The position numbers were made by a program, and so were the translations under genes. The notes under the pieces are model-generated. The model saw only the letters and a program-made list of their open reading frames with translations, had not been told where the DNA came from and did not search any database. From positions 64,001 to 128,000 of IMG/VR virus record IMGVR_UViG_3300042197_002762: a stretch of DNA of 64,000 nucleotides, one strand, 5' to 3'. Shown in pieces: positions 1 through 64,000 of this stretch. This DNA is from a virus. The stretch's first letter is position 1; the number at the start of each line of letters is the position of its first letter.

Positions 1-128
1 TTAAATTATACGATGATAATTTCTTAAAAGAAAACAAGTCAGATCCAGAAACGAAAGAAGAGCCTAAAAAAGAGACGGAAAATCAAGAGAAAAACGTTTC
101 AGTTATTGAAGAAATAAAGCCAGAATAA
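1..128 (+). CDS. 3' end of a gene truncated by the window edge (acidic/Lys-rich C-terminus)
   Basis: Open frame from nt 3 (KLYDDNFLKENKSDPETKEEPKKE...IKPE) to TAA 126-128, one base before the next GTG start. Confidence 0.75.
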   Translation, partial: KLYDDNFLKENKSDPETKEEPKKETENQEKNVSVIEEIKPE

Positions 129-129
129 T

Positions 130-1152
130 GTGGAAAAACACTCTGAATATGGTAGGTTGTATAGTGAAATATGTAGGGGGTTTTCACAATCTTTAATTAG
201 TAAACGCTCTGTCTATTTTAAACATCCTACTTTAGCAGAACATTTTTCAATATATTCTAGTTACGATATATTTTTAAAAGAAGGTAAGAATAAAGGTTTA
301 TACTCAGAATCAGAAAAAATCGAAGAAGCTATTAATAATGGTTGGTGGTCATCAGAAAATGAGTCAAAAATAAATTTTCTCAAAAAGACTGTACAAAATT
401 TATTTAAAACAAAAGATAAATTATTATACCCTTCTCAAAAAGTAGAAGTAGAAAAACAAATTAAACAAAACGAGTCTATTCTTATTACGTATACAAAAGA
501 ACGTAGAGAAATAGTTGGTTATACTTTGGAAGATTATGCTAGTAGTAAAATGACCGAAGAATTACTGATTTTTTTTACTTATGAAAATCAGGATTTTACC
601 AAAAGACTATTTGAGAGTAGGGAAGAATATTATGATTTAAATGACGAGCGTTTAAAAAATATTAAAAATGCTTTTGATACGTACTCAGAAGTATTTAGCC
701 ATGATAATATTAAAAAAGTTGCCGCCACTGGGTTTTTTCAAAATCTTGTATATTTAAACGATGATGCCCATGGGTTCTGGGGTAAAGCCACAACTAACTG
801 TACAAAATATCAAATAGATCTTCTATTGTACGGTAAAATGTATAAAAATATTATTAAAAATTATAACGAATCTGGTAAGTCTGTACCAGATGATGTGTTA
901 AATGATGCTGAGAAACTTGTAATGTGGATTGACAATCAATCAAAAGATACTTCTATTAAATCCAAAAATAGAAAAAATAAATCTGGAGGTTCTAATCTTG
1001 TCACAAGCCCGGTTGGGGCCACAAAAGAAGACTTAGATAAAATTGGCGTTAAAGTTGAAAAATTACACGGTAAAAGTTTATTACAACTAGCAGAAGAGAA
1101 AGGTGGGGTACTCGAAAAATCAGAATATTTCAAAGCGCGCGAAAATAATTAA
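130..1152 (+). CDS. hypothetical protein, positionally a tail assembly chaperone candidate
   Basis: 340-aa helical ORF directly upstream of the TMP; function inferred from position only. Confidence 0.5.
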   Translation: MEKHSEYGRLYSEICRGFSQSLISKRSVYFKHPTLAEHFSIYSSYDIFLKEGKNKGLYSESEKIEEAINNGWWSSENESKINFLKKTVQNLFKTKDKLLYPSQKVEVEKQIKQNESILITYTKERREIVGYTLEDYASSKMTEELLIFFTYENQDFTKRLFESREEYYDLNDERLKNIKNAFDTYSEVFSHDNIKKVAATGFFQNLVYLNDDAHGFWGKATTNCTKYQIDLLLYGKMYKNIIKNYNESGKSVPDDVLNDAEKLVMWIDNQSKDTSIKSKNRKNKSGGSNLVTSPVGATKEDLDKIGVKVEKLHGKSLLQLAEEKGGVLEKSEYFKARENN

Positions 1153-1155
1153 AAT

Positions 1156-1161
1156 GTGTAA
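1156..1161 (+). promoter_or_regulatory. GTGTAA putative late-promoter motif upstream of TMP
   Basis: Same hexamer precedes nine genes; followed here by AAGGA SD-like runs. Confidence 0.5.
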
Positions 1162-1191
1162 TTAATTGTATACAAAGGATTAAGGAATACA

Positions 1192-4100
1192 ATGGCTGCT
1201 ATTACATTAGATATTGGTGGAAATACTAGGCGTTTAGACAGAGATATACAAAAGACTGTCAATAAGGTCTATAATATTAATTTAAAGACTAAGGGTGACC
1301 AACCACTTGGACGTATTACTGGACAAGTCAATGAATTTAATAAGTCGTTAGATGCTTCTAATGCTCGTGTTATTGCATTCGGTGCTAGTGCTGGTATTAT
1401 ATTTGGAGTTGAGAGAGCTTTTACTGCTTTGTTAACTTCTGTTGTAGAAGTTCAAAAATCTCTACAAGATATTAATGTTATTCTGAATGTTTCATCAAAA
1501 GAATTGCAAAAATTCGGTGGAGAATTATTCAATATTGCAAAAAATACTGGGCAAACTTTTCAAGCAGTTGCGGAAGCTGCTACAGAATTTTCTCGTCAAG
1601 GTTTGGGTTTAGAAGAAACTTTAAAAAGAACAAGTGAGGCTTTAATTCTTTCTCGTTTAAGTGGGTTGGACACCGTAAAAAGTGTTGAAGCTCTTACTGC
1701 TGCCGTAAACTCATTTGCAAGTCAAGCTGTTAGTGCCACAGAAGTCGTTAATAAGTTTGCGACCGTTGATGCTGCTTTTGCTGTTAGTTCCGCAGATCTT
1801 GCTGATGCCGTTGCGCGTGTAGGTAGTAGCGCGGCACAATCTGGGGTTTCATTAAACGAACTTATTGCGATTGTCACATCAGCACAGCAAACAACTGCTC
1901 GTGGTGGTGCGGTTATTGGTAACTCATTTAAAACAATTTTCACAAGATTACAAAGAACTAAAGTAGTAAGCTTATTAGAAAGTCTTGGAGTGGAAACGGT
2001 TGGAGCTGGAGGCCAAGTTAAGTCAACAATTCAATTATTACAAGACTTAGGCACTGTATATGATACCTTGGGAGCGCAACAACAAGCATATGTAGCTGAA
2101 CAGGTCGGTGGTGTTTTCCAGATTAACATTTTAAAAGCTGCTTTAGCTGACTTAGGTAAAGAATATTCTATTTATAATAATGCTCTTAATGTTTCCGCTA
2201 GCGCTACGGATCAAGCAGTTAGAAGAAATGAAGAATTAAATAAAACTTATGCTGCACAATTAAATGCCCTTCAAGAAAATGCAAGACAATTAGCAGCAGT
2301 TGGTGGTGAAAGATTATTTGGGCCATCCATTGATAGACTTGTTGGTGGAACAAATCAATTGTTATCTGGATTTAATGAAAGTGACGCTCAGGGGTTTGGC
2401 GTTACCCTTGGTCGGGGTATATTAGATGGTTTAGGTCAATTTATTGCTGGACCAGGTCTTGTGTTAATTGGAGGCGTTCTTCTTAAATTATTTAAAGATT
2501 TAGCCAATTTTGCTACTGGTAGCGTCAAACAACTTTTAGGATTAAATACTGCTTCTGCTCAACAACGTGATTTACAAGCAAGTATATCTCAAATTTTATC
2601 AAAAAATCCCCAATTAATAGATCTCGCCCTACAAGGGCAAAAAGGATTAAATACTGTTGCAAATCAATTGCTCACAAGTTTACAACAGCAAACCGTTGAA
2701 TTACAAAAACAAGCTGCTTTAGCTTCTCAACTTTCTAAAGCTTTTATTGGTGCAGGAGTTCGTATTAGTGGCGGAATTCCAGTCGCACCGACTCCAGGAA
2801 GACCTGGAAAAGCTGCTGGTTATATTCCTAATTTTGCTTCGCCTCAAAATAAAATAGCAGAAACTATTGGGGCTTATCAGGCTGGTTACGAACCAGGAAG
2901 AATTTTTAATAAAAGACTGTACGATGGACAGGGAGGTTCGTTTTTAGCGACAGTAAATAGTGCGGAATCTTTTGATACAGTTGTTGGCCCTAATGGGAAC
3001 AAGGGCACATTTGTTACGCCACCAAATGGTTTTGCCGCAAAAGGTTTTGTACCAAATTTTGCAAAATCAATTAAGACAGACGATTCATCAAAGATATTTG
3101 GCGCTGGACGTGTTTTTGAAAATGCGGTAGGATTAGCAGCTGGTCTTCAAAAAGAATATTTTGAAGATAATTTTATATTAGATTATGAACCAAATGTCTG
3201 GGCTGGAAAACAAGATATTAAAAAGATTTTAGGTATTAATCAGCGTACTAATTACGGAGATGCAAAATTAAGCGCTCAGGGTAACAATTTAACAAGTTAT
3301 CTTTCAAAAGTAATTCGATATGATAGTGGATTACGTGGAGTTCAAAAAGTAGGTAATATTAAAGATTTTAATCAAAAATTTGGCTTAAGAAAAAAAATTG
3401 ATATTAGTAAACGTGGCCCTAATAATATTAATTTATCACAACCGGGTGGTGGAGCTGTTATTATACCTGGAAATAAAAAAGGTGATGGATCAAAAGATCG
3501 TACAGTAAATATTAAAGCACGTTTAAGTGAATTAAAAAAAGTAAATAGTTCCATTGCAAATGTTTTTGCGAATCCAAATAATAAATATGGCATAGACCCA
3601 AAAAGTAAATCAGACCCCATCTTTTCTTTAAAAAATGTTTTGATTGATACTACAGAGGTATTAAGAAGTGGTACTTTTGGGGCACAAGGAAAAGAAGAAA
3701 GAGAAAGAAAAGCTAGAAATATTGCTTCTAGATTTACGTCAAAAAGTTTTGCTTCTGGTTTCATCCCAAATTTTGCACAAACACCAACACAATCTAATAA
3801 AGTAGTAGAACTCGGTGATACTACAACTAATCCACTTTTTAGAGGTAAGGTTTCATCTTTAATTTATCCACAGGTTTCAGAAAACAAGTCAAAAGCCCAA
3901 GGTGAAACAACATACTTAGGCAAAAAATATAGAGGGCTAGTTTCGATAGCTGGTATTAATAAAAAAGCCCTTAAAGGTGAGATACCTGATTTAGAAGCAA
4001 ATTTAGATCAGCTTTTACTCCGTGAAGCGAATGAATTTGGCCGCGCAATTGGTGGTACAGAATTTTTACAATCAGCATCAGAGCTTCCAAATATTGGCGC

Positions 4101-7100
4101 TGCTAAAGGTGCCGTTGGTGTGTCTTTTGAAGGTGGATTATTAACATTACTTAAAAGAGATGTTCAGAAAAGTGCTCAAAATGCTCGCATTGATTTTACA
4201 CAAGATCGAATAAACTCTAAATTTAAATCTCTATTTCATGGTGCTCCTGGAACTTATGAAGCAAAATATAGCCCTTCTTTAACTGGCGAAGTTTTGCAAA
4301 AAATGTTAAGAGGGGCTGGGGTTGGTGAAGTAAAGCGAGTAAAAAGTGGTCCTGGAGCAGGAGCTTCGATGAAACAGAGAGAAGCGGTTTTAGCTAGCAT
4401 TAATAAAGATGTAGCGGAAGGTAGAATTACTCAACCAAGAAGAGGAAATGCTCTTGAGGCAGAAGTAAGAAGAAGATTGCCTCTTATGTTCCCAGGTTCG
4501 GTAAAAGGCGCTGCCGCTGGTTATATTCCAAATTTTGCAGCACCACTCGTAAGAGCAGTAGACGACAAAGAATTACGAATGATGTTATCTAAATTTGGCA
4601 AAGGATTTTCTTTCCAAGGTAAATCTTCTGAACAGTCCGCCTTAGAGTTTTTTGGCGGATCTGGAACTTATATGTGGGATGCTCTTTCAAGACCAGGCGA
4701 ACAAATGAGCGACAGACAAGCTTATAAACAAAATATTGGTCGCGCAAAAAATTGGTCCACAGCTAGAAAACAAAGTTCTTGGCTGGTAAGATATAATAGA
4801 AGTAAATTAAAAGATTCCGAGCTACTTCCAGATATGGAAACTGGTGGCGCTTCTGTTTACGGATTACCTTTAAGTAAAGATCAAATTGTTTGGCCTATTA
4901 AGCAAGCTAATGGGGCTGGTAGAATTTTTGAAAAAGATATTCCAGCATTTTTAAGTGGCCAAGTAAATGATGCAATAAAACGTGAAAGAGAAGCTGGTAT
5001 TCCTAAAAATAAAATTTATTTGGCGCAAGAAAAAGCTCTTACTAAAACAAATCCTATGGGTCTTGGAGTATTTAATAAATTACAAGAGCCAAATGCCGCT
5101 ACTAGAAAAACAGCTATGCGTAGCAAGGGTTTTGCGAGTGGTTATATTCCCAATTTTGCTATTGAAGATCCGGATATGCAAGCTGCTGATTTGGGTTCAT
5201 CTATTGGAGCAGTTGTTGCGCAATTAGGATTTTTAGCTTTTGGCTTACAAGGGGCTGGAGAGCAATACAAACAATCGTTAGCAGAGTTAACAAAATCAAA
5301 TGTTAATACTGCAAAAATTAATTCCAAAAATCTTAGAGAAAGTACTTCAAGAAGACTTCTTGTAGGTAATACTGCTGCTGCGCAAGGTGGGGCCAGAATA
5401 CGACCGGATGGGTCTCGTGGTCGTGATTTTTCAAACTATACTGGGGGTAAAACGGGCAAAGAATTTGGTGATTTGAGAAGAGCGTCGAGAAGCCCACTAT
5501 CACAACAAAGAAGAGATGAGGCGGCTAGAGAACTAAGAGCAGCTAGAGCAGCAGAAAGAACAGCCGCAAGAGGAACTGGTGGTCAAAAATTTGCAGCAGC
5601 AGGTAAGGCTGGTGGATTTGGTTTGGCTTTAGCTGGCCCGATTTTAGGTGAAACAATTAAAAATGCATTTGGACAAGAAACTCCTGGCGCAAGACAGGCC
5701 GGAACTGTTGCGGGAGCAGCTGGCGAAATTGCAGGTTTTGCTGGCACAGGAGCTATATTTGGACCTGTTGGTGCGGCAGTTGGCACTGTAGTTGGCTCTT
5801 TACTGACAATACCAAAAATTGTGGGGGCATTCGCTTCCGACTTCCCAGAATTATCTAATGCGGCTAAAAAAGCTGGAGAAGAATTAACGAAATTTAGCGA
5901 TTCTGGAGCGAAATTATTAACATCATTTGAAACTTTACAAAAAGGATTGGAAGATCCTGGAACTTCACAAGAAGTTATAAATAAAGCATCGGAAGAATAT
6001 GCTAAAATTTTGTCTGGACTTTCCGCAGAAGATCAAAAACGTTTATCTGCGGCTGCAAAAACGGGAAAATTAGAAACTGAATATGCGAAAATTTTAGCAG
6101 AAAAAACTGCTGAATTACAATCTAGAGAAGCTGCTGCTAGCTTAGGTCAAGCGACTGGAGATGTAGAATCAAGGAATTTTATGCGAAATGCCGCGAGCTA
6201 TCTTAATTATTCTCCTATAGTGGGTGGAGCTAGCGCTATTTCACAATCTCTTGGTGGTCCAGGCTTACAAGATTATATAGATTATTATTTACCAAGTTTA
6301 ACTGGAGTGGGTACCGAATCTGATAAAACAAATCAAGCTGTTTTTGCACAATCATTAACGCAAGGTAAAAGTGGCGGAGATGCTCTAAAAGCTTTAGAAA
6401 AAGCTGGGGGTACTGGTGTTGTAAAACAACTAAATCAAATACAAACTGGAGACGTTGGCGCTTTAGAAGCATTACTTAATAAAGTAATTCCAGAGCAAGA
6501 GGGTAAAGCTGATATTGTCGCACAATTTATTGCACAAGCAAATAATAATGCCCAAGATTTTCAAAATGTTGTTGGTAGTCTTGGCCAAAGTTTCTTAAAA
6601 ACAATGGAAACTGCAAAAGGTGCTAAAACGGCTGCTGATGAAATGCTTGCAGCTCAAGAAGCAGAAGCTAAAAAGAAAAAAACGGCAGTAGAAGCTACCA
6701 ATAAAATTATAGAAAATTTAGAAAGAAATATAAGGGTTGCGCAATTTGCAGCAGAATCAGAAAGAGCACTCGCTCGTTCTAGAGAAAAATTCGCTAGACA
6801 AGAATTATTTGCAGATCGTTTTACTAGAAAAACGGAAACAGCTGGGGCAATTGTTGGGACAGACGCCCCATTAGCACAAGCTTTTGGGTTAAGAGAAGAA
6901 ATTGCTACTATTGCTCAATCACAAATAGAAAGTATTGAAAATATAAAATTTAGTTTTGTAGATACAATTAATTCTTCTATTAATGATGCATTTAAAGATG
7001 CAACAGGCGCCACCATTTCAGGGGCAAGGCAGGATGGAACATCTAAAGATGTAACAAAAACAAATGATCAATTATCTTCACAAGCTTTTCAACAAACTCG

Positions 7101-8742
7101 CGCATTTAAAGAAGTCCAATCTGTTTTAAATCAATATTTAAAAAGTTCTGGAACTGTCAATACAGAGGCTTTATTAGCCCAGATTGATCAAAAACTAGCT
7201 GACGCAAAAGTTAATGACGCAACAAGATTAAAAATAGAACAACAATTAAAAGAAGAATCTTCTAAAGTAAATGGCGAGATTAAACTTTTAAAACAAGAGT
7301 CCGTACAAAATTTTAAAAAATTAGCTAAGGAACAGTTACAAAGAATTCTTATTCAAAAAATTGGTCAAGCCCAGGCTTTTGGGGGTGGGATAGATGAATT
7401 TTTGAATCCACGCGAGGCGGGGGAGGGTGCTTTTGATAAGGTTACAGAATCAGTAAAAGCATTCGATCAATTCGAAGGCCAACAAGCAGATTTTCGTTTT
7501 GATTACCGGCAGGGTACAAACGATTTTAGATATCAATACGGGGCAGCCCAAAGGGCTAGACAAGAAATGGCTCCAGAATTTGGTAGAGAGGCGTTAAAGC
7601 TTATTGGAAATTTACAAAATATTACAGGATACACACCAGACCCACAAGGCAAAGCTTTTCAAGCTGGAGTTACTGGCTTAGAAGAATTTTTAAGGAGAAG
7701 GGTCACTGAGCTACAAACTCTTGCTAAAGATCCAGGTACTGGCCAATTAGAGAGAGATGAAATTAATGCAGCTTTATCAACTATTCCCGAACTAGGCGGT
7801 CTTAAAACAATAGCAACATTACAAGTAGCTAGACAAACTGGCGCATTAGATGAAACACAATACGAAGCAATTACTAAAAAATATCAGGATCCAGTTTTAC
7901 AAGCTTTAAGAGAACGTGCAATTCAAGTAGGCGGAACTGAAGGGGCAGCATTATTAGAAGAAGTAAAAAAATTAGCTAAAGACCGAATAACAACAGAAGG
8001 CGCAGAACCTACTGTCGAAGCAATAAATACAACAAATAGTATTCTTAATGATATTTTAACATCTCCAGGAATTAATGGTCAAAGATCTAATGATGTTTCA
8101 GATGTTGGGGCCATTGCTGATAAATTATTAAAAAATGCACAATCGCCTACTATCAACCCACAACTAATAGGACAAGCAACTCCCGTTACGCCTACAACAA
8201 CTACAGCGGCTGCACCAACGACTCCACCTATTAGTCAAATTCCAGCAATTATTGATTTTACACCAGTAGTTTCAGCTGTTGCGATAGGTAACTCATTCTT
8301 ATCAAGTATCGCAGATTCAATATTAGATATTAAACAAATTCAAGACATCGATAAAGATTATGGTAATTATGATACCAGATCAAGAGAAAAAGAGGCTCTC
8401 AGCAAAATACAAAGTAAAAATGAGAATTTCACAAGTAAAATTCCCGCAACAACTGGAACCGTAGCAGGTATCGGGGGTGAAGTATTAGTTCAAAGTATTA
8501 ATACATTAGTAGAAGCTTTAAGACAGCAACCAGCCCAAAATAATTCTGCACAAAGCCAAGGCGTGACACAACCAAATATTCAAACAACAACAAATGCCCC
8601 AGTTACTTTAGTTGTAAATGCTGAAAGCTCCACAGATATTGCTACTGCTGTTGGTGAAGCTGTTCAAAATGCAATCCCGACAATTATTGACAAAGTAAAA
8701 GTAGCGCTTGGTCAAAAGGTTCCACCAAAGGCAGGGGGTTAA
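1192..8742 (+). CDS. phage tail tape measure protein (TP901-like N-terminal domain) with internal cassettes
   Basis: 2516 aa; N-terminal TMP signature (LQDINVIL...FNIAKNTGQTFQAVAEAATEFSRQG...LSRLSGLD...DAAFAVSSADLADAVARVGSSA); Gly/Ala-rich hydrophobic stretches; long helical regions; lies at head of tail operon. Confidence 0.92.
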   Translation: MAAITLDIGGNTRRLDRDIQKTVNKVYNINLKTKGDQPLGRITGQVNEFNKSLDASNARVIAFGASAGIIFGVERAFTALLTSVVEVQKSLQDINVILNVSSKELQKFGGELFNIAKNTGQTFQAVAEAATEFSRQGLGLEETLKRTSEALILSRLSGLDTVKSVEALTAAVNSFASQAVSATEVVNKFATVDAAFAVSSADLADAVARVGSSAAQSGVSLNELIAIVTSAQQTTARGGAVIGNSFKTIFTRLQRTKVVSLLESLGVETVGAGGQVKSTIQLLQDLGTVYDTLGAQQQAYVAEQVGGVFQINILKAALADLGKEYSIYNNALNVSASATDQAVRRNEELNKTYAAQLNALQENARQLAAVGGERLFGPSIDRLVGGTNQLLSGFNESDAQGFGVTLGRGILDGLGQFIAGPGLVLIGGVLLKLFKDLANFATGSVKQLLGLNTASAQQRDLQASISQILSKNPQLIDLALQGQKGLNTVANQLLTSLQQQTVELQKQAALASQLSKAFIGAGVRISGGIPVAPTPGRPGKAAGYIPNFASPQNKIAETIGAYQAGYEPGRIFNKRLYDGQGGSFLATVNSAESFDTVVGPNGNKGTFVTPPNGFAAKGFVPNFAKSIKTDDSSKIFGAGRVFENAVGLAAGLQKEYFEDNFILDYEPNVWAGKQDIKKILGINQRTNYGDAKLSAQGNNLTSYLSKVIRYDSGLRGVQKVGNIKDFNQKFGLRKKIDISKRGPNNINLSQPGGGAVIIPGNKKGDGSKDRTVNIKARLSELKKVNSSIANVFANPNNKYGIDPKSKSDPIFSLKNVLIDTTEVLRSGTFGAQGKEERERKARNIASRFTSKSFASGFIPNFAQTPTQSNKVVELGDTTTNPLFRGKVSSLIYPQVSENKSKAQGETTYLGKKYRGLVSIAGINKKALKGEIPDLEANLDQLLLREANEFGRAIGGTEFLQSASELPNIGAAKGAVGVSFEGGLLTLLKRDVQKSAQNARIDFTQDRINSKFKSLFHGAPGTYEAKYSPSLTGEVLQKMLRGAGVGEVKRVKSGPGAGASMKQREAVLASINKDVAEGRITQPRRGNALEAEVRRRLPLMFPGSVKGAAAGYIPNFAAPLVRAVDDKELRMMLSKFGKGFSFQGKSSEQSALEFFGGSGTYMWDALSRPGEQMSDRQAYKQNIGRAKNWSTARKQSSWLVRYNRSKLKDSELLPDMETGGASVYGLPLSKDQIVWPIKQANGAGRIFEKDIPAFLSGQVNDAIKREREAGIPKNKIYLAQEKALTKTNPMGLGVFNKLQEPNAATRKTAMRSKGFASGYIPNFAIEDPDMQAADLGSSIGAVVAQLGFLAFGLQGAGEQYKQSLAELTKSNVNTAKINSKNLRESTSRRLLVGNTAAAQGGARIRPDGSRGRDFSNYTGGKTGKEFGDLRRASRSPLSQQRRDEAARELRAARAAERTAARGTGGQKFAAAGKAGGFGLALAGPILGETIKNAFGQETPGARQAGTVAGAAGEIAGFAGTGAIFGPVGAAVGTVVGSLLTIPKIVGAFASDFPELSNAAKKAGEELTKFSDSGAKLLTSFETLQKGLEDPGTSQEVINKASEEYAKILSGLSAEDQKRLSAAAKTGKLETEYAKILAEKTAELQSREAAASLGQATGDVESRNFMRNAASYLNYSPIVGGASAISQSLGGPGLQDYIDYYLPSLTGVGTESDKTNQAVFAQSLTQGKSGGDALKALEKAGGTGVVKQLNQIQTGDVGALEALLNKVIPEQEGKADIVAQFIAQANNNAQDFQNVVGSLGQSFLKTMETAKGAKTAADEMLAAQEAEAKKKKTAVEATNKIIENLERNIRVAQFAAESERALARSREKFARQELFADRFTRKTETAGAIVGTDAPLAQAFGLREEIATIAQSQIESIENIKFSFVDTINSSINDAFKDATGATISGARQDGTSKDVTKTNDQLSSQAFQQTRAFKEVQSVLNQYLKSSGTVNTEALLAQIDQKLADAKVNDATRLKIEQQLKEESSKVNGEIKLLKQESVQNFKKLAKEQLQRILIQKIGQAQAFGGGIDEFLNPREAGEGAFDKVTESVKAFDQFEGQQADFRFDYRQGTNDFRYQYGAAQRARQEMAPEFGREALKLIGNLQNITGYTPDPQGKAFQAGVTGLEEFLRRRVTELQTLAKDPGTGQLERDEINAALSTIPELGGLKTIATLQVARQTGALDETQYEAITKKYQDPVLQALRERAIQVGGTEGAALLEEVKKLAKDRITTEGAEPTVEAINTTNSILNDILTSPGINGQRSNDVSDVGAIADKLLKNAQSPTINPQLIGQATPVTPTTTTAAAPTTPPISQIPAIIDFTPVVSAVAIGNSFLSSIADSILDIKQIQDIDKDYGNYDTRSREKEALSKIQSKNENFTSKIPATTGTVAGIGGEVLVQSINTLVEALRQQPAQNNSAQSQGVTQPNIQTTTNAPVTLVVNAESSTDIATAVGEAVQNAIPTIIDKVKVALGQKVPPKAGG
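2812..5160 (+). repeat. five dispersed G[YF][IV]PNFA peptide repeats inside the TMP
   Basis: GYIPNFA 2818-2838, GFVPNFA 3043-3063, GFIPNFA 3757-3777, GYIPNFA 4519-4539, GYIPNFA 5140-5160, all in frame. Confidence 0.95.
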
Positions 8743-8747
8743 TTTAA

Positions 8748-10385
8748 ATGGCAAATTTATTATTTGATAATGTTGAAGTATTAGGTTACGATCATCAAAA
8801 TAATTTTTTTGGTGAAAGATCTTTATTTTATTCATCTTTAAGAACAATATCAATCCGTGGTTATATACTAGATTTGGTAAATAGTAGCGGTGTAAAAGGC
8901 GTCTTTAATAATGCGAAAGACATTATTAAATTAACTCAAGATTTCCAAGAAATAATAATTAATGGCGAAAACTTCGGCGTAGGTAAAGTAAAATCTTTTT
9001 CTGTTGATTCTGGAAATTGGGTTCGTTACACTCAATACGAAGCAACGATTGAAGTTTTATTAGAAGTCCCAATTGCAGATTTGGATTCCAAAGAATTTAC
9101 TGGAATAAATGTCGGCAATAAACAATTAAATTTAATTAAAAGTTTTTCGGAAAGTTTTTCTTTAAACTTTGACACGCAAAATAAAGTTTTAGGTGGAGAA
9201 CATTCTATTGATATAGAATATGATGCAGATAATAAAAACATTGATATTATAAGATTTGCCCAATCTTTAGCTACTGAATTATTAAAAACAATACCATCTA
9301 ATTCTAATATTGCAGAAGGCAATTATATTACTAGAAATAATTACAAAGTTTTAAATAGTGAAAACTATAATACTGTTACTGGCAAATGTGGTTTTAGAAG
9401 AACTTTTTCATATAGTACTTTAAATGCTAATAAGAATTACTCTTTTATTAGAACACACTCCGTTGAAATAAATGAAGATGGTATTGCGACTGCCAGCGAA
9501 AACTGTTCAATAAAAGCAGAATTTGATGTACCATCTTTATACGAAAATGCTTTAATTGGTTATAACGAACAAATCGCTGGGGTTTATTCTAGATGCAATA
9601 CGGTATTCCAAAACTATAAAACAAAATTTAATATTATCACAAATTTAAACCAGCAGTTTATTAGCAAATCTGTTCAAGTTAATAAATTCAATGGCACTAT
9701 TAATTTTACTATAAATTTTGATAACGATCCTAAAAAAATTAATTCTTCTTATATTTGGGAATATGTAAGTAATTTAGACAGAAGCGAAAATGGAGTATGG
9801 ACTACTTCCGAAAATGGTTCTGTTAAAGGAAATGGTAAAGTTGGTTCTATTGATAAATACAATAATGCTAATACTGGGTGGAATACAGCTAAGGGCGGTA
9901 TATTTGGTAGAGTAACATCTTTTTATAACAATGAAGCTACAAATAAAATTGGGGGAACTTTGAAAGAAATTAGTAAAACAATTAATCGTAATAAATACGA
10001 AGGTTTTATTAATTATAATTATACATATACAGACGATCCAACAATTAAAGATGGTTCTGATTCAGGTATTAAAAAAGTGGATATTGAAAAAACGGACACG
10101 GGACTTTTGCCAATCACAAAAGATTTTATTATACCAAATAGAACTTTTGCGTTAAATCAAAATAGAGATTTAAAACAACAGGGTACATATACTGTAAAAG
10201 TAAGTTTAGAAATTGGATGTACTTCTACTAATGTTCTTAATAGTTGGAATTATTTTACAAAAGCACAACAATATGCTGGGGGTAAACCAAATTTAGGTAA
10301 TGATGAATACTTAGAAGCAATTAATTATTCATCCAACGAAACAGATAGAACAATATCATACGAGGCAACTTATAAATATTCATAA
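8748..10385 (+). CDS. putative tail/baseplate structural protein
   Basis: 545 aa, beta-strand rich with internal repeats, immediately after TMP; paralogous pattern with next ORF. Confidence 0.6.
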   Translation: MANLLFDNVEVLGYDHQNNFFGERSLFYSSLRTISIRGYILDLVNSSGVKGVFNNAKDIIKLTQDFQEIIINGENFGVGKVKSFSVDSGNWVRYTQYEATIEVLLEVPIADLDSKEFTGINVGNKQLNLIKSFSESFSLNFDTQNKVLGGEHSIDIEYDADNKNIDIIRFAQSLATELLKTIPSNSNIAEGNYITRNNYKVLNSENYNTVTGKCGFRRTFSYSTLNANKNYSFIRTHSVEINEDGIATASENCSIKAEFDVPSLYENALIGYNEQIAGVYSRCNTVFQNYKTKFNIITNLNQQFISKSVQVNKFNGTINFTINFDNDPKKINSSYIWEYVSNLDRSENGVWTTSENGSVKGNGKVGSIDKYNNANTGWNTAKGGIFGRVTSFYNNEATNKIGGTLKEISKTINRNKYEGFINYNYTYTDDPTIKDGSDSGIKKVDIEKTDTGLLPITKDFIIPNRTFALNQNRDLKQQGTYTVKVSLEIGCTSTNVLNSWNYFTKAQQYAGGKPNLGNDEYLEAINYSSNETDRTISYEATYKYS

Positions 10386-10386
10386 T

Positions 10387-11994
10387 ATGAGTAATCAAGT
10401 AAAAATTCTATATAATGGTAAGGATGCTTTTAGTGGTATTTCAACAGTCCCATTTGTTTCGATTTCAAATGATTATATTGATTTTGGTACAAAATGGAAT
10501 CAAGTAACTAACATTACCTTAGAGGGGCAGTTAACTGGTAAATTTTTAGGACAAGCTTCTTATGGTTTACTTGCGGATGCGGCTAGAAAATTACATGAAA
10601 ATTTCAATCAAAACTATAAAACTTTATTAATTACAGAAAATGGTTCTGGATTATATACAGGACTTAATACAATTATTAATTCTATTAATATCGAACAATC
10701 TTCTTGGTATGGATTATTACCCTATTCAATTGATTTAACCGTATATGATTCTGGACTTTTTAAAGATTATTATGGAGTTGTGGAACCAGAAGAAACCTTT
10801 TCTTTTGACGAGGAAGACGGGGATATACTAAATCTTGTTCATTCAATTTCGGCAAAAGGTATTGTAGCTAAAAATAAAAATGCAATTGAAAATGCAAAAG
10901 AATGGGTTTTATCAAAAACAGGTAATTTTACCGGTATTTCGCCTATATTAATAAAAAATTTCAGAGCGGCGAGTAACAAACCATTTTTACTATATTCGAC
11001 ACAAGAGGTGGTAGATAGATTTAACGGTACGTATTCTTGGGAAGGAACATATAAAAAATCTACAAATTTAGAAAGTCCTAATAATGCTATTTTGAATTAT
11101 ACTGTAGATTTAAATTCTGGAATTGAAGACGGGATTGTTACGGCAAACATAAATGGCGGTTTAGAAGGTAATAATATCGAAGTTTTAAGAACTGAATACA
11201 ATAATTTAGATTTATATAACATATGCAGTGAAATTTGTAATCGCGTTTTTAAAGAGCCAATTTCTAACAGGCCAATATCACAATCAGTCGAAGAAACAGC
11301 AGAAGAAAACAGATTAGAGTTTAGTTCTACATATAATAATGATTACTCAGATCAATTAGTAAATAATTATACGGTTGATATTAATGAAGACTCTTTAAAG
11401 TGTATAAGAACCGTTACATTAAATTCTACAATATCATGTAAGTATGGTGATCTAGCCACAAAATGGCAAAAAGTAAATGATTTTTATAAAACTAAATTTT
11501 TTCCATATTCTCTAGCTTCAGAAGAATTTTTTTCAGAATTTGGTGCTGCGAATTTAAATCCCGTCCCATTAACAGAATCAATTAGTTTTGATAGTTTTAA
11601 TGCCCAAATTACTTATAACGCACAATATTCAGATAAGCCCCTAATTTTTAGCGCTGATATTTTAAATGTAAGTTCTAATGTTACATTTAATCCATCAATA
11701 TTTATTCATGTTCCTAATACATCAGCTTTTACAGCTAGAGAACACAATATTCAAAATTTAAGGTGTGCTAATAGATCAAAAGTTCAAATTTCTGTAACAG
11801 CTACGGCTAGAATGAACAAAAATATATCATCGGCGGAAAGCGCAGCTATTAGTGAAATTAATAGAATTAAATCAAACTATACAAATGGTCGTGCAAATCT
11901 ATTATTGGAAGACAGAAGCTTTTCAAGAAATAATGATATTAAGACTGTAACAATAAATGAAACATGGTCTTTTGATGGATCCCTAATCTCATAA
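10387..11994 (+). CDS. putative tail/baseplate structural protein, paralog of previous ORF
   Basis: 535 aa; colinear motifs with 8748..10385; TAA-T-ATG coupling. Confidence 0.6.
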   Translation: MSNQVKILYNGKDAFSGISTVPFVSISNDYIDFGTKWNQVTNITLEGQLTGKFLGQASYGLLADAARKLHENFNQNYKTLLITENGSGLYTGLNTIINSINIEQSSWYGLLPYSIDLTVYDSGLFKDYYGVVEPEETFSFDEEDGDILNLVHSISAKGIVAKNKNAIENAKEWVLSKTGNFTGISPILIKNFRAASNKPFLLYSTQEVVDRFNGTYSWEGTYKKSTNLESPNNAILNYTVDLNSGIEDGIVTANINGGLEGNNIEVLRTEYNNLDLYNICSEICNRVFKEPISNRPISQSVEETAEENRLEFSSTYNNDYSDQLVNNYTVDINEDSLKCIRTVTLNSTISCKYGDLATKWQKVNDFYKTKFFPYSLASEEFFSEFGAANLNPVPLTESISFDSFNAQITYNAQYSDKPLIFSADILNVSSNVTFNPSIFIHVPNTSAFTAREHNIQNLRCANRSKVQISVTATARMNKNISSAESAAISEINRIKSNYTNGRANLLLEDRSFSRNNDIKTVTINETWSFDGSLIS

Positions 11995-11995
11995 T

Positions 11996-14900
11996 ATGGT
12001 AAATATAATCTCAGGTATGAATTTTTTGGTAGAAGCCTTGAATATCGATATTCAAGATATTCCTGCTGCATTTTCATTTAGAGCAAATCCTACATTTAAT
12101 ACTAATATCATATATCCTGACCCTTGGGCATCTGGGTCATCTTCTGGTATCTTAAATACAGTTGGCGGAAATGGTTTTTTTACTTATTCTGGGACAGGTA
12201 ATTTTAATGGAAACAATTATTTTAATTTAAATAAAAATTATTCTTTTAATAATTCTACAATATTTTTATCATATGAAAAGTTAAGATCTGGTAATGAAAT
12301 CTTATTATCTTCAATAACAGGAAATTCTTTTAATAACTCTTCTGGTTTTAATCTAGGGATTAATGACGCAAATAAATTATATTTAAAATATTGGAATAAT
12401 GTTGAAGGGCCATTTACTTTTACTTATAGTGGAATTTTATCAGATAAAAATATTATTGTAATTAATAGAAGTGATTCAATTATTACATTAGGACATTTTA
12501 ATAATAATACTTTTGAATTTTCATCACAAGAATTTGAAATTTTTCAAAATAATTTTATTAATAGTTCTAATTTATTTATTGGTGGTACGCCAAACCGTCC
12601 AAATTGGGATTTAAATAATCCATCTAATTTTAGTGGTTATATGGACAGATTGTATATATTTAATAATATACCATTTGTTTATGCTAATGTTTTATCTCGT
12701 GGACTGTTTTCTGAGCCAACTGGTTTCGCGGGGGAATTAGAAGAATACTGTTACACAACAGGATTTTTATCTGGATCTGGTTTTTCTTATTCTACAGTTA
12801 CTGGAGTTTTAGTTTCGGGTTTTCAAAGTGGAATTACTGGAATTACTGGCTATCAAGAAGTTATTTCAGGCAGTTCTTTTACTGGTATTACTGGGTATAG
12901 TGGAAAATATTTAGGTTCATATATTGATAATTGTGGAAATAATATTGACATAATAGAACAAGTTCCGCTTTCTGGTATTATATCAAATGAAATTACAATA
13001 ACGGTTCCTTTAACTGGAATTACTTTTGTAACTGGTTTTGTTGATGTCCCACTTATTGGTGTCGAAACTGGTATCCAAAATGTTTTTGTAACAGGACTTA
13101 TTTGTGATTCGTATTTCAATAATATTGGAGATGTTTTATATGCATATGATGAACCTTATTTATCATCTTTATCTTATAAAGAAATAAGCTTATTGACCAC
13201 TGTAAACCCAAATAAAATTGAGCCGACTGGTAATGATATTATTGAGATCTATGCCGAAAAATATCAACCTAAAACTTTAGAGTATAATAAAAATTTAGCT
13301 TACGATACTTTAAATGAAAATTATTTTTACATTGACCGAGAATTTAAACCTAATGAAGTTCTTATGTTCGGTAATGGTCAAGCTCTTATTGATAATGGAT
13401 ATGAACTTATTCCAAGCGGATATGAAATAATAAGAAGTCCTAATTTTGACTATTTTATTACAGGGACAACTGTAGAAACAAATAAATTTTTTGGAGCAAA
13501 AGATTATTTATTTTATGATTTTTTTAGTGGTAGATCTAGTTTTTACCCAAGATTGAGTAATATTTTTGGGGAAGTTTTTTATCAATCTAGTAATAGTGGT
13601 GTAGATGCTTTTGTTTTTAAAAATGGTCAAAAATTAATTAGTGGTATTGATTATTCTGTAGATAGATTAAATTCAGCGCAATTAATATATGGTTCTGGCA
13701 ATCGTGCAGAATTAGGTTGGAATTTAAATTTAAATGAAGATGGTGATTTGCTAATGGTATCTGATCGTGGCTCCCGTACTATTGCTCAAAATCTTTATAT
13801 ATATAATAAAGACTCTAATTCACAATGGAATTCATCTCAGACATTAACAGGTTTAATGAAGATTGTATGGACTGGGCCGAACTCAGTTATAAGTAGAGAT
13901 TTTGGATCCTATTTAAGTAAAAATGGTAAGGTATTGGTTGTTTTAAATTCTAAGGAAATAGATATTTTTACCGGTTCTAAAAATTCTAACTGGAGTTTAT
14001 GTAAAAATTTTAAATATTCTGCTAATTTTCCTTTGGGTTCTGTTTTTCATACACAGTCTGTCCAAATAACAGACGTTATTACCCCACTTAACGAAGTTAC
14101 CATGAATTACGATGGATCTTTAATTTTAGTTAACGCTCCAAGATTAAGTGGATATTCAGAGAATTCAAGGATTTTAATATTAACAGGTTCTTTAGAAAAT
14201 GGAGATTGGGTTCAAACTAGTTTTTTAGATACTTCATTATTATATATCAGGCCCTATTCTTTGAGACAGCTTAATTTAAATAATGATGGCACAATTTTAG
14301 GGATCGCTGAAAGATTTAGTGCTTGGCCAGGACCATTTGTTGGGCATGTTAGGATTTTAACTGGTTTTATTAATAATTGGAATTTATGTTCAATAATTAG
14401 TGGATCTGGTATTGGGGGCTCGTTAGCCATGTCTAATGACGCAAATATTATATGTACTAGCAACCCATATAGTGGAAATAATATTTCTCAGTATGGAGCG
14501 GGTGCAATTTATATATATACAGGATCAGTTTCTAATGGTTGGAATTTGAAACAAACTATTACGGGAAGTCATGATAATCGTGGAGATGCGATTGGTCGCA
14601 AAATAAAAATTTCAAACGACGGAAATACAATTTTATTCAATGCTGGAATAAGTAATAATACTTCGCCTACAAAAAATAGAATAATAAAATATAAAGGTAA
14701 TAAAAATATGGGGTGGTTACCAGATAATATTTATTATCCAAATAATTTTCAACAAGATAGTGAATTTATAAATTACGGTCAAAATATTGAATTAAATGGT
14801 TTGGGGAATGCTTTTATGACTACTGCTCCTACAACTACTATTTATCCAAATGAGAGTGTAGGGGCTCTTTATACATACGGAGAAGGAATGAATTTGTATT

Positions 14901-15178
14901 TTTTAAATGAAGAGTTTTCTAATCAATTAAATTATTTTATGGTTAAAGAAGTCGATCATTATAACAATTACGCATTAAATTCAGGAATTTCCGGTACTTT
15001 ACCGTTTAATAAACCATTTAATCACGGATGCTCTCAAGTTTATTATAATGGCATTAAACAAAAAATTGGAAATAATTATGTGGAAAATAGTCGATATGAT
15101 CTAATTTCTGGAACTTTTAACCAACCAAGTGAATTTCAAGAAGTAATTTATAATAATACTGACGATTTTTTTGTGTAA
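11996..15178 (+). CDS. tail fibre/adhesin-like protein: LamG-like N-terminus plus FG-GAP-like beta-propeller
   Basis: FNGNNYFNL...LFIGG...FSGYMDRLYIFN (concanavalin/LamG pattern); six or more blades such as LAMSNDANIICTSNPY..GAGAIYIY and IKISNDGNTILFNA. Confidence 0.7.
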   Translation: MVNIISGMNFLVEALNIDIQDIPAAFSFRANPTFNTNIIYPDPWASGSSSGILNTVGGNGFFTYSGTGNFNGNNYFNLNKNYSFNNSTIFLSYEKLRSGNEILLSSITGNSFNNSSGFNLGINDANKLYLKYWNNVEGPFTFTYSGILSDKNIIVINRSDSIITLGHFNNNTFEFSSQEFEIFQNNFINSSNLFIGGTPNRPNWDLNNPSNFSGYMDRLYIFNNIPFVYANVLSRGLFSEPTGFAGELEEYCYTTGFLSGSGFSYSTVTGVLVSGFQSGITGITGYQEVISGSSFTGITGYSGKYLGSYIDNCGNNIDIIEQVPLSGIISNEITITVPLTGITFVTGFVDVPLIGVETGIQNVFVTGLICDSYFNNIGDVLYAYDEPYLSSLSYKEISLLTTVNPNKIEPTGNDIIEIYAEKYQPKTLEYNKNLAYDTLNENYFYIDREFKPNEVLMFGNGQALIDNGYELIPSGYEIIRSPNFDYFITGTTVETNKFFGAKDYLFYDFFSGRSSFYPRLSNIFGEVFYQSSNSGVDAFVFKNGQKLISGIDYSVDRLNSAQLIYGSGNRAELGWNLNLNEDGDLLMVSDRGSRTIAQNLYIYNKDSNSQWNSSQTLTGLMKIVWTGPNSVISRDFGSYLSKNGKVLVVLNSKEIDIFTGSKNSNWSLCKNFKYSANFPLGSVFHTQSVQITDVITPLNEVTMNYDGSLILVNAPRLSGYSENSRILILTGSLENGDWVQTSFLDTSLLYIRPYSLRQLNLNNDGTILGIAERFSAWPGPFVGHVRILTGFINNWNLCSIISGSGIGGSLAMSNDANIICTSNPYSGNNISQYGAGAIYIYTGSVSNGWNLKQTITGSHDNRGDAIGRKIKISNDGNTILFNAGISNNTSPTKNRIIKYKGNKNMGWLPDNIYYPNNFQQDSEFINYGQNIELNGLGNAFMTTAPTTTIYPNESVGALYTYGEGMNLYFLNEEFSNQLNYFMVKEVDHYNNYALNSGISGTLPFNKPFNHGCSQVYYNGIKQKIGNNYVENSRYDLISGTFNQPSEFQEVIYNNTDDFFV
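15173..15178 (+). promoter_or_regulatory. GTGTAA putative late-promoter motif
   Basis: 29 nt upstream of ATG 15208, AAGGA runs between; overlaps previous stop codon. Confidence 0.45.
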
Positions 15179-15207
15179 ATTAAATAGGAATATAAAGGAA
15201 AAAGGAT

Positions 15208-17613
15208 ATGGCAATTAAAAATGTACCAACAATTTCTGGACCAAATTATGGAGGAGTAATATATGGTCTTAATCTTAGTATAGGTTATTCAGCAGAACCA
15301 TCTAAATTAACAATTGATATTGTTAATGAAAATGGGGTTTATGCTACACCATCATTAAATTCACAAACGCAAGTAAGATTTGGAAATTTTACTTTTAATG
15401 GGACCGTATGGTCTTATACTTTAAAAGAAAGCGCCGGAGAAAAAACTTTGCAAGTTACTCTAATAGATAATAGTATTATTTTAGATAGATATTATGTTTT
15501 ATTATGGAAACGTGGATTACTTGGTCTAAACGGAACGTTACAAAATAAAAATAAAACTTTTGATTTTAGTGATGAGAGTATTTTAGTACCACAAAGAAAT
15601 AATAAATTATCTGGTTTTGGGTATACGCAATTTATTGAAAGAAGATTGGGCCGAGTGACAGTTCCTTCAAAATCTTATACATTAGGTAGTAGAAGAGTTG
15701 GAAATGTTATTTTAGTTGGGCATGAAAAATTTGCAAATTCTGTTTGTGACATCCCAGATACTTATTATACATTTAATGATTTAAGAGGTCAAATTCCAGT
15801 AAACATGTCTTCTGCCCCAAGTAATGATACTTGGAAAGCCACTCACGAAGGAACTTTAAGAGAAGTGTTAAGCAGTTGGTGTTCAGATTTAGGTTTCGAT
15901 TATTATTGGGATTTTTCTTCAAATACTCTTAGGTTTTTCGATGTATCCGTTGGTATTTCTAATGTTCCTGATATTTCTGGTCCTAATATTATTTCTAAAG
16001 AAAAATCGGTTTCCATGCAGGGAACATTTAGGCAATATGGTATTGGATATACGGCAATGCCGCGATCTGCGGTTAAAGCCTTAAGTGCTTCTAAATCTAG
16101 GGTAGTATTATATTCTTTATCTCCATATCCAATAAGTTACTTTGTAAATAAAATTGGCGCTCCACAGGCTATTAATGCAGATAAAGGTAAATGGGGTGGT
16201 AGAAGAAGTCAAGATGATTTTGTTCATGCAGCGTTCTTAGGTTTCGTTTCAAGAAGTTTGAGAGATTTATATTGTTTTCGAAATGAACACTGGGAAGCTC
16301 TTGGCTATAAAGTTGATAGTGGATTAACAACAAATAAACCAAAAATCATAAGTGCTCTTAAAAAATTTGGTTTTCAAGATATGATTTCAGATTTAGAAGC
16401 ATTTGATGCTAAGGATTTGCCTAATTATGATTTTAATTTTATTAACAGGGACCCCACTATTGCAGATAAGTGGCATGAAATAGAACAAAAACTATTACAA
16501 TATCATGGTAAATATTATAGGGCTTCAGATTCTTCTGGTTCTTTCTTTTATTGTAATTCTAATTATACAATAGAGGTTGAAATATCTGTTGACCCAGAAG
16601 GCCAAGTGCAAGAGCAAGGTAGTGAAAATTTCGCTGGCCGAAAAATCATTGATAGGGGTGGAACAATGAGTCATGATGAAACAAGCGCTCAAGAAGCCAT
16701 TGGTTATGAAAATTTAACTAATGAAATTCAAAATTGCGCTCCAATACATATTGATTTAAAAGAATCTGGTATTTTAGACTCTTTAATAACTGCAAAAATT
16801 CTTTCAGGGAGTAATTCTAAAAAAATAAATACTTTAGTTATTTTTCCAAATAGTGAAAAATTTGTAAAAAATAAAATAGGTTTTAGATCTTCAACAAGTA
16901 GGGGTTTAAATCCTCTTGAACAAACATTTTATGATCAAAAAAATGCCAATATACAATCTGGTAAAAAAAATTGTCCCCAATATGACGAAAGTTTAGAAAA
17001 AGGTTCATGCAAAGCCGCTGAAGAAATTGCTAGAGATACCGCAATTAAAAATGCCGGAGGTACAACTAACGATACAGATAACCCTGATGATTATATTAGC
17101 GGATTAATAACAAAAACAGCTAAGTCTTGTAGCATATCTTTAAAAGGTGGAACTGTAAGAATTTTCGCTCCATCAGACGGAAGTTTACAAGTTGTTTGTA
17201 GATATAATATTAATATTAATAAACTTACTACCGTTGGAACTGAACAATTTTTATGGTCAGCTGGTTCCCCTGGTGGCGCGAATGATGTCGCTGAAATTCG
17301 TATTAATAATGAAAATATTACGGATCCAGACGAAGATTCTTTTCAATCAAGAAGACCTGGAAATTTAATTAAACCAGCGGATGCTGTTTGTGCAACACCC
17401 CAGCAAGAAATTAAATATGTTTTTGCTGGTGAGCCAGAAGGCGTAGCGTTAAGTCCAACTAATGGGTTATCAAATTTAGATATTAGCTTGTCGTCAGATG
17501 GCTTTACAACAACAGCTACTTTTGCTACAAAACCGCCAAAACTATCAAAAGCCAATAATACAGTAAGATATGTCCAATCACAATTTAACCGCGCTTCTTA
17601 TAACGCTTCATAA
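15208..17613 (+). CDS. putative tail hub/baseplate protein
   Basis: 801 aa; N-terminal LSIGYSAEPSKLTIDIV...FNGTVWSY...LQVTLID resembles hub-type beta-barrels; tail operon context. Confidence 0.5.
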   Translation: MAIKNVPTISGPNYGGVIYGLNLSIGYSAEPSKLTIDIVNENGVYATPSLNSQTQVRFGNFTFNGTVWSYTLKESAGEKTLQVTLIDNSIILDRYYVLLWKRGLLGLNGTLQNKNKTFDFSDESILVPQRNNKLSGFGYTQFIERRLGRVTVPSKSYTLGSRRVGNVILVGHEKFANSVCDIPDTYYTFNDLRGQIPVNMSSAPSNDTWKATHEGTLREVLSSWCSDLGFDYYWDFSSNTLRFFDVSVGISNVPDISGPNIISKEKSVSMQGTFRQYGIGYTAMPRSAVKALSASKSRVVLYSLSPYPISYFVNKIGAPQAINADKGKWGGRRSQDDFVHAAFLGFVSRSLRDLYCFRNEHWEALGYKVDSGLTTNKPKIISALKKFGFQDMISDLEAFDAKDLPNYDFNFINRDPTIADKWHEIEQKLLQYHGKYYRASDSSGSFFYCNSNYTIEVEISVDPEGQVQEQGSENFAGRKIIDRGGTMSHDETSAQEAIGYENLTNEIQNCAPIHIDLKESGILDSLITAKILSGSNSKKINTLVIFPNSEKFVKNKIGFRSSTSRGLNPLEQTFYDQKNANIQSGKKNCPQYDESLEKGSCKAAEEIARDTAIKNAGGTTNDTDNPDDYISGLITKTAKSCSISLKGGTVRIFAPSDGSLQVVCRYNININKLTTVGTEQFLWSAGSPGGANDVAEIRINNENITDPDEDSFQSRRPGNLIKPADAVCATPQQEIKYVFAGEPEGVALSPTNGLSNLDISLSSDGFTTTATFATKPPKLSKANNTVRYVQSQFNRASYNAS

Positions 17614-17615
17614 GT

Positions 17616-20600
17616 ATGGTTATTACATCTGGGATACAGTATAGAAATTTTGCAGCACAAAATGAATTTTCTTTTTCTTTTAGTGCTATAAATTCTATTT
17701 CTTCTGGTATCTCAGAAATTGGTTTTTCTGGGGGTGAAAATGTATTACCAATTTTTTCTTTTAAGAGCGGAAATATTTTTGATTTTAACAATAAATATGT
17801 ATGGTCTTACAATCCAAGAGAGGTAATTAATTTTTCTGGTAATATTGGTTCTGGTTACATTAATTACTTTATAAATAATAATCCAATATGTTTATTTTCT
17901 CCTAAATCTAATAATTTATATTATGATTATTTTTATTTAAAAACAACTGGCTCTGAAATTGATTATGATTTTTATATTCAAGGGGACCGACCAAATTATA
18001 ATGTTATCTTTCCTAAAAGTGGTTTTTTTGGGCAGCGACTAACGGGATTTATAAAAAATTTTGAAACTATACCAGAGAAGTCTTTTAAAATTTTTAGTGG
18101 CACTTTATTTAATGAGAATACAGATTATGAAATACAAAATTTGCCGCTATTTGTAATTTCTGGTAACCAGTCTGGACAAATAATTTTAAAACCGGAATTT
18201 GACGACAATATTGTAATTTCGGAGGTAACACCATCTCAAGCAACCCTATTTTTTAATACAAATTTTGGTAATGTTCAAAATACTATATCTTTTGACTTAA
18301 TTCCTGGTCCTATTTATTTTGTTGAATTATTTACAGGATATACTGGAGGAACTGGATTAATTGACAATTTTACTTTTGGTCAATATTATAATTATGAATT
18401 AAGAACAATATCTCCAGACCCGTTAGAAGTAACGGTTTTAATAAAAAATATTTCTGGGCATACTGGACAATTAATATCTGGAGAATTTGCTGCTAGTGGT
18501 TTTGCCAGCGGTGATATATCTGGTTTTGTTTATGGGTTTGATTATATTACTGGCGTTTTGACGGGAACTGGAATTTCTCTGTTTGAAACTGATTATTATG
18601 GACAATTTCCAACAGGGAAAATTTCAAGTAATTATAGAGAATTACAATATGCTACTGGAACACTAAATTATACATATAGGCTTCCGTTATTAGGAGCGAG
18701 CGGAACTGGTAATTCACCAGAAGGAACCGTAATTACAGCCACCGGATTTTTAAATTCGCCATTAACTGGTTTTATATATGGATATGGTATTTTTTCCGAA
18801 CAAAGAAATATCAGTTTGACGGGTTTTTATTTTGATAGCATAAATATAAAAACAGGATTACAAAGTTTAACTGGATCTGGATTTTATACTGGAACTTATT
18901 TTTTAGACTATAGAAAATTGTTATGGCGGTCTAACAATATTACGGGTACAAATTTTACTGGATCTGGAAATAAAATTGTAGATATCACGGGATTTTCTTT
19001 TGGGTCAATGTTATCCAATAATTCTGGTTCAATTAGTTTTGGCAATATAATAGCTAACCAGCAAACTGGTACGGTATTAAAAGAAATTATTAATCAAAAT
19101 CCAGGGTTATTTATTAATAGTGGTAGTGGATTTTCTACAGAAAATAATTCACTTTCAGAAAGAGCTTTTTTAGGTGATCAATATTTTTACTTAACTGGAC
19201 AAACTGGAGATATTGGAATCTTTTTTAGATTTTACGATCCATCATCAAAAGGTAAAATAACTTATTATTCTTTTGAGCTAGACTTTAATACTTTAAAATA
19301 TCCATACAATTTTGATTTACAATTATCAGAAAATAGAAATGGACCATGGACGACAATTGATTCCCGTACCGGAGATGGTTTGTTTTTAAGAGATGAGCCA
19401 TTAACTTTTTATGAATACCCAAGAGAAATTATTCTAAAATGTAATAATCATAACCAAACAATTAATAATAATGCGACTTATAACTATGCGCGTATTGAAA
19501 TTAAATCTGGTGGTTTTTGGCCACATGCTTTTACTGGCCAAAGATCTAGTAGTGGTATTGGTTTTAGAAAAATTGAACTGTATACTGGCACAAATGTTAA
19601 TATCAATAATTTAGAATCATTTTCTACTTATTCAGTAGCACCGAATTTAACTGGATATAATAAACCTTCTGGCGGAATTTTGAATAATAATTCTTTTTCT
19701 GGGCAAGTAATATATAGTGATGATTCTGTATCTTATCCAGCTTGGTATGCTTTCAATGAGAATAAAAATATTTATCCATACGCTGAAATATCCGGAGATA
19801 TTAATAATGATATATACTTAGGTTATTCTGTAGCTAATAGATTTTTTGATTTTACTGGGTTTAACATTGAATTTGAAGCGGGTTTTATTCCAACAGGTGT
19901 TGTTCTTCAGTTTTCTAGAGATGGAAATAATTATAGCACTATCTATCAAAATTATAATAATACTGGAAATCTGAATTTAAATTTTGATATTATTACCGGA
20001 TGTAAGGATTTAAAATTTACATTTAATAAAAATTTATCTTCAAGCTCAAGCTCTTCATTTAATTGCGTAACTCCGCCTAATTATATTGATACTAATAATA
20101 TTTGTTATCAAAATGCTATTAATAGCGATCCATTTTGCTGTGAGGTTAGTTGGGATGCGGAATGTGACAATGAATATTTTACTTGTGCCGGATCGTCTTC
20201 TAGTAGTAGTAGTAGTAGTAGCAGTTCTAGTTTATCATCTTTCTTATTTAATTCTAATTTATGGATAGACCCAGACGGTGGCAATATCTTTTTAGAACCA
20301 AATCAAAATTCGTCGTCAAGTTCTACTACAAATAGTTCGTCGAGCAGTTCGTCGTCGAGTAGTTCCTCGTCGAGTAGTTCCTCGTCGAGCAGTTCCTCGT
20401 CGAGCAGTTCCTCGTCGAGCAGTTCGTCGTCGAGTAACTCTTCGCCAAGTAGTTCGTCGTCAAGCAGTTCGTCGTCGAGCAGTTCGTCGTCGAGCAGTTC
20501 GTCGTCGAGCAGTTCGTCGTCGAGCAGTTCGTCGTCGAGCAGTTCGTCGTCGAGCAGTTCGTCGTCGAGTAGTTCCTCGTCGAGCAGTTCCTCGTCGAGC

Positions 20601-20912
20601 AGTTCCTCGTCGAGCAGTTCGTCGTCGAGCAGTTCCTCGTCGAGCAGTTCCTCGTCGAGCAGTTCCTCGTCGAGCAGTTCCTCGTCGAGCAGTTCGTCGT
20701 CGAGCAGTTCGTCGTCGAGCAGTTCGTCGTCGAGTAGTTCGTCGTCGAGCAGTTCGTCGTCGAGCAGTTCGTCGTCGAGTTTAGGCCCATTAGTTGTCAA
20801 TTCATTATGGATAGATCCGGAAAATAGTAATGTAATATTAGAAAGTAGCTCGTCGTCAAGCAGTTCGTCGTCAAGTAGTTCGTCGTCAAGTAGTTCTTCT
20901 AGTAGTTTATAA
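17616..20912 (+). CDS. virion fibre-like protein with discoidin (F5/8C)-like domains, Cys motif and very long poly-Ser
   Basis: 1098 aa; FDLQLSENRNGPWTTID..YARIEI and YPAWYAFN..LQFSRDGNNYSTI discoidin-like patterns; DPFCCEVSWDAEC; about 150-Ser tract. Confidence 0.6.
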   Translation: MVITSGIQYRNFAAQNEFSFSFSAINSISSGISEIGFSGGENVLPIFSFKSGNIFDFNNKYVWSYNPREVINFSGNIGSGYINYFINNNPICLFSPKSNNLYYDYFYLKTTGSEIDYDFYIQGDRPNYNVIFPKSGFFGQRLTGFIKNFETIPEKSFKIFSGTLFNENTDYEIQNLPLFVISGNQSGQIILKPEFDDNIVISEVTPSQATLFFNTNFGNVQNTISFDLIPGPIYFVELFTGYTGGTGLIDNFTFGQYYNYELRTISPDPLEVTVLIKNISGHTGQLISGEFAASGFASGDISGFVYGFDYITGVLTGTGISLFETDYYGQFPTGKISSNYRELQYATGTLNYTYRLPLLGASGTGNSPEGTVITATGFLNSPLTGFIYGYGIFSEQRNISLTGFYFDSINIKTGLQSLTGSGFYTGTYFLDYRKLLWRSNNITGTNFTGSGNKIVDITGFSFGSMLSNNSGSISFGNIIANQQTGTVLKEIINQNPGLFINSGSGFSTENNSLSERAFLGDQYFYLTGQTGDIGIFFRFYDPSSKGKITYYSFELDFNTLKYPYNFDLQLSENRNGPWTTIDSRTGDGLFLRDEPLTFYEYPREIILKCNNHNQTINNNATYNYARIEIKSGGFWPHAFTGQRSSSGIGFRKIELYTGTNVNINNLESFSTYSVAPNLTGYNKPSGGILNNNSFSGQVIYSDDSVSYPAWYAFNENKNIYPYAEISGDINNDIYLGYSVANRFFDFTGFNIEFEAGFIPTGVVLQFSRDGNNYSTIYQNYNNTGNLNLNFDIITGCKDLKFTFNKNLSSSSSSSFNCVTPPNYIDTNNICYQNAINSDPFCCEVSWDAECDNEYFTCAGSSSSSSSSSSSSSLSSFLFNSNLWIDPDGGNIFLEPNQNSSSSSTTNSSSSSSSSSSSSSSSSSSSSSSSSSSSSSSSSSSNSSPSSSSSSSSSSSSSSSSSSSSSSSSSSSSSSSSSSSSSSSSSSSSSSSSSSSSSSSSSSSSSSSSSSSSSSSSSSSSSSSSSSSSSSSSSSSSSSSSSSSSSSSSSSSSSSSLGPLVVNSLWIDPENSNVILESSSSSSSSSSSSSSSSSSSSSL
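20342..20776 (+). repeat. 15-bp tandem repeat, 29 units, encoding poly-Ser
   Basis: Unit approx. TCGAG(C/T)AGTTC(G/C)TCG; antisense translation gives 29 consecutive D[DE]ELL-type pentads (one GEELL). Confidence 0.95.
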
Positions 20913-20948
20913 AATGAATTTAATAATTTATATAAAATTACTTTTTAA

Positions 20949-20954
20949 GTGTAA
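20949..20954 (+). promoter_or_regulatory. GTGTAA putative late-promoter motif
   Basis: Intergenic, 23 nt before ATG 20978, AGGA/AAGG between. Confidence 0.5.
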
Positions 20955-20977
20955 CATATATAGGAAAAAGGTTAAAT

Positions 20978-23900
20978 ATGGCTAATTTTATTGGTACAAT
21001 TTCTGGAATTAGGGACAAGTCTACGAATAATTTTTTATTCAGAATGACGGGTATTACTGGTTTAAATGGTGAAAACCATCCTTTTAGCTATTATTCTGGC
21101 AATGGAATCGATTTTATTAGAGTAAATTCAAGTGGAGAATTGCTTAACCAACAAGTTCCAAAAATTAATTTAAATATTCCTTTCCATCTAGTTTTTGTTC
21201 ATAGATGGAATCAATTATTAAATGATGTTTCTTATATACCATTTACTCTTGATTGTACTGGTATATCTGGCGTTTCTAAAATAGCTGCAATCTATACTCC
21301 ATTTGATAATGGATCAGGGACAGATGTATTTTTAGGAATGTATACAAGTGGAAATCAATTGGTGGGACCAAGTTTATCTGTCGCTTCTTATGGTAGTCTA
21401 ACAGGTACTCAAAATTTTATTGTTGACCAATGGATTTATAGTGGTAACAATTATTTCGGTAAAGCTGGTAGCACATTTAAAAAATTAAATCAAACTAAAA
21501 ATTTAAATAATTTTCAATATATAAATGACTCTCGTATTAACGTTGAAAAACCTGGCTCAACGCTTGGTTTATCTGGTATTCTTCAAGAAAATTATTTTTA
21601 TGATCTTGGAGAGCTAATGGTGTTTAACAAAACATTAACTTGTCAAGAAAAATTACAATTATGTGAGTATTTAAATAATAAATGGGGCGTCAATGATACT
21701 TGTGTAAGCTGTTCAAGTAGTTCAAGTTCTAGCTCAAGCTCAAGTTCGAGCGTTGACCCTGCAAAAACATTTGTTTCTGTTCTGACAAATGAACAAACGT
21801 TGAGTGGGCGATTAAACCAACCAATGTGGGTTAATATTAACCCATCAATAATACAACCTGGTCAAATAGGAAATGCTTTTTTTAGTTTTATCGCGCCTAA
21901 TAATAATTTATGGCAAACGACTGGTCTTGTTCCAAATACGTGGAATGTAATTTCGGGTTCTTTACCAGCTGGATTGGGTTTATCAACAGGAGCTTTTGGC
22001 GTTATAACTGGTACGCCAACACAATCTGTCAATAGAAAAGTTTTAATACGTCAATGTTATTGTACGGGCTTTTATCCACCATGTGTAATTTTTAGAGATT
22101 CTTTTGTTAATGTTAATATAACAAATTCTGCCACATCTACTGGTAATTTATATGCGGTAGACAATAGTCGTTTAATATTTACGTGTGGTAATGACCCAGG
22201 ACCGTCCCCATCTCCAAATCCCCAAACACTTGCAAAATTAAGTAACGAACAAACTTTAAATTTATTAGTTAATACGCCATCATGGACACCTAATAACTTA
22301 TTAATTGTAAATAAAACTAATACTCCAGGATGTTTAGTTGATCATGGTATTGATTTACAAGAAAATTTATGGAGAAGTTTTGGATTGCTTCCTAATAGTT
22401 GGAGTGTTACTAGTGGTTCTTTACCAAATGGTTTAACCTTATCTACAACAAAAAGTAATTTAATAGAAGGTACACCAACGCAATTAGGTTCTACTGGTTG
22501 TATAATTAGACAATGTTATTGTACAAGTACGGTTCCTAATTGCGCTCTATTTGTAGATTCTAAGATTAATTTTAATGTAGTTAATGAGATTGCCCAATCT
22601 CAAGATATCATTCAAAATGATTTTACGATTGATAATCGTACATTTTCTGCTGACTGTGGTCCAGGACCATCACCCTCGCCAAGCCCTTCACCAAGCCCTA
22701 GCCCTAGCCCTAGCCCTGGCCCTGGCCCTGGCCCTAGTCCTTCGCCTAGTCCTTCGCCTAGTCCTTCGCCAAGTCCTTCGCCAAGCCCTTCGCCTGGAAA
22801 TGAAAGCTGTTGTGAAAAAGAACCATCAATAACACTTACAAGTGCGACTCCTATTTGTAGTCCCTCTGAAAGAAAAGTTCTTATCGGTGCGTCATGTCAA
22901 GTTAAATTATGGGAAGCTTGTGATCATACCAGTTTACAAACAACATTTGAATTCATGGGTAAACGTTATCCAGGGCAAGGTGGTCGTATAAATAATGGCA
23001 ATCTTACAAATGATGTGGAATGTGAAGTACCAAATAATTTTATAAGAGAAATTTGCGGAGGAACAAATCCAAAAATTACTGTTTATGTTGAGGGTACTTT
23101 AAATAATAATTTAAGTAGTTGTTCAGATACTTTTGAAATTGACGATGACGGGAATAAAACCCAAACAGGGGATGACTCAAAATATAATCAAATGAAAATT
23201 TCTATTCCAAATGATCCTAATGATATCGATTGGGAAACTGTTTGGGGACCGTTTCGAAAAGAATCATGTGGAAGATATTGGAACGATCCAAGTAATACGA
23301 GCAAATGCCCTATTTGTGATTGTTGTTCAGATGTTGAGAATTTACAAGATGAAAGCTACAGATTTGGAGGTGATAATGAATTTATTAAATTTGTTAATCC
23401 TTGTTGGGAATACGTCGGAAAAGATGCAAAATGCGAAGAAGTAAATGAAGAACTAGACACATGCTGTATAGATTTTGACTGTGTGGAAAGTGCTAAAAGC
23501 CCTGTCCCACCCAAAATTGGTGCCCATAGAGCAATGTTTGAATGCAACAAAGAAGAACAAGTATGGCCAGCTGTTTACTTACTAGTCTGTGATCCTAAAT
23601 TATGCACTAATCGTCAAGCTTGGATAGAGGCTGGCCTAAGTTTTCCAGAGAATGGACAAGGAAATAATTGGGAAACTGTTCTAGAATGGAATGAAAAAAA
23701 TGGCGGAAATTTGGTTAAAGCAACATCTATACCAGCAAACTGTATTGGCGGAGGTAGTGAGTTGTGTTATATTTGCACGCCCAATAAACAAGCGGAATGT
23801 CCTTGTCAGGTGGATGAGTGCTGTTCATCTTCATCCTCGTCTTCATCGTCTTCATCGTCTTCATCGTCTTCATCGTCTTCATCATCTTCATCCTCGTCGT

Positions 23901-24025
23901 CCCAAGAACCATCATCACAAGAACCGTCTTCTTCTGATTATACAGGTGGCCAAAATGCAGCGCTAATGTTAGATATTCTTAAACTTTTAGAAGATCAGGA
24001 GATAAACAATCTAATTGATAAATAA
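20978..24025 (+). CDS. virion fibre/adhesin-like protein: LamG-like, two putative Ig (He_PIG-like) repeats, Pro-Ser linker, Cys-rich C-terminal half
   Basis: LGELMVFNKTLTCQEKLQLCEYLNNKWG (LamG end); SGSLPAGLGLST..ITGTPT and SGSLPNGLTLST..IEGTPT; (PS)n; poly-Ser. Confidence 0.7.
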   Translation: MANFIGTISGIRDKSTNNFLFRMTGITGLNGENHPFSYYSGNGIDFIRVNSSGELLNQQVPKINLNIPFHLVFVHRWNQLLNDVSYIPFTLDCTGISGVSKIAAIYTPFDNGSGTDVFLGMYTSGNQLVGPSLSVASYGSLTGTQNFIVDQWIYSGNNYFGKAGSTFKKLNQTKNLNNFQYINDSRINVEKPGSTLGLSGILQENYFYDLGELMVFNKTLTCQEKLQLCEYLNNKWGVNDTCVSCSSSSSSSSSSSSSVDPAKTFVSVLTNEQTLSGRLNQPMWVNINPSIIQPGQIGNAFFSFIAPNNNLWQTTGLVPNTWNVISGSLPAGLGLSTGAFGVITGTPTQSVNRKVLIRQCYCTGFYPPCVIFRDSFVNVNITNSATSTGNLYAVDNSRLIFTCGNDPGPSPSPNPQTLAKLSNEQTLNLLVNTPSWTPNNLLIVNKTNTPGCLVDHGIDLQENLWRSFGLLPNSWSVTSGSLPNGLTLSTTKSNLIEGTPTQLGSTGCIIRQCYCTSTVPNCALFVDSKINFNVVNEIAQSQDIIQNDFTIDNRTFSADCGPGPSPSPSPSPSPSPSPSPGPGPGPSPSPSPSPSPSPSPSPSPSPGNESCCEKEPSITLTSATPICSPSERKVLIGASCQVKLWEACDHTSLQTTFEFMGKRYPGQGGRINNGNLTNDVECEVPNNFIREICGGTNPKITVYVEGTLNNNLSSCSDTFEIDDDGNKTQTGDDSKYNQMKISIPNDPNDIDWETVWGPFRKESCGRYWNDPSNTSKCPICDCCSDVENLQDESYRFGGDNEFIKFVNPCWEYVGKDAKCEEVNEELDTCCIDFDCVESAKSPVPPKIGAHRAMFECNKEEQVWPAVYLLVCDPKLCTNRQAWIEAGLSFPENGQGNNWETVLEWNEKNGGNLVKATSIPANCIGGGSELCYICTPNKQAECPCQVDECCSSSSSSSSSSSSSSSSSSSSSSSSSSQEPSSQEPSSSDYTGGQNAALMLDILKLLEDQEINNLIDK
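22658..22798 (+). repeat. Pro-Ser/Pro-Gly dipeptide repeat linker
   Basis: AGCCCT, GGCCCT and CCTTCGCCTAGT short tandem units encoding PSPSPS...PGPGP...PSPSP. Confidence 0.9.
23825..23901 (+). repeat. poly-Ser tract built mainly from a 9-bp TCTTCATCG unit
   Basis: Direct reading of sequence. Confidence 0.85.
23904..23994 (+). repeat. 91-bp direct repeat, copy 1
   Basis: 87/91 identical to 26145-26235; encodes EPSSQEPSSSDYTGGQNAALMLDILKLLE. Confidence 0.92.
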
Positions 24026-24027
24026 TC

Positions 24028-25083
24028 ATGTCTGAAATTGTTAAGATAAAAAAAGTAGATTTTTATCATGTAGTAGATAATCGTATTAATACCACAGTTA
24101 ATTCTTATAGTGGTCATGGCGATGTTTCTTTTTTTGATAATCAGATTTTTACTGGAACTATATTGAACCCCAGTGGATTGCAACCTGTTATATATTTTAC
24201 TACTGGAGTTTTAGTTGGTGATATAAATGATGGTAGTGGTTCTTATACCTGGCAAAATTTAGAATTAACACATCCTGGTCAACAAACTAGGGTATATTTA
24301 AACTACGCTACTGGATTTAAACCAGCTGAAAATATAATCGAATTTATAGATAACACGGGATTTGGTCTACAAAATGGCGATTATATAAGTATTGCAGATT
24401 TCTTATTTTATTATAATACTGGTGCGAATAATCCAGGACAATTTAGTTCTCCACAAAATTTATTAAATAATCTAAATTCTGGCGCGACAGGTGGTTTAAA
24501 TGATCAAGGGTACACACTTTTGCAAACTCTTGTTGGCATAACTGGATATCAAATTGATAATAAATTATTTTTATCTTCTTATTTAAGAAGTGGGGAAGAC
24601 GGTAATAATATTAGAGTATACAGAGATTCAATAAATTTAAATTCTATTAAAATTCATAATAGATACTTTACTGGTGGGGAAAGTTATCGGCCTAGGGTAA
24701 ATTCATGGATAGGATCTTTTTCTGGGGTATTCAATCTAACCGTAGAAAATTCAGGATTTTACACAAGATATATTGAACCTATAGAATTATTCCCTAATAT
24801 ATCAGGTATTCTATGGGAAGATAATTTTAGCGGCAATTATTTTGTATTAACTGGATTAAAAGATCCTAGAAGTCCCCAAAATTATTCTGGGGTTAGAGTA
24901 TTATTTAACACTGAAATTGGCCAATTTTCTGGTTCAGCTATTATACCATTAAACCAATCTACAGTTTATACGGGTCTTAATATTGAAATCTTAAAACCAA
25001 ATCCATATAATATTTCTGGTAATAGATTTCAATATATTATTAGCGGAAATGATATCTTTTACACAGATATTTTAGAAGGATAA
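24028..25083 (+). CDS. hypothetical virion-associated protein
   Basis: 351 aa, Gly/Thr/Asn-rich like neighbouring tail proteins; coupled to upstream stop. Confidence 0.55.
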   Translation: MSEIVKIKKVDFYHVVDNRINTTVNSYSGHGDVSFFDNQIFTGTILNPSGLQPVIYFTTGVLVGDINDGSGSYTWQNLELTHPGQQTRVYLNYATGFKPAENIIEFIDNTGFGLQNGDYISIADFLFYYNTGANNPGQFSSPQNLLNNLNSGATGGLNDQGYTLLQTLVGITGYQIDNKLFLSSYLRSGEDGNNIRVYRDSINLNSIKIHNRYFTGGESYRPRVNSWIGSFSGVFNLTVENSGFYTRYIEPIELFPNISGILWEDNFSGNYFVLTGLKDPRSPQNYSGVRVLFNTEIGQFSGSAIIPLNQSTVYTGLNIEILKPNPYNISGNRFQYIISGNDIFYTDILEG

Positions 25084-25088
25084 AATAT

Positions 25089-25664
25089 ATGTCAAATTAT
25101 AATAAAATAGGAATTACTAGACCTACTGCTGGACAAGCGCACCCATTTAAAATTGATATAGGCAAAAAGGGGACAAGATCTGATGGAACTCCTATTTATT
25201 ATTTAGCTGTTAATTATCATTCTAGACTATTTACGGGAATGGGAAAAACTAGTAAATATTTACAATGGTTAAAAATTCCAATTAAAGGTTTAGATTTTCC
25301 ACAAGATGTACCATCTTCATTTCCTGGTCAAAATTATTATTGTGTTTTAAAAGTTACTGTAAATAATTTAAGCGCTGAAGAAGCTGAAATTATATGGGTT
25401 TCAAATGATAAAACAGTTAATGAATTACAGCCCGTCACTTTTGAAGGAAGTGATAATCTAAAACAGGTAGAAGCAAGAATCATTATAGGTGTTTTTGTTT
25501 CAGACGATGAAGCTGTAGCTGGACTTCCTGGAAACGAAAGTGCTGTTAATACCGCATATATAATGCAAAATATTAATACAAATTTATTAATGTGCAATAT
25601 GGTTTTTGATGGTGCGCCAATTATATACCCTGTTCCATTTGCAGGCGGTAGATTAAACTTCTAA
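25089..25664 (+). CDS. hypothetical protein (tail module)
   Basis: 191 aa in-operon ORF. Confidence 0.55.
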   Translation: MSNYNKIGITRPTAGQAHPFKIDIGKKGTRSDGTPIYYLAVNYHSRLFTGMGKTSKYLQWLKIPIKGLDFPQDVPSSFPGQNYYCVLKVTVNNLSAEEAEIIWVSNDKTVNELQPVTFEGSDNLKQVEARIIIGVFVSDDEAVAGLPGNESAVNTAYIMQNINTNLLMCNMVFDGAPIIYPVPFAGGRLNF

Positions 25665-25666
25665 TT

Positions 25667-27403
25667 ATGGCCGTAAAAATAAATAAACATGTTTTTCATG
25701 GTATATATAGTAATTTTGGTTACAAACCGTTTTTTACTTTAGATAAATTATGGGCGGATTATCCGATACATACTAAAAGGGCAATTTTTGGAGCTAAAGA
25801 TCCAGACAGTTCTGGCGGGGGGACTGGAGGTACTCCAGAAAAACCACCCGAATTTAAAGATGAAGAAGAAGCTTTAAAATGGTATAAAAAAACTCAATAC
25901 GGAAAAACAGAGTTCGAAAAATTAAAATTTCCAGAAGATTTTTGTAAAAATTACTTTACTATTCCAGAAACAGAATTTTCTAAATATAGACATTATTTTC
26001 ATGGAATGATTAAGTCTATTTTATTTAAATGGAACTATTCTATTGATTATAGTGGATCTCATAAAAATTTAAATGATTGTAGATGTTCTTCTAGCAGTAG
26101 CAGTAGTAGTAGTAGTAGTAGTAGTAGTGAAGAACCTTCATCAGAAGAACCATCATCACAAGAACCATCTTCTTCTGATTATACAGGTGGCCAAAATGTA
26201 GCGTTAATGTTAAATATTCTTAAACTTTTAGAAGACGAAGAACTTTCAGTTATGCTACAGGATACTGGAACAGGTGGCGGAAGTAATACAGGTCCAGGGG
26301 GTGGTGGATCAGGTAATGGAGACGAAGATTGTTGTTATTGCCCTCCGTGCGATACGCCAGAAGAGGATAAATCAAAGGTTAAATGTTCATCAACTTTTAA
26401 TGCAAAATTTTCTGTAGATATAGATATTGATACAAAAAAAATCTTTGAAATTCCAGAATTACAAACGCGTATAGGAGCAATTAAGATATATAGAAACTTT
26501 AGGCCGTCATATGAAGATGATTCAAAAACAGAAGATGAGCTATATGATCAAGTTGGAAGATTATATAAAGAAAATTGGAAATTAGATCCCGAATGGAATA
26601 GTGAATTTAAATCAAAAAAAGAATTCCCAGATAATTCAACAAGAATAAATGACCCTGTAATTTTATCTTTGGGCGGTGCGGGGGGTTATGGTGGTGGCCC
26701 AAATCTTGCAACTGATAGTAACGGCTATCTTAATATAAATGTTCAGCTCGGCGGAAATAAAGGTAGCAATCCAGAAGAAATTATTAGTAACCAACAGCAA
26801 GCAAAAGAATCAAATAATCTAGGAAAAATTAAAGTTCAAGTAAACTCTAAAAACGCTTATTTTACTAGCGCTGGAGTTCGTTTTTCTATAGGAGTGTCAA
26901 CTATATGTTATATTAGATCACAGAAAAAATTTATGTGTTTTGTAGAAGTTTCTTCTGAAACTAGTGATAGTAAAAATCATTTCATTGAAGGTGATAGTCC
27001 AGAAAATTGGCAACAACTTTTCCCAATTGATGATTCGAATATTGATCCGTTAACAATTTTTTCAACATACGATTTAGATAAAAAAGAGAAAAAAGATGAA
27101 ACGTACTATACTTGCCCCAATGGAGATAAAACTGGTTTAAAATTAAAAAAAGATAAATTAAGTATTAAAATCGATGGTCAAACAGCGGAAATTGAAGTTT
27201 ATACTCCAGAAAAAACTGAATTTAAATATAAATCTTGGAAAACCGGAGTCTCAAAAACAGGTTGCGAAAATAAAGATCTAGATAAAAATTGTGGTACAGA
27301 TGAATACACAAAAAAATGGAATATTACTAAACCAACAATAGAATTTACTTCATGGAAAAATGACTTTTCTAAAGATAATGTTTTTCCGCCAAAAGTTGGT
27401 TAA
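25667..27403 (+). CDS. hypothetical virion-associated protein with poly-Ser, Gly-rich and Cys-rich insert
   Basis: 578 aa; carries copy 2 of the 91-bp repeat. Confidence 0.6.
   Translation: MAVKINKHVFHGIYSNFGYKPFFTLDKLWADYPIHTKRAIFGAKDPDSSGGGTGGTPEKPPEFKDEEEALKWYKKTQYGKTEFEKLKFPEDFCKNYFTIPETEFSKYRHYFHGMIKSILFKWNYSIDYSGSHKNLNDCRCSSSSSSSSSSSSSSEEPSSEEPSSQEPSSSDYTGGQNVALMLNILKLLEDEELSVMLQDTGTGGGSNTGPGGGGSGNGDEDCCYCPPCDTPEEDKSKVKCSSTFNAKFSVDIDIDTKKIFEIPELQTRIGAIKIYRNFRPSYEDDSKTEDELYDQVGRLYKENWKLDPEWNSEFKSKKEFPDNSTRINDPVILSLGGAGGYGGGPNLATDSNGYLNINVQLGGNKGSNPEEIISNQQQAKESNNLGKIKVQVNSKNAYFTSAGVRFSIGVSTICYIRSQKKFMCFVEVSSETSDSKNHFIEGDSPENWQQLFPIDDSNIDPLTIFSTYDLDKKEKKDETYYTCPNGDKTGLKLKKDKLSIKIDGQTAEIEVYTPEKTEFKYKSWKTGVSKTGCENKDLDKNCGTDEYTKKWNITKPTIEFTSWKNDFSKDNVFPPKVG
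26145..26235 (+). repeat. 91-bp direct repeat, copy 2
   Basis: 87/91 identical to 23904-23994; offset 2241 nt. Confidence 0.92.
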
Positions 27404-28155
27404 GATTTTTTATTTTTATTTTTAATTCCACTAATAATAGTGAACATGGATAGTGGGGGAATATCATTTATACTACTCCAGTTTTCTGAGCCCTCCATTT
27501 TCTTTTGAACTGCCCGTTCTTTAATCTGTTCAAAAGAAATATTATATTCTTCCATTGTTTTTTGTAAAAGCGCAATTGGTTGAGTTGTCAACGTATTTGG
27601 TTCAACTTCAGTATCAACGTGAGTAGTTTTTCCCATTTCGTCATTACCAACAATATTAATTTTAAGAAAACTTCTTACGGCACGAATAAAAGCTCGATTT
27701 TCAGCAATCGCCATTAGAAAGTTTTTAGCAAAATCTTTTGTATTGTCTAAATGGGCGTCTGCTAAAGCAGAGAACGAAACTTCTTGCATGCTTGTTTCGT
27801 AATTGGGTAACCAATCAATGGTGCATTTTACAGCAACATAATCTGGTTGAGCTTGAATTACTTCATAAGAAACATTTTTATAACCCCTGATTTGAGCAAG
27901 TTCTTTAATACCAGCCAAAAGAATAAGCAATTGATTATCTGCTAAAGATGTCACATCGATTTCTTTAAGATTGATATCTTTTTGATTTTTAAAAGCATCA
28001 CGGTTGGGAACAAGATATTCTTTATTAATCATTGCTCTCCAATTTATGGTATTATCTGGATGGAAAATATAATCTACGCACTCTAAAAGACCATTCACAT
28101 CTCTTTTAAATTTATTTACAGTATCTTTATAACGATAAACGATTTTATCTGACAT
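27400..28155 (-). CDS. putative Rad52/ERF-like ssDNA annealing protein
   Basis: 251 aa; VAVKCTIDW..FSALADA...MAIAENRAFIRAVRSFLKI resembles the beta-beta-beta-alpha core of phage annealing proteins; weak. Confidence 0.4.
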   Translation of the reverse strand: MSDKIVYRYKDTVNKFKRDVNGLLECVDYIFHPDNTINWRAMINKEYLVPNRDAFKNQKDINLKEIDVTSLADNQLLILLAGIKELAQIRGYKNVSYEVIQAQPDYVAVKCTIDWLPNYETSMQEVSFSALADAHLDNTKDFAKNFLMAIAENRAFIRAVRSFLKINIVGNDEMGKTTHVDTEVEPNTLTTQPIALLQKTMEEYNISFEQIKERAVQKKMEGSENWSSINDIPPLSMFTIISGIKNKNKKS

Positions 28156-28161
28156 GCTCTG

Positions 28162-28190
28162 ATTATGGCACTATTTGGTCAATTTGTCAA
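28162..28190 (-). promoter_or_regulatory. sigma-70-type promoter, leaderless
   Basis: TTGACA-N17-CATAAT, ATG 6 nt downstream. Confidence 0.75.
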
Positions 28191-28193
28191 ATT

Positions 28194-29402
28194 TTATTTG
28201 TAGAACAAACAGTAATCCGAATCATTTTGTATCAACAGATCTAAATTTGCTATATCTGATATTTGCTGAGATATATCTAAATTAGCATTTAACTCAATTG
28301 GCTTATTTTCTAAATAAGCCGCTTTACTTAAATATACATTATTATTTGCGAATAATAATTTTTTGCTACGATAAAATGTACTATTTTTAATTAAATTAAA
28401 ATCTTTATTCGGGTATTCTATAACATTAATCGGTTCTTGATATTCAATTAAATCAAGCTTTTTTTGGTTAAGATCTTCTTTATTTCCATCTGGAAGTTCG
28501 TGAAAAATAAAATCTATTTTTATTCCAAAAGATCTTACCTGATCTATAAAATCAGTATCTATATTTTTATTTGTAACATCGTAAAAAATATTAACAATTT
28601 TATCTTTTAATTGTAGTAGTTTACTAATATCCAAAGGCTTATCCGTAATTAAGGCACAATTTCTTATATTTAAATTATTTAAAGTACAAATATAATCATT
28701 TTCTTGTATTTGATCAATATAATCGAATCTTATATTTAGGAGAACATTTGAAAAAATATTCGGTGGTAAAATAATAGAAGGAATTGATTCTAGTAAAAGA
28801 GTTCCGTACTTATCTCCGATAAAAGTAGTTTTTTGATTTATTGTTTTATTAATATTTAATAATTCTAAAATTGAATTAGCAATTTCTTCTGGTTTAATAT
28901 TATTTATTGTTTTGGGGTTTTCTTCTGCCGCATAAGATGGTTTTTTACCATTTAAATCTGCTTGTATTAATTTTATATTTTTTGATGTAGACCAGTATGG
29001 TCTAGATTGAGAAGCATACATATTACAATATAATGCGACAATTTTTTTATCAAAATAAGAAGCTATATGTATAGGAAAACTATCTACCCCAAAATGCAAT
29101 AAAGAATTATTTATAATATAGGCTGTTTGATTGAAATTTGTTTGACCCATTAATTGAAAACAATTATTATATCCAGACTCATTTGGACCCCCAATTTGTA
29201 TAATGCCTATACCATTTTCAGAAAGAATTGGAGAAATTAAATCTATAACGTCTTGCCAATAAGAATATTTACGAGAGTTAAATTTACCGAAAGGATTAAA
29301 CGTTATATATTTCTCAAATGGCACAGGGTAATATTTTTCATAGATAAAAGGTTTATCTATTTTTAACCCACAATTTAAAGCGTATTGTTCTAAAATATGC
29401 AT
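28194..29402 (-). CDS. glycosyltransferase family 9-like C-terminal domain plus unknown domain
   Basis: YITFNP...RKYSYWQDVI...IIQIGG...GQTNFNQTAYII..SLLHFGVDSFPIHIASYFDKKIVALY matches GT9 C-lobe. Confidence 0.75.
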   Translation of the reverse strand: MHILEQYALNCGLKIDKPFIYEKYYPVPFEKYITFNPFGKFNSRKYSYWQDVIDLISPILSENGIGIIQIGGPNESGYNNCFQLMGQTNFNQTAYIINNSLLHFGVDSFPIHIASYFDKKIVALYCNMYASQSRPYWSTSKNIKLIQADLNGKKPSYAAEENPKTINNIKPEEIANSILELLNINKTINQKTTFIGDKYGTLLLESIPSIILPPNIFSNVLLNIRFDYIDQIQENDYICTLNNLNIRNCALITDKPLDISKLLQLKDKIVNIFYDVTNKNIDTDFIDQVRSFGIKIDFIFHELPDGNKEDLNQKKLDLIEYQEPINVIEYPNKDFNLIKNSTFYRSKKLLFANNNVYLSKAAYLENKPIELNANLDISQQISDIANLDLLIQNDSDYCLFYK

Positions 29403-29403
29403 A

Positions 29404-31323
29404 TTATTTATTTATATCAAATTGAATTATATCTTTACCGTTATGCAAGTAATTAAGCATTCTTTGAGTTCCAATATGTGGTAAAAAAGCCATTTCAAAA
29501 AATCCTTTATGGTCACCAGCGCCCTCCAACCACAATAAATTATCCATTTGGGGAATATATGGAATAACTTTATGTATATAAGGATTTCCTATCAAGATAT
29601 CAAAATATTCTTGCTTGGTAGCTATATAAAGATTATATTCAGGGTATACTTCTTTAAAAGATTTAAATAGGCTTGTAACCATAAAAACATCCCCAATACT
29701 TTCTGGAATAACAATTAACGCTCTTTTTCCATAGTCATCTTTATCTAAAAGGTCTTCAAAGTTGATAGGATTGTTTTTAGACAATTCTTCTTTAGCGACT
29801 TGTCTAAAATAATTTTCAATTTGTTCTTTAGGAACTTTTTGTTCTATTTTTTGCAACCAATGAATTAAACCTTCATCTTGATCCGTAACTTCTCTATCTA
29901 AAATTAATTTATATAAAGATTTAATCCATTCTTTATCGTCTGAATTAACTTCTACTTTGGCATCTGGATTTGGGCTATTATTGGAATTAGTATTAAAATC
30001 GAAATCTTCATCATTTAAAAGATTTTGGTTATCAATAAATTCTGCAATTTTGGATCCATTTACTTCTATTGCATAGTTATCTAAAGCCCATTTTCTGGAA
30101 TCTTTTTCCATTTTATATCTGAGTTGTGGCTTCATTTCATATACTTTCTTAAAAATTTTAGAAAGTTCATACGCAGAAGGTTGAGATTTTAGAAATTGCG
30201 TTCCATGTTCCGTATAAAAAGTAAACTTCATAGGAATACTTCCTTTATTGTATTCTATAATATCCTCACCAAAAGAATAAGAACATGTGGTAATAATTTT
30301 TTCAGTCAAAGCGGCTTCCACACAAGGTAATTCACAAGCTCCAGACGTTGCTGGATGAGAGTATAAAGAAAATATATTATATATTTCATTTAATTGCTCG
30401 TCTGTGACACCAAGGCCGACATTAGCTGTAATTAAAGTTTTTCTTTTTGTGATTGGATTTTCGATATCTTGACCATGAAATGGCGCAATAAAATATTGGC
30501 GCGTTTCTTTACAAACATATGTACATAGAACTTCTCTAGGGTCAACTCCATATTGTTGACATAAACGGTGAATATCCCATCCTTCCCCATAATGAGTATG
30601 TGTATATAAAAATGTATTTTTAATTTCAGGATTATGTTTTTTAAATAACGCGTATGCTTCAATTTGCGTATTGACTAATTTACGTAATTGATTTCTAAAA
30701 ACAAACCCGATGATAAAAGCATCTTGGGGCAAACCAAATCTCGCTTTAATTTCTGCAATTTTACTATCAGATAATTTATAAAAATTATTAGTATTAACTA
30801 GAGGATATTGATTTTTTACATTGTTAAACCCTAATTTATGAAATTCTTTTCTGGCAAAATCGCTCCATGTCCAATAATTATCTATTGTTTTAGCTTTTTC
30901 AACTGTATCTGGAAGTAATGGTAAAGAATCAAACGTGTTCCAGCATACGGTGGGTATTTTTTTAAAGAATGGCATTTCTGAAACAAATTGAGATCCCCAT
31001 GTGTCATTAATTGAAAAAATTACATCAGGTTTAAAATCTTTAACTATATTAGTTATTTCTAAAGCCCCATACGCAGCATTACGTGCAAGATTTGGATCTT
31101 GGTTAATTTGTTGTATTTTTTGTGGATCGTCAGGAAGAACCCCAACTGTTTTCCAAGGATACTTTTGAGTATGTGGGCCGTGTTTTGGGGTTCCTTGAGC
31201 TGCATTTAAGATATCATATTTTCCTGTTTTGTATAGATAAGTTAATAGCAATTTACATTGTTTACCAAACCCCGTAAAAGCGCCAGCGTAATCTGTTAAA
31301 AATAAGACTCTTTTTTTACGCAT
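29404..31323 (-). CDS. GT4 glycosyltransferase fused to DUF4214-like segment and GT9 N-terminal lobe
   Basis: TGFGKQ N-terminal motif; HPATSGACELPCVEA (GT4 E-x7-E equivalent); WIKSLYKLILDRE..EGLIHW; ESIGDVFMVTSLFKSFKEVYP...NPYIHKVI. Confidence 0.78.
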   Translation of the reverse strand: MRKKRVLFLTDYAGAFTGFGKQCKLLLTYLYKTGKYDILNAAQGTPKHGPHTQKYPWKTVGVLPDDPQKIQQINQDPNLARNAAYGALEITNIVKDFKPDVIFSINDTWGSQFVSEMPFFKKIPTVCWNTFDSLPLLPDTVEKAKTIDNYWTWSDFARKEFHKLGFNNVKNQYPLVNTNNFYKLSDSKIAEIKARFGLPQDAFIIGFVFRNQLRKLVNTQIEAYALFKKHNPEIKNTFLYTHTHYGEGWDIHRLCQQYGVDPREVLCTYVCKETRQYFIAPFHGQDIENPITKRKTLITANVGLGVTDEQLNEIYNIFSLYSHPATSGACELPCVEAALTEKIITTCSYSFGEDIIEYNKGSIPMKFTFYTEHGTQFLKSQPSAYELSKIFKKVYEMKPQLRYKMEKDSRKWALDNYAIEVNGSKIAEFIDNQNLLNDEDFDFNTNSNNSPNPDAKVEVNSDDKEWIKSLYKLILDREVTDQDEGLIHWLQKIEQKVPKEQIENYFRQVAKEELSKNNPINFEDLLDKDDYGKRALIVIPESIGDVFMVTSLFKSFKEVYPEYNLYIATKQEYFDILIGNPYIHKVIPYIPQMDNLLWLEGAGDHKGFFEMAFLPHIGTQRMLNYLHNGKDIIQFDINK

Positions 31324-31332
31324 ATTAATGTA

Positions 31333-31767
31333 TTATAAATACATTTGTTGCAATGTCAATTTTAAATATTCTTGAAGACGAAGAGTTTCTGCAAAATTTA
31401 ATGCAATACTAATTCCGCCAAGCTTAACTAAATAACCAACATGATTTTCATCACGGATAAATGGTTCAACAAAAATTGGTGTTTTACCAGCATGAACTGT
31501 AGACCATTTCTTTGCTCCATTAGATTGCAAAACTAATAAAACTTCAGCAATATCATTTTCGCTTAGTTTGATTCTTTTATGTTTTTCTGGATTATTTACA
31601 TTATCTTTGAATGTTCCATTTTTAGTTTCGTCATTCCATCCAGCTTGACGTATCATGTTTACATAAAAACCATTCTTTTTTTGATCTTCTTGATCTTGTG
31701 TTAAACCAAAAGTTATCCAAGCTCCAGTTACAGATTTTGTAGGTTTGCAAAAATCTAATTTTTTCAT
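31333..31767 (-). CDS. hypothetical protein, possibly PC4/Whirly-like ssDNA-binding fold
   Basis: 144 aa; FYVNMIRQAGWN..GTF..RIKLSENDIAEV pattern; weak. Confidence 0.4.
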   Translation of the reverse strand: MKKLDFCKPTKSVTGAWITFGLTQDQEDQKKNGFYVNMIRQAGWNDETKNGTFKDNVNNPEKHKRIKLSENDIAEVLLVLQSNGAKKWSTVHAGKTPIFVEPFIRDENHVGYLVKLGGISIALNFAETLRLQEYLKLTLQQMYL

Positions 31768-31773
31768 AAATGA

Positions 31774-32172
31774 TTATATTGCTTTTTTCAAAACATATCT
31801 AAGAATAAAGTCCAAAATTCTTAAAATTATAAATACCAAACCTATATATAGTATATTTCCTAATAGTAATGAAATTACTAAACTAACCCATGTAGTAAAA
31901 CAAATAATACATGAAAATAATTTCAGAAAAAATTTAGTAATAAATGATTTTGTAAAGCATCTTCTTGCGTATAAATATTCAATATAGCTATCAAAATTTA
32001 AATTAGGATTTTCGTTATTTAAATATTCCTCGATTAGCAGCCATTGGTATATGTTATTTGGCAATAACTTTTTGAATGTTTTTACATAAAAAGCAAAGAA
32101 ATCAGAATAAAACCATAAATGTATAATTAACGCACCTATAGAACAGAGTAAAATAAATAATAAACTTGACAT
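31774..32172 (-). CDS. membrane protein with CxxC (DUF1360-like)
   Basis: Hydrophobic segments; LFSCIICFTTWVS. Confidence 0.55.
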   Translation of the reverse strand: MSSLLFILLCSIGALIIHLWFYSDFFAFYVKTFKKLLPNNIYQWLLIEEYLNNENPNLNFDSYIEYLYARRCFTKSFITKFFLKLFSCIICFTTWVSLVISLLLGNILYIGLVFIILRILDFILRYVLKKAI

Positions 32173-32193
32173 TACTGTAAAAAAATTTAAAAT
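32166..32193 (+). promoter_or_regulatory. possible sigma-70-type promoter reading into the hairpin element
   Basis: TTGACA-N16-TAAAAT; spacer is one base shorter than the others. Confidence 0.4.
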
Positions 32194-32210
32194 AAAGGAA
32201 CATTTCTATT

Positions 32211-32258
32211 TCGAAACCTCACTTCGTTCGGCTTCGATTTGTTCGCTTCGCTCACAAA
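32211..32258 (-). other. twin DNA hairpin element (stem / tandem G.A / cGAAg triloop); candidate origin or hairpin promoter
   Basis: Minus strand TTTGT-GA-GCGAAGC-GA-ACAAA followed by TCGAAGCC-GA-ACGAAGT-GA-GGTTTCGA in the largest intergenic gap. Confidence 0.6.
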
Positions 32259-32296
32259 GATTATATTCATCTTTTTAAGAAAATCAAATTTTTTTG

Positions 32297-32325
32297 TTGA
32301 CTATCAAATTAATTTATAGTAGTAT
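32297..32325 (+). promoter_or_regulatory. sigma-70-type promoter, leaderless
   Basis: TTGACT-N17-TAGTAT, in-frame ATG 32333 7 nt downstream. Confidence 0.65.
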
Positions 32326-32332
32326 GGAAAAA

Positions 32333-32923
32333 ATGAATCGTTTAAAAGATGAAACCTTGATAAAAAAAGTAATTAATAACCAGTGTAATGAGAGCTTAAA
32401 AGAACTTGTTAACCGTCATAGCGGAATGATTTTTAATATTGGTAAAAAGTATTGTAGTCCATGTAATTTGGACATCAATGAATTGAATGATAACAAATAT
32501 TGGATTATTTTTAATGCTGCTAAATCATACAATGCAGAAAAAGGTAGTAAATTTTCAACATGGTTAGGAAACCAAATAAGATTTTTCTGCTTAAATTTTA
32601 AGAATAAAAATTCTAAACTTGTCTCAACAGAAGATGCTCATCTAGAATTTTTTATTAATAATTCTTCTAAATTAGAGAATAACTCGAATAAAAAAGAAAG
32701 CATTAATAATATTATTGATCTATTCCATCAAATATCAGACCCTAATACAAAAAATGCAATATATTATCGTTATTTCTATAATAAGGAGCGTATATTAAAT
32801 TATTCAGAAATAGCTGAAATTCTTAATGTAACACCTCAAACAGTTTTAAATTGGCATAATAAATTTATAGAATTTGCTAAAAAAAAATTGACATCCCACG
32901 AAACTATTGATATTATGAAATAA
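32333..32923 (+). CDS. phage-encoded sigma-70-family RNA polymerase sigma factor
   Basis: Region 2 (ELVNRHSGMI...AAKSYNAEKGSKFSTW) and region 4 HTH (LNYSEIAEILNVTPQTVLNWH); ORF track start 32294, ATG 32324 or 32333 more likely. Confidence 0.82.
   Translation: MNRLKDETLIKKVINNQCNESLKELVNRHSGMIFNIGKKYCSPCNLDINELNDNKYWIIFNAAKSYNAEKGSKFSTWLGNQIRFFCLNFKNKNSKLVSTEDAHLEFFINNSSKLENNSNKKESINNIIDLFHQISDPNTKNAIYYRYFYNKERILNYSEIAEILNVTPQTVLNWHNKFIEFAKKKLTSHETIDIMK
32888..32916 (+). promoter_or_regulatory. sigma-70-type promoter
   Basis: TTGACA-N17-TATTAT, ATG 9 nt downstream. Confidence 0.65.
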
Positions 32924-32925
32924 CT

Positions 32926-33231
32926 ATGGATAATAATGACAAACCCAAACTCGAAGAAGCCGGAGCTTTCTGGATTAAGAAATCAAAAACAGGTAACCAA
33001 TTTCTAACCGGTAAAGTTAAATCGAAATCTGGAGAAGAAATTAGTGTTTTAGTTTTTAAAAACAAATATAAAACTGAAGGATCTAATCAACCTGACTATC
33101 GTGTCTACTTTGATAATGGCCCACAGAAAACAAATTCTGAGATGCCCCAAACTGAAGTAGCTACAAAAACACAAAAAGCCGCTCCTAAAAAAGAGACTGA
33201 AGTAGCAAAAACTGAAGATATTCCATTTTAA
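32926..33231 (+). CDS. small ssDNA-binding protein (DUF736-like) with SSB-type C-terminal tail
   Basis: GAFWIKKSKTGNQFLTG...NQPDYRVY; ends EDIPF. Confidence 0.7.
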   Translation: MDNNDKPKLEEAGAFWIKKSKTGNQFLTGKVKSKSGEEISVLVFKNKYKTEGSNQPDYRVYFDNGPQKTNSEMPQTEVATKTQKAAPKKETEVAKTEDIPF

Positions 33232-33234
33232 TTT

Positions 33235-34323
33235 GTGTCTAAATTAGCTTTTAATTTACCATTAAATTCTACATCTTTGGGTCAAGTATCTTTCTCGATC
33301 CTAAGAGAGTTGTATAATAAAAAAATACAAATTAATTTATTTCCAATCGGAAATGTAGACATTGGAACCCAAAAACAAGATAATGATTTTATCTTGTGGT
33401 TACAAGATGCGATTGGTTCTTCCTATAAAGAATTCGATAGGAATACTCCAATATTTAAATTGTGGCATCTTAACGGTAGCTTAGAAAGTTTTTCCAAAAA
33501 ACAGGTATTATTATCTTTTTATGAAGTAGATAGCCCTACTAAGACAGAACTTAATATCATAAAAAATAATGAAAAAGTATTATTTTCAAGTAATTATACT
33601 GTTTCTATTTTTAACGCACTTGAAGCTAAAAACGTAGATTTTATTCCACTGGCTTTTGATAATACGCATTTTAGAGAAACCCCTAAAAGAAATATTAAAG
33701 CAATCCAGTTTGGACTGTTTGGAAAACTAGAGCCCCAAAGAAAAAGACATTTAAAAACTATATCTTTATGGGCTAAAAAATACGGTAATAATCCTAATTA
33801 TAGTTTAAATTGCGCTATTTTTAATCATTTTCTTGAACCACAAGTTCAATCACAAATTATTAATCAAGCGTTAGGTGGTCAAAACTACTTTAATATTAAT
33901 TTTTTAAATTACATGCCATCTAATGAAATGTATAATGATCTATTAAATAATACAGACATTGTATTAGCAATGAGTGGCGGAGAAGGATGGGGCTTACCCG
34001 AATTTCAAACTGTTGCGCTTGGAAAGCACTGTTTAGGTCTTAATGCTCATGCCTATAAAGATTGGATGACATCAGATAATTCAGTTATGATCGAACCAAA
34101 TGGTAAAATACCTTGTTATGATAATATCTTTTTTAAGGAAGGTCTTGAATTTAACCAAGGTCAAATTTTTGATTGGGATGAAAAAGATTTTCTACATGGC
34201 TTAGATTTAATTGAGTCTAAATTTAAAAATAACCCCGTAAATACGGAAGGTCTTAAATTACAACAACAATTCACTTATTCTAAAATGGTTGACTCAATTT
34301 TGGAAATCATGAAAAATATTTAA
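33235..34323 (+). CDS. GT4-like glycosyltransferase
   Basis: NSTSLGQVS; GKLEPQRK; SGGEGWGLPEFQ. Confidence 0.8.
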   Translation: MSKLAFNLPLNSTSLGQVSFSILRELYNKKIQINLFPIGNVDIGTQKQDNDFILWLQDAIGSSYKEFDRNTPIFKLWHLNGSLESFSKKQVLLSFYEVDSPTKTELNIIKNNEKVLFSSNYTVSIFNALEAKNVDFIPLAFDNTHFRETPKRNIKAIQFGLFGKLEPQRKRHLKTISLWAKKYGNNPNYSLNCAIFNHFLEPQVQSQIINQALGGQNYFNINFLNYMPSNEMYNDLLNNTDIVLAMSGGEGWGLPEFQTVALGKHCLGLNAHAYKDWMTSDNSVMIEPNGKIPCYDNIFFKEGLEFNQGQIFDWDEKDFLHGLDLIESKFKNNPVNTEGLKLQQQFTYSKMVDSILEIMKNI

Positions 34324-34324
34324 T

Positions 34325-34465
34325 ATGGATACAATAACACCTATTGGAGAAAAAATTAAATTTAAAGATGGCACAGAATATATGCGTATGCCAAATGGTG
34401 AATTGCGTAGAATGTCTCCAAAAGCTGCTCAAATTAGAAAAATGAATAAAAAACAAGTAAAATAA
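34325..34465 (+). CDS. small basic hypothetical protein (46 aa, absent from ORF track)
   Basis: MDTITPIGEKIKFKDGTEYMRMPNGELRRMSPKAAQIRKMNKKQVK fills the gap exactly, with TAA-T-ATG coupling. Confidence 0.65.
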   Translation: MDTITPIGEKIKFKDGTEYMRMPNGELRRMSPKAAQIRKMNKKQVK

Positions 34466-34469
34466 GGAT

Positions 34470-34808
34470 ATGCCTTATTATTTGTTTAGCCACCCAGAAA
34501 CCGAAGAAATTCGTGAAATATTTTTTCATATGAATGATGAAAAAGTATATATTGATGAAAATGGCTTAAAATGGAATCGTGAGTTTGTTGTTCCCCAAGC
34601 TAGTATGGATACAAACATAGATCCATATTCTAAACGCGCGTTCATGGATAAAACAAATAAAGCTGGCACATTTGGTGAAATGATGGACCTTTCGAAAGAG
34701 TTAAGTGAAAAACGTGGTGGCGCAAAAAATGATCCTGTTAAAAAACAGTATGTGCAAAATTGGAAATCTAAAAGAAAATTAAAACATACACCAAAAGCTA
34801 TTCAGTAG
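34470..34808 (+). CDS. FmdB-like small protein lacking the zinc-ribbon cysteines
   Basis: MPYYLF..ET.EIREIFFHMND...WNREF N-terminal pattern. Confidence 0.45.
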   Translation: MPYYLFSHPETEEIREIFFHMNDEKVYIDENGLKWNREFVVPQASMDTNIDPYSKRAFMDKTNKAGTFGEMMDLSKELSEKRGGAKNDPVKKQYVQNWKSKRKLKHTPKAIQ

Positions 34809-34839
34809 AATATTTTTTAATTTGAGAATTTTTATTTTT

Positions 34840-34868
34840 TTGCACTATATATCATATTGATGTATAAT
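34840..34868 (+). promoter_or_regulatory. sigma-70-type promoter
   Basis: TTGCAC-N17-TATAAT, ATG 13 nt downstream. Confidence 0.7.
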
Positions 34869-34881
34869 TTATATTACTAAA

Positions 34882-36861
34882 ATGAGCACAGAAATTATTT
34901 CAGAGAAGTTTGCAAACAAATATAGTAATAAACAACCAAACTGGGGCTTTAATGGGCTAGGTTATATTGTTTATAAAAGAACATACGCCCGTCTTAAAGA
35001 TGATGGTAAGACAGAAGAGTGGCATGAAACTATTCGCCGTTGTATTAATGGAGCGCAAAAAATTGGCGCAAATTATACACAGGAAGAAGCTGAACAGCTT
35101 TTTGATCTTATTTTTAATCTTAAATGTAATTTTGCAGGACGCATGTTGTGGCAACTTGGGACTCCGACTGTAGACCGTTTTGGCGCAAATTCATTACTTA
35201 ACTGCTGGAATGTGTCCATGAATAGCATCAGGTCTTTTCTTTTTCTTTTTGAAAATTTGATGCTCGGTGGTGGTGTTGGTTTTTCTATTCGTCGTGAAGA
35301 TATTCACGAATTACCCCGTATTAAAAAAGGTGTTAATATCACACATAAAAATACTAAGGATGCTGATTTTATTGTTCCCGATAGTCGTGAAGGGTGGATT
35401 CGTCTTTTAGAAAAAGTTCTTGAAGCTTTTTTTGTTAAAGGTAATTCTTTTAATTATTCAACAATTCTTATTCGCGGGGCCGGAGAACGAATTGGGGGGT
35501 TTGGTGGCATCGCAAGTGGGCCACAAATTTTGCTAGACGGTATTGAAAAAATCAATAAAATTTTTCAAACTAGGGAAGGTAAAAAATTACGCTCTATTGA
35601 TGTTCTTGATATCTGTAATATTATTGGCGGGATTGTGGTTTCTGGAAATGTTCGTCGTAGCGCACAAATTGCTATTGGTGATCCAGATGATTATCTTTTC
35701 CTTCGTGCCAAAAATTGGTCTCTTGGTAATATCCCTAATTGGCGCGCAATGTCTAACAATACAATCTATGCAGATGACTACTCTCATATTTCTAATGAAA
35801 TATGGAATAATGGATATATGTTAGATCCAGAAACTGGTTTTGCCAAAGGTGAGCCGTATGGATTTTTTAATCTTCCCCTTTCTCAAAAATACGGTCGTCT
35901 TAAAGATGGCCCAATGAAAGACAGTAATCTTTATCCAACAGATGAAGATAACGTTGTAGGAACAAACCCATGTGGGGAAATTAGTCTTGCTTCTTATGAA
36001 TGTTGCAATCTTTCTGAGCTTTATTTAAATAATATAACCTCAAAAGAAGAACTTATTCTTTGCGCTAAACTTTTATATAAAACACAAAAAGCTATTGCAG
36101 CATTACCCTTCATACATGAAGAAACAAATAAAATTGTACATAAAAATATGCGTCTTGGTTTGGGCGTTACTGGAATTTGTCAATCTCTTGATAAAATTGA
36201 TTGGTTAGATGCTTGCTATAAAGAACTGCGTAAATTTGACAAAGAATGGAGTAAAGAACGTGGATGGAATCGTAGTATTAAACTAACTACAATTAAACCT
36301 AGTGGAACTTTAAGCCTTTTAGGTGGGTCTACTCCAGGTGTCCATCCAGCTTATTCTAAATATTACATTCGCAGAGTTCGTATGGCAAGTAATGACCCTC
36401 TAGTGCAATATTGTCGTGATCTTGGGTATAATGTTGAGTATGTTGTTAATTTTGATGGTTCTGAAAATCATGATACTGTTATTGTAGAATTTCCATGTGA
36501 AACGCCAGATGGCGCACTATTTGCAGATGATATGGGTGTTATTAAACAACTTGAAATGGTTAAGAAGCTTCAAGAAGTTTGGTCAGATAATGCTGTTAGT
36601 GTTACTGCTTATTATAGTGAAGAAGAACTTAACGATCTTAAAAAATGGCTTGCTGAAAATTATGAAAATGGAATTAAATCAGTTAGTTTTCTTTTGAGAC
36701 AAAAGCATGGATTTAAACAAGCCCCATATGAAGAAATTTCTAAAGAAGTATATGAAACTAAAAAATCTAAAGTAAAACCAGTCGTAATTATAAATCAAAA
36801 TATTGGTGATCAAGCTTTAGAAGGGATTGAGTGCGAAGGCGGTGCATGTCCGATTAAATAA
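34882..36861 (+). CDS. nrdJ: class II (B12-dependent) ribonucleotide reductase
   Basis: YKRTYAR, GRMLW, LLNCW, GGGVGF, GNVRRSA, TNPCGEI, TTIKPSGT, C-terminal CEGGACPIK. Confidence 0.93.
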   Translation: MSTEIISEKFANKYSNKQPNWGFNGLGYIVYKRTYARLKDDGKTEEWHETIRRCINGAQKIGANYTQEEAEQLFDLIFNLKCNFAGRMLWQLGTPTVDRFGANSLLNCWNVSMNSIRSFLFLFENLMLGGGVGFSIRREDIHELPRIKKGVNITHKNTKDADFIVPDSREGWIRLLEKVLEAFFVKGNSFNYSTILIRGAGERIGGFGGIASGPQILLDGIEKINKIFQTREGKKLRSIDVLDICNIIGGIVVSGNVRRSAQIAIGDPDDYLFLRAKNWSLGNIPNWRAMSNNTIYADDYSHISNEIWNNGYMLDPETGFAKGEPYGFFNLPLSQKYGRLKDGPMKDSNLYPTDEDNVVGTNPCGEISLASYECCNLSELYLNNITSKEELILCAKLLYKTQKAIAALPFIHEETNKIVHKNMRLGLGVTGICQSLDKIDWLDACYKELRKFDKEWSKERGWNRSIKLTTIKPSGTLSLLGGSTPGVHPAYSKYYIRRVRMASNDPLVQYCRDLGYNVEYVVNFDGSENHDTVIVEFPCETPDGALFADDMGVIKQLEMVKKLQEVWSDNAVSVTAYYSEEELNDLKKWLAENYENGIKSVSFLLRQKHGFKQAPYEEISKEVYETKKSKVKPVVIINQNIGDQALEGIECEGGACPIK

Positions 36862-37289
36862 TGAAAAATAAAGATGTGCATAAACAATTGCGCGACTCAA
36901 TGGACGAGACTTTGGAAACAAAGTTTATGCAAAATCTCCAATGGTCAATGTTATTTTTTTGTTTTAATTATATTGCAAATCATATAAACGAAGAGCATGA
37001 ATTTAAAGATAAACATGTTCATAAAGAATTTATTAAAACATGGAAAAAATTTGCACACCAAAATATCGCTAGTTCAGATTTAAAAATTATTAATGATATT
37101 TTAAATTCTCCTAAAAATGTATTCTATTCAGCGCTTCAAAATAGCAATGAAATAACAGAAAGTACAGAAATATATCAAGAAAAATATAATAATATTTTAA
37201 GCAAAATTGAAAAATTTTTCACAAAAACTTTAGATACTCAACAAAATTTTGAGCCGCCAGAAGAAGAAGACGATAATGAATATGCATAA
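36861..37289 (+). CDS. hypothetical protein
   Basis: 142 aa, TAATG-coupled. Confidence 0.65.
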   Translation: MKNKDVHKQLRDSMDETLETKFMQNLQWSMLFFCFNYIANHINEEHEFKDKHVHKEFIKTWKKFAHQNIASSDLKIINDILNSPKNVFYSALQNSNEITESTEIYQEKYNNILSKIEKFFTKTLDTQQNFEPPEEEDDNEYA

Positions 37290-38334
37290 AAAAGTTATTA
37301 TAACTGGAGTAACTGGGCAAGATGGTAGCTATATGACAGATCTTCTTTTGGAAGAAACTGATTATGAAGTATTTGGAATGGTTAGAAGGGCTTCTACAAA
37401 TAATTATCATAATATAAAACATTTATTAGATAATTCTAGATTTAAATTAATTACTGGCGATTTAACAGATTCGCAATCTATAGATAATATTGTAAGAGAT
37501 ATTAAACCAGATTTTTTTATTAATTTAGCCGCTCAAAGTTTTGTAGGAGCATCTTGGCAAATTCCAGAACAAACATTTGATATAGATGCGGTAGGTGTTA
37601 TTAGGTGTCTTGAAGCTATTAGAAAGCACGCCCCAAAGTGTAGATTTTATAATGCTGGATCTTCAGAAGAATTAGGTAATGTAGATTACAGTCCTCAAGA
37701 TGAGAACCATCCTTTAAAACCAAGAAGTCCGTACGGAGCAGCAAAAGCTGCTGCTAGGCATATTGTTAAAGTATATCGTGAAAGTTATAATCTTTTTGCT
37801 ATTCAAGGTTTATTATATAACCATGAAAGCCCACGACGTGGAGAAGAATTTGTAACTAGAAAAATTACAAAAGAAATAGCAAGAATTAAAAAAGCCATAG
37901 ATTATGGTTATAAATTTGAGCCATTAGAGTTGGGTAATATTTATGCTAAAAGAGACTGGAGTCATGCAAAAGATTTTGTTAGAGGCATTTGGATGATGCT
38001 TAACCAAGAAGAACCTAGGGAATATATTTTATCTTCTGGAGAAACTCACACCGTAAAAGAATTTATTGAAAAAGCTTTTAAAGTCGCTGGGATAGATGGC
38101 AAGTGGGAATTTTGTGGTATAACAATAAATAATAAAAATCCAGAAGACGAAATATTTAGAAAAGATACTGGACAGATATTAATGAAAATTAATCCAGCAT
38201 TTTATCGCCCAGCAGAAGTAGATTTATTATTGGGTAACCCAAATAAAGCAATAACTGAATTAAGGTGGAATTCGGAAATTTCTTTTGACAAGCTAATTAA
38301 AGAAATGGTAAGCTCGGACATCCAAAATGTGTAA
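37282..38334 (+). CDS. gmd: GDP-mannose 4,6-dehydratase
   Basis: ITGVTGQDGSY, NLAAQSFV, YNAGSSEE, SPYGAAK, NHESPRRGEEFVTRKI, RDWSHAKDFV, RPAEVDLLLG; ORF track start 37249. Confidence 0.95.
   Translation: MHKKVIITGVTGQDGSYMTDLLLEETDYEVFGMVRRASTNNYHNIKHLLDNSRFKLITGDLTDSQSIDNIVRDIKPDFFINLAAQSFVGASWQIPEQTFDIDAVGVIRCLEAIRKHAPKCRFYNAGSSEELGNVDYSPQDENHPLKPRSPYGAAKAAARHIVKVYRESYNLFAIQGLLYNHESPRRGEEFVTRKITKEIARIKKAIDYGYKFEPLELGNIYAKRDWSHAKDFVRGIWMMLNQEEPREYILSSGETHTVKEFIEKAFKVAGIDGKWEFCGITINNKNPEDEIFRKDTGQILMKINPAFYRPAEVDLLLGNPNKAITELRWNSEISFDKLIKEMVSSDIQNV
38329..38334 (+). promoter_or_regulatory. GTGTAA putative late-promoter motif
   Basis: 20 nt before ATG 38355; overlaps gmd stop. Confidence 0.4.
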
Positions 38335-38354
38335 ATTTTGTGTATAATATTATT

Positions 38355-38558
38355 ATGGATATAGAACCCTTAACGCCAAATCAGTCAAAATTTCATACTT
38401 GTAAATTTCGTTCAGAGTTGCCCATTACAAAAACTATAAAGAGGTGTTCTTGTCGTGGTGGCGATTATCAGTTGACAGCATTTTATTGTAATGAGCGTCA
38501 AATTTTTGAAGTTAACGAAGATACTTGTCAAAATTGTGAAGTCTATCAATCTAAATAA
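38355..38558 (+). CDS. small Cys-rich protein
   Basis: Six Cys including CSC and CxxC; ORF track start 38340. Confidence 0.6.
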   Translation: MDIEPLTPNQSKFHTCKFRSELPITKTIKRCSCRGGDYQLTAFYCNERQIFEVNEDTCQNCEVYQSK

Positions 38559-38898
38559 AAAAGATTTTGTAAAAAAATTCTTAAAAGATACTAATAATAT
38601 TATTTGGCCAAAAGAAATGAAAATGGTCAAAAGTTTATTCAAAATTTTTCCTAATGAAGATTTTTGGAAAGGTTTAAATTTAAATTTTAAATTAAATTCC
38701 CTATGTTGGTTTTTATCCGACGATGGGCGAAAATTTCTTAATAACGAATACAAAAAATTTAATTTAGAATTACCAGAAACAAAAAAATTTGAAATAGAAA
38801 ATAATAATATTGCTTTCGAATCCAAAAAAAGCTATGATTTAGATAAAGCTCTTAATCTCAGAGAATTTTTAAATTTATGGCAAAAGAAAACACTTTAA
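38491..38898 (+). CDS. hypothetical protein
   Basis: ORF fills gap before recA; GTG 38536 is a likely start. Confidence 0.6.
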   Translation: MSVKFLKLTKILVKIVKSINLNKKDFVKKFLKDTNNIIWPKEMKMVKSLFKIFPNEDFWKGLNLNFKLNSLCWFLSDDGRKFLNNEYKKFNLELPETKKFEIENNNIAFESKKSYDLDKALNLREFLNLWQKKTL

Positions 38899-39971
38899 CG
38901 GGTAAAAGTATATTATCTTCACATCTTAAAGATAATAAAGATTCACATTATAATTTTGAAGATGAACAGGTTTTCCAAGTATCTACTGGTTCTCTTCTTT
39001 TAGACTCAGAACTTAGTGGTGCGCTCGAGGTTCCTGCAATTGTTCGTTTTACCGGAGTAAGCGGTGGCGGAAAAACAAGCTCCGCTCTTCTTATTATGAA
39101 CAATTTTCTAAAATCAGTACCTAACTCAAAAGGCTTTTTGGTTAAAGCAGAAGGTCGTCTTAATTCAAATGTTAAAAAAATCTCTGGAGTCAATTTTGTA
39201 GACGACCCAGAAAAATGGGAAAATGGTACATGTTTTGTTCTTCGTTCTAATATTTATGAAAACATTGCTACTTTAATTTTAGAATTGATTAAAAATAATC
39301 CAGAAAATACACGTTATTATTTTCTTATTGATAGTATGGATGCTCTTATTTCAAAAAATGATTTAAGTAAAGGATTTGAAGATAGCGCAAAAGTTGCTGC
39401 TGGAGCAGTTCTTACATCAAATTTTCTTCGTAGAATCATGCTACCACTTTCGACGTTTGGGCATATTTGTGGACTTATCTCACAAGTACGTTCAAATGTA
39501 CAAATTAACCCTTATGCAAAAAGCGATCCAAAACTTACTAACAGTTCTGGCGGAAACGCTTTACAACATTATGCTGATTGGATTTTTGAATTTCAACCAA
39601 GATACAAATCTGATCAAATTATGGAAGGCGACAAAATTATTGGTCACTGGTCAAAAATTCTTCTTCGTAAAACTACGAATGAAAAAGATGGTGTTGAAGT
39701 AACTTATCCAATTAGACATGGAAGAATTGACGGAAAAAGCGTTTGGACAGAATATGAAGTTGCTGATATGCTGATACAATGGGGTTTCGCTAAAAAGAGC
39801 GGTGCTTGGATAGCCTTTGATGCTGGTTTAATTAAAGACATTAAAGAAGATATTGACAAAGATTTTCCAGAAAAAATCCAAGGAATGGATCAGCTAAGAA
39901 CATTCCTAGAAAATAATCAGGATATTTGTAATTACCTTTTTAATAAGTTTAAAACAATATTATCAAAGTAA
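38877..39971 (+). CDS. recA: RecA/UvsX-like recombinase
   Basis: STGSLLLD, Walker A GVSGGGKT, FLIDSMDAL, ISQVR, SGGNALQHYA. Confidence 0.9.
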   Translation: MAKENTLTGKSILSSHLKDNKDSHYNFEDEQVFQVSTGSLLLDSELSGALEVPAIVRFTGVSGGGKTSSALLIMNNFLKSVPNSKGFLVKAEGRLNSNVKKISGVNFVDDPEKWENGTCFVLRSNIYENIATLILELIKNNPENTRYYFLIDSMDALISKNDLSKGFEDSAKVAAGAVLTSNFLRRIMLPLSTFGHICGLISQVRSNVQINPYAKSDPKLTNSSGGNALQHYADWIFEFQPRYKSDQIMEGDKIIGHWSKILLRKTTNEKDGVEVTYPIRHGRIDGKSVWTEYEVADMLIQWGFAKKSGAWIAFDAGLIKDIKEDIDKDFPEKIQGMDQLRTFLENNQDICNYLFNKFKTILSK

Positions 39972-40741
39972 TGTTTTCAATATATACATCAGCGTTTAAT
40001 TTAATTAAAAATAAATTTAATTATAGACATCATATTCAAAATTTTTCACAATTTGCAGACGAAGTAGTTATAGCCATCAATACAAGTGAAGATAATTCTC
40101 TAAACGAAGTACGTGATTTTGTAATTGACAACTGCGATAATGTTTATATATTAGAAACACATTTTAGTTATGAAGATCCATTGCTTGATGGAAAGATAAA
40201 AAATGCTGCACTACAAGCCACTAAACAAGATCTAAAAATCGGTTTAGATATGGATGAATACATCCCATTATGGCAACAGCATATTTGGGAAAATATTGGT
40301 AACCAATTAATGTATTCTCAAGCCAAAGCTGTTATGATCCCATCTCTTAATTTGTATAAAGATACAGATCATTATTTTTCTATAACGCCAAAATGGTATA
40401 TGCACAAAAAAGGTTTATATCGTGGTCCAGTAACTTGGGCTAAAAAAGATAATGGAACGATAGATACATCAAAAAGTGATACTTGTGAATTGATAGATGA
40501 AAATGGAAATTTAGTTTATTCAAGCCAATCACCTTTCGATATTGATTCTTTAAGAACTAATAATAATCCATTTGTTGTTCATACTGGGTATATTAATTTA
40601 TATAATAGAATATTAAGAAATAATAATTTTTGGGAAAAGCACTGGAAAATAGAATCTGGCGGAGAAGCCCCAAAACATAAAGTTCATCAATCTATAGATG
40701 ATTTTCAAGAAAACTATCAAGAACATAAATTAAATATATGA
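39971..40741 (+). CDS. GT2-like glycosyltransferase
   Basis: FSIYTSAFN, ADEVVIA..SED, KNAALQA, LDMDE. Confidence 0.78.
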   Translation: MFSIYTSAFNLIKNKFNYRHHIQNFSQFADEVVIAINTSEDNSLNEVRDFVIDNCDNVYILETHFSYEDPLLDGKIKNAALQATKQDLKIGLDMDEYIPLWQQHIWENIGNQLMYSQAKAVMIPSLNLYKDTDHYFSITPKWYMHKKGLYRGPVTWAKKDNGTIDTSKSDTCELIDENGNLVYSSQSPFDIDSLRTNNNPFVVHTGYINLYNRILRNNNFWEKHWKIESGGEAPKHKVHQSIDDFQENYQEHKLNI

Positions 40742-41253
40742 AACTGAATCTTGGTTGCGCTAAAGATATAAAAGAAGGGTATATTAATGTAGACCTACAC
40801 TATAAACATCCAAATGTTATCAATGAGGATATTTCTAACCTTTCATTCGTTAAGAATTCCGAAGCAATTGAAATTTATGCTAAAGATATTTTAGAACATT
40901 TACCATTCTCAGTTTCTATTAAGTGTTTAGAAAAATGGTATAAATATTTAAAACCAGATGGTCGTTTATATATTCAAACTACTAATTTTATTAAGATTAT
41001 TGAAGCTTATAATTCTGGAGTTTGGAATCTTTTTTATTTGAATTATATGCTTTTTTCTGGCGTTAATTGGATAGATAGCGAGGCCAAGGAAGCTGATTTT
41101 CACAAAAGCGTATATTCAAAAGATTCTTTACTCAATGAGCTTGGGCGTATAGGTTATAAGATTATATCAGTAGAGGAAGATGAAATAGACGATGCTTTAA
41201 AAGCAAATCCTAGCGATCATAATTTAAATATTAAAATTTGGGCCGCAAAATGA
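40738..41253 (+). CDS. class I SAM-dependent methyltransferase (type 11-like)
   Basis: KLNLGC..GYINVD, ILEHL, LKPDGRL. Confidence 0.85.
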   Translation: MKLNLGCAKDIKEGYINVDLHYKHPNVINEDISNLSFVKNSEAIEIYAKDILEHLPFSVSIKCLEKWYKYLKPDGRLYIQTTNFIKIIEAYNSGVWNLFYLNYMLFSGVNWIDSEAKEADFHKSVYSKDSLLNELGRIGYKIISVEEDEIDDALKANPSDHNLNIKIWAAK

Positions 41254-41954
41254 TCGAAAAAAATATTTTTCAAACATTCGTTAATAATGAATTACCCGAA
41301 CCAGTAGCGAACTTAATCGAACAATTAAAATTAAATAATTCTAATTATAACTATTATTTCTATACAGATGAAAATATACTAGATTTTATAAAAACTAATT
41401 ATTCTAATGAAATTTATAATGCATATAGTAAATTACAAATAGGGGCAGCAAAAGCAGATTTTTGGAGATACTTAATATTATATAAATATGGTGGTGTTTA
41501 TTTGGATATAGATTCTTATATTACAATACCTTTAGATAATTTTATATTAGATAAAGATAAAGCAATAATTACTAGAGAAAATAATTATGGTCATTTTGTT
41601 CAATGGTGTCTTATTATAAAAAGTGAACACCCCATTTTAAAATACACAATTGAAAATGTATTAAAAAAAATCTTTGAAAAAAAAGAAACTCGTTTAAACT
41701 ATATTACTGGACCACCAGTTTTGTCAGAATGTATTGAAAATTTATATCAATATTTGGGGTTTAAATCATTATATGAAACGAAAGATGAAGAAATAAATAA
41801 TAAAATGAACGCTAACTCTGATGAATATGCAAGATTTATCGGAACAGATTTTAATAATAATGAATTTATTTTTAAGCATCAATATTATTATACATTGTAC
41901 AAAAATAAAAAGCCATGGATGGAAGAACAAACAATCAAATCAGTAATAGCATGA
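41250..41954 (+). CDS. GT32 (OCH1-like, DxD) glycosyltransferase
   Basis: KNIFQT, AAKADFWRYLILYKYGGVYLDID, TGP; ORF track start 41238, ATGA overlap favours 41250. Confidence 0.88.
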   Translation: MIEKNIFQTFVNNELPEPVANLIEQLKLNNSNYNYYFYTDENILDFIKTNYSNEIYNAYSKLQIGAAKADFWRYLILYKYGGVYLDIDSYITIPLDNFILDKDKAIITRENNYGHFVQWCLIIKSEHPILKYTIENVLKKIFEKKETRLNYITGPPVLSECIENLYQYLGFKSLYETKDEEINNKMNANSDEYARFIGTDFNNNEFIFKHQYYYTLYKNKKPWMEEQTIKSVIA

Positions 41955-42523
41955 ATATAGTACAAATAGGATGTCATGATGGTAATGATCATGTTTATAA
42001 ATTTATCTGTGAAAATAGAGATACTATAAACTCAGTTCATTTAATTGAGCCCATTAAAGAGAATATTATAAAAGCTATTGAGCTATATAAATCTTTTAAT
42101 TTTATTAATTTTCATAATATCGCAATTGTTGAAAATGATTCAATTAATGAAATAGAAATTTTTTGTGCCAATGATATTAAAGAAAGTCAAACTGCATCAA
42201 TTTTTAAATCACATTCTTCATATTTTCAATCAAATATTAATTCTAGAGTAGTTTCATGTTGTAACTTAAATAAATTTTTTAAAAATAATAATATTTATAA
42301 TATTGACCGTTTATATATAGATACAGAAGGGTTAGATTGTAAAATTATTGATTCTATAGATTTTAGTTTATATAATATCAAATATCTGGAATATGAATAT
42401 ATTCATGCCGATGGAACACATTTGCATGGAAATATGGATAAATATATTGAAAATAAACTTATATCATATAGGTATGAAATAAAAGATTCTCCACCATTCA
42501 ATAAAATTGCAATTAAATTATGA
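41951..42523 (+). CDS. FkbM-family methyltransferase
   Basis: IVQIGCHDG, LIEP, LYIDTEGLD..I, LEYE; ORF track start 41915. Confidence 0.85.
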   Translation: MNIVQIGCHDGNDHVYKFICENRDTINSVHLIEPIKENIIKAIELYKSFNFINFHNIAIVENDSINEIEIFCANDIKESQTASIFKSHSSYFQSNINSRVVSCCNLNKFFKNNNIYNIDRLYIDTEGLDCKIIDSIDFSLYNIKYLEYEYIHADGTHLHGNMDKYIENKLISYRYEIKDSPPFNKIAIKL

Positions 42524-43056
42524 ATTTATTAGAAACATATTTATTAACTAAAAATTTTTCAGATAAAGAACGAATTCATTCTTATATTTCTAATTTTTAT
42601 AATGAAAAATTTAAATCTTTTAAAGACAAGCCAATAAAAATATTAGAAATTGGTGTTTTACAAGGTCATTCAATTAAACTTTGGGAAGACTATTTTACAA
42701 ATGCTGAAATTTTTGGAGTAGATATTGGTAATATTATAGAGCATAATTTTAGTAATCGGGTAAAAATTTTATTTCAAAATGCTTATTCTATAGAATTTAT
42801 AAAAAAGTTAGAAGAAAATTATGGAAAATTTGATATCATTATTGATGATGGCCCGCATACATTAGAAACACAACATTTTTTCTTAACGAATTATCAATCT
42901 CTATTAAAAGATTTTAATTCAATTATTATACTTGAAGATGTGTATTTTAATGCTTTTGAAATTTTAAAATCACAATTTACAGATTTTCAAATTATTGATT
43001 TGAGAGAACAAGTAAAAAATGAATATAATAGCGTAATTTTTTATAAAGAAAAATGA
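42520..43056 (+). CDS. class I SAM-dependent (sugar O-)methyltransferase
   Basis: KILEIGVLQGHSIKLWEDYF...IFGVDI, FDIIIDDGPH, IILEDV. Confidence 0.85.
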   Translation: MNLLETYLLTKNFSDKERIHSYISNFYNEKFKSFKDKPIKILEIGVLQGHSIKLWEDYFTNAEIFGVDIGNIIEHNFSNRVKILFQNAYSIEFIKKLEENYGKFDIIIDDGPHTLETQHFFLTNYQSLLKDFNSIIILEDVYFNAFEILKSQFTDFQIIDLREQVKNEYNSVIFYKEK

Positions 43057-43892
43057 AATTAAAAAATCTATATAATTATTATGCAGATTATCTAGGCGGG
43101 GGAACAATTGTTCCAGACGAAATGGATTATCTTTTAGAGATCGTCGAATTAGTTGCTGATTATTTTTCACATTCTAAATATAATTTTTATATAACAAATA
43201 AAACAAATTTTCAACCATCAACAGAAAACAATATTGTTTTTTTAAGTGGAAGTGAACATCGTACAATGTTAGACACCGATAATTTTTTATTATGTTTTAG
43301 TAATTTTTTGCTTAATTCAAATGATAAAAGGTATTTACCATTCCCACTGGGATTAAATAAATTTATTAATAAAACTATCAAAAATGGAATAGATTTGGTT
43401 CCATTCAAAGAAAGAAAGTATGATTGTTTTTTTGCAGGATTTATACACCCATCTAGATTTGAATTTGTTAATGCTATTAAAAAATTAAATACAAATAATT
43501 ATTTTCATTTTTCAACAGGTAATAATCTTCAAACTTTTGAGCAAGACTTAAAACCAGAAGATTATTTAAGTATAGCTGCAAATTCTAAAATAATGTTATG
43601 CCCTGCTGGTGGACTACACACAACTTCATACAGATATTTTGAGTCATTGTATTGCAAAAATATTGCAATTTATCCTAAAAATGGGGCACATTCTATTTTC
43701 TTTGAAAAACAAAATCCATTAGCATTCTCTATTAATTCTTGGAATGATATTAATGACGATTTAATTAAAGAACTAATAGAAGAATATCAAAATAGAGAAC
43801 GTCATTTAGAAATTTATTTTAAACATATTACTTCTAAAATAGGCGTTGCTCAGTTTATTATAAAATCAATTGAAAATTTAAATGAAATTTAA
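43053..43892 (+). CDS. exostosin/GT47-like glycosyltransferase
   Basis: RKYDCFFAG, YLSIAANSKIMLCPAG...SYRYFESL. Confidence 0.65.
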   Translation: MKLKNLYNYYADYLGGGTIVPDEMDYLLEIVELVADYFSHSKYNFYITNKTNFQPSTENNIVFLSGSEHRTMLDTDNFLLCFSNFLLNSNDKRYLPFPLGLNKFINKTIKNGIDLVPFKERKYDCFFAGFIHPSRFEFVNAIKKLNTNNYFHFSTGNNLQTFEQDLKPEDYLSIAANSKIMLCPAGGLHTTSYRYFESLYCKNIAIYPKNGAHSIFFEKQNPLAFSINSWNDINDDLIKELIEEYQNRERHLEIYFKHITSKIGVAQFIIKSIENLNEI

Positions 43893-44295
43893 AAATATTT
43901 TTGGTAAAGAAGTTAACAAAACAATCAACAAATTTTTAGTTGATTGGAATAAGCCTTGTAAAAGCAAAGTACAATTTAATGTCAAAAAATTCTTTGAACA
44001 TTGCTGGGATACTCACGTTGTCGTTGAAGAGTTTCCCGTTTTCGGAACGCGCATGAAATGTGATCTTATTAATTTTACAAAAAAAATTGCAGTAGAAACA
44101 CATGGCCTTCAACATGATAAATTTGTAAAACATTTTCATAAAACTAAAACTGGATTTAAAAACAGTGTTAAAAGAGATTTGCAGAAATATCAATGGTTAG
44201 AAATGAATGGATTTCGTATTATTGAAATATTTGAAAATGAACTTATCAGTTTGTCGCCAGAATGGATAAAAGAAAAATTTGATATAGATATTTAA
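43882..44295 (+). CDS. Vsr/DUF559-like PD-(D/E)xK endonuclease
   Basis: EEFPV...CDL...IAVETHGLQH...RDLQKYQWLEMNGFRIIEI. Confidence 0.75.
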   Translation: MKFKNIFGKEVNKTINKFLVDWNKPCKSKVQFNVKKFFEHCWDTHVVVEEFPVFGTRMKCDLINFTKKIAVETHGLQHDKFVKHFHKTKTGFKNSVKRDLQKYQWLEMNGFRIIEIFENELISLSPEWIKEKFDIDI

Positions 44296-44296
44296 T

Positions 44297-44818
44297 ATGG
44301 AATATCTTGATAAACCTGTATTCACAAATAATAAAGCTTTTTATGATAAGCGTGGTGTTTTTGTACCCTTATCTTTAAGCTCTCATCTAACATGGTTACA
44401 ATCTAATATCTCTGTAAATTTAAAATCATTTACTTTAAGAGGTTTGCATTTCCAACATAAACCTTATGAACAGTCAAAACTTATAAAAGTAATTAATGGG
44501 TCAATTATCGATTTTATAACTGATCTTGATCCAAAATCAGAAACATTTTTAAAAATAAAAATGTTTACGATGAAACCTGGAGATGAATTATATATACCCA
44601 AAAATTATGCCCATGGTTTTTTGACTTTAGAAAAAAATACAATTGTTCAATATTTAGTAAATAATATTTACAATCCAGATTCAGAAGGAGTGATTCCTTG
44701 GGTAAAATTTCCAGAATTACTTCAAGAATTTCAAAAAATAGAAAACTTTTCTATAAAAGATGTTGTAATAAAAGATAGAGATTTAATAGCCAAAAATTTT
44801 GATAAAAATTTAGCTTGA
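44297..44818 (+). CDS. rmlC: dTDP-4-dehydrorhamnose 3,5-epimerase family (cupin)
   Basis: DKRGVF, LRGLHFQ, SKLIKVINGSIIDFITDL, LYIPKNYAHGFLTL. Confidence 0.9.
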   Translation: MEYLDKPVFTNNKAFYDKRGVFVPLSLSSHLTWLQSNISVNLKSFTLRGLHFQHKPYEQSKLIKVINGSIIDFITDLDPKSETFLKIKMFTMKPGDELYIPKNYAHGFLTLEKNTIVQYLVNNIYNPDSEGVIPWVKFPELLQEFQKIENFSIKDVVIKDRDLIAKNFDKNLA

Positions 44819-44843
44819 ATATCAAATTAAGTTAGGCTATCAT
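44815..44843 (+). promoter_or_regulatory. sigma-70-type promoter, leaderless
   Basis: TTGAAT-N17-TATCAT, ATG 6 nt downstream. Confidence 0.7.
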
Positions 44844-44849
44844 ATATGT

Positions 44850-45446
44850 ATGAGCGTATTGTATATTGGAATAGCTGGTGTTGCCAGATCTGGTAAAGAT
44901 AGTTTAGCACTTGAAATAGAAAATCTTATTAGGGCTTCTAAAGGCCTGACTATATATAGAACTTCTTTGGCACAACCTCTTAAAGAAGATTGCAAAGATT
45001 TTATTAAAGATTATCTTGGGCTAAATGTGTTCACAGATAAGAATGAAGAAAAAGCAACTTTTCGTGAATTTCTTGTTTGGTATGGTAAAGTAAAGCGTCA
45101 ACAAACAGAAGGTAAGTATTGGACAAATTTAGTAGACCAAAGGGTTGAAAAGTTTCAGCCTGATGTTTGTATTATTCCCGATGTTCGTTATCAGCAATAC
45201 GAAGGAGATGAAGTTAGTTGGCTTAAAGCAAAAGAGAATAATATCCTTATTCATTTGCAAAGAATTGCAACTAATGGTGAAATAGTCCCACCCGCAAACA
45301 TGGATGAATCAATTAATGATTCAATCATTCAAAACAGCGCAGACTATAAAATAGTTTGGCCAACATTTACCGATGAAAATAAACAGGAAAATATGAGAGA
45401 GTTTGCCGAAAAAGCTTTCAATGCGGTAATTAAAGATAAACTTTAA
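44850..45446 (+). CDS. deoxynucleoside monophosphate kinase
   Basis: IGIAGVARSGKDS, SLAQPLK, REFLVWYG, IIPDVRY..E. Confidence 0.85.
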   Translation: MSVLYIGIAGVARSGKDSLALEIENLIRASKGLTIYRTSLAQPLKEDCKDFIKDYLGLNVFTDKNEEKATFREFLVWYGKVKRQQTEGKYWTNLVDQRVEKFQPDVCIIPDVRYQQYEGDEVSWLKAKENNILIHLQRIATNGEIVPPANMDESINDSIIQNSADYKIVWPTFTDENKQENMREFAEKAFNAVIKDKL

Positions 45447-45447
45447 T

Positions 45448-46920
45448 ATGAATTCAATTCGTAGCGCACTCGTCGAAAAGCACGTTCTTGCTGGATTTTT
45501 AAAATATCCACAAATATATTTTGAAGTTTCTCATTTTATTAATGAGGATGATTTTTCGAATGGTCATAAATCTATCTTTAGTGTTATAAAAGGTCAGATT
45601 ATGAATAACCTTCCTCTTGATCCTGTTATTGTAGCAGAAAAAATTAAAAACCTTGGCATTACTTTAAAACAAGATTTTAATATATTTGATTATATTGAAA
45701 GTATTGGTTTCTTAAAAATAAGTCAAAAATCTCTTTATGAAGCTTGTAAAGATTTAAAAAAAATAACTATTCGTAGAGAAGTGGCAGAAACTGCAACCAT
45801 GATTGCAGAAGCTATGGAAAATTCTGGAAATCTTTCTTCAGACGAAATTATTTCGTTGGCAGATAAAATGTATAATGAAAGAATTAATGCTTATGATTTA
45901 GAATCCAATCCAGAAGATCTTTTCTGTGACATCGAACGAATGGTTGAAGAAAGAGCTAATAATCCTATTCTTGAAACTGGATATTTAACACCATATAAAA
46001 TATTTAATAAAATGTATGGAGGCTTAAGACCTGGGGAGCTTTATGCATGGGTAAGTCGTCCAAAACACGGCAAAAGCACAATTCTTAGCGATATTTGTTC
46101 TAAAGCCAGTTTAATTAATCCGAACATGCAAGCTCTTATTTTAGATACAGAAATGCAGACTAATGTAATTCGCTTTCGTATTGCAAGTAGTATTACTGGT
46201 ATTCCTATGTGGTGGCTTGAAACAGGCAACTTTAAAAACAATAAAGAATTACTTGCCAAATGGAATAGTAAAAAATCTGAACTGGCGAAAGCACAAGGCA
46301 AAGTTCAACATTTGCAAGTCGCTGGAAAACCAGTTTCAGAAATTGAATCTATTGTCCAAAGATGGTATTTAGGGCAAGTTGGTCGTGGGAACCCTGCAAT
46401 AGTTGTTTATGATTATATTAAACTCACCGGAGAAATCGAAAAAGGAAAACAAGAGTATCAACTTATTGGTGATAAAGTTGATAGACTAAAAGAACTTTCT
46501 GTACGTTTAAATATACCTATTTTAACAGCTTGTCAATTAAATCGTAGCGCAGAAAATGGCGCTGATGATTCTAGTGCTATTGCACAGTCGGATCGTCTTC
46601 AATGGTTCGCTGCATATGTGGGTATTTTTAGACGTAAGACTCTTGAAGAACAGGCTGAAGATGGTGCACAGTTTGGGACTCATAAAATGATTGAGCTTGC
46701 ATCTCGTTATCAAGGTCAGCATGCTCATGGTCATAACGATCTTGTTCGCGTTATGGAAAATAATCGCCCTGTTTATCGTAAAAATTTTATTTCATTTAAT
46801 GTAGATAATTTTCACGTCGAAGAAAAAGGCACTCTTCAAGATATTGTTAATCACCAAAATGGGGTAAATGTGAATATTTTTGATCGTCCGAATAACGAAC
46901 CTCAAGAAGAAATCATATGA
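45448..46920 (+). CDS. dnaB: DnaB-like replicative helicase
   Basis: N-terminal EKHVLAG..; SRPKHGKST, LDTEM, VYDYIKL, ACQLNR. Confidence 0.92.
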   Translation: MNSIRSALVEKHVLAGFLKYPQIYFEVSHFINEDDFSNGHKSIFSVIKGQIMNNLPLDPVIVAEKIKNLGITLKQDFNIFDYIESIGFLKISQKSLYEACKDLKKITIRREVAETATMIAEAMENSGNLSSDEIISLADKMYNERINAYDLESNPEDLFCDIERMVEERANNPILETGYLTPYKIFNKMYGGLRPGELYAWVSRPKHGKSTILSDICSKASLINPNMQALILDTEMQTNVIRFRIASSITGIPMWWLETGNFKNNKELLAKWNSKKSELAKAQGKVQHLQVAGKPVSEIESIVQRWYLGQVGRGNPAIVVYDYIKLTGEIEKGKQEYQLIGDKVDRLKELSVRLNIPILTACQLNRSAENGADDSSAIAQSDRLQWFAAYVGIFRRKTLEEQAEDGAQFGTHKMIELASRYQGQHAHGHNDLVRVMENNRPVYRKNFISFNVDNFHVEEKGTLQDIVNHQNGVNVNIFDRPNNEPQEEII

Positions 46921-47813
46921 AACTTTTAGAACTCCTAAAAGATGCTGGGTGTAATCCTAGAAATTATGGTACTTATCTTACTTGTACTGCTCGCTATCGT
47001 GGTGGCGATGACCCTGGATCAGTAGGCATTTATTTACAAAACAATATTGTAAAAGATTTTGTAACAGGGCATGTATTTTCTTTAGAAGAGTTTCTTAAAC
47101 TTACTCTTAAATTAAAAGATATAAAACAAGTAGAACAAATTTTAGAAGATAAAGCAAAATATTATTGCGGATTCAATAATGATATTGAAGACCCATTAAA
47201 TAAAAGTATTAAGTATTATTCATATGATGATATAGTAAATTTAAAACAGGATGGATCATATTGGAACAATCGTAATATTAGCGATGAAACATTAAAAGTT
47301 TTTGAAGGTGGTTTATGTACAGAAGGTAAAATGTTCCAAAGGTATGTATTTCCGATTCTTGATGCTCGTAAAAAAATTCAAGGATTTTCTGGGCGCGATG
47401 TTACTGGAAAATCTAAGATTAAATGGAAACATATAGGAAAAAAAAATGAATGGGCCTATCCTTTTATATTTAATCATCAAATTATTAGAGAACTAAAACA
47501 ACTTATACTTGTAGAAAGTATTGGAGATATGCTTTCTCTTTGGGAGAGTGGTATTAAAAATACTGGAATAACTTTCGGGACCGAGGCTGGTGGAGGTTTA
47601 TTAAAAGCGATTACGCGCCTTAATCCCGAAAAAATAATCATTGCTACCAACAATGATGAAAACAGGGCGGGGCAAAAAGCGGCTACGAGAATACGCTCAA
47701 CACTCATAGATTCGTTTTTTGACCCCGCCCAAATTCATATTTACCACCCATTTAAAAATGATTTTGGTGATCAAACAGTCGAAGAAAACAAGGAGTGGTA
47801 TTCTAGCCTATGA
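46917..47813 (+). CDS. dnaG: DNA primase (Toprim)
   Basis: RYVFPILD..IQGFSGRD, ILVESIGD, IATNNDE..GQKA; adjacent to dnaB. Confidence 0.82.
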   Translation: MKLLELLKDAGCNPRNYGTYLTCTARYRGGDDPGSVGIYLQNNIVKDFVTGHVFSLEEFLKLTLKLKDIKQVEQILEDKAKYYCGFNNDIEDPLNKSIKYYSYDDIVNLKQDGSYWNNRNISDETLKVFEGGLCTEGKMFQRYVFPILDARKKIQGFSGRDVTGKSKIKWKHIGKKNEWAYPFIFNHQIIRELKQLILVESIGDMLSLWESGIKNTGITFGTEAGGGLLKAITRLNPEKIIIATNNDENRAGQKAATRIRSTLIDSFFDPAQIHIYHPFKNDFGDQTVEENKEWYSSL

Positions 47814-48232
47814 GAAGCAACTGGAATGAACATGCAATGAATTTAGCTGCGATAGCAATGCAGAGATCAGAAGATCCTTTTCAAAAGGTAGGCGCTTGTG
47901 TTTTAGGTCACCATAATGAAGTTTTAGCTGTAGCTTATAATGGACTTGCCGCTGGCGTTAATGTTACTCCAGAATTTTGGAGAGATCGTGATGCAAGACG
48001 GCCATACATGATTCATGCTGAAAGCAATGCTCTTGCTCGAATTAAAATGGGAGAAGGCAAATTATTAGCTTGTACTTTACTTCCATGTTCAGCATGTGCT
48101 ACCAATATTGCTGCATATGGAATCAAAGAAGTTATCTTTAAAGATATTTATAATAGAGACACAAAATCCATAGATATTTTTAAATTTTATGGGATTTCTT
48201 GTACACAAGTAGATCCTACATATCCATTATGA
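47810..48232 (+). CDS. dCMP deaminase
   Basis: RSEDP..KVGAC, AYNG, HAESNA, PCSAC. Confidence 0.92.
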   Translation: MRSNWNEHAMNLAAIAMQRSEDPFQKVGACVLGHHNEVLAVAYNGLAAGVNVTPEFWRDRDARRPYMIHAESNALARIKMGEGKLLACTLLPCSACATNIAAYGIKEVIFKDIYNRDTKSIDIFKFYGISCTQVDPTYPL

Positions 48233-49221
48233 GTGAATTAGTTAAACTTTCAGCTAGTAGAATCAAGACATTACAATCATGTTCTTGGATGTATTATTGT
48301 AATTATAATCTTCGATTACCGCAAAAAAATAACTCTGGTGCGATGCGCGGGACTGTGGCGCATTTAATCTTTGAGGTCTTGGCCAATCCTCGACACGAGC
48401 ATTACGTTAAAAAAATTGTAAAAAGCAAAACGTGCCTCAAACAGCCAGCTATTTTTAGATTAATTATAAAGGCTGCCAAGCGCGAAGGGTTAGACCTAGA
48501 CGAAATGGTTCCGCCTCTAAAGAAAAGCGGTCAAGAAATCACCAATCTTAAATGTATAGATGAAATGATTCTTGTCGGATTAAAATTTGATTTTATTGGA
48601 GACTCAAAACTAATTGGTTCAGAATGGGAATTTGATATCACAAGCGAACAGCCAAAATATCGGATTGGAGGTTTTGTTGACCGTATTTTTAAAGATAAAA
48701 AACAAATGATCATTCGTGATTTTAAATCAAGCAAGAAAGCTTTTAAAGGCGACGAGCTTGAAAGTAATTTACAAGGAATGATGTATTCATTAGCTGTTAG
48801 AAAGAAATACGAAAAACAAAAAGATGTTCTAGTTAAATTTTTGTTTCTACGTTATCCAGATGACCCAGAAAGAGAATGTCCACATTTTAGCGAAGAAGAA
48901 CTTCGAGGTTTTGAACATTACCTTGAATATATTAGTGAATATCTTAAAAACTTTGACGAGAAAAAAGCTCGTTCTAATTTTGCGGCACATGAATTTAGTA
49001 AGAAATGGATGTGTCAAACAAAGTCTGGTTGGCGTTGTCCTTATCTAAACCAAATAGAATATAAAGTTCTTTTAGATAACAACGGAAAGATTATTAAATC
49101 AATTTTTGCGAATGAAGAATTTAAAGAGAGTGATTTAAAACCAGAGTATCGAATTGAGGTAAGAAAATACGATGGATGCCCAGCTTGGAAACAAAGTAGT
49201 AATAATGATTTTGACTTTTAG
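48229..49221 (+). CDS. PD-(D/E)xK (RecB/Cas4-like) exonuclease
   Basis: LSASRI..C...Y, RGTVAHLIFE, GFVDRI, IRDFKSS, LQGMMY; C-terminal Cys; ORF track start 48199. Confidence 0.85.
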   Translation: MSELVKLSASRIKTLQSCSWMYYCNYNLRLPQKNNSGAMRGTVAHLIFEVLANPRHEHYVKKIVKSKTCLKQPAIFRLIIKAAKREGLDLDEMVPPLKKSGQEITNLKCIDEMILVGLKFDFIGDSKLIGSEWEFDITSEQPKYRIGGFVDRIFKDKKQMIIRDFKSSKKAFKGDELESNLQGMMYSLAVRKKYEKQKDVLVKFLFLRYPDDPERECPHFSEEELRGFEHYLEYISEYLKNFDEKKARSNFAAHEFSKKWMCQTKSGWRCPYLNQIEYKVLLDNNGKIIKSIFANEEFKESDLKPEYRIEVRKYDGCPAWKQSSNNDFDF

Positions 49222-49239
49222 AAAAAGTTTTGATAAGAT
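49211..49239 (+). promoter_or_regulatory. sigma-70-type promoter
   Basis: TTGACT-N17-TAAGAT, ATG 49248 8 nt downstream. Confidence 0.65.
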
Positions 49240-49247
49240 TCGACTTG

Positions 49248-50000
49248 ATGCTACCTATTTTTAGATCAAATTATTCTTTGACTTCTGTTTTAACGCTAGA
49301 CGCTGCGACAGAAAAAGAAAATCGTTCTCAAAATCGTCCAGATTCAATCTTTGATATTTGCAATGATTACGAATTATCTGATGTATTTATTGTTGAGAAT
49401 ACTCTAACTGGGTTGGTGGAAGCATATGAAAACGCTAAGAAAGCAAAACTTAATTTACGATTTGGTTATAGGGTTAGTGTTTGTAGAGATATCACTGATA
49501 AAACACCTGAATCAGAATTAACCGAAAGCAAATTTATTATCTTTGCCACAAAAGGTTCTTTTACAGATTTAATTAAATTGCATAATATTTCTTCAACTGA
49601 TGGAATTTATAATGGTCGCCCAAGACTTGATTTTAAAACTCTTAAAGAAAATTGGAGCAAGAATCTTGCTTTAGTAATCCCATTTTATGATTCATATGTT
49701 TATTATAATCTTTTGTATGGTCGTCAATGCGTTCCAGAATTAGATTTTACAGATCCGGTTTATCTTACAGAAGATAACGGCTTGCCATTTGATGGGCTTT
49801 TGATTAATCATATCAAAGAAACAATTAAAGATCATGAGATTATACCATCAAAAACTATTTATTATCGTGAACGAAAAGATTTTAAATCATATATGACCTA
49901 TCGTTGTATTCTTAATAGAACTACATTTCAGAAGCCAGAGTTGAGACATTTTGGTAGTCAGGAATTTTGTATGGAGGCATGGAAAGAAAATGCAAAGTAA
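49248..50000 (+). CDS. stand-alone PHP domain of DNA polymerase III alpha (probably non-catalytic)
   Basis: RSNYSL..., VENTLTGLVEAY..AKK..LNLRFG, LIKLHNIS..DG..GRPRLD; canonical His ligands absent; ORF track start 49230. Confidence 0.78.
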   Translation: MLPIFRSNYSLTSVLTLDAATEKENRSQNRPDSIFDICNDYELSDVFIVENTLTGLVEAYENAKKAKLNLRFGYRVSVCRDITDKTPESELTESKFIIFATKGSFTDLIKLHNISSTDGIYNGRPRLDFKTLKENWSKNLALVIPFYDSYVYYNLLYGRQCVPELDFTDPVYLTEDNGLPFDGLLINHIKETIKDHEIIPSKTIYYRERKDFKSYMTYRCILNRTTFQKPELRHFGSQEFCMEAWKENAK

Positions 50001-50622
50001 TCTTTTACGTTTTAATAAAAAGCAAAAATATATTGTTTTCGATACGGAAACAGAATCGTTAGCACTTGCTTTAGCTAGACCCTGGCAACTTTCTTGGTTG
50101 GTATATGAAGATCATAAAATTGTTAAAAATGAAGATCATATGCTTTATTGGAAAGACTTGAACGTATCTGCTGACGCTGCTAGGATTACTAGGTTTGATT
50201 ATAATAACTGGAAAGAGAAATCTGAAGATCCAAAAGAAGTTCTAGATCTTTTTGAAAGTTATCTTTATAACCCAGAATATCTAATTGTTGGCGCGAATCT
50301 TTTTGGTTATGATGTTTATGTTATCAATACATTGCGCCGACTTTTGGGAATGAAATCAGATTTTTCTTATCTTGATCGTGTTTTAGATATACAATGTATT
50401 CAAAAAGGTATATATATGGGATTAAAGACCATTCCAGAAAACAGAACAGCTTGGCAGTATCAAATGTATCATTATGTTAAAAAAGGTGTGAAGACTTCTG
50501 TAAAACATTTGTGTGGGCTTTATGATATTCCGTATGATGAAAGTATGGCTCACGATGCTAAATACGATAATATTTTGTGTATTCAAATTTTTCAGAAACA
50601 AATAATGACTATTGATATATGA
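49990..50622 (+). CDS. dnaQ: DEDDh 3'-5' exonuclease (DnaQ/epsilon-like)
   Basis: VFDTETE, GANLFGYDV, AHDAKYD; ORF track start 49951. Confidence 0.85.
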   Translation: MQSNLLRFNKKQKYIVFDTETESLALALARPWQLSWLVYEDHKIVKNEDHMLYWKDLNVSADAARITRFDYNNWKEKSEDPKEVLDLFESYLYNPEYLIVGANLFGYDVYVINTLRRLLGMKSDFSYLDRVLDIQCIQKGIYMGLKTIPENRTAWQYQMYHYVKKGVKTSVKHLCGLYDIPYDESMAHDAKYDNILCIQIFQKQIMTIDI

Positions 50623-53153
50623 AATTTTTAGAACAATTTAAAAACATTGAAATGAAGAATGTCAACCTTGTAAGGTTGCCCAATATTTCTTTCACAAAAG
50701 AAGAAAAAGGTATCTTGGCCGAGAAAGCTGAAAATAACGAGCAGTTTCTTCAACAGCTTGTAAACGAAGGCTGGAAAAAGTTTCGTGATAAGATTCCAGA
50801 AAAGAAAAAGCCAGTTTATCTTGAGCGTATTAAAGAAGAATTTGAGATTGTAAAAGATCTTGGGTTTATTGATTACTACCTTCTTGTATGGCGTGTTATT
50901 AACAAGGCGCGCCAGCTTGGGGCTTTTATTGACTGGGGTCGTGGTTCTGCGGCTGGTAGTTTGATATTCTATTTGATTGGAGTTACAGGTGTAGATCCAA
51001 TTGATAAGAATCTTTTCTTTACTCGTTTTATTTCTAAAACTCGCGCTAAGAAAGAAGTAATTGATGGGGTAACCTATATTCAAGGTGATCTAGCTCCAGA
51101 TGTTGATATTAATTTGGGTGGGGTTCGTGATCAAATTATTGAATGGCTAAAGAAGTGTTATCCGAACAAGGTTTGTAAAATTTCTTCAGTATCAACATTT
51201 TCTGGTAAGATTCTTGTAAAAGATGTTTACAAAATTGTTAATGAAGCCAGTGAAGAAGAAGCTAGCCATCTAGCAGATACAATTGGCAAACACTTCGGGG
51301 TAGTTGAAGACATTGAAGATTCTTATAAAAATAGCGAGAAGTTTCGTGATTGGGCTGATCGTTATCCCGAAACATATCAAATTGCATTGAAGTTGCGCGG
51401 TCTTATTCGCGGTAAATCGACACATGCTAGTGGATACTTTATTTCTTATTATCCTCTTGATAAATTTGTTCCTGTAGAAATTAATAAAGAAGGTGAGCTT
51501 GCAATTTCATATGAAATGAATACTGCGGCCAAGTTTGGAATTAAGCTTGACCTTCTTGGGCTTATTAGTAATGAGATTATCAAAAATGTATTTGAATTAA
51601 TTCCTGAAAAATTTGAAGATATTAACCTTGATGACAATGAGGAAGTTTATACTCATCTTCAACGCGATGATTTAATGCCTTATGGTCTTTATCAAATTAG
51701 TGCCGATTGCGCTTATCGTGTTTGTAAAAATATTCGACCAGCAAATATTGCACATTTGAGTGACGTAAATGCTATCGCTCGACCTGGAGCTTTAGCGTAT
51801 GAAAAAGATTATATTAATTTTACGGGAGAAGCCCCGCATGAAAAACTTGCCCCAGTATTTGCGGAAACACGTAACCTTCCACTTTATCAAGAGCAATTAA
51901 TTCAAGCTCTTGTTACAGTTGGTTTTACTCCAGATGAATCTGAATATATTCGACGGATTATTGGTAAAAAGAAACGTGATGAAATGCCAAAATGGAAAGA
52001 TAAAGTATTCGAAATTTGTGAACAAAATAAATTTGGTGAGCAAGTTGCAGAAGCTATATGGAAAGTCATGTTGGATTCTGCTGACTATTCATTTAATAAA
52101 TCACACTCATATTGTGTGGCATACCTTGGGGCATTGACAGTTTATCTTAAGTATAAATATCCGCTTCAATTCTTTACCGCTTGCTTGAATGCTATTCAGA
52201 AGCTTCCTGACCCAATGGATGAGATTAGACAGATAGAGCGAGAGCTACCGCATTTTAATATAAAATTGCTTCCGCCGCATTTGTTGAAATCAGACGTGGG
52301 ATTCACTGTAGAAGATGAAAATATTAGATATGGACTAAGCGCTATTAAAGGTGTCTCAGATAGTTCTATTGAAAAACTTGTTAAATTCCGTGGTGAATAT
52401 GACAATAAAATTGATTGTTTTATGGCCGCTAAACAAGCTGGTTTAAATATTGGAATTGTTTCTGCCTTAATTCAAGCTGGAGCTTTAGATGACCTTGGTT
52501 CATCAAGACCACATTTAGTATTGCAAGCACAAGCATTTAATCTTCTTACTGATAAAGAAAAGCGTTTAGTTAAAACTTTGCATGACGAAGGAGAAGTAAA
52601 AAATATTCTCAGTATTATCCAATTACTTGTTGATAAAAAACAAATCAAACAAACGCGATTTGAAACATTTAAGAAAAAGTACATGCCCTATCGACAGATA
52701 TTTGAATTGAATACTCGTAACGAAGCACTTACTAATTATTTTTATGAGAAAAATTGTTTGGGATTTAGCTATACACAAAATTTAACAGACATCTTTAAAC
52801 AGGGGAATGGTAATTTTATTACTATCAAAGACGCATTTGAAACTAAAGAAGATAATGATAGAGTCTTAATTATTGGCGAAATTGTTGAAACACCAAGACA
52901 ATCTAAATCTAGAAATGGTAATAAATTTTTCAAAGCTACCGTTGCAGACGATACGGGCAAAGTTTCCGTATTACTTTTTGATGGCCGCTTTGGGCTTTTT
53001 GAAGATTGCAAAGATAAAAATGGTGGAGCTTTTCCAGAAGAAGGAGATATTGTTATAGCTAATGGTCGCTTAAAAGGAACAGACGCTATTTTTGCAGATG
53101 ATATTGTAAAACAAGATTGTAAAATATACAAGAATATGCGAGATTTGAAGTAA
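50619..53153 (+). CDS. dnaE: DNA polymerase III alpha catalytic subunit lacking PHP
   Basis: GFIDYYL, GRGSAAGS, PDVDI, KLDLLG, LYQEQ, YSFNKSHSYC, IRYGLSAIKG, C-terminal OB fold. Confidence 0.93.
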   Translation: MKFLEQFKNIEMKNVNLVRLPNISFTKEEKGILAEKAENNEQFLQQLVNEGWKKFRDKIPEKKKPVYLERIKEEFEIVKDLGFIDYYLLVWRVINKARQLGAFIDWGRGSAAGSLIFYLIGVTGVDPIDKNLFFTRFISKTRAKKEVIDGVTYIQGDLAPDVDINLGGVRDQIIEWLKKCYPNKVCKISSVSTFSGKILVKDVYKIVNEASEEEASHLADTIGKHFGVVEDIEDSYKNSEKFRDWADRYPETYQIALKLRGLIRGKSTHASGYFISYYPLDKFVPVEINKEGELAISYEMNTAAKFGIKLDLLGLISNEIIKNVFELIPEKFEDINLDDNEEVYTHLQRDDLMPYGLYQISADCAYRVCKNIRPANIAHLSDVNAIARPGALAYEKDYINFTGEAPHEKLAPVFAETRNLPLYQEQLIQALVTVGFTPDESEYIRRIIGKKKRDEMPKWKDKVFEICEQNKFGEQVAEAIWKVMLDSADYSFNKSHSYCVAYLGALTVYLKYKYPLQFFTACLNAIQKLPDPMDEIRQIERELPHFNIKLLPPHLLKSDVGFTVEDENIRYGLSAIKGVSDSSIEKLVKFRGEYDNKIDCFMAAKQAGLNIGIVSALIQAGALDDLGSSRPHLVLQAQAFNLLTDKEKRLVKTLHDEGEVKNILSIIQLLVDKKQIKQTRFETFKKKYMPYRQIFELNTRNEALTNYFYEKNCLGFSYTQNLTDIFKQGNGNFITIKDAFETKEDNDRVLIIGEIVETPRQSKSRNGNKFFKATVADDTGKVSVLLFDGRFGLFEDCKDKNGGAFPEEGDIVIANGRLKGTDAIFADDIVKQDCKIYKNMRDLK

Positions 53154-53169
53154 ATTATCAAATTCTTAG

Positions 53170-53175
53170 GTGTAA
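53170..53175 (+). promoter_or_regulatory. GTGTAA putative late-promoter motif
   Basis: Intergenic, 10 nt before ATG 53186. Confidence 0.5.
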
Positions 53176-53185
53176 ATTATATATT

Positions 53186-54067
53186 ATGCCAATTCCAAAT
53201 CCAAAAAAGTCAGAAAAACAAGGTGATTTTGTTTCGCGTTGTATGGGAGATGAGACAATGAATAAAGAGTTTCCTGATCAAAAACAACGTGCCGCTGTTT
53301 GTTATTCTCAATTTAAAAAAGCGAATGCTACGCTTGATGCTTCTGAAAGTTTGGAAGAATATAAAAATGATTTTTATGAAATGTCTGTTGGTTCTATCAA
53401 TTCAATTAAAAAACATGCAGAAAATATTTTAGAATCTTTAAATGATCCAATGGTTAAAGATAACTTAACTGAATCTTGGTTACAGGGTAAAATTGCGATT
53501 ACAGAAGATTACATGCTTACTATTCATAATTATGTGATGTTTGTGCAAGAAAACGATGATGAAACAGAAGAGTCCGAAGTAGATGCAGCAGCAGAAGACC
53601 TTACTGTTGATAATCTTTATATTCCAGGGCCTAATGAATATGTAACAGCAGAAGAAGTTGCTTTTGATGAAGCGGATATTCTTGAATACGATATTGCTAA
53701 AGCAAGACCTGGGCTATGGGAAAATATTAGACGTAAAAAACAAAGAGAGGGTAAAAATTATAAACCAGCAAAACCTGGAGACAAAGATCGTCCATCAAAA
53801 GAAGCTTGGAAAAAAGCGCAGGGTTCGGAATATCAAGGTAGAAAAGTAACTCTTAATAAACCCTTTAGAACCCCAGGCGGTCCTAAAAAATTTGCTGTAT
53901 ATGTTAAGAATCAAAGTGGCAATGTTGTTATTGTAAGATTCGGTGATCCGAATATGAAAATAAAGAAAAACATTCCTTCTCGTAGGAAAAGTTTTCGCGC
54001 CCGACACAATTGCTCAAATCCTGGTCCAAAATGGAAAGCCAGATATTGGGCATGCAAAAGTTGGTAA
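53186..54067 (+). CDS. modular conserved phage protein of unknown function
   Basis: MPIPNP..DFVSRCM..QRAAVC; ESWLQGKI..EDY; PGLWENIRRK; EYQGRKVTLNKP..KFAVYVK..VRFGDP..SFRARHNC..ARYWAC. Confidence 0.6.
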   Translation: MPIPNPKKSEKQGDFVSRCMGDETMNKEFPDQKQRAAVCYSQFKKANATLDASESLEEYKNDFYEMSVGSINSIKKHAENILESLNDPMVKDNLTESWLQGKIAITEDYMLTIHNYVMFVQENDDETEESEVDAAAEDLTVDNLYIPGPNEYVTAEEVAFDEADILEYDIAKARPGLWENIRRKKQREGKNYKPAKPGDKDRPSKEAWKKAQGSEYQGRKVTLNKPFRTPGGPKKFAVYVKNQSGNVVIVRFGDPNMKIKKNIPSRRKSFRARHNCSNPGPKWKARYWACKSW

Positions 54068-54073
54068 ATCTTA

Positions 54074-54102
54074 TTGACTCATAAATAAAAAAGTTCTATC
54101 AT
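54074..54102 (+). promoter_or_regulatory. sigma-70-type promoter
   Basis: TTGACT-N17-TATCAT, ATG 9 nt downstream. Confidence 0.7.
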
Positions 54103-54111
54103 ATTGATTAT

Positions 54112-54399
54112 ATGATAGTAACATGGACAGTCGAAGGCGTTGATTGGGCAAAAAAAATCAAAGCTCATATTGATACAGACCCTTCTGAGATTGCCACTCG
54201 TGGTGTCGAAATGGCTTTAGAATCATTAAAAACAGAAGAAGATTCTATTCAATTTGGCGCAATCTTAAGAGTCTTTCATAATAAAATGGAAGATGAAGGA
54301 GAACATTGGATTATGTATGCTCCTAAAATTTTAGCCAATGCTGGTTATTATAAAGATGCAGAAGAGCTTCGAGAAGCTGCGGAAAAAGAATATTTGTGA
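54112..54399 (+). CDS. hypothetical protein
   Basis: 95 aa with own promoter; GTGA overlap with next gene. Confidence 0.7.
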   Translation: MIVTWTVEGVDWAKKIKAHIDTDPSEIATRGVEMALESLKTEEDSIQFGAILRVFHNKMEDEGEHWIMYAPKILANAGYYKDAEELREAAEKEYL

Positions 54400-55634
54400 A
54401 TCAAAATCTAACATATCAAGAATATAGAAATATTTTAGAGTCTCTTCTTGAGCATCATGGAATATTTTATCAATTTTGGCGTTTGATAAAACCAGTCTAT
54501 AGCGCATCTGTTCCAACTGCCTGTGTGGGATTTAATAAAGAAGGTAATTGTATTGAATTTTTAATTAATAAAAAATTTTGGGATAAACAAAGCGACCACA
54601 ATAAAAAGTTTATTATTGCACATGAATGTTTACATGTGATTAATTCTCATGGAAAACGTGCTGGAAAAAAAATGTCTAATCTTGCAAATCAAGCAATGGA
54701 CATTGTTGTTAACGAAAGTCTTGTCAAATATTTTAAATTTGATCGTAAAGAAATAGATCCTAAAACAGAATATTATTGGATGAATAATTCATTTGATAAT
54801 GATCCCAATATTCTACCTTGGAATAATTTTGAATATTATTATAACCGTCTTTTAAAAGACGCGAAATTTGTAAAGAATAAACAACTTATTAATGACCATA
54901 GCGGTCTTGGGGATTTTCCTGAACAATCTGTTCAAGAAATAATTAATAATCTTTCCGAAGAAGATGCGGAAAGTCTCAAAAATATTTCTGAAGATGCCGA
55001 AAAAAATGCGCGTAAAAATGATGATAAAAATATTGGTAACGTGCGTGGCGGACTAGTTCAGAAAATTGAAAATAAACCAGTTCAATATAAAAAGAAATGG
55101 GAAAATATTATTCGACGTTTTGAAAAAAAAATGTCAAAAGATGAGGGGTTAGAGTCTCATTGGATAATGAAAGATCGTCGTCTTTATAATTTAAATTTTA
55201 ATATCTTTTTGCCTTCTGACATAGAACAGACTTTAAGAAAAACAGAAAGTGAAAAAGTATCAACTTGGTTTTTTATGGACACAAGTGGTTCATGTTGGGG
55301 ATTAGCCCCACGTTTTTTTCAAGCTGCAAAAAGTCTTGATCCAGAAAAATTTGATGTTAAATATTTTGCTTTTGATACAGAAGTTTATGAAGTAGACTTA
55401 AAAAAACAAAAACTTGATGGAGGCGGTGGTACAAGTTTTCGTTGTATTACAGATTATATTTATAATAATAAAAAAGTTAAACCTTTTGTATGGGTTCTTA
55501 CTGATGGCTGGGGATATGGAGCCAAAATTCCCGAAGATCAAAGAAAAAAATGGAACTGGTTTTTGACAAATGATGGAACGACAGCTTATATCCCACAGGG
55601 CTGCAAGATTCATGAATTAAAAAATTTTGAATAA
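54396..55634 (+). CDS. HExxH putative metallopeptidase plus VWA domain protein (DUF2201-like)
   Basis: AHECLHV; NQAMDIVVN; MIDAS-like MDTSGS, GGGTSF, LTDG. Confidence 0.85.
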   Translation: MNQNLTYQEYRNILESLLEHHGIFYQFWRLIKPVYSASVPTACVGFNKEGNCIEFLINKKFWDKQSDHNKKFIIAHECLHVINSHGKRAGKKMSNLANQAMDIVVNESLVKYFKFDRKEIDPKTEYYWMNNSFDNDPNILPWNNFEYYYNRLLKDAKFVKNKQLINDHSGLGDFPEQSVQEIINNLSEEDAESLKNISEDAEKNARKNDDKNIGNVRGGLVQKIENKPVQYKKKWENIIRRFEKKMSKDEGLESHWIMKDRRLYNLNFNIFLPSDIEQTLRKTESEKVSTWFFMDTSGSCWGLAPRFFQAAKSLDPEKFDVKYFAFDTEVYEVDLKKQKLDGGGGTSFRCITDYIYNNKKVKPFVWVLTDGWGYGAKIPEDQRKKWNWFLTNDGTTAYIPQGCKIHELKNFE

Positions 55635-55655
55635 TTAAACAACAATATATAATAT
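55627..55655 (+). promoter_or_regulatory. sigma-70-type promoter, leaderless
   Basis: TTGAAT-N17-TAATAT, ATG 5 nt downstream; region is very AT-rich. Confidence 0.5.
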
Positions 55656-55660
55656 ATAAT

Positions 55661-56098
55661 ATGAATATTCCTAAAGAAAAAGAAGCTTATTTTCAAAAAA
55701 TCGCTCTTAATCTGATTAGAGTCTCCGATGACTTTAAATCAATTTTACAGTCTGAATTTCCTAATATTTATGCAGATATTCAGAGTGCGGCTACAAATCC
55801 AAATTGTGGATGTGTAAACAAAGTCGAAGCAGAACTTTTAAACAATAAAGATAAATCTTTAAATTTGTTAAATAACTTCTTATCGAATAAAGATAATCTT
55901 GAAAAAATTAATGAAGTATTAAGTGTGGATTATGCGGCCTTATCTCCAAAGCCATATTCTGGAAGGATGTTTGTCATTGAAAATACTGAAGAAAAATTTA
56001 AAGAATTCATGGATAGTATAAATAAAGATCGTGCTGTTTTTAGAAATTTTTCTACAGCGATATCTCCAGAAGGTAAATTACATGTTTACTTTTTATAA
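55661..56098 (+). CDS. hypothetical protein (NPNCGC motif)
   Basis: 145 aa ORF. Confidence 0.65.
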   Translation: MNIPKEKEAYFQKIALNLIRVSDDFKSILQSEFPNIYADIQSAATNPNCGCVNKVEAELLNNKDKSLNLLNNFLSNKDNLEKINEVLSVDYAALSPKPYSGRMFVIENTEEKFKEFMDSINKDRAVFRNFSTAISPEGKLHVYFL

Positions 56099-56104
56099 AA
56101 AAAT

Positions 56105-56398
56105 ATGCATTTATTTGATTTATTATATTATATTTGTATAAGTCTAAGTTTCTCCTATATGTGGAGTTTTGCAGATATTTTTGCTCCAGTTCGAAACTTT
56201 GTTGCTAAAATTCCATACGTAAGAAGACCACTATTATGTCCAGAATGCAGTAGTTTTTGGGTAGGTCTATTTGTGTCATTTTTATATAATCCTATTGTTT
56301 TAGATTTAAATTTATTTATTTTAACAAATATTTGTTGTGGGTTAGTCACCCATTTATTTGCCTGTATTTTGTACAAGTCTGTACATAAATTCTTATAA
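56105..56398 (+). CDS. membrane protein with CxxC (DUF1360-like)
   Basis: PLLCPECSSFWVG; hydrophobic helices. Confidence 0.65.
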   Translation: MHLFDLLYYICISLSFSYMWSFADIFAPVRNFVAKIPYVRRPLLCPECSSFWVGLFVSFLYNPIVLDLNLFILTNICCGLVTHLFACILYKSVHKFL

Positions 56399-56407
56399 AA
56401 AAGTTTC

Positions 56408-56436
56408 TTGCTTTATTTATAAAATAGTCATACCAT
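56408..56436 (+). promoter_or_regulatory. sigma-70-type promoter, leaderless
   Basis: TTGCTT-N17-TACCAT, ATG 6 nt downstream. Confidence 0.65.
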
Positions 56437-56442
56437 TAATGC

Positions 56443-57474
56443 ATGGCTCAAGATATTAATACAATTAAAAATAAATTAGACCAATATTTTAAAATTGGTA
56501 AAAATGTATTACTTGAGGGGCGTCATGGAACAGGTAAAACAAGTCTTGTTACAGAAATATTTGACAAAAATTGTAAAAATTGGCTTTATTTTTCTGGATC
56601 GACTCTTGATCCATGGGTAGATTTTGTTGGAGTCCCTAAAGAAATTAAAAAAGGTAATGATTATGTTCTTTCATTTGTTCTTCCAGAAAAAATGGCAGAT
56701 GATAAAGTAGAAGCTATTTTTATTGATGAATATAATCGTAGCCATAAAAAAATTCGCAATGCTACAATGGAACTTGTACAGTTTAAAAGTATCAATGGAC
56801 GTAAGTTTCCAAATCTAAAAGTAGTCTGGGCGGCTATTAATCCAAGTGATGATGAAGAAGAGTATGATGTGGAAGAATTAGACGGTGCCCAAACTGATCG
56901 TTTCCAGATTAGAATTAAAGTTCCGTTCATTCCTGACATCGAGTATTTCCAAAATAAATTTGGAAATGATTGGGCTAAATCTGCTCTAGAATGGTGGAAT
57001 GGTATGCCCGATAAAGCTAAGAAGTTAGTATCCCCTCGTAGACTTGATTACGCTCTTGAAATTCATAAAGAAGGTGGAGATGTCTTCGATGTATTACCGA
57101 TAGAAACAAACCCTACTAAATTAATTGCTACGCTTAAACTTGGTAGTCTTGAAGATAAAATTAAAAGCCTTTTTAAACTAAAAGATGCAAAGAAAGCTCA
57201 AAAGTTTTTTGAAGACGAAAATAACTTTCAAGCGGCACTACCGATTATTAAAAGAAAAGCTGATTATATGAAGTTCTTTCTACCCACGATTGATAATGAG
57301 CGTATTACTTCATTGTTTTTTAGTGATGATCATTTTAAAACATTTATTCTTGATCATGCGCCATATTTTAAACCTGCATTAGAAGAAATTTCTAAATTAA
57401 AGTCGGTTAATAAAGATGACATCCGAATGATTAATCATGCACTTAAACAAGTTGGAAATATAACTTATTTTTAA
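56443..57474 (+). CDS. MoxR/AAA_5-type AAA+ ATPase
   Basis: LLEGRHGTGKT, IFIDEYNR, WAAINP, LDGAQTDRF. Confidence 0.88.
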   Translation: MAQDINTIKNKLDQYFKIGKNVLLEGRHGTGKTSLVTEIFDKNCKNWLYFSGSTLDPWVDFVGVPKEIKKGNDYVLSFVLPEKMADDKVEAIFIDEYNRSHKKIRNATMELVQFKSINGRKFPNLKVVWAAINPSDDEEEYDVEELDGAQTDRFQIRIKVPFIPDIEYFQNKFGNDWAKSALEWWNGMPDKAKKLVSPRRLDYALEIHKEGGDVFDVLPIETNPTKLIATLKLGSLEDKIKSLFKLKDAKKAQKFFEDENNFQAALPIIKRKADYMKFFLPTIDNERITSLFFSDDHFKTFILDHAPYFKPALEEISKLKSVNKDDIRMINHALKQVGNITYF

Positions 57475-57476
57475 TA

Positions 57477-58043
57477 TCAAAAACAACCGCATTCAGAAGG
57501 TTCTCCACAAGTACATTGTATACGCCCACTATATATATCAGTAGTTATTTCTTTTACGTAATAGACTCTTCTATTTCTCTCTACCGTAATAGGGCCAACA
57601 AGTTCTCTTATATATGGAGGAGCCCCAGCAGTTCCTGGATATAATGGGTTACGCCTTGCCCCATACCAATAAAAATCAACACTTAAAGTGTCAATATGAG
57701 AAAAAGTCTCTTCTCTTTCGATTTTTGGTCCACTAGCATGGCTAACGTTAGTAGCCGCAGATACACATGCATATGGTTCTGAATAACTAATATTACAATC
57801 TGGAGATAATGATTGAGTTTGTTCTTTATCCCAATCGGGAGGGTTTACATAAGCATCCGCTGTTTCAAAACTTTCGTACTCCGGCCAAACATTAACTGGA
57901 TCTGGTGGCCAAAAAGTATATATTGGGCGATAGATTATTTCTATTGGATCGCAAGTCACTGTTTCCGCCCAGGCAAAGGCAATAATGCAATTATTACATT
58001 CTTCTTCGCTACTTTGCTGTTTAACTGTATTTGTAGTTCCCAT
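57477..58043 (-). CDS. hypothetical Cys/Pro-rich protein
   Basis: 188 aa, CNNC and terminal CTCGEPSECGCF. Confidence 0.6.
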   Translation of the reverse strand: MGTTNTVKQQSSEEECNNCIIAFAWAETVTCDPIEIIYRPIYTFWPPDPVNVWPEYESFETADAYVNPPDWDKEQTQSLSPDCNISYSEPYACVSAATNVSHASGPKIEREETFSHIDTLSVDFYWYGARRNPLYPGTAGAPPYIRELVGPITVERNRRVYYVKEITTDIYSGRIQCTCGEPSECGCF

Positions 58044-58047
58044 AATA

Positions 58048-58260
58048 TTAATAATAAAATAATTCTCTATTAAATGCCCAACCAGTCAACATAAAAAGCC
58101 CCATTTGTAAAAATGAGGCCCAACAAAGGGGTGGATCTAATTTAAAACCAAAACCCATACGAGCAGAAAAAAGACAAAAAGAAACCGTTAATAATATCAT
58201 GGCAACAACTAGCATTGAATTAACCATTATTTTAATTGTTTTTTTAGTTTGCTTTTTCAT
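58048..58260 (-). CDS. small two-TM membrane protein (holin-like candidate)
   Basis: Basic N-terminus, two hydrophobic helices. Confidence 0.45.
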   Translation of the reverse strand: MKKQTKKTIKIMVNSMLVVAMILLTVSFCLFSARMGFGFKLDPPLCWASFLQMGLFMLTGWAFNRELFYY

Positions 58261-58585
58261 TTCGCCTTGATTCCAAAATAGCCACCATTTGTTCTAATTG
58301 TCTTAATCTTATTTCAATAAGTTCTAATGTTTTTGTTTGAGAAATGTCTACTTGATTTTTGATTTCTAACTGTCCAAGAATAAGTTCGATTCTTTGAACT
58401 TTTTCAGAGGTTTTAGAATATTCTGATTTTGTAATAAAATTATTTTGTAAATATAAACTAGCAACCATAAAAGCTAAAATTGCTAATTTCCATATATTAT
58501 CAAAAGAAAAAAAATCTGATAAATGAATGGGCTTTGGGTTATTGTGAGCAATAATTTTTTTTGTATTTTTATTAGAAGTAAGCAT
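58244..58585 (-). CDS. single-TM plus coiled-coil protein
   Basis: IWKLAILAFMVASLYL followed by heptad-like region; GTGTAA upstream. Confidence 0.55.
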   Translation of the reverse strand: MLTSNKNTKKIIAHNNPKPIHLSDFFSFDNIWKLAILAFMVASLYLQNNFITKSEYSKTSEKVQRIELILGQLEIKNQVDISQTKTLELIEIRLRQLEQMVAILESRRNEKAN

Positions 58586-58609
58586 AATAAAGATATAGTA
58601 TATTATATA

Positions 58610-58615
58610 TTACAC
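58610..58615 (-). promoter_or_regulatory. GTGTAA putative late-promoter motif
   Basis: Divergent intergenic gap, 24 nt before ATG 58585. Confidence 0.45.
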
Positions 58616-58619
58616 ATAA

Positions 58620-59279
58620 ATGGCTTATATTAATACAGATATTCCTATATTTTCAGCTTATTTAGATACAAGTTTTCTGTATGATAAAGCGCCACGCTCT
58701 ACAAATGAGTATATAATTGTTGAAGTTTTCGGATTTACTTCTTTAAATCGCCGTTGCGCCTTGTTTTCTGTAATGACGGACATGGGCAGTATTCATGCCC
58801 GTGTTCCAATACATTATTTAACAGATATACTGCCAGAAGAAGGGCTTACAAATTTTCCTCTGGATTGGCTTGAATTATGGGATTGTTATTCTCCTTATGT
58901 GACTGTTAATAGGTATGAGTATCTTAAGAATAGCGCTTGTAAAATTTTATTAAAAAATAAAGAATGGCATGATGCTACATACCTAATGACTTTTGATTGG
59001 GCTTACGGACCACATCATCAAACAGGACAAAGTGAAAATCCAGGGGGGCATAAACAAGGGCATCTTTTAATAGGTAAAGGTGGTCAATTCTTTTTCCAAC
59101 CTGGAAATCGCATTGTTTGGCGCGACGGTGGTGCATTCATTGGTAAGGAACTAAAAGGTCATGAAAAATGGAAAGTTTTTAGTAAAGAATTTTCTTGTGA
59201 ACAAACTGGTAGTCGCTGGTTTGCTGGTGATGAAGAATTATATTTTTATCAATTTGAGCCTAATAAAGATAAGTCTTGA
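58620..59279 (+). CDS. hypothetical protein
   Basis: 219 aa, Trp/aromatic-rich. Confidence 0.65.
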   Translation: MAYINTDIPIFSAYLDTSFLYDKAPRSTNEYIIVEVFGFTSLNRRCALFSVMTDMGSIHARVPIHYLTDILPEEGLTNFPLDWLELWDCYSPYVTVNRYEYLKNSACKILLKNKEWHDATYLMTFDWAYGPHHQTGQSENPGGHKQGHLLIGKGGQFFFQPGNRIVWRDGGAFIGKELKGHEKWKVFSKEFSCEQTGSRWFAGDEELYFYQFEPNKDKS

Positions 59280-59304
59280 ATATTAATTCAATTAATTATA
59301 ATAT
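59276..59304 (+). promoter_or_regulatory. sigma-70-type promoter
   Basis: TTGAAT-N17-TAATAT, ATG 8 nt downstream. Confidence 0.55.
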
Positions 59305-59312
59305 CTTCAACA

Positions 59313-59936
59313 ATGAATAATACTGTTGAACTAATTGGTTATTACGGTTCTGATGAAATAATTGCTTGTTCAGCCTGGACTTCCACTTCTCGTAATTTAA
59401 CAGAAGAAAAACGTGAGAGAATCGAGGGATTGATTAACATGCTTTGGTCGAATGGTCACGAAACCCCATTTGAAAAAGGTATTGTTCATTTTTTAGTAAA
59501 TACAGATATTGCTACTCATATTCACCTCCTTAAACATCGTATTTCAAGTATTAATGCTGAATCAGCACGTTATAAAGAACTAAAAGAGGATAAATATTAT
59601 GTGCCCGATGACTGGCCTTTTGAATGGATTGAAAAATTAGAGAATTATACAGGACAAGGTCTAAAATTATACCATGAATGTATTGATAACCTTACTAAAC
59701 ATTATGGTATAGACCGTAAACGCGCAAAAGAAACTGCACGATTTTTTCGTGGATATAATACACAAATCGAAGCTGATATTATGTTTAATATGCGTAGTTT
59801 TGCTAATTTTTTAAAATTGCGCGATAGCGAACACGCTCAGAAAGAAATATGTGATATTGCCCAACAAATGGCGCAAGCTGTTAAGTCTATAGAAAATAGA
59901 CCTTTTAAATTTACTTTAAAAGCTTTTGGGTATTAA
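59313..59936 (+). CDS. thyX: FAD-dependent thymidylate synthase
   Basis: GHETPFE; HLLKHRISSINAESARY (RHRx7SxR motif with K for first R); MRSFANFLKLR. Confidence 0.92.
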   Translation: MNNTVELIGYYGSDEIIACSAWTSTSRNLTEEKRERIEGLINMLWSNGHETPFEKGIVHFLVNTDIATHIHLLKHRISSINAESARYKELKEDKYYVPDDWPFEWIEKLENYTGQGLKLYHECIDNLTKHYGIDRKRAKETARFFRGYNTQIEADIMFNMRSFANFLKLRDSEHAQKEICDIAQQMAQAVKSIENRPFKFTLKAFGY

Positions 59937-60514
59937 GGAAGGCTAATCTTGACAAGAGCATAGCCATTTTCATCTAAACGGCTTAAGAACTTACCAATAA
60001 CCACAATACCATCTGTCCCGATACGGCCATTTGAGCCAACATAAGCGGCATCCCCAATATCAGGATTACCGCCTCCGCCACCACGATTTGTTGTATCAAT
60101 GTCATTAACAAGAATAAGACCTCTTGTTAATACTGGAACAGCTTGAATATCTTTAATAATAACATCCATTTCGGCGGCTTTACGTGAATTAAAAATTAAT
60201 TTTTCTCCATTTTCATCAAATTCACGGATATCTTTAAGCAATACACCAATAGCGGTAGGAACATCGTCGTGACCTACAACTGGCTCAACTTGACCAACTA
60301 ATTCAAAATTTTGGGTTACCGTATTTGGGTAAGTAGCACCTGGAGCAGAAGCGCCTAAATCTAATGGGCCAGCAGTCTTTTTATCTGTAGCTCCTACTGA
60401 TTTCCAGCTTCTTTTTGGTTTCACAAGAGTTCCTTTATTTGCAATGGCTGTGCATGCAAAAAAGTTTAAAACTTCATGTTCATTATAATCTCTAAATGGA
60501 AGTAAGTTTGGCAT
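59933..60514 (-). CDS. hypothetical protein, possible capsid decoration/cement protein
   Basis: LLPFRDYNEHEV..GVLLKD..DENGEKL..AVPVLTRG; short beta-rich; weak. Confidence 0.4.
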   Translation of the reverse strand: MPNLLPFRDYNEHEVLNFFACTAIANKGTLVKPKRSWKSVGATDKKTAGPLDLGASAPGATYPNTVTQNFELVGQVEPVVGHDDVPTAIGVLLKDIREFDENGEKLIFNSRKAAEMDVIIKDIQAVPVLTRGLILVNDIDTTNRGGGGGNPDIGDAAYVGSNGRIGTDGIVVIGKFLSRLDENGYALVKISLP

Positions 60515-60520
60515 ATACTC

Positions 60521-60549
60521 ATATTACACTTCGAAAATCAATTTGTCTA
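60521..60549 (-). promoter_or_regulatory. overlapping sigma-70-type promoter and GTGTAA motif
   Basis: TAGACA-N17-TAATAT with ATG 6 nt downstream; GTGTAA at 60529-60524. Confidence 0.6.
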
Positions 60550-60557
60550 CTTTTTTT

Positions 60558-61466
60558 TTAAAATAAATTATTTAATTTATTAATATTAATAATACCATGC
60601 CCAAATAAATTATCCTTACCAATAGGTCCATAATCGTCACAACTTTGTGTTAAAATACTTTTTAATTCTTCTATTGTGTATTGCTTATTTTGTTTTTTAG
60701 CCTCTGAAAGAATAATGGCGACAAGACCAGATAAAAATGGAGCCGCAAAACTAGTTCCATTTACAATCGAATATTGATTATTTAAATTAGTTGTTAATAT
60801 ATTTTCCCCAGGTAGCGCAAAATCTGCATTATTACTTCTCGATGAAAAATTCGATATATTTCTATCTTTTCTATACGAGGTAACCCCTATTGTTTCTGTA
60901 TAATCGGCAGGAAAACATGAATAATTTTCACCATAATTACCCATTGCACAAATTACCGGAATATTTAATTTATACAATTCTTTTAATAAATCATGAAAGA
61001 TTTCTCCTTGCGGTGATTTACCACCTAAAGACATATTAACTATATCGGGTTTAATTTCTATTGCATATCGTAGTGAATTTTCTAAACTAATATTATTACC
61101 AAAACCTTTATTGGACAATGTTTTGACTGGAATAATTTTAGAATGAGGTGCGACACCTACCACTCCGAAACCCGAATCTTTTGCGGATATAACTCCAGCT
61201 ACAGAAGTTCCATGACCTTGGTGGTCACTATAATCCTCATTTTTTATAAAACTTCTGGCTTTCTCAAAATCGATATTATCTTTTAAATCTTCATGGTCGG
61301 TGATTCCAGTATCACAAACCATAACGGAAATATTTTCACCTTTATTTTTATTCCATAATTTTGGAACATCGATGTCAATTATACCCCAATCTACAATATC
61401 TGATAAAGTTGCAACGTCACCAGTTTCAATTATTTCATCACCTGGTAATAAATATTTTTTGCTCAC
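60558..61466 (-). CDS. subtilisin-like (S8) serine protease without signal peptide or prodomain
   Basis: Catalytic triad VCDTG, HGTSVAG, GTSFAAP; oxyanion AMGN; likely GTG start 61466 (ORF track 61490). Confidence 0.92.
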   Translation of the reverse strand: MSKKYLLPGDEIIETGDVATLSDIVDWGIIDIDVPKLWNKNKGENISVMVCDTGITDHEDLKDNIDFEKARSFIKNEDYSDHQGHGTSVAGVISAKDSGFGVVGVAPHSKIIPVKTLSNKGFGNNISLENSLRYAIEIKPDIVNMSLGGKSPQGEIFHDLLKELYKLNIPVICAMGNYGENYSCFPADYTETIGVTSYRKDRNISNFSSRSNNADFALPGENILTTNLNNQYSIVNGTSFAAPFLSGLVAIILSEAKKQNKQYTIEELKSILTQSCDDYGPIGKDNLFGHGIININKLNNLF

Positions 61467-61474
61467 ATAAATTA

Positions 61475-61480
61475 TTACAC
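61475..61480 (-). promoter_or_regulatory. GTGTAA putative late-promoter motif
   Basis: 8 nt before GTG 61466. Confidence 0.45.
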
Positions 61481-62280
61481 TAAATACCAAGATATTTATT
61501 CATAGAAAATATATTTTTTAAAACAAGTTTATTTGATTTACTACCTTGTAAATGACAGATATTTTTTATATACGCTTCTTTACTAATTACGGCCAAATTT
61601 CTTGTTTGATGTAAATATGATGAAAATTCTTGTTTATAATGTTTTAATAATTGGAATATCCAAACTTGTTCTAACAATAAAGCGGGCATAAATGGCATAA
61701 AATTTAAAGATTCTTTACTGTTTAATTTTTGATTAATGCTTTGTTTATTTTCTATAATAAAATTAATGATCTCTTCGCATATATCTTGTATTAATTTGAA
61801 ATTTTTACCACCAAATAGGGCACAATTATAAGACCTATTTATAAACGATTTTGTATTGCTTGGCCTTAATTCAAAATAATTTTGATATTCTTCTACCAAA
61901 GGATCTAAATGAAATTCATTGTGATAGAAAACAACCTCTTTATTTAAAAAATCTTGATCAAAATTTTTAAACAAAAATATATCATAGTCCATATGAATAA
62001 AAGGCTCGTTTATTCTTAATAAAGAAAATAATTTACCTATACTCCACATTTGGTCAGGTATCTCATTAAATCTATCGTCATTTAATTCATGGTGCTCATT
62101 AAATTTAATATCTTCAAATGATTCCAAAGATTTTTTGTCTCCATAAAAACAGGTTTTGTAACCATGGCTTTGGACTAAAAAATTAGACAATTTTGCCATT
62201 TCTAAATTAATTTTTAACTTTTCATCGTTCATGCCATTTTTGAATCTAGACATATATACGTTACTAAAAACAGTCTTCAT
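61480..62280 (-). CDS. putative nucleotide-sugar transferase (DUF6734-like, DxD)
   Basis: WSIGKLFSL..EPFIHMDYDIFL; YNCALFGG; LLEQ. Confidence 0.6.
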   Translation of the reverse strand: MKTVFSNVYMSRFKNGMNDEKLKINLEMAKLSNFLVQSHGYKTCFYGDKKSLESFEDIKFNEHHELNDDRFNEIPDQMWSIGKLFSLLRINEPFIHMDYDIFLFKNFDQDFLNKEVVFYHNEFHLDPLVEEYQNYFELRPSNTKSFINRSYNCALFGGKNFKLIQDICEEIINFIIENKQSINQKLNSKESLNFMPFMPALLLEQVWIFQLLKHYKQEFSSYLHQTRNLAVISKEAYIKNICHLQGSKSNKLVLKNIFSMNKYLGI

Positions 62281-62324
62281 ATTTTTATTATACTTATAAG
62301 ATGTATTTACATATAATATTTGTA

Positions 62325-62597
62325 ATGATAAAAGTAGTAAATCATTTATTTGGAAACGATTTAATAAAAAACAATTTTTATTTATCGCAATTCAAGAATA
62401 TTATATTTGATACAGACGATATTGATTTAGTAAAAGTACAGATATATTCACGTTTTATGGAGAATTTTGATATTTATAATGTTCAATTTAAATTTGAGAA
62501 AGTTAAAGATTTACCCACTGATGATGAATTTACCATGTTTATTTCAAAATATCAAATAGCGTGGGATAAATTATATTTAGAAAATATTGAATATTAA
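62325..62597 (+). CDS. hypothetical protein
   Basis: ORF track start 62301; ATG 62325 is an alternative. Confidence 0.55.
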   Translation: MIKVVNHLFGNDLIKNNFYLSQFKNIIFDTDDIDLVKVQIYSRFMENFDIYNVQFKFEKVKDLPTDDEFTMFISKYQIAWDKLYLENIEY

Positions 62598-62612
62598 ACT
62601 TATATATAGATA

Positions 62613-63101
62613 ATGGATTTACAACAACTTCTAAATATGGAACAGTTAGACGGATTACATCTTGATGTAATGTTTGGGGCTGTACCAAAACGTCTTGTGG
62701 GAGATGTTTCGAAAAAGTTTAATAAACGTAAAACAAAAAATTTGTTTTATATTATTTTCGGAGTTTATTTAAAAGAGTCTAATCAATATATTGTTTTTAC
62801 GAGCGTATTTAAATCTTCAAAGAAAAAGGTTGATGGGCAATGGTTTTCTGAAGTTATGGTAGATTCCGCAGTGTTTGAAGATAAGCAAAAAGTTCTTGAT
62901 TATCTTTATGATTTCATGGACCATTTTGAAGATCACGATAGAATTATTAATGAAGAAATAATGAGTATGGGAATGATGCCAGCAATTGATGCTTTTCATT
63001 ATTTGCTAGTTTGGAATAAAGGTATTTTTGATTATTTCAATGTATTTATTGAGAGCGAAAATAAAAAAAGATCTGGACTTTTTAAGAAATTATTGGGATA
63101 A
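62613..63101 (+). CDS. hypothetical protein
   Basis: 162 aa ORF. Confidence 0.65.
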   Translation: MDLQQLLNMEQLDGLHLDVMFGAVPKRLVGDVSKKFNKRKTKNLFYIIFGVYLKESNQYIVFTSVFKSSKKKVDGQWFSEVMVDSAVFEDKQKVLDYLYDFMDHFEDHDRIINEEIMSMGMMPAIDAFHYLLVWNKGIFDYFNVFIESENKKRSGLFKKLLG

Positions 63102-63109
63102 TATCTATT

Positions 63110-63328
63110 ATGTATTGGCCATCTATGCAAGTATTAAAAAGTAGTGAGCTTTGGAAAAAGCTTGATAAAAAAATGAAATGGACTTTTATGGGAATGTGGA
63201 CCGTTGAAGATTCGCAAATGCATTCCGATCATCCAGAATATAAAGTAGAGCCAAATATGGCTTATCTCAACAAAAGAAAAACAGGTTTTAAACCTCGCCT
63301 ACAAAGAGACGAAGAATCGGAAGATTAA
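63110..63328 (+). CDS. hypothetical protein
   Basis: 72 aa; stop overlaps convergent stop. Confidence 0.6.
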   Translation: MYWPSMQVLKSSELWKKLDKKMKWTFMGMWTVEDSQMHSDHPEYKVEPNMAYLNKRKTGFKPRLQRDEESED

Positions 63329-63663
63329 TTTTGATAGGTAATATAAGCAAACACTGGAGCATTTCCAGATGTAGCCGCTAGTCTAATCTCAGCTATTGGA
63401 GAATCAAAAAAGATAGGATCTCCATAACCAGCCCCAACCCCAGTTGCTGTGTAAAAAGAGACAGCTTCTGCTGAACCACCCGCTAAAAACATTGGGTTTT
63501 GATTTAATTGTGTTTTAGCCTGTAAATCAATATTAACACTAGAACCACTAGCATAAACTACAATAAAACCATTTTTACATAATGCTGTGTTTACCCATTG
63601 ACCAGTAAAAGGAGCTACTTGTCCAGTTGCCAAATATTCTGTTTTAATAAGAGAAGGATTCAT
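63325..63663 (-). CDS. small beta-rich hypothetical (possibly virion) protein
   Basis: 112 aa; GTGTAA 10 nt upstream. Confidence 0.6.
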   Translation of the reverse strand: MNPSLIKTEYLATGQVAPFTGQWVNTALCKNGFIVVYASGSSVNIDLQAKTQLNQNPMFLAGGSAEAVSFYTATGVGAGYGDPIFFDSPIAEIRLAATSGNAPVFAYITYQN

Positions 63664-63673
63664 TACTTTTTAT

Positions 63674-63679
63674 TTACAC
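63674..63679 (-). promoter_or_regulatory. GTGTAA putative late-promoter motif
   Basis: Divergent intergenic gap, GTGTAAATA 10 nt before ATG 63663. Confidence 0.5.
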
Positions 63680-63720
63680 ATAAAATAGATAGTTTATATT
63701 TTAAAAATTAAAATAATTAA

Positions 63721-64000
63721 ATGAATCGAGAGAAAACAATACAATTTTTACGTCAAATTTGTTTGCAATATGATGTAAAAGTTAAATTTAGGTCACGTTT
63801 TCATAAAGATCTTGATGGTGAAGCAGATGTTGAAAATGAAATAATTTATATAGATAAAAAACTAACAAGAAAAGCTATGGCAGAAGCAGTATTTCACGAA
63901 CTAGGACATATATACTGTTACAGAAAAGGGATTTGGAAAAAATTCCATAAAGAACATGATTATTCAGCAATTAAATCTTTCAAAGCTGAAAATTGGATTG
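63721..64000 (+). CDS. HExxH zincin-like (ImmA/IrrE-type) metallopeptidase, truncated by window end
   Basis: MNREKTIQFL...IIYIDKKL...AVFHELGHIY; open to 64000; absent from ORF track. Confidence 0.7.
   Translation, partial: MNREKTIQFLRQICLQYDVKVKFRSRFHKDLDGEADVENEIIYIDKKLTRKAMAEAVFHELGHIYCYRKGIWKKFHKEHDYSAIKSFKAENWI

What the first reader, a model, noticed from the sequence alone, without database searches (positions are those of the whole stretch)
2812..5160. Tape measure protein carrying a GYIPNFA-delimited array of enzyme-like cassettes
Seen: five in-frame G[YF][IV]PNFA motifs, spaced 75, 238, 254 and 207 aa apart, interrupt the helical TMP. The segments between them are globular, Lys/Arg-rich and unlike TMP. 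Established: TMPs are ejected into the host at infection. Inference: the motif marks a modular payload bay, so the tail ruler delivers pre-made nuclease/ART-type effectors, with the motif acting as a recombination junction or processing site. I know of no description of this architecture.
Basis: partly seen in the sequence, partly recalled or inferred. Interest (0 to 1): 0.87.

Follow-up and report, generated by a model that had tools for sequence, protein, structure and literature searches.

The report
Tape measure protein with motif-delimited cassettes
The tail-length ruler protein of an uncultured 178-kb lake phage carries a string of separately folding domains, each bounded by the same short peptide (G-F/Y-I/V-P-N-F-A). 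Hundreds of related phages swap, add and drop these domains at that peptide, which looks like a natural plug-in slot for proteins that enter the host with the DNA.

Summary
ORF 1192-8742 encodes a 2516-aa TP901-type tape measure protein (TMP). It has five in-frame G[YF][IV]PNFA motifs at aa 543, 618, 856, 1110 and 1317, and these are the only five matches in the whole 178-kb phage genome.

The motif marks a large uncultured aquatic phage TMP family. It occurs 3-11 times per protein as [AS]xG[FY][IV]PNF[AS], with 1289 copies in 266 TMPs.

It delimits mosaic cassettes. There are about 89 cassette families of 90 aa or more in about 150 contigs. Homology breakpoints between relatives fall at the motifs, and cassette order can differ.

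Nearly all members keep a minimal string: short N segment, about 250-aa core cassette, short A segment. This TMP adds a K cassette and an H cassette.

AlphaFold2 models the K, core and A parts as folded domains. All five motifs lie in low-confidence linkers.

The core has an invariant E / D / (D/E)xK / K signature, and K carries a copy of it. The confident core model (pLDDT 91) matches nothing in PDB or BFVD, and no Pfam or NCBIfam nuclease or ART family hits. The only recognised enzyme family is GNAT, found in cassettes of relatives.

The array is strongly basic (+45) and sits between two hydrophobic segments.

My best reading is a virion-delivered polyvalent module whose linker motif is read by one common partner. 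The modular bay is supported. The nuclease/ART identities and the motif's role are not shown.

The scan had noted this same stretch before, as first-reader notes only.

The parts
1192..8742 (+). Tape measure protein gene, 2516 aa (P0001)
   Evidence: Single ORF. PF10145 PhageMin_Tail scores 84 bits against a cut-off of 33.2 at aa 116-307. Ten PHROG 'tail length tape measure protein' families match aa 11-770.
1537..2112 (+). PhageMin_Tail (TP901-type) domain, aa 116-307
   Evidence: It is the only part similar to cultured Bacillus/Lactococcus phage TMPs.
2428..2514 (+). Hydrophobic Gly-rich segment before the array, aa 413-441
   Evidence: Kyte-Doolittle peak of 1.76. G420, P421 and G422 are invariant in relatives.
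2818..2838 (+). Motif 1, GYIPNFA (aa 543-549)
   Evidence: It lies in a stretch with pLDDT below 50.
2839..3042 (+). Short N segment (family D, 68 aa); a segment of this kind (families C/D/J/R) follows motif 1 in nearly all relatives
   Evidence: invariant N and E in 'VNSAE'. Modelled with low pLDDT.
3043..3063 (+). Motif 2, GFVPNFA (aa 618-624)
3064..3756 (+). Accessory cassette K (231 aa). Its first ~75 aa are a paralogue of the core signature (E643, D664, D690-A-K692)
   Evidence: Family K has 10 members among 120 homologs. hhalign gives K-T 98% and K-E 91-92%. AF2 pLDDT 55-93. No Pfam or Atlas match.
3757..3777 (+). Motif 3, GFIPNFA (aa 856-862)
   Evidence: It lies in a linker with pLDDT below 50 (model residues 318-338).
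3778..4518 (+). Core cassette B (247 aa), with invariant G976-x-x-F979-E980, D1001, K1025 (E-A-K) and K1037
   Evidence: Alignment A4. The B/E/X/Z superfamily is linked at 94-98% hhalign probability. A profile search finds 746 clusters, with TMP-length proteins dominating the 150 listed. AF2 pLDDT 90.9. No fold match.
4519..4539 (+). Motif 4, GYIPNFA (aa 1110-1116)
4540..4941 (+). Accessory cassette H, N-part (~135 aa; 'APLVRAxDDKELRMMLSKF...WLVR.NR...IFEKDI')
   Evidence: Highly conserved in 15 TMPs and found at different array positions. No free-standing homolog of 79-254 aa. No Pfam or Atlas match. Modelled with low pLDDT from only 4 alignment rows.
4942..5139 (+). A-like terminal segment (~66 aa). 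It is fused to H here, without the motif that separates the two in relatives
   Evidence: It aligns to the A-segment consensus of the family. AF2 gives a small alpha/beta domain at pLDDT 79-95.
5140..5160 (+). Motif 5, GYIPNFA (aa 1317-1323)
5191..5247 (+). Hydrophobic segment just after the array, aa 1334-1352
   Evidence: Kyte-Doolittle peak of 1.71. The consensus 'QLGxLAF' is conserved in relatives.
5590..5823 (+). Gly/Ala-rich hydrophobic segments, aa 1467-1544
   Evidence: Kyte-Doolittle peaks of 1.3-1.8.
130..1152 (+). Conserved 340-aa gene directly upstream of the TMP (candidate tail assembly chaperone; function not shown)
   Evidence: A homolog is present in 86 of 92 related loci. The preceding 264-aa gene is present in 91 of 92. 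No family or PDB match.

Best explanation
This is a TP901-type tail tape measure protein. The stretch between two hydrophobic segments (aa ~441-1334) is built as a string of independently folding domains. The domains are joined by linkers of about 20 residues, and each linker is centred on the peptide [AS]xG[FY][IV]PNF[AS].

The ancestral string is: short N segment, core cassette, short A segment. The core cassette has an invariant E/D/(D/E)xK/K site. Accessory cassettes have been inserted and exchanged at the linkers. In this TMP they are K and H; in relatives there are dozens of other families, including GNAT acetyltransferases.

I propose that the string leaves the virion with the TMP at infection. 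The hydrophobic segments would enter the inner membrane, and the strongly basic array would face the cytoplasm at the DNA entry site. That would make it a polyvalent, virion-delivered module.

I propose that the motif is a short linear motif read by one common partner. Most likely it is a cleavage or hand-off site that separates the cassettes after tail assembly or on ejection. Because every junction carries it, it also serves as the in-frame exchange point for cassette shuffling.

Shown: the architecture, the conservation, the mosaicism, the breakpoints, the folded domains and the disordered linkers. Inferred: ejection, membrane topology, effector roles and cleavage.
For: TMP identity: PF10145 and PHROG TMP families.

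Motif distribution:
- Five copies here, and none elsewhere in the genome.
- The motif is present 2-11 times in 266 distinct relatives, 1289 copies in all. G is kept in 99.4% of copies, P in 100% and N in 97%.
- More than 548 IMG/VR stretches and more than 427 metagenome stretches encode relatives of the TMP.

Cassette mosaicism:
- Cassette families are mosaic.
- Most show no detectable relation to each other by hhalign, apart from B/E/X/Z, K/T and H/g.
- BLAST breakpoints between P0001 and P0002, P0008, P0009, P0011, P0043 and P0085 fall within a few residues of motifs. The H cassette sits on the other side of the core in P0009.
- Array span is 0-1743 aa and is uncorrelated with the length of the rest of the TMP (r=0.05).

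Structure: AF2 gives folded K, core and A-like domains, with every motif in a linker of pLDDT below 50, about 6 residues from the domain ends.

Core cassette: invariant G..FE, D, (D/E)xK and K. The signature is repeated in K.

Enzyme cassette in relatives: GNAT scores above the Pfam cut-off inside a motif-bounded cassette (P0076 aa 1359-1414, between motifs at 1339 and 1523).

Topology clues: net charge +45 between hydrophobic segments at aa 413-441 and 1334-1352.

Literature:
- In lambda, the TMP is proximity-labelled at the inner-membrane ManYZ complex during genome injection and is bound by a defence nuclease (PMC13190303).
- Multi-domain polyvalent proteins, including GNAT and ART domains, are proposed to be injected with phage DNA and to be autoproteolytically processed (PMC5512222).
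Against: No protease domain was found in the TMP or in its conserved neighbours.

The motif does not occur in head proteins, so the prohead protease is an unlikely processor.

N is replaced by S or A in about 3% of copies, which argues against an obligatory Asn-based self-cleavage chemistry.

The core cassette is universal in the family and seen only inside TMPs. It may therefore serve tail assembly or channel formation rather than act as an effector.

87 of the 89 cassette-family representatives have no known family, so 'effector' is an assumption for nearly all of them.

Three copies of a folded 25-kDa domain do not fit side by side in a tail-tube lumen of about 4 nm (my own knowledge). The cassettes must therefore be staggered or unfolded in the virion, which has not been shown.

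No experiment exists for any member: all are uncultured, and no cultured phage in INPHARED has the array.
Confidence: 0.4

Rival explanations
1. Assembly-docking motif. The peptide is a repeated binding site for the tail assembly chaperone or for the inner wall of the tail tube. It keeps a TMP that carries bulky, non-helical inserts in register while the tube polymerises. The cassettes are passengers or spacers, and the protein is not cut.
For: The motif is hydrophobic and aromatic, with basic residues upstream, and lies in exposed linkers. One copy accompanies every inserted cassette, so anchor density stays constant. Two genes of unknown function directly upstream of the TMP co-occur with it in 86-91 of 92 loci. 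Tail assembly chaperones are known to bind TMPs at several sites (lambda gpG/gpGT; my own knowledge).
Against: No partner has been identified. The motif also occurs in a second, distal array near the C-terminus in 41 of 224 TMPs and flanks even the shortest segments, which is more than register-keeping would seem to need. Known chaperone-TMP contacts are not mediated by a sharply conserved 9-mer (my own knowledge).
Confidence: 0.3
2. Structural hinge and recombination scar. The G-x-x-P-N turn with three hydrophobic anchors is simply the preferred inter-domain joint of this TMP family. It is kept because only in-frame exchanges at identical joints give viable tails, and no partner reads it.
For: G, P and N are classic turn formers and are the most invariant positions. 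All observed exchange breakpoints lie at the motif. Motif copies 1, 4 and 5 share about 20 nt of near-identical DNA that could seed recombination.
Against: The codons of the five copies differ at synonymous sites, and the peptide is kept across TMPs that are below 30% identical elsewhere. Selection therefore acts on the peptide, not on the DNA. Passive linkers do not normally keep 7 of 9 positions nearly invariant over 1289 copies.
Confidence: 0.15
3. The array is a working part of the DNA-injection channel. The core cassette and its flanking segments handle the DNA end or the membrane or cell wall at entry, and the extra cassettes adapt this machine to different hosts. They are not anti-host effectors.
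For: The N-core-A string is almost universal and is found only in TMPs, at a fixed position. It sits between membrane-like segments. The invariant acidic/basic site would suit binding of DNA or a metal. TMP regions determine which inner-membrane route lambda-like phages use (PMC13190303).
Against: A GNAT acetyltransferase cassette and dozens of unrelated, freely exchanged accessory cassettes are hard to explain as channel parts. This rival overlaps with the best explanation for the core cassette.
Confidence: 0.15

Closest known systems
TP901-1/SPbeta-type tape measure proteins (Pfam PF10145 PhageMin_Tail), including TMPs with embedded lytic domains (SPbeta YomI transglycosylase/peptidase, T5 pb2, mycobacteriophage Rpf-like motifs)
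   Same: The N-terminal PhageMin_Tail domain matches (84 bits). About 25% identity to Bacillus and Lactococcus phage TMPs over aa 8-420. Very long protein with hydrophobic Gly-rich segments. Sits in the tail gene block. The idea that a TMP can carry non-ruler domains is established (my own knowledge).
   Different: No cultured-phage TMP matches the array region. The inserts are not cell-wall hydrolases. The inserts come as a variable series bounded by one conserved peptide, and I found no paper that mentions it.
Polyvalent proteins of phages and conjugative elements (Iyer, Burroughs, Anand, de Souza, Aravind 2017, PMC5512222)
   Same: Many unrelated domains are strung in one virion-associated polypeptide, and the domain sets vary between relatives. 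GNAT domains are among them. The authors proposed injection with the DNA and proteolytic release of the domains.
   Different: That paper never mentions tape measure proteins ('tape' occurs 0 times). Its proteins are head-packaged or T4SS-delivered and usually carry a zincin-like peptidase. Here the carrier is the tail ruler, no peptidase domain was found, nearly all cassettes lack known families, and a fixed delimiter peptide marks every junction.
PD-(D/E)xK nuclease superfamily
   Same: The core cassette, and the start of cassette K, carry in order a helix-borne E, a D, then (D/E)-x-K on a strand followed by a helix. All of these residues are invariant or nearly so.
   Different: No Pfam or NCBIfam nuclease model hits. 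A pLDDT-91 model finds no nuclease in PDB by Foldseek or VIA-align. The predicted strand order (a four-strand meander before the helices in B, and after them in K) is not the canonical alpha-beta-beta-beta-alpha-beta.
Viral polyproteins with conserved inter-domain cleavage sites
   Same: Folded domains are separated by short disordered linkers that all carry one conserved 7-10-residue peptide, including the first and last junction.
   Different: No cognate protease has been identified and no cleavage has been shown. The protein must stay intact at least until the tail is assembled if it is to measure tail length.

Membership tests
TP901-family tape measure protein (PF10145) | Match to the PhageMin_Tail model above the gathering score | tested here: met
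   84.1 bits against a cut-off of 33.2, at aa 116-307. Ten PHROG TMP families match, best E 2.4e-51.
TP901-family tape measure protein (PF10145) | Longest gene of the tail block, lying between tail-tube/chaperone genes and distal tail genes | tested here: inconclusive
   The gene order terminase-portal-...-capsid-like-...-TMP-large downstream genes fits. The neighbours have no recognisable family, but they are syntenic in 86-91 of 92 loci.
Polyvalent proteins (PMC5512222) | Two or more distinct effector or catalytic domains in one polypeptide, varying between relatives | tested here: inconclusive
   Varying multi-domain strings are shown. Recognised catalytic domains are limited to GNAT in relatives. 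In this TMP only an E/D/(D/E)xK signature is seen.
Polyvalent proteins (PMC5512222) | Delivery into the host with the DNA | not testable with these tools
   Inferred from TMP biology (lambda gpH at the inner membrane during injection, PMC13190303). There are no data for this phage.
Polyvalent proteins (PMC5512222) | Associated zincin-like or other peptidase domain for processing (frequent, not obligatory) | tested here: not met
   No peptidase family appears in Pfam scans of P0001, of 16 cassette-rich relatives or of 89 cassette representatives.
PD-(D/E)xK nuclease | Conserved E ... D ... (D/E)xK residues in that order | tested here: met
   Core: E980, D1001, E1023-A-K1025, invariant or nearly so in 47 sequences. 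K cassette: E643, D664, D690-A-K692.
PD-(D/E)xK nuclease | Restriction-endonuclease-like alpha-beta-beta-beta-alpha-beta fold | tested here: inconclusive
PD-(D/E)xK nuclease | Match to a curated nuclease family model | tested here: not met
   No Pfam or NCBIfam nuclease family is found for any of 47 core cassettes, even at E<=1 and E<=0.1 respectively, or for the K cassette.
ADP-ribosyltransferase (cassette H, as earlier first-reader notes proposed) | ART fold with an R-S-E or H-Y-E catalytic triad, or a match to an ART family model | tested here: inconclusive
   No Pfam hit at E<=10 except a chance 0.11. The best Atlas score is 0.76, to an unnamed viral cluster. The AF2 model of this part has pLDDT 29-49, so its fold could not be searched. 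The alignment of 15 members shows conserved R, D, E and W residues but no recognisable triad.
GNAT acetyltransferase (cassette L of relatives) | Match to PF00583 above the gathering score, inside a motif-bounded cassette | tested here: met
   In P0076 the match at aa 1359-1414 scores 26.0 bits against a cut-off of 20.7, between motifs at 1339 and 1523. It is found in 4 of 16 cassette-rich TMPs and in 1-2 of 89 cassette representatives. It is not present in this window's TMP.

The most novel reading that the evidence does not exclude
The tape measure protein is a tail-borne polyprotein. On ejection its hydrophobic segments enter the inner membrane, and the basic array is exposed to the cytoplasm at the DNA entry site. 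The G[FY][IV]PNF peptides are then cut by a host or phage protease, which releases a host-tailored mix of enzymes: a new-fold E/D/ExK enzyme, GNATs and dozens of unknown families. These enzymes would disarm defences that act at DNA entry. The motif would thus define a natural, exchangeable cargo slot for protein delivery through phage tails.
Probability: 0.2. Interest if true: 0.9.

Novelty: new variant of a known kind. Interest (0 to 1): 0.7.

Why it matters
If the cassettes are delivered and released, this family would be a large, untapped catalogue of proteins that phages place at the DNA entry site. That is the place where recently described defences such as SNIPE act on TMPs (PMC13190303). 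The catalogue holds about 89 cassette families in about 150 contigs, and nearly all lack a known family.

The delimiter peptide would give a simple rule for finding such cargo in metagenomes. It would also suggest a design principle for inserting cargo into phage tails.

Independently of function, the core cassette is a confidently predicted domain with an invariant acidic/basic site and no structural match. It is therefore a candidate new fold or enzyme family present in more than 700 protein clusters.

If the motif instead proves to be an assembly anchor, it would be the first sharply defined TMP-chaperone or TMP-tube recognition peptide.

Tried and rejected
1. Complex prediction of the two conserved upstream proteins (264 aa and 340 aa) with TMP aa 530-630 gave no answer (score 0.03, mark 0.32). 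It says nothing either way.

2. Fold searches with the 811-residue multi-domain model were uninformative (Foldseek on PDB and VIA wide).

4. A profile-versus-PDB sequence search gave only chance hits to hemopexin-fold lectins, sharing a 'G.[IV]FE' word, and E~1-2 hits to two phage portal/virion proteins.

5. ESM Atlas gave nothing above 0.79 for cassettes K and H.

6. NCBIfam and Pfam gave nothing consistent for the core cassettes.

7. The search for related loci with the single 807-aa fragment failed. The alignment query worked.

8. Aligning the fragment to whole TMPs (A2) misplaced its first ~200 residues, so I discarded that alignment.

9. No free-standing homolog of the H N-part was found at 79-254 aa.

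10. Ideas considered and set aside:
- Obligatory Asn-driven self-cleavage, as in nodavirus or tetravirus capsids or FlhB. N is S or A in about 3% of copies.
- The prohead protease as the processor. There is no motif outside the TMP.
- Sortase-like (LPNTA) and type IV prepilin-like (G|F) resemblance. These were recalled from memory only; the Thr, or the +5 Glu and the adjoining hydrophobic helix, are missing.
- Resemblance to the SSB C-terminal 'DIPF' tip. The context here is basic, not acidic, and the motif is internal.
- Homology between the N and A segments. hhalign probability is below 2%.

11. The literature has no hit for the motif strings, and no paper links polyvalent proteins to TMPs.

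Full report
WHAT IS THERE

The window is bases 64,001-128,000 of a 178,478-bp IMG/VR phage record with direct terminal repeats. ORF 1192-8742 (+) encodes a 2516-aa protein. Its aa 116-307 match Pfam PhageMin_Tail (PF10145, 84 bits, cut-off 33.2), and ten PHROG 'tail length tape measure protein' families match its N-terminal third. Cultured Bacillus, Lactococcus and other phage TMPs resemble only aa ~8-420, at about 25% identity.

Upstream lie a terminase, a portal-like gene and a block of small and mid-sized structural genes. Large genes without any family match lie downstream.

THE OBSERVATION

G[YF][IV]PNFA occurs at aa 543, 618, 856, 1110 and 1317, with spacings of 75, 238, 254 and 207 aa. 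It occurs in no other frame of the window. The degenerate DNA pattern matches five times in the whole genome, all in this gene, and the reversed control matches none. The five copies use different synonymous codons.

The segments between the motifs share nothing with each other beyond about 12 residues around the motif. They are basic: aa 543-1323 carry a net charge of +45.

THE MOTIF IS A FAMILY TRAIT

A word-indexed search with aa 530-1335 found 239 long proteins, nearly all carrying PF10145. They cover the query in steps of about 10, 19, 33, 60, 73 or 100%. Every one of the 120 retrieved proteins has 3-11 copies of the motif.

Scans of IMG/VR and JGI/ENA metagenomes found more than 548 and more than 427 stretches that encode relatives of the TMP, from lakes and from the sea.

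Over 266 distinct TMPs and 1289 copies, the logo is [GN][KAF][AS]xG[FY][IV]PNF[AS], with Lys enriched upstream. When each position is relaxed in turn, G is kept in 99.4% of copies, P in 100%, N in 97% (S or A otherwise) and the second F in 95%.

No cultured phage in INPHARED matches the array region. No paper in the searchable library contains the motif strings or links them to TMPs.

CASSETTES

I cut 120 TMPs at the motifs and clustered the pieces. This gave 49 families plus 40 singletons. In about 150 contig-derived TMPs, the pieces of 90 aa or more fall into 89 families.

The commonest architecture has four motifs bounding three pieces:
- a short N segment of about 55-80 aa;
- a cassette of about 220-300 aa;
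- a short A segment of about 56-70 aa.

The cassettes of about 250 aa (families B, E, X, Z) are one superfamily, linked at 94-98% hhalign probability. A profile of this superfamily finds 746 clusters at 50% identity. Of the 150 listed, most are TMP-length proteins, with the match at about aa 600-1100. This core is therefore a fixed part of the family, not a variable load.

Additional cassettes (F, M, O, K/T, S, L, V, Y, H/g and many more) are inserted in varying numbers. Apart from the pairs K/T and H/g, they are unrelated to each other by profile comparison.

This TMP reads D-K-B-H. Its fourth segment is an H cassette fused to an A-like segment. The motif that separates these two in relatives is absent here.

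The array span ranges from 0 to 1743 aa and is uncorrelated with the length of the rest of the TMP (r=0.05). In 41 of 224 TMPs, further motifs lie far downstream of the main array.

EXCHANGE AT THE MOTIFS

BLAST segments between P0001 and close relatives stop and resume within a few residues of motifs. Against P0008, for example, the segments are 1-624 and 1099 onward; against P0002 they are 1-635 and 853 onward.

The H cassette (aa 1103-1323) is 71% identical to a cassette that lies before the core in P0009. Its N-part is 71% identical to a cassette directly after the N segment in P0043.

STRUCTURE

AlphaFold2 on aa 530-1340, with a 69-row alignment assembled from contig references, gave these results:
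- the K cassette is folded (pLDDT 55-93);
- the core cassette is folded (above 90);
- the A-like segment is folded (79-95);
- all five motifs sit in stretches of pLDDT below 50, about six residues from the domain ends;
- the N segment and the H N-part were modelled poorly. The H N-part had only four aligned rows.

ENZYME-LIKE OR NOT

The core alignment has invariant G976..F979-E980, D1001, K1025 (in E-A-K) and K1037. The first 75 residues of cassette K align to this stretch with E643, D664 and D690-A-K692.

This order of residues is that of PD-(D/E)xK nucleases, as earlier first-reader notes of this scan had also suggested. But no Pfam or NCBIfam model supports it, and no structural match supports it either. 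I therefore call it nuclease-like by pattern only.

For cassette H, which those notes proposed as ART-like, I found no support of any kind. Its model is too poor to search. It also has no free-standing homolog of 79-254 aa.

Among 16 cassette-rich relatives and 89 cassette representatives, the only recognised enzyme family is GNAT acetyltransferase. It scores above the Pfam cut-off in P0076 aa 1359-1414, inside a motif-bounded cassette. One helix-hairpin-helix hit also appeared.

SETTING IN THE PROTEIN

The array lies between hydrophobic, Gly-rich segments at aa 413-441 and 1334-1352, with further ones at 1467-1544. Both flanking segments are conserved in relatives.

If these segments enter the inner membrane after ejection, the positive-inside rule would put the +45 array on the cytoplasmic side. 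Membrane entry is generally assumed for TMPs. For lambda gpH it is supported by proximity labelling at ManYZ during injection (PMC13190303). This topology is inference.

HOW IT MOST LIKELY WORKS

I favour, at about 0.4, a virion-delivered polyvalent module with the motif as a short linear motif read by one common partner. The most likely role is a cleavage or hand-off site.

The reasons are:
- the motif sits at every junction, including the first and the last;
- it is centred in short disordered linkers;
- it is conserved like a protease site;
- TMPs are known to be processed after assembly (lambda gpH, T5 pb2; my own knowledge).

Against this reading:
- no protease was found;
- the motif is absent from head proteins;
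- the core cassette may be a working part of the injection machine rather than an effector.

The rivals are an assembly-docking site for the chaperone or the tube (0.3), a passive hinge that doubles as a recombination joint (0.15) and a channel or DNA-handling role for the whole array (0.15). The last of these overlaps with my reading for the core cassette.

One complex prediction, of the two conserved upstream proteins with aa 530-630, gave no answer.

COMPARISON AND NOVELTY

TMPs with embedded lytic domains, and polyvalent injected proteins (PMC5512222), are both known. That paper does not mention tape measure proteins.

What I found described nowhere is a tail ruler that carries a variable series of domains bounded by one conserved delimiter peptide, with exchange at that peptide, across hundreds of uncultured aquatic phages. 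I class it as a new variant of a known kind. The core cassette may in addition be a new fold.

The same stretch had been noted before in this scan by first readers only. I found no earlier follow-up.

Noticed in passing
L172:134-925 and window 130-1152 (G000:C1:63334-65152): Two conserved genes of unknown family (264 aa and 340 aa) sit directly upstream of the TMP, where tail assembly chaperones usually lie. The second reading frame opens only 8 nt before the stop of the first and is in the +1 frame, so a classic -1 G/GT frameshift overlap is not evident.
   Followed up: partly
window 3778-4518: The core cassette gives a very confident AlphaFold2 model (pLDDT 90.9) with no match in PDB or BFVD. 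It is a candidate new fold with an invariant E/D/ExK/K site, present in about 746 protein clusters.
   Followed up: yes
window 4540-5139: Cassette H is about 70-85% identical across TMPs that are otherwise only 30-50% identical, and it occupies different array positions. That suggests recent horizontal spread. In this TMP it has lost the motif that normally separates it from the A segment.
   Followed up: partly
relatives P0002, P0020, P0021, P0033, P0075, P0077 and others (aa ~2000-3100): 41 of 224 TMPs have further motif copies far downstream of the main array. These bound very long (~1000 aa and ~640 aa) and short (~65 aa) segments. This window's TMP has none.
   Followed up: no
L171:12959-13495 and L171:13521-14645 (upstream of the window): A weak match to the Phage_cement family (E 0.0012, below the cut-off) lies next to a 374-aa gene that is probably the major capsid protein. 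The head and tail genes of this phage are otherwise unrecognisable to PHROGs and Pfam.
   Followed up: no
window 8748-27403: Nine large genes downstream of the TMP (191-1098 aa) have no PHROG hit at all. The first four are conserved in 30-40 of 92 related loci, and the later ones in almost none, which suggests a variable distal tail or host-recognition block.
   Followed up: partly
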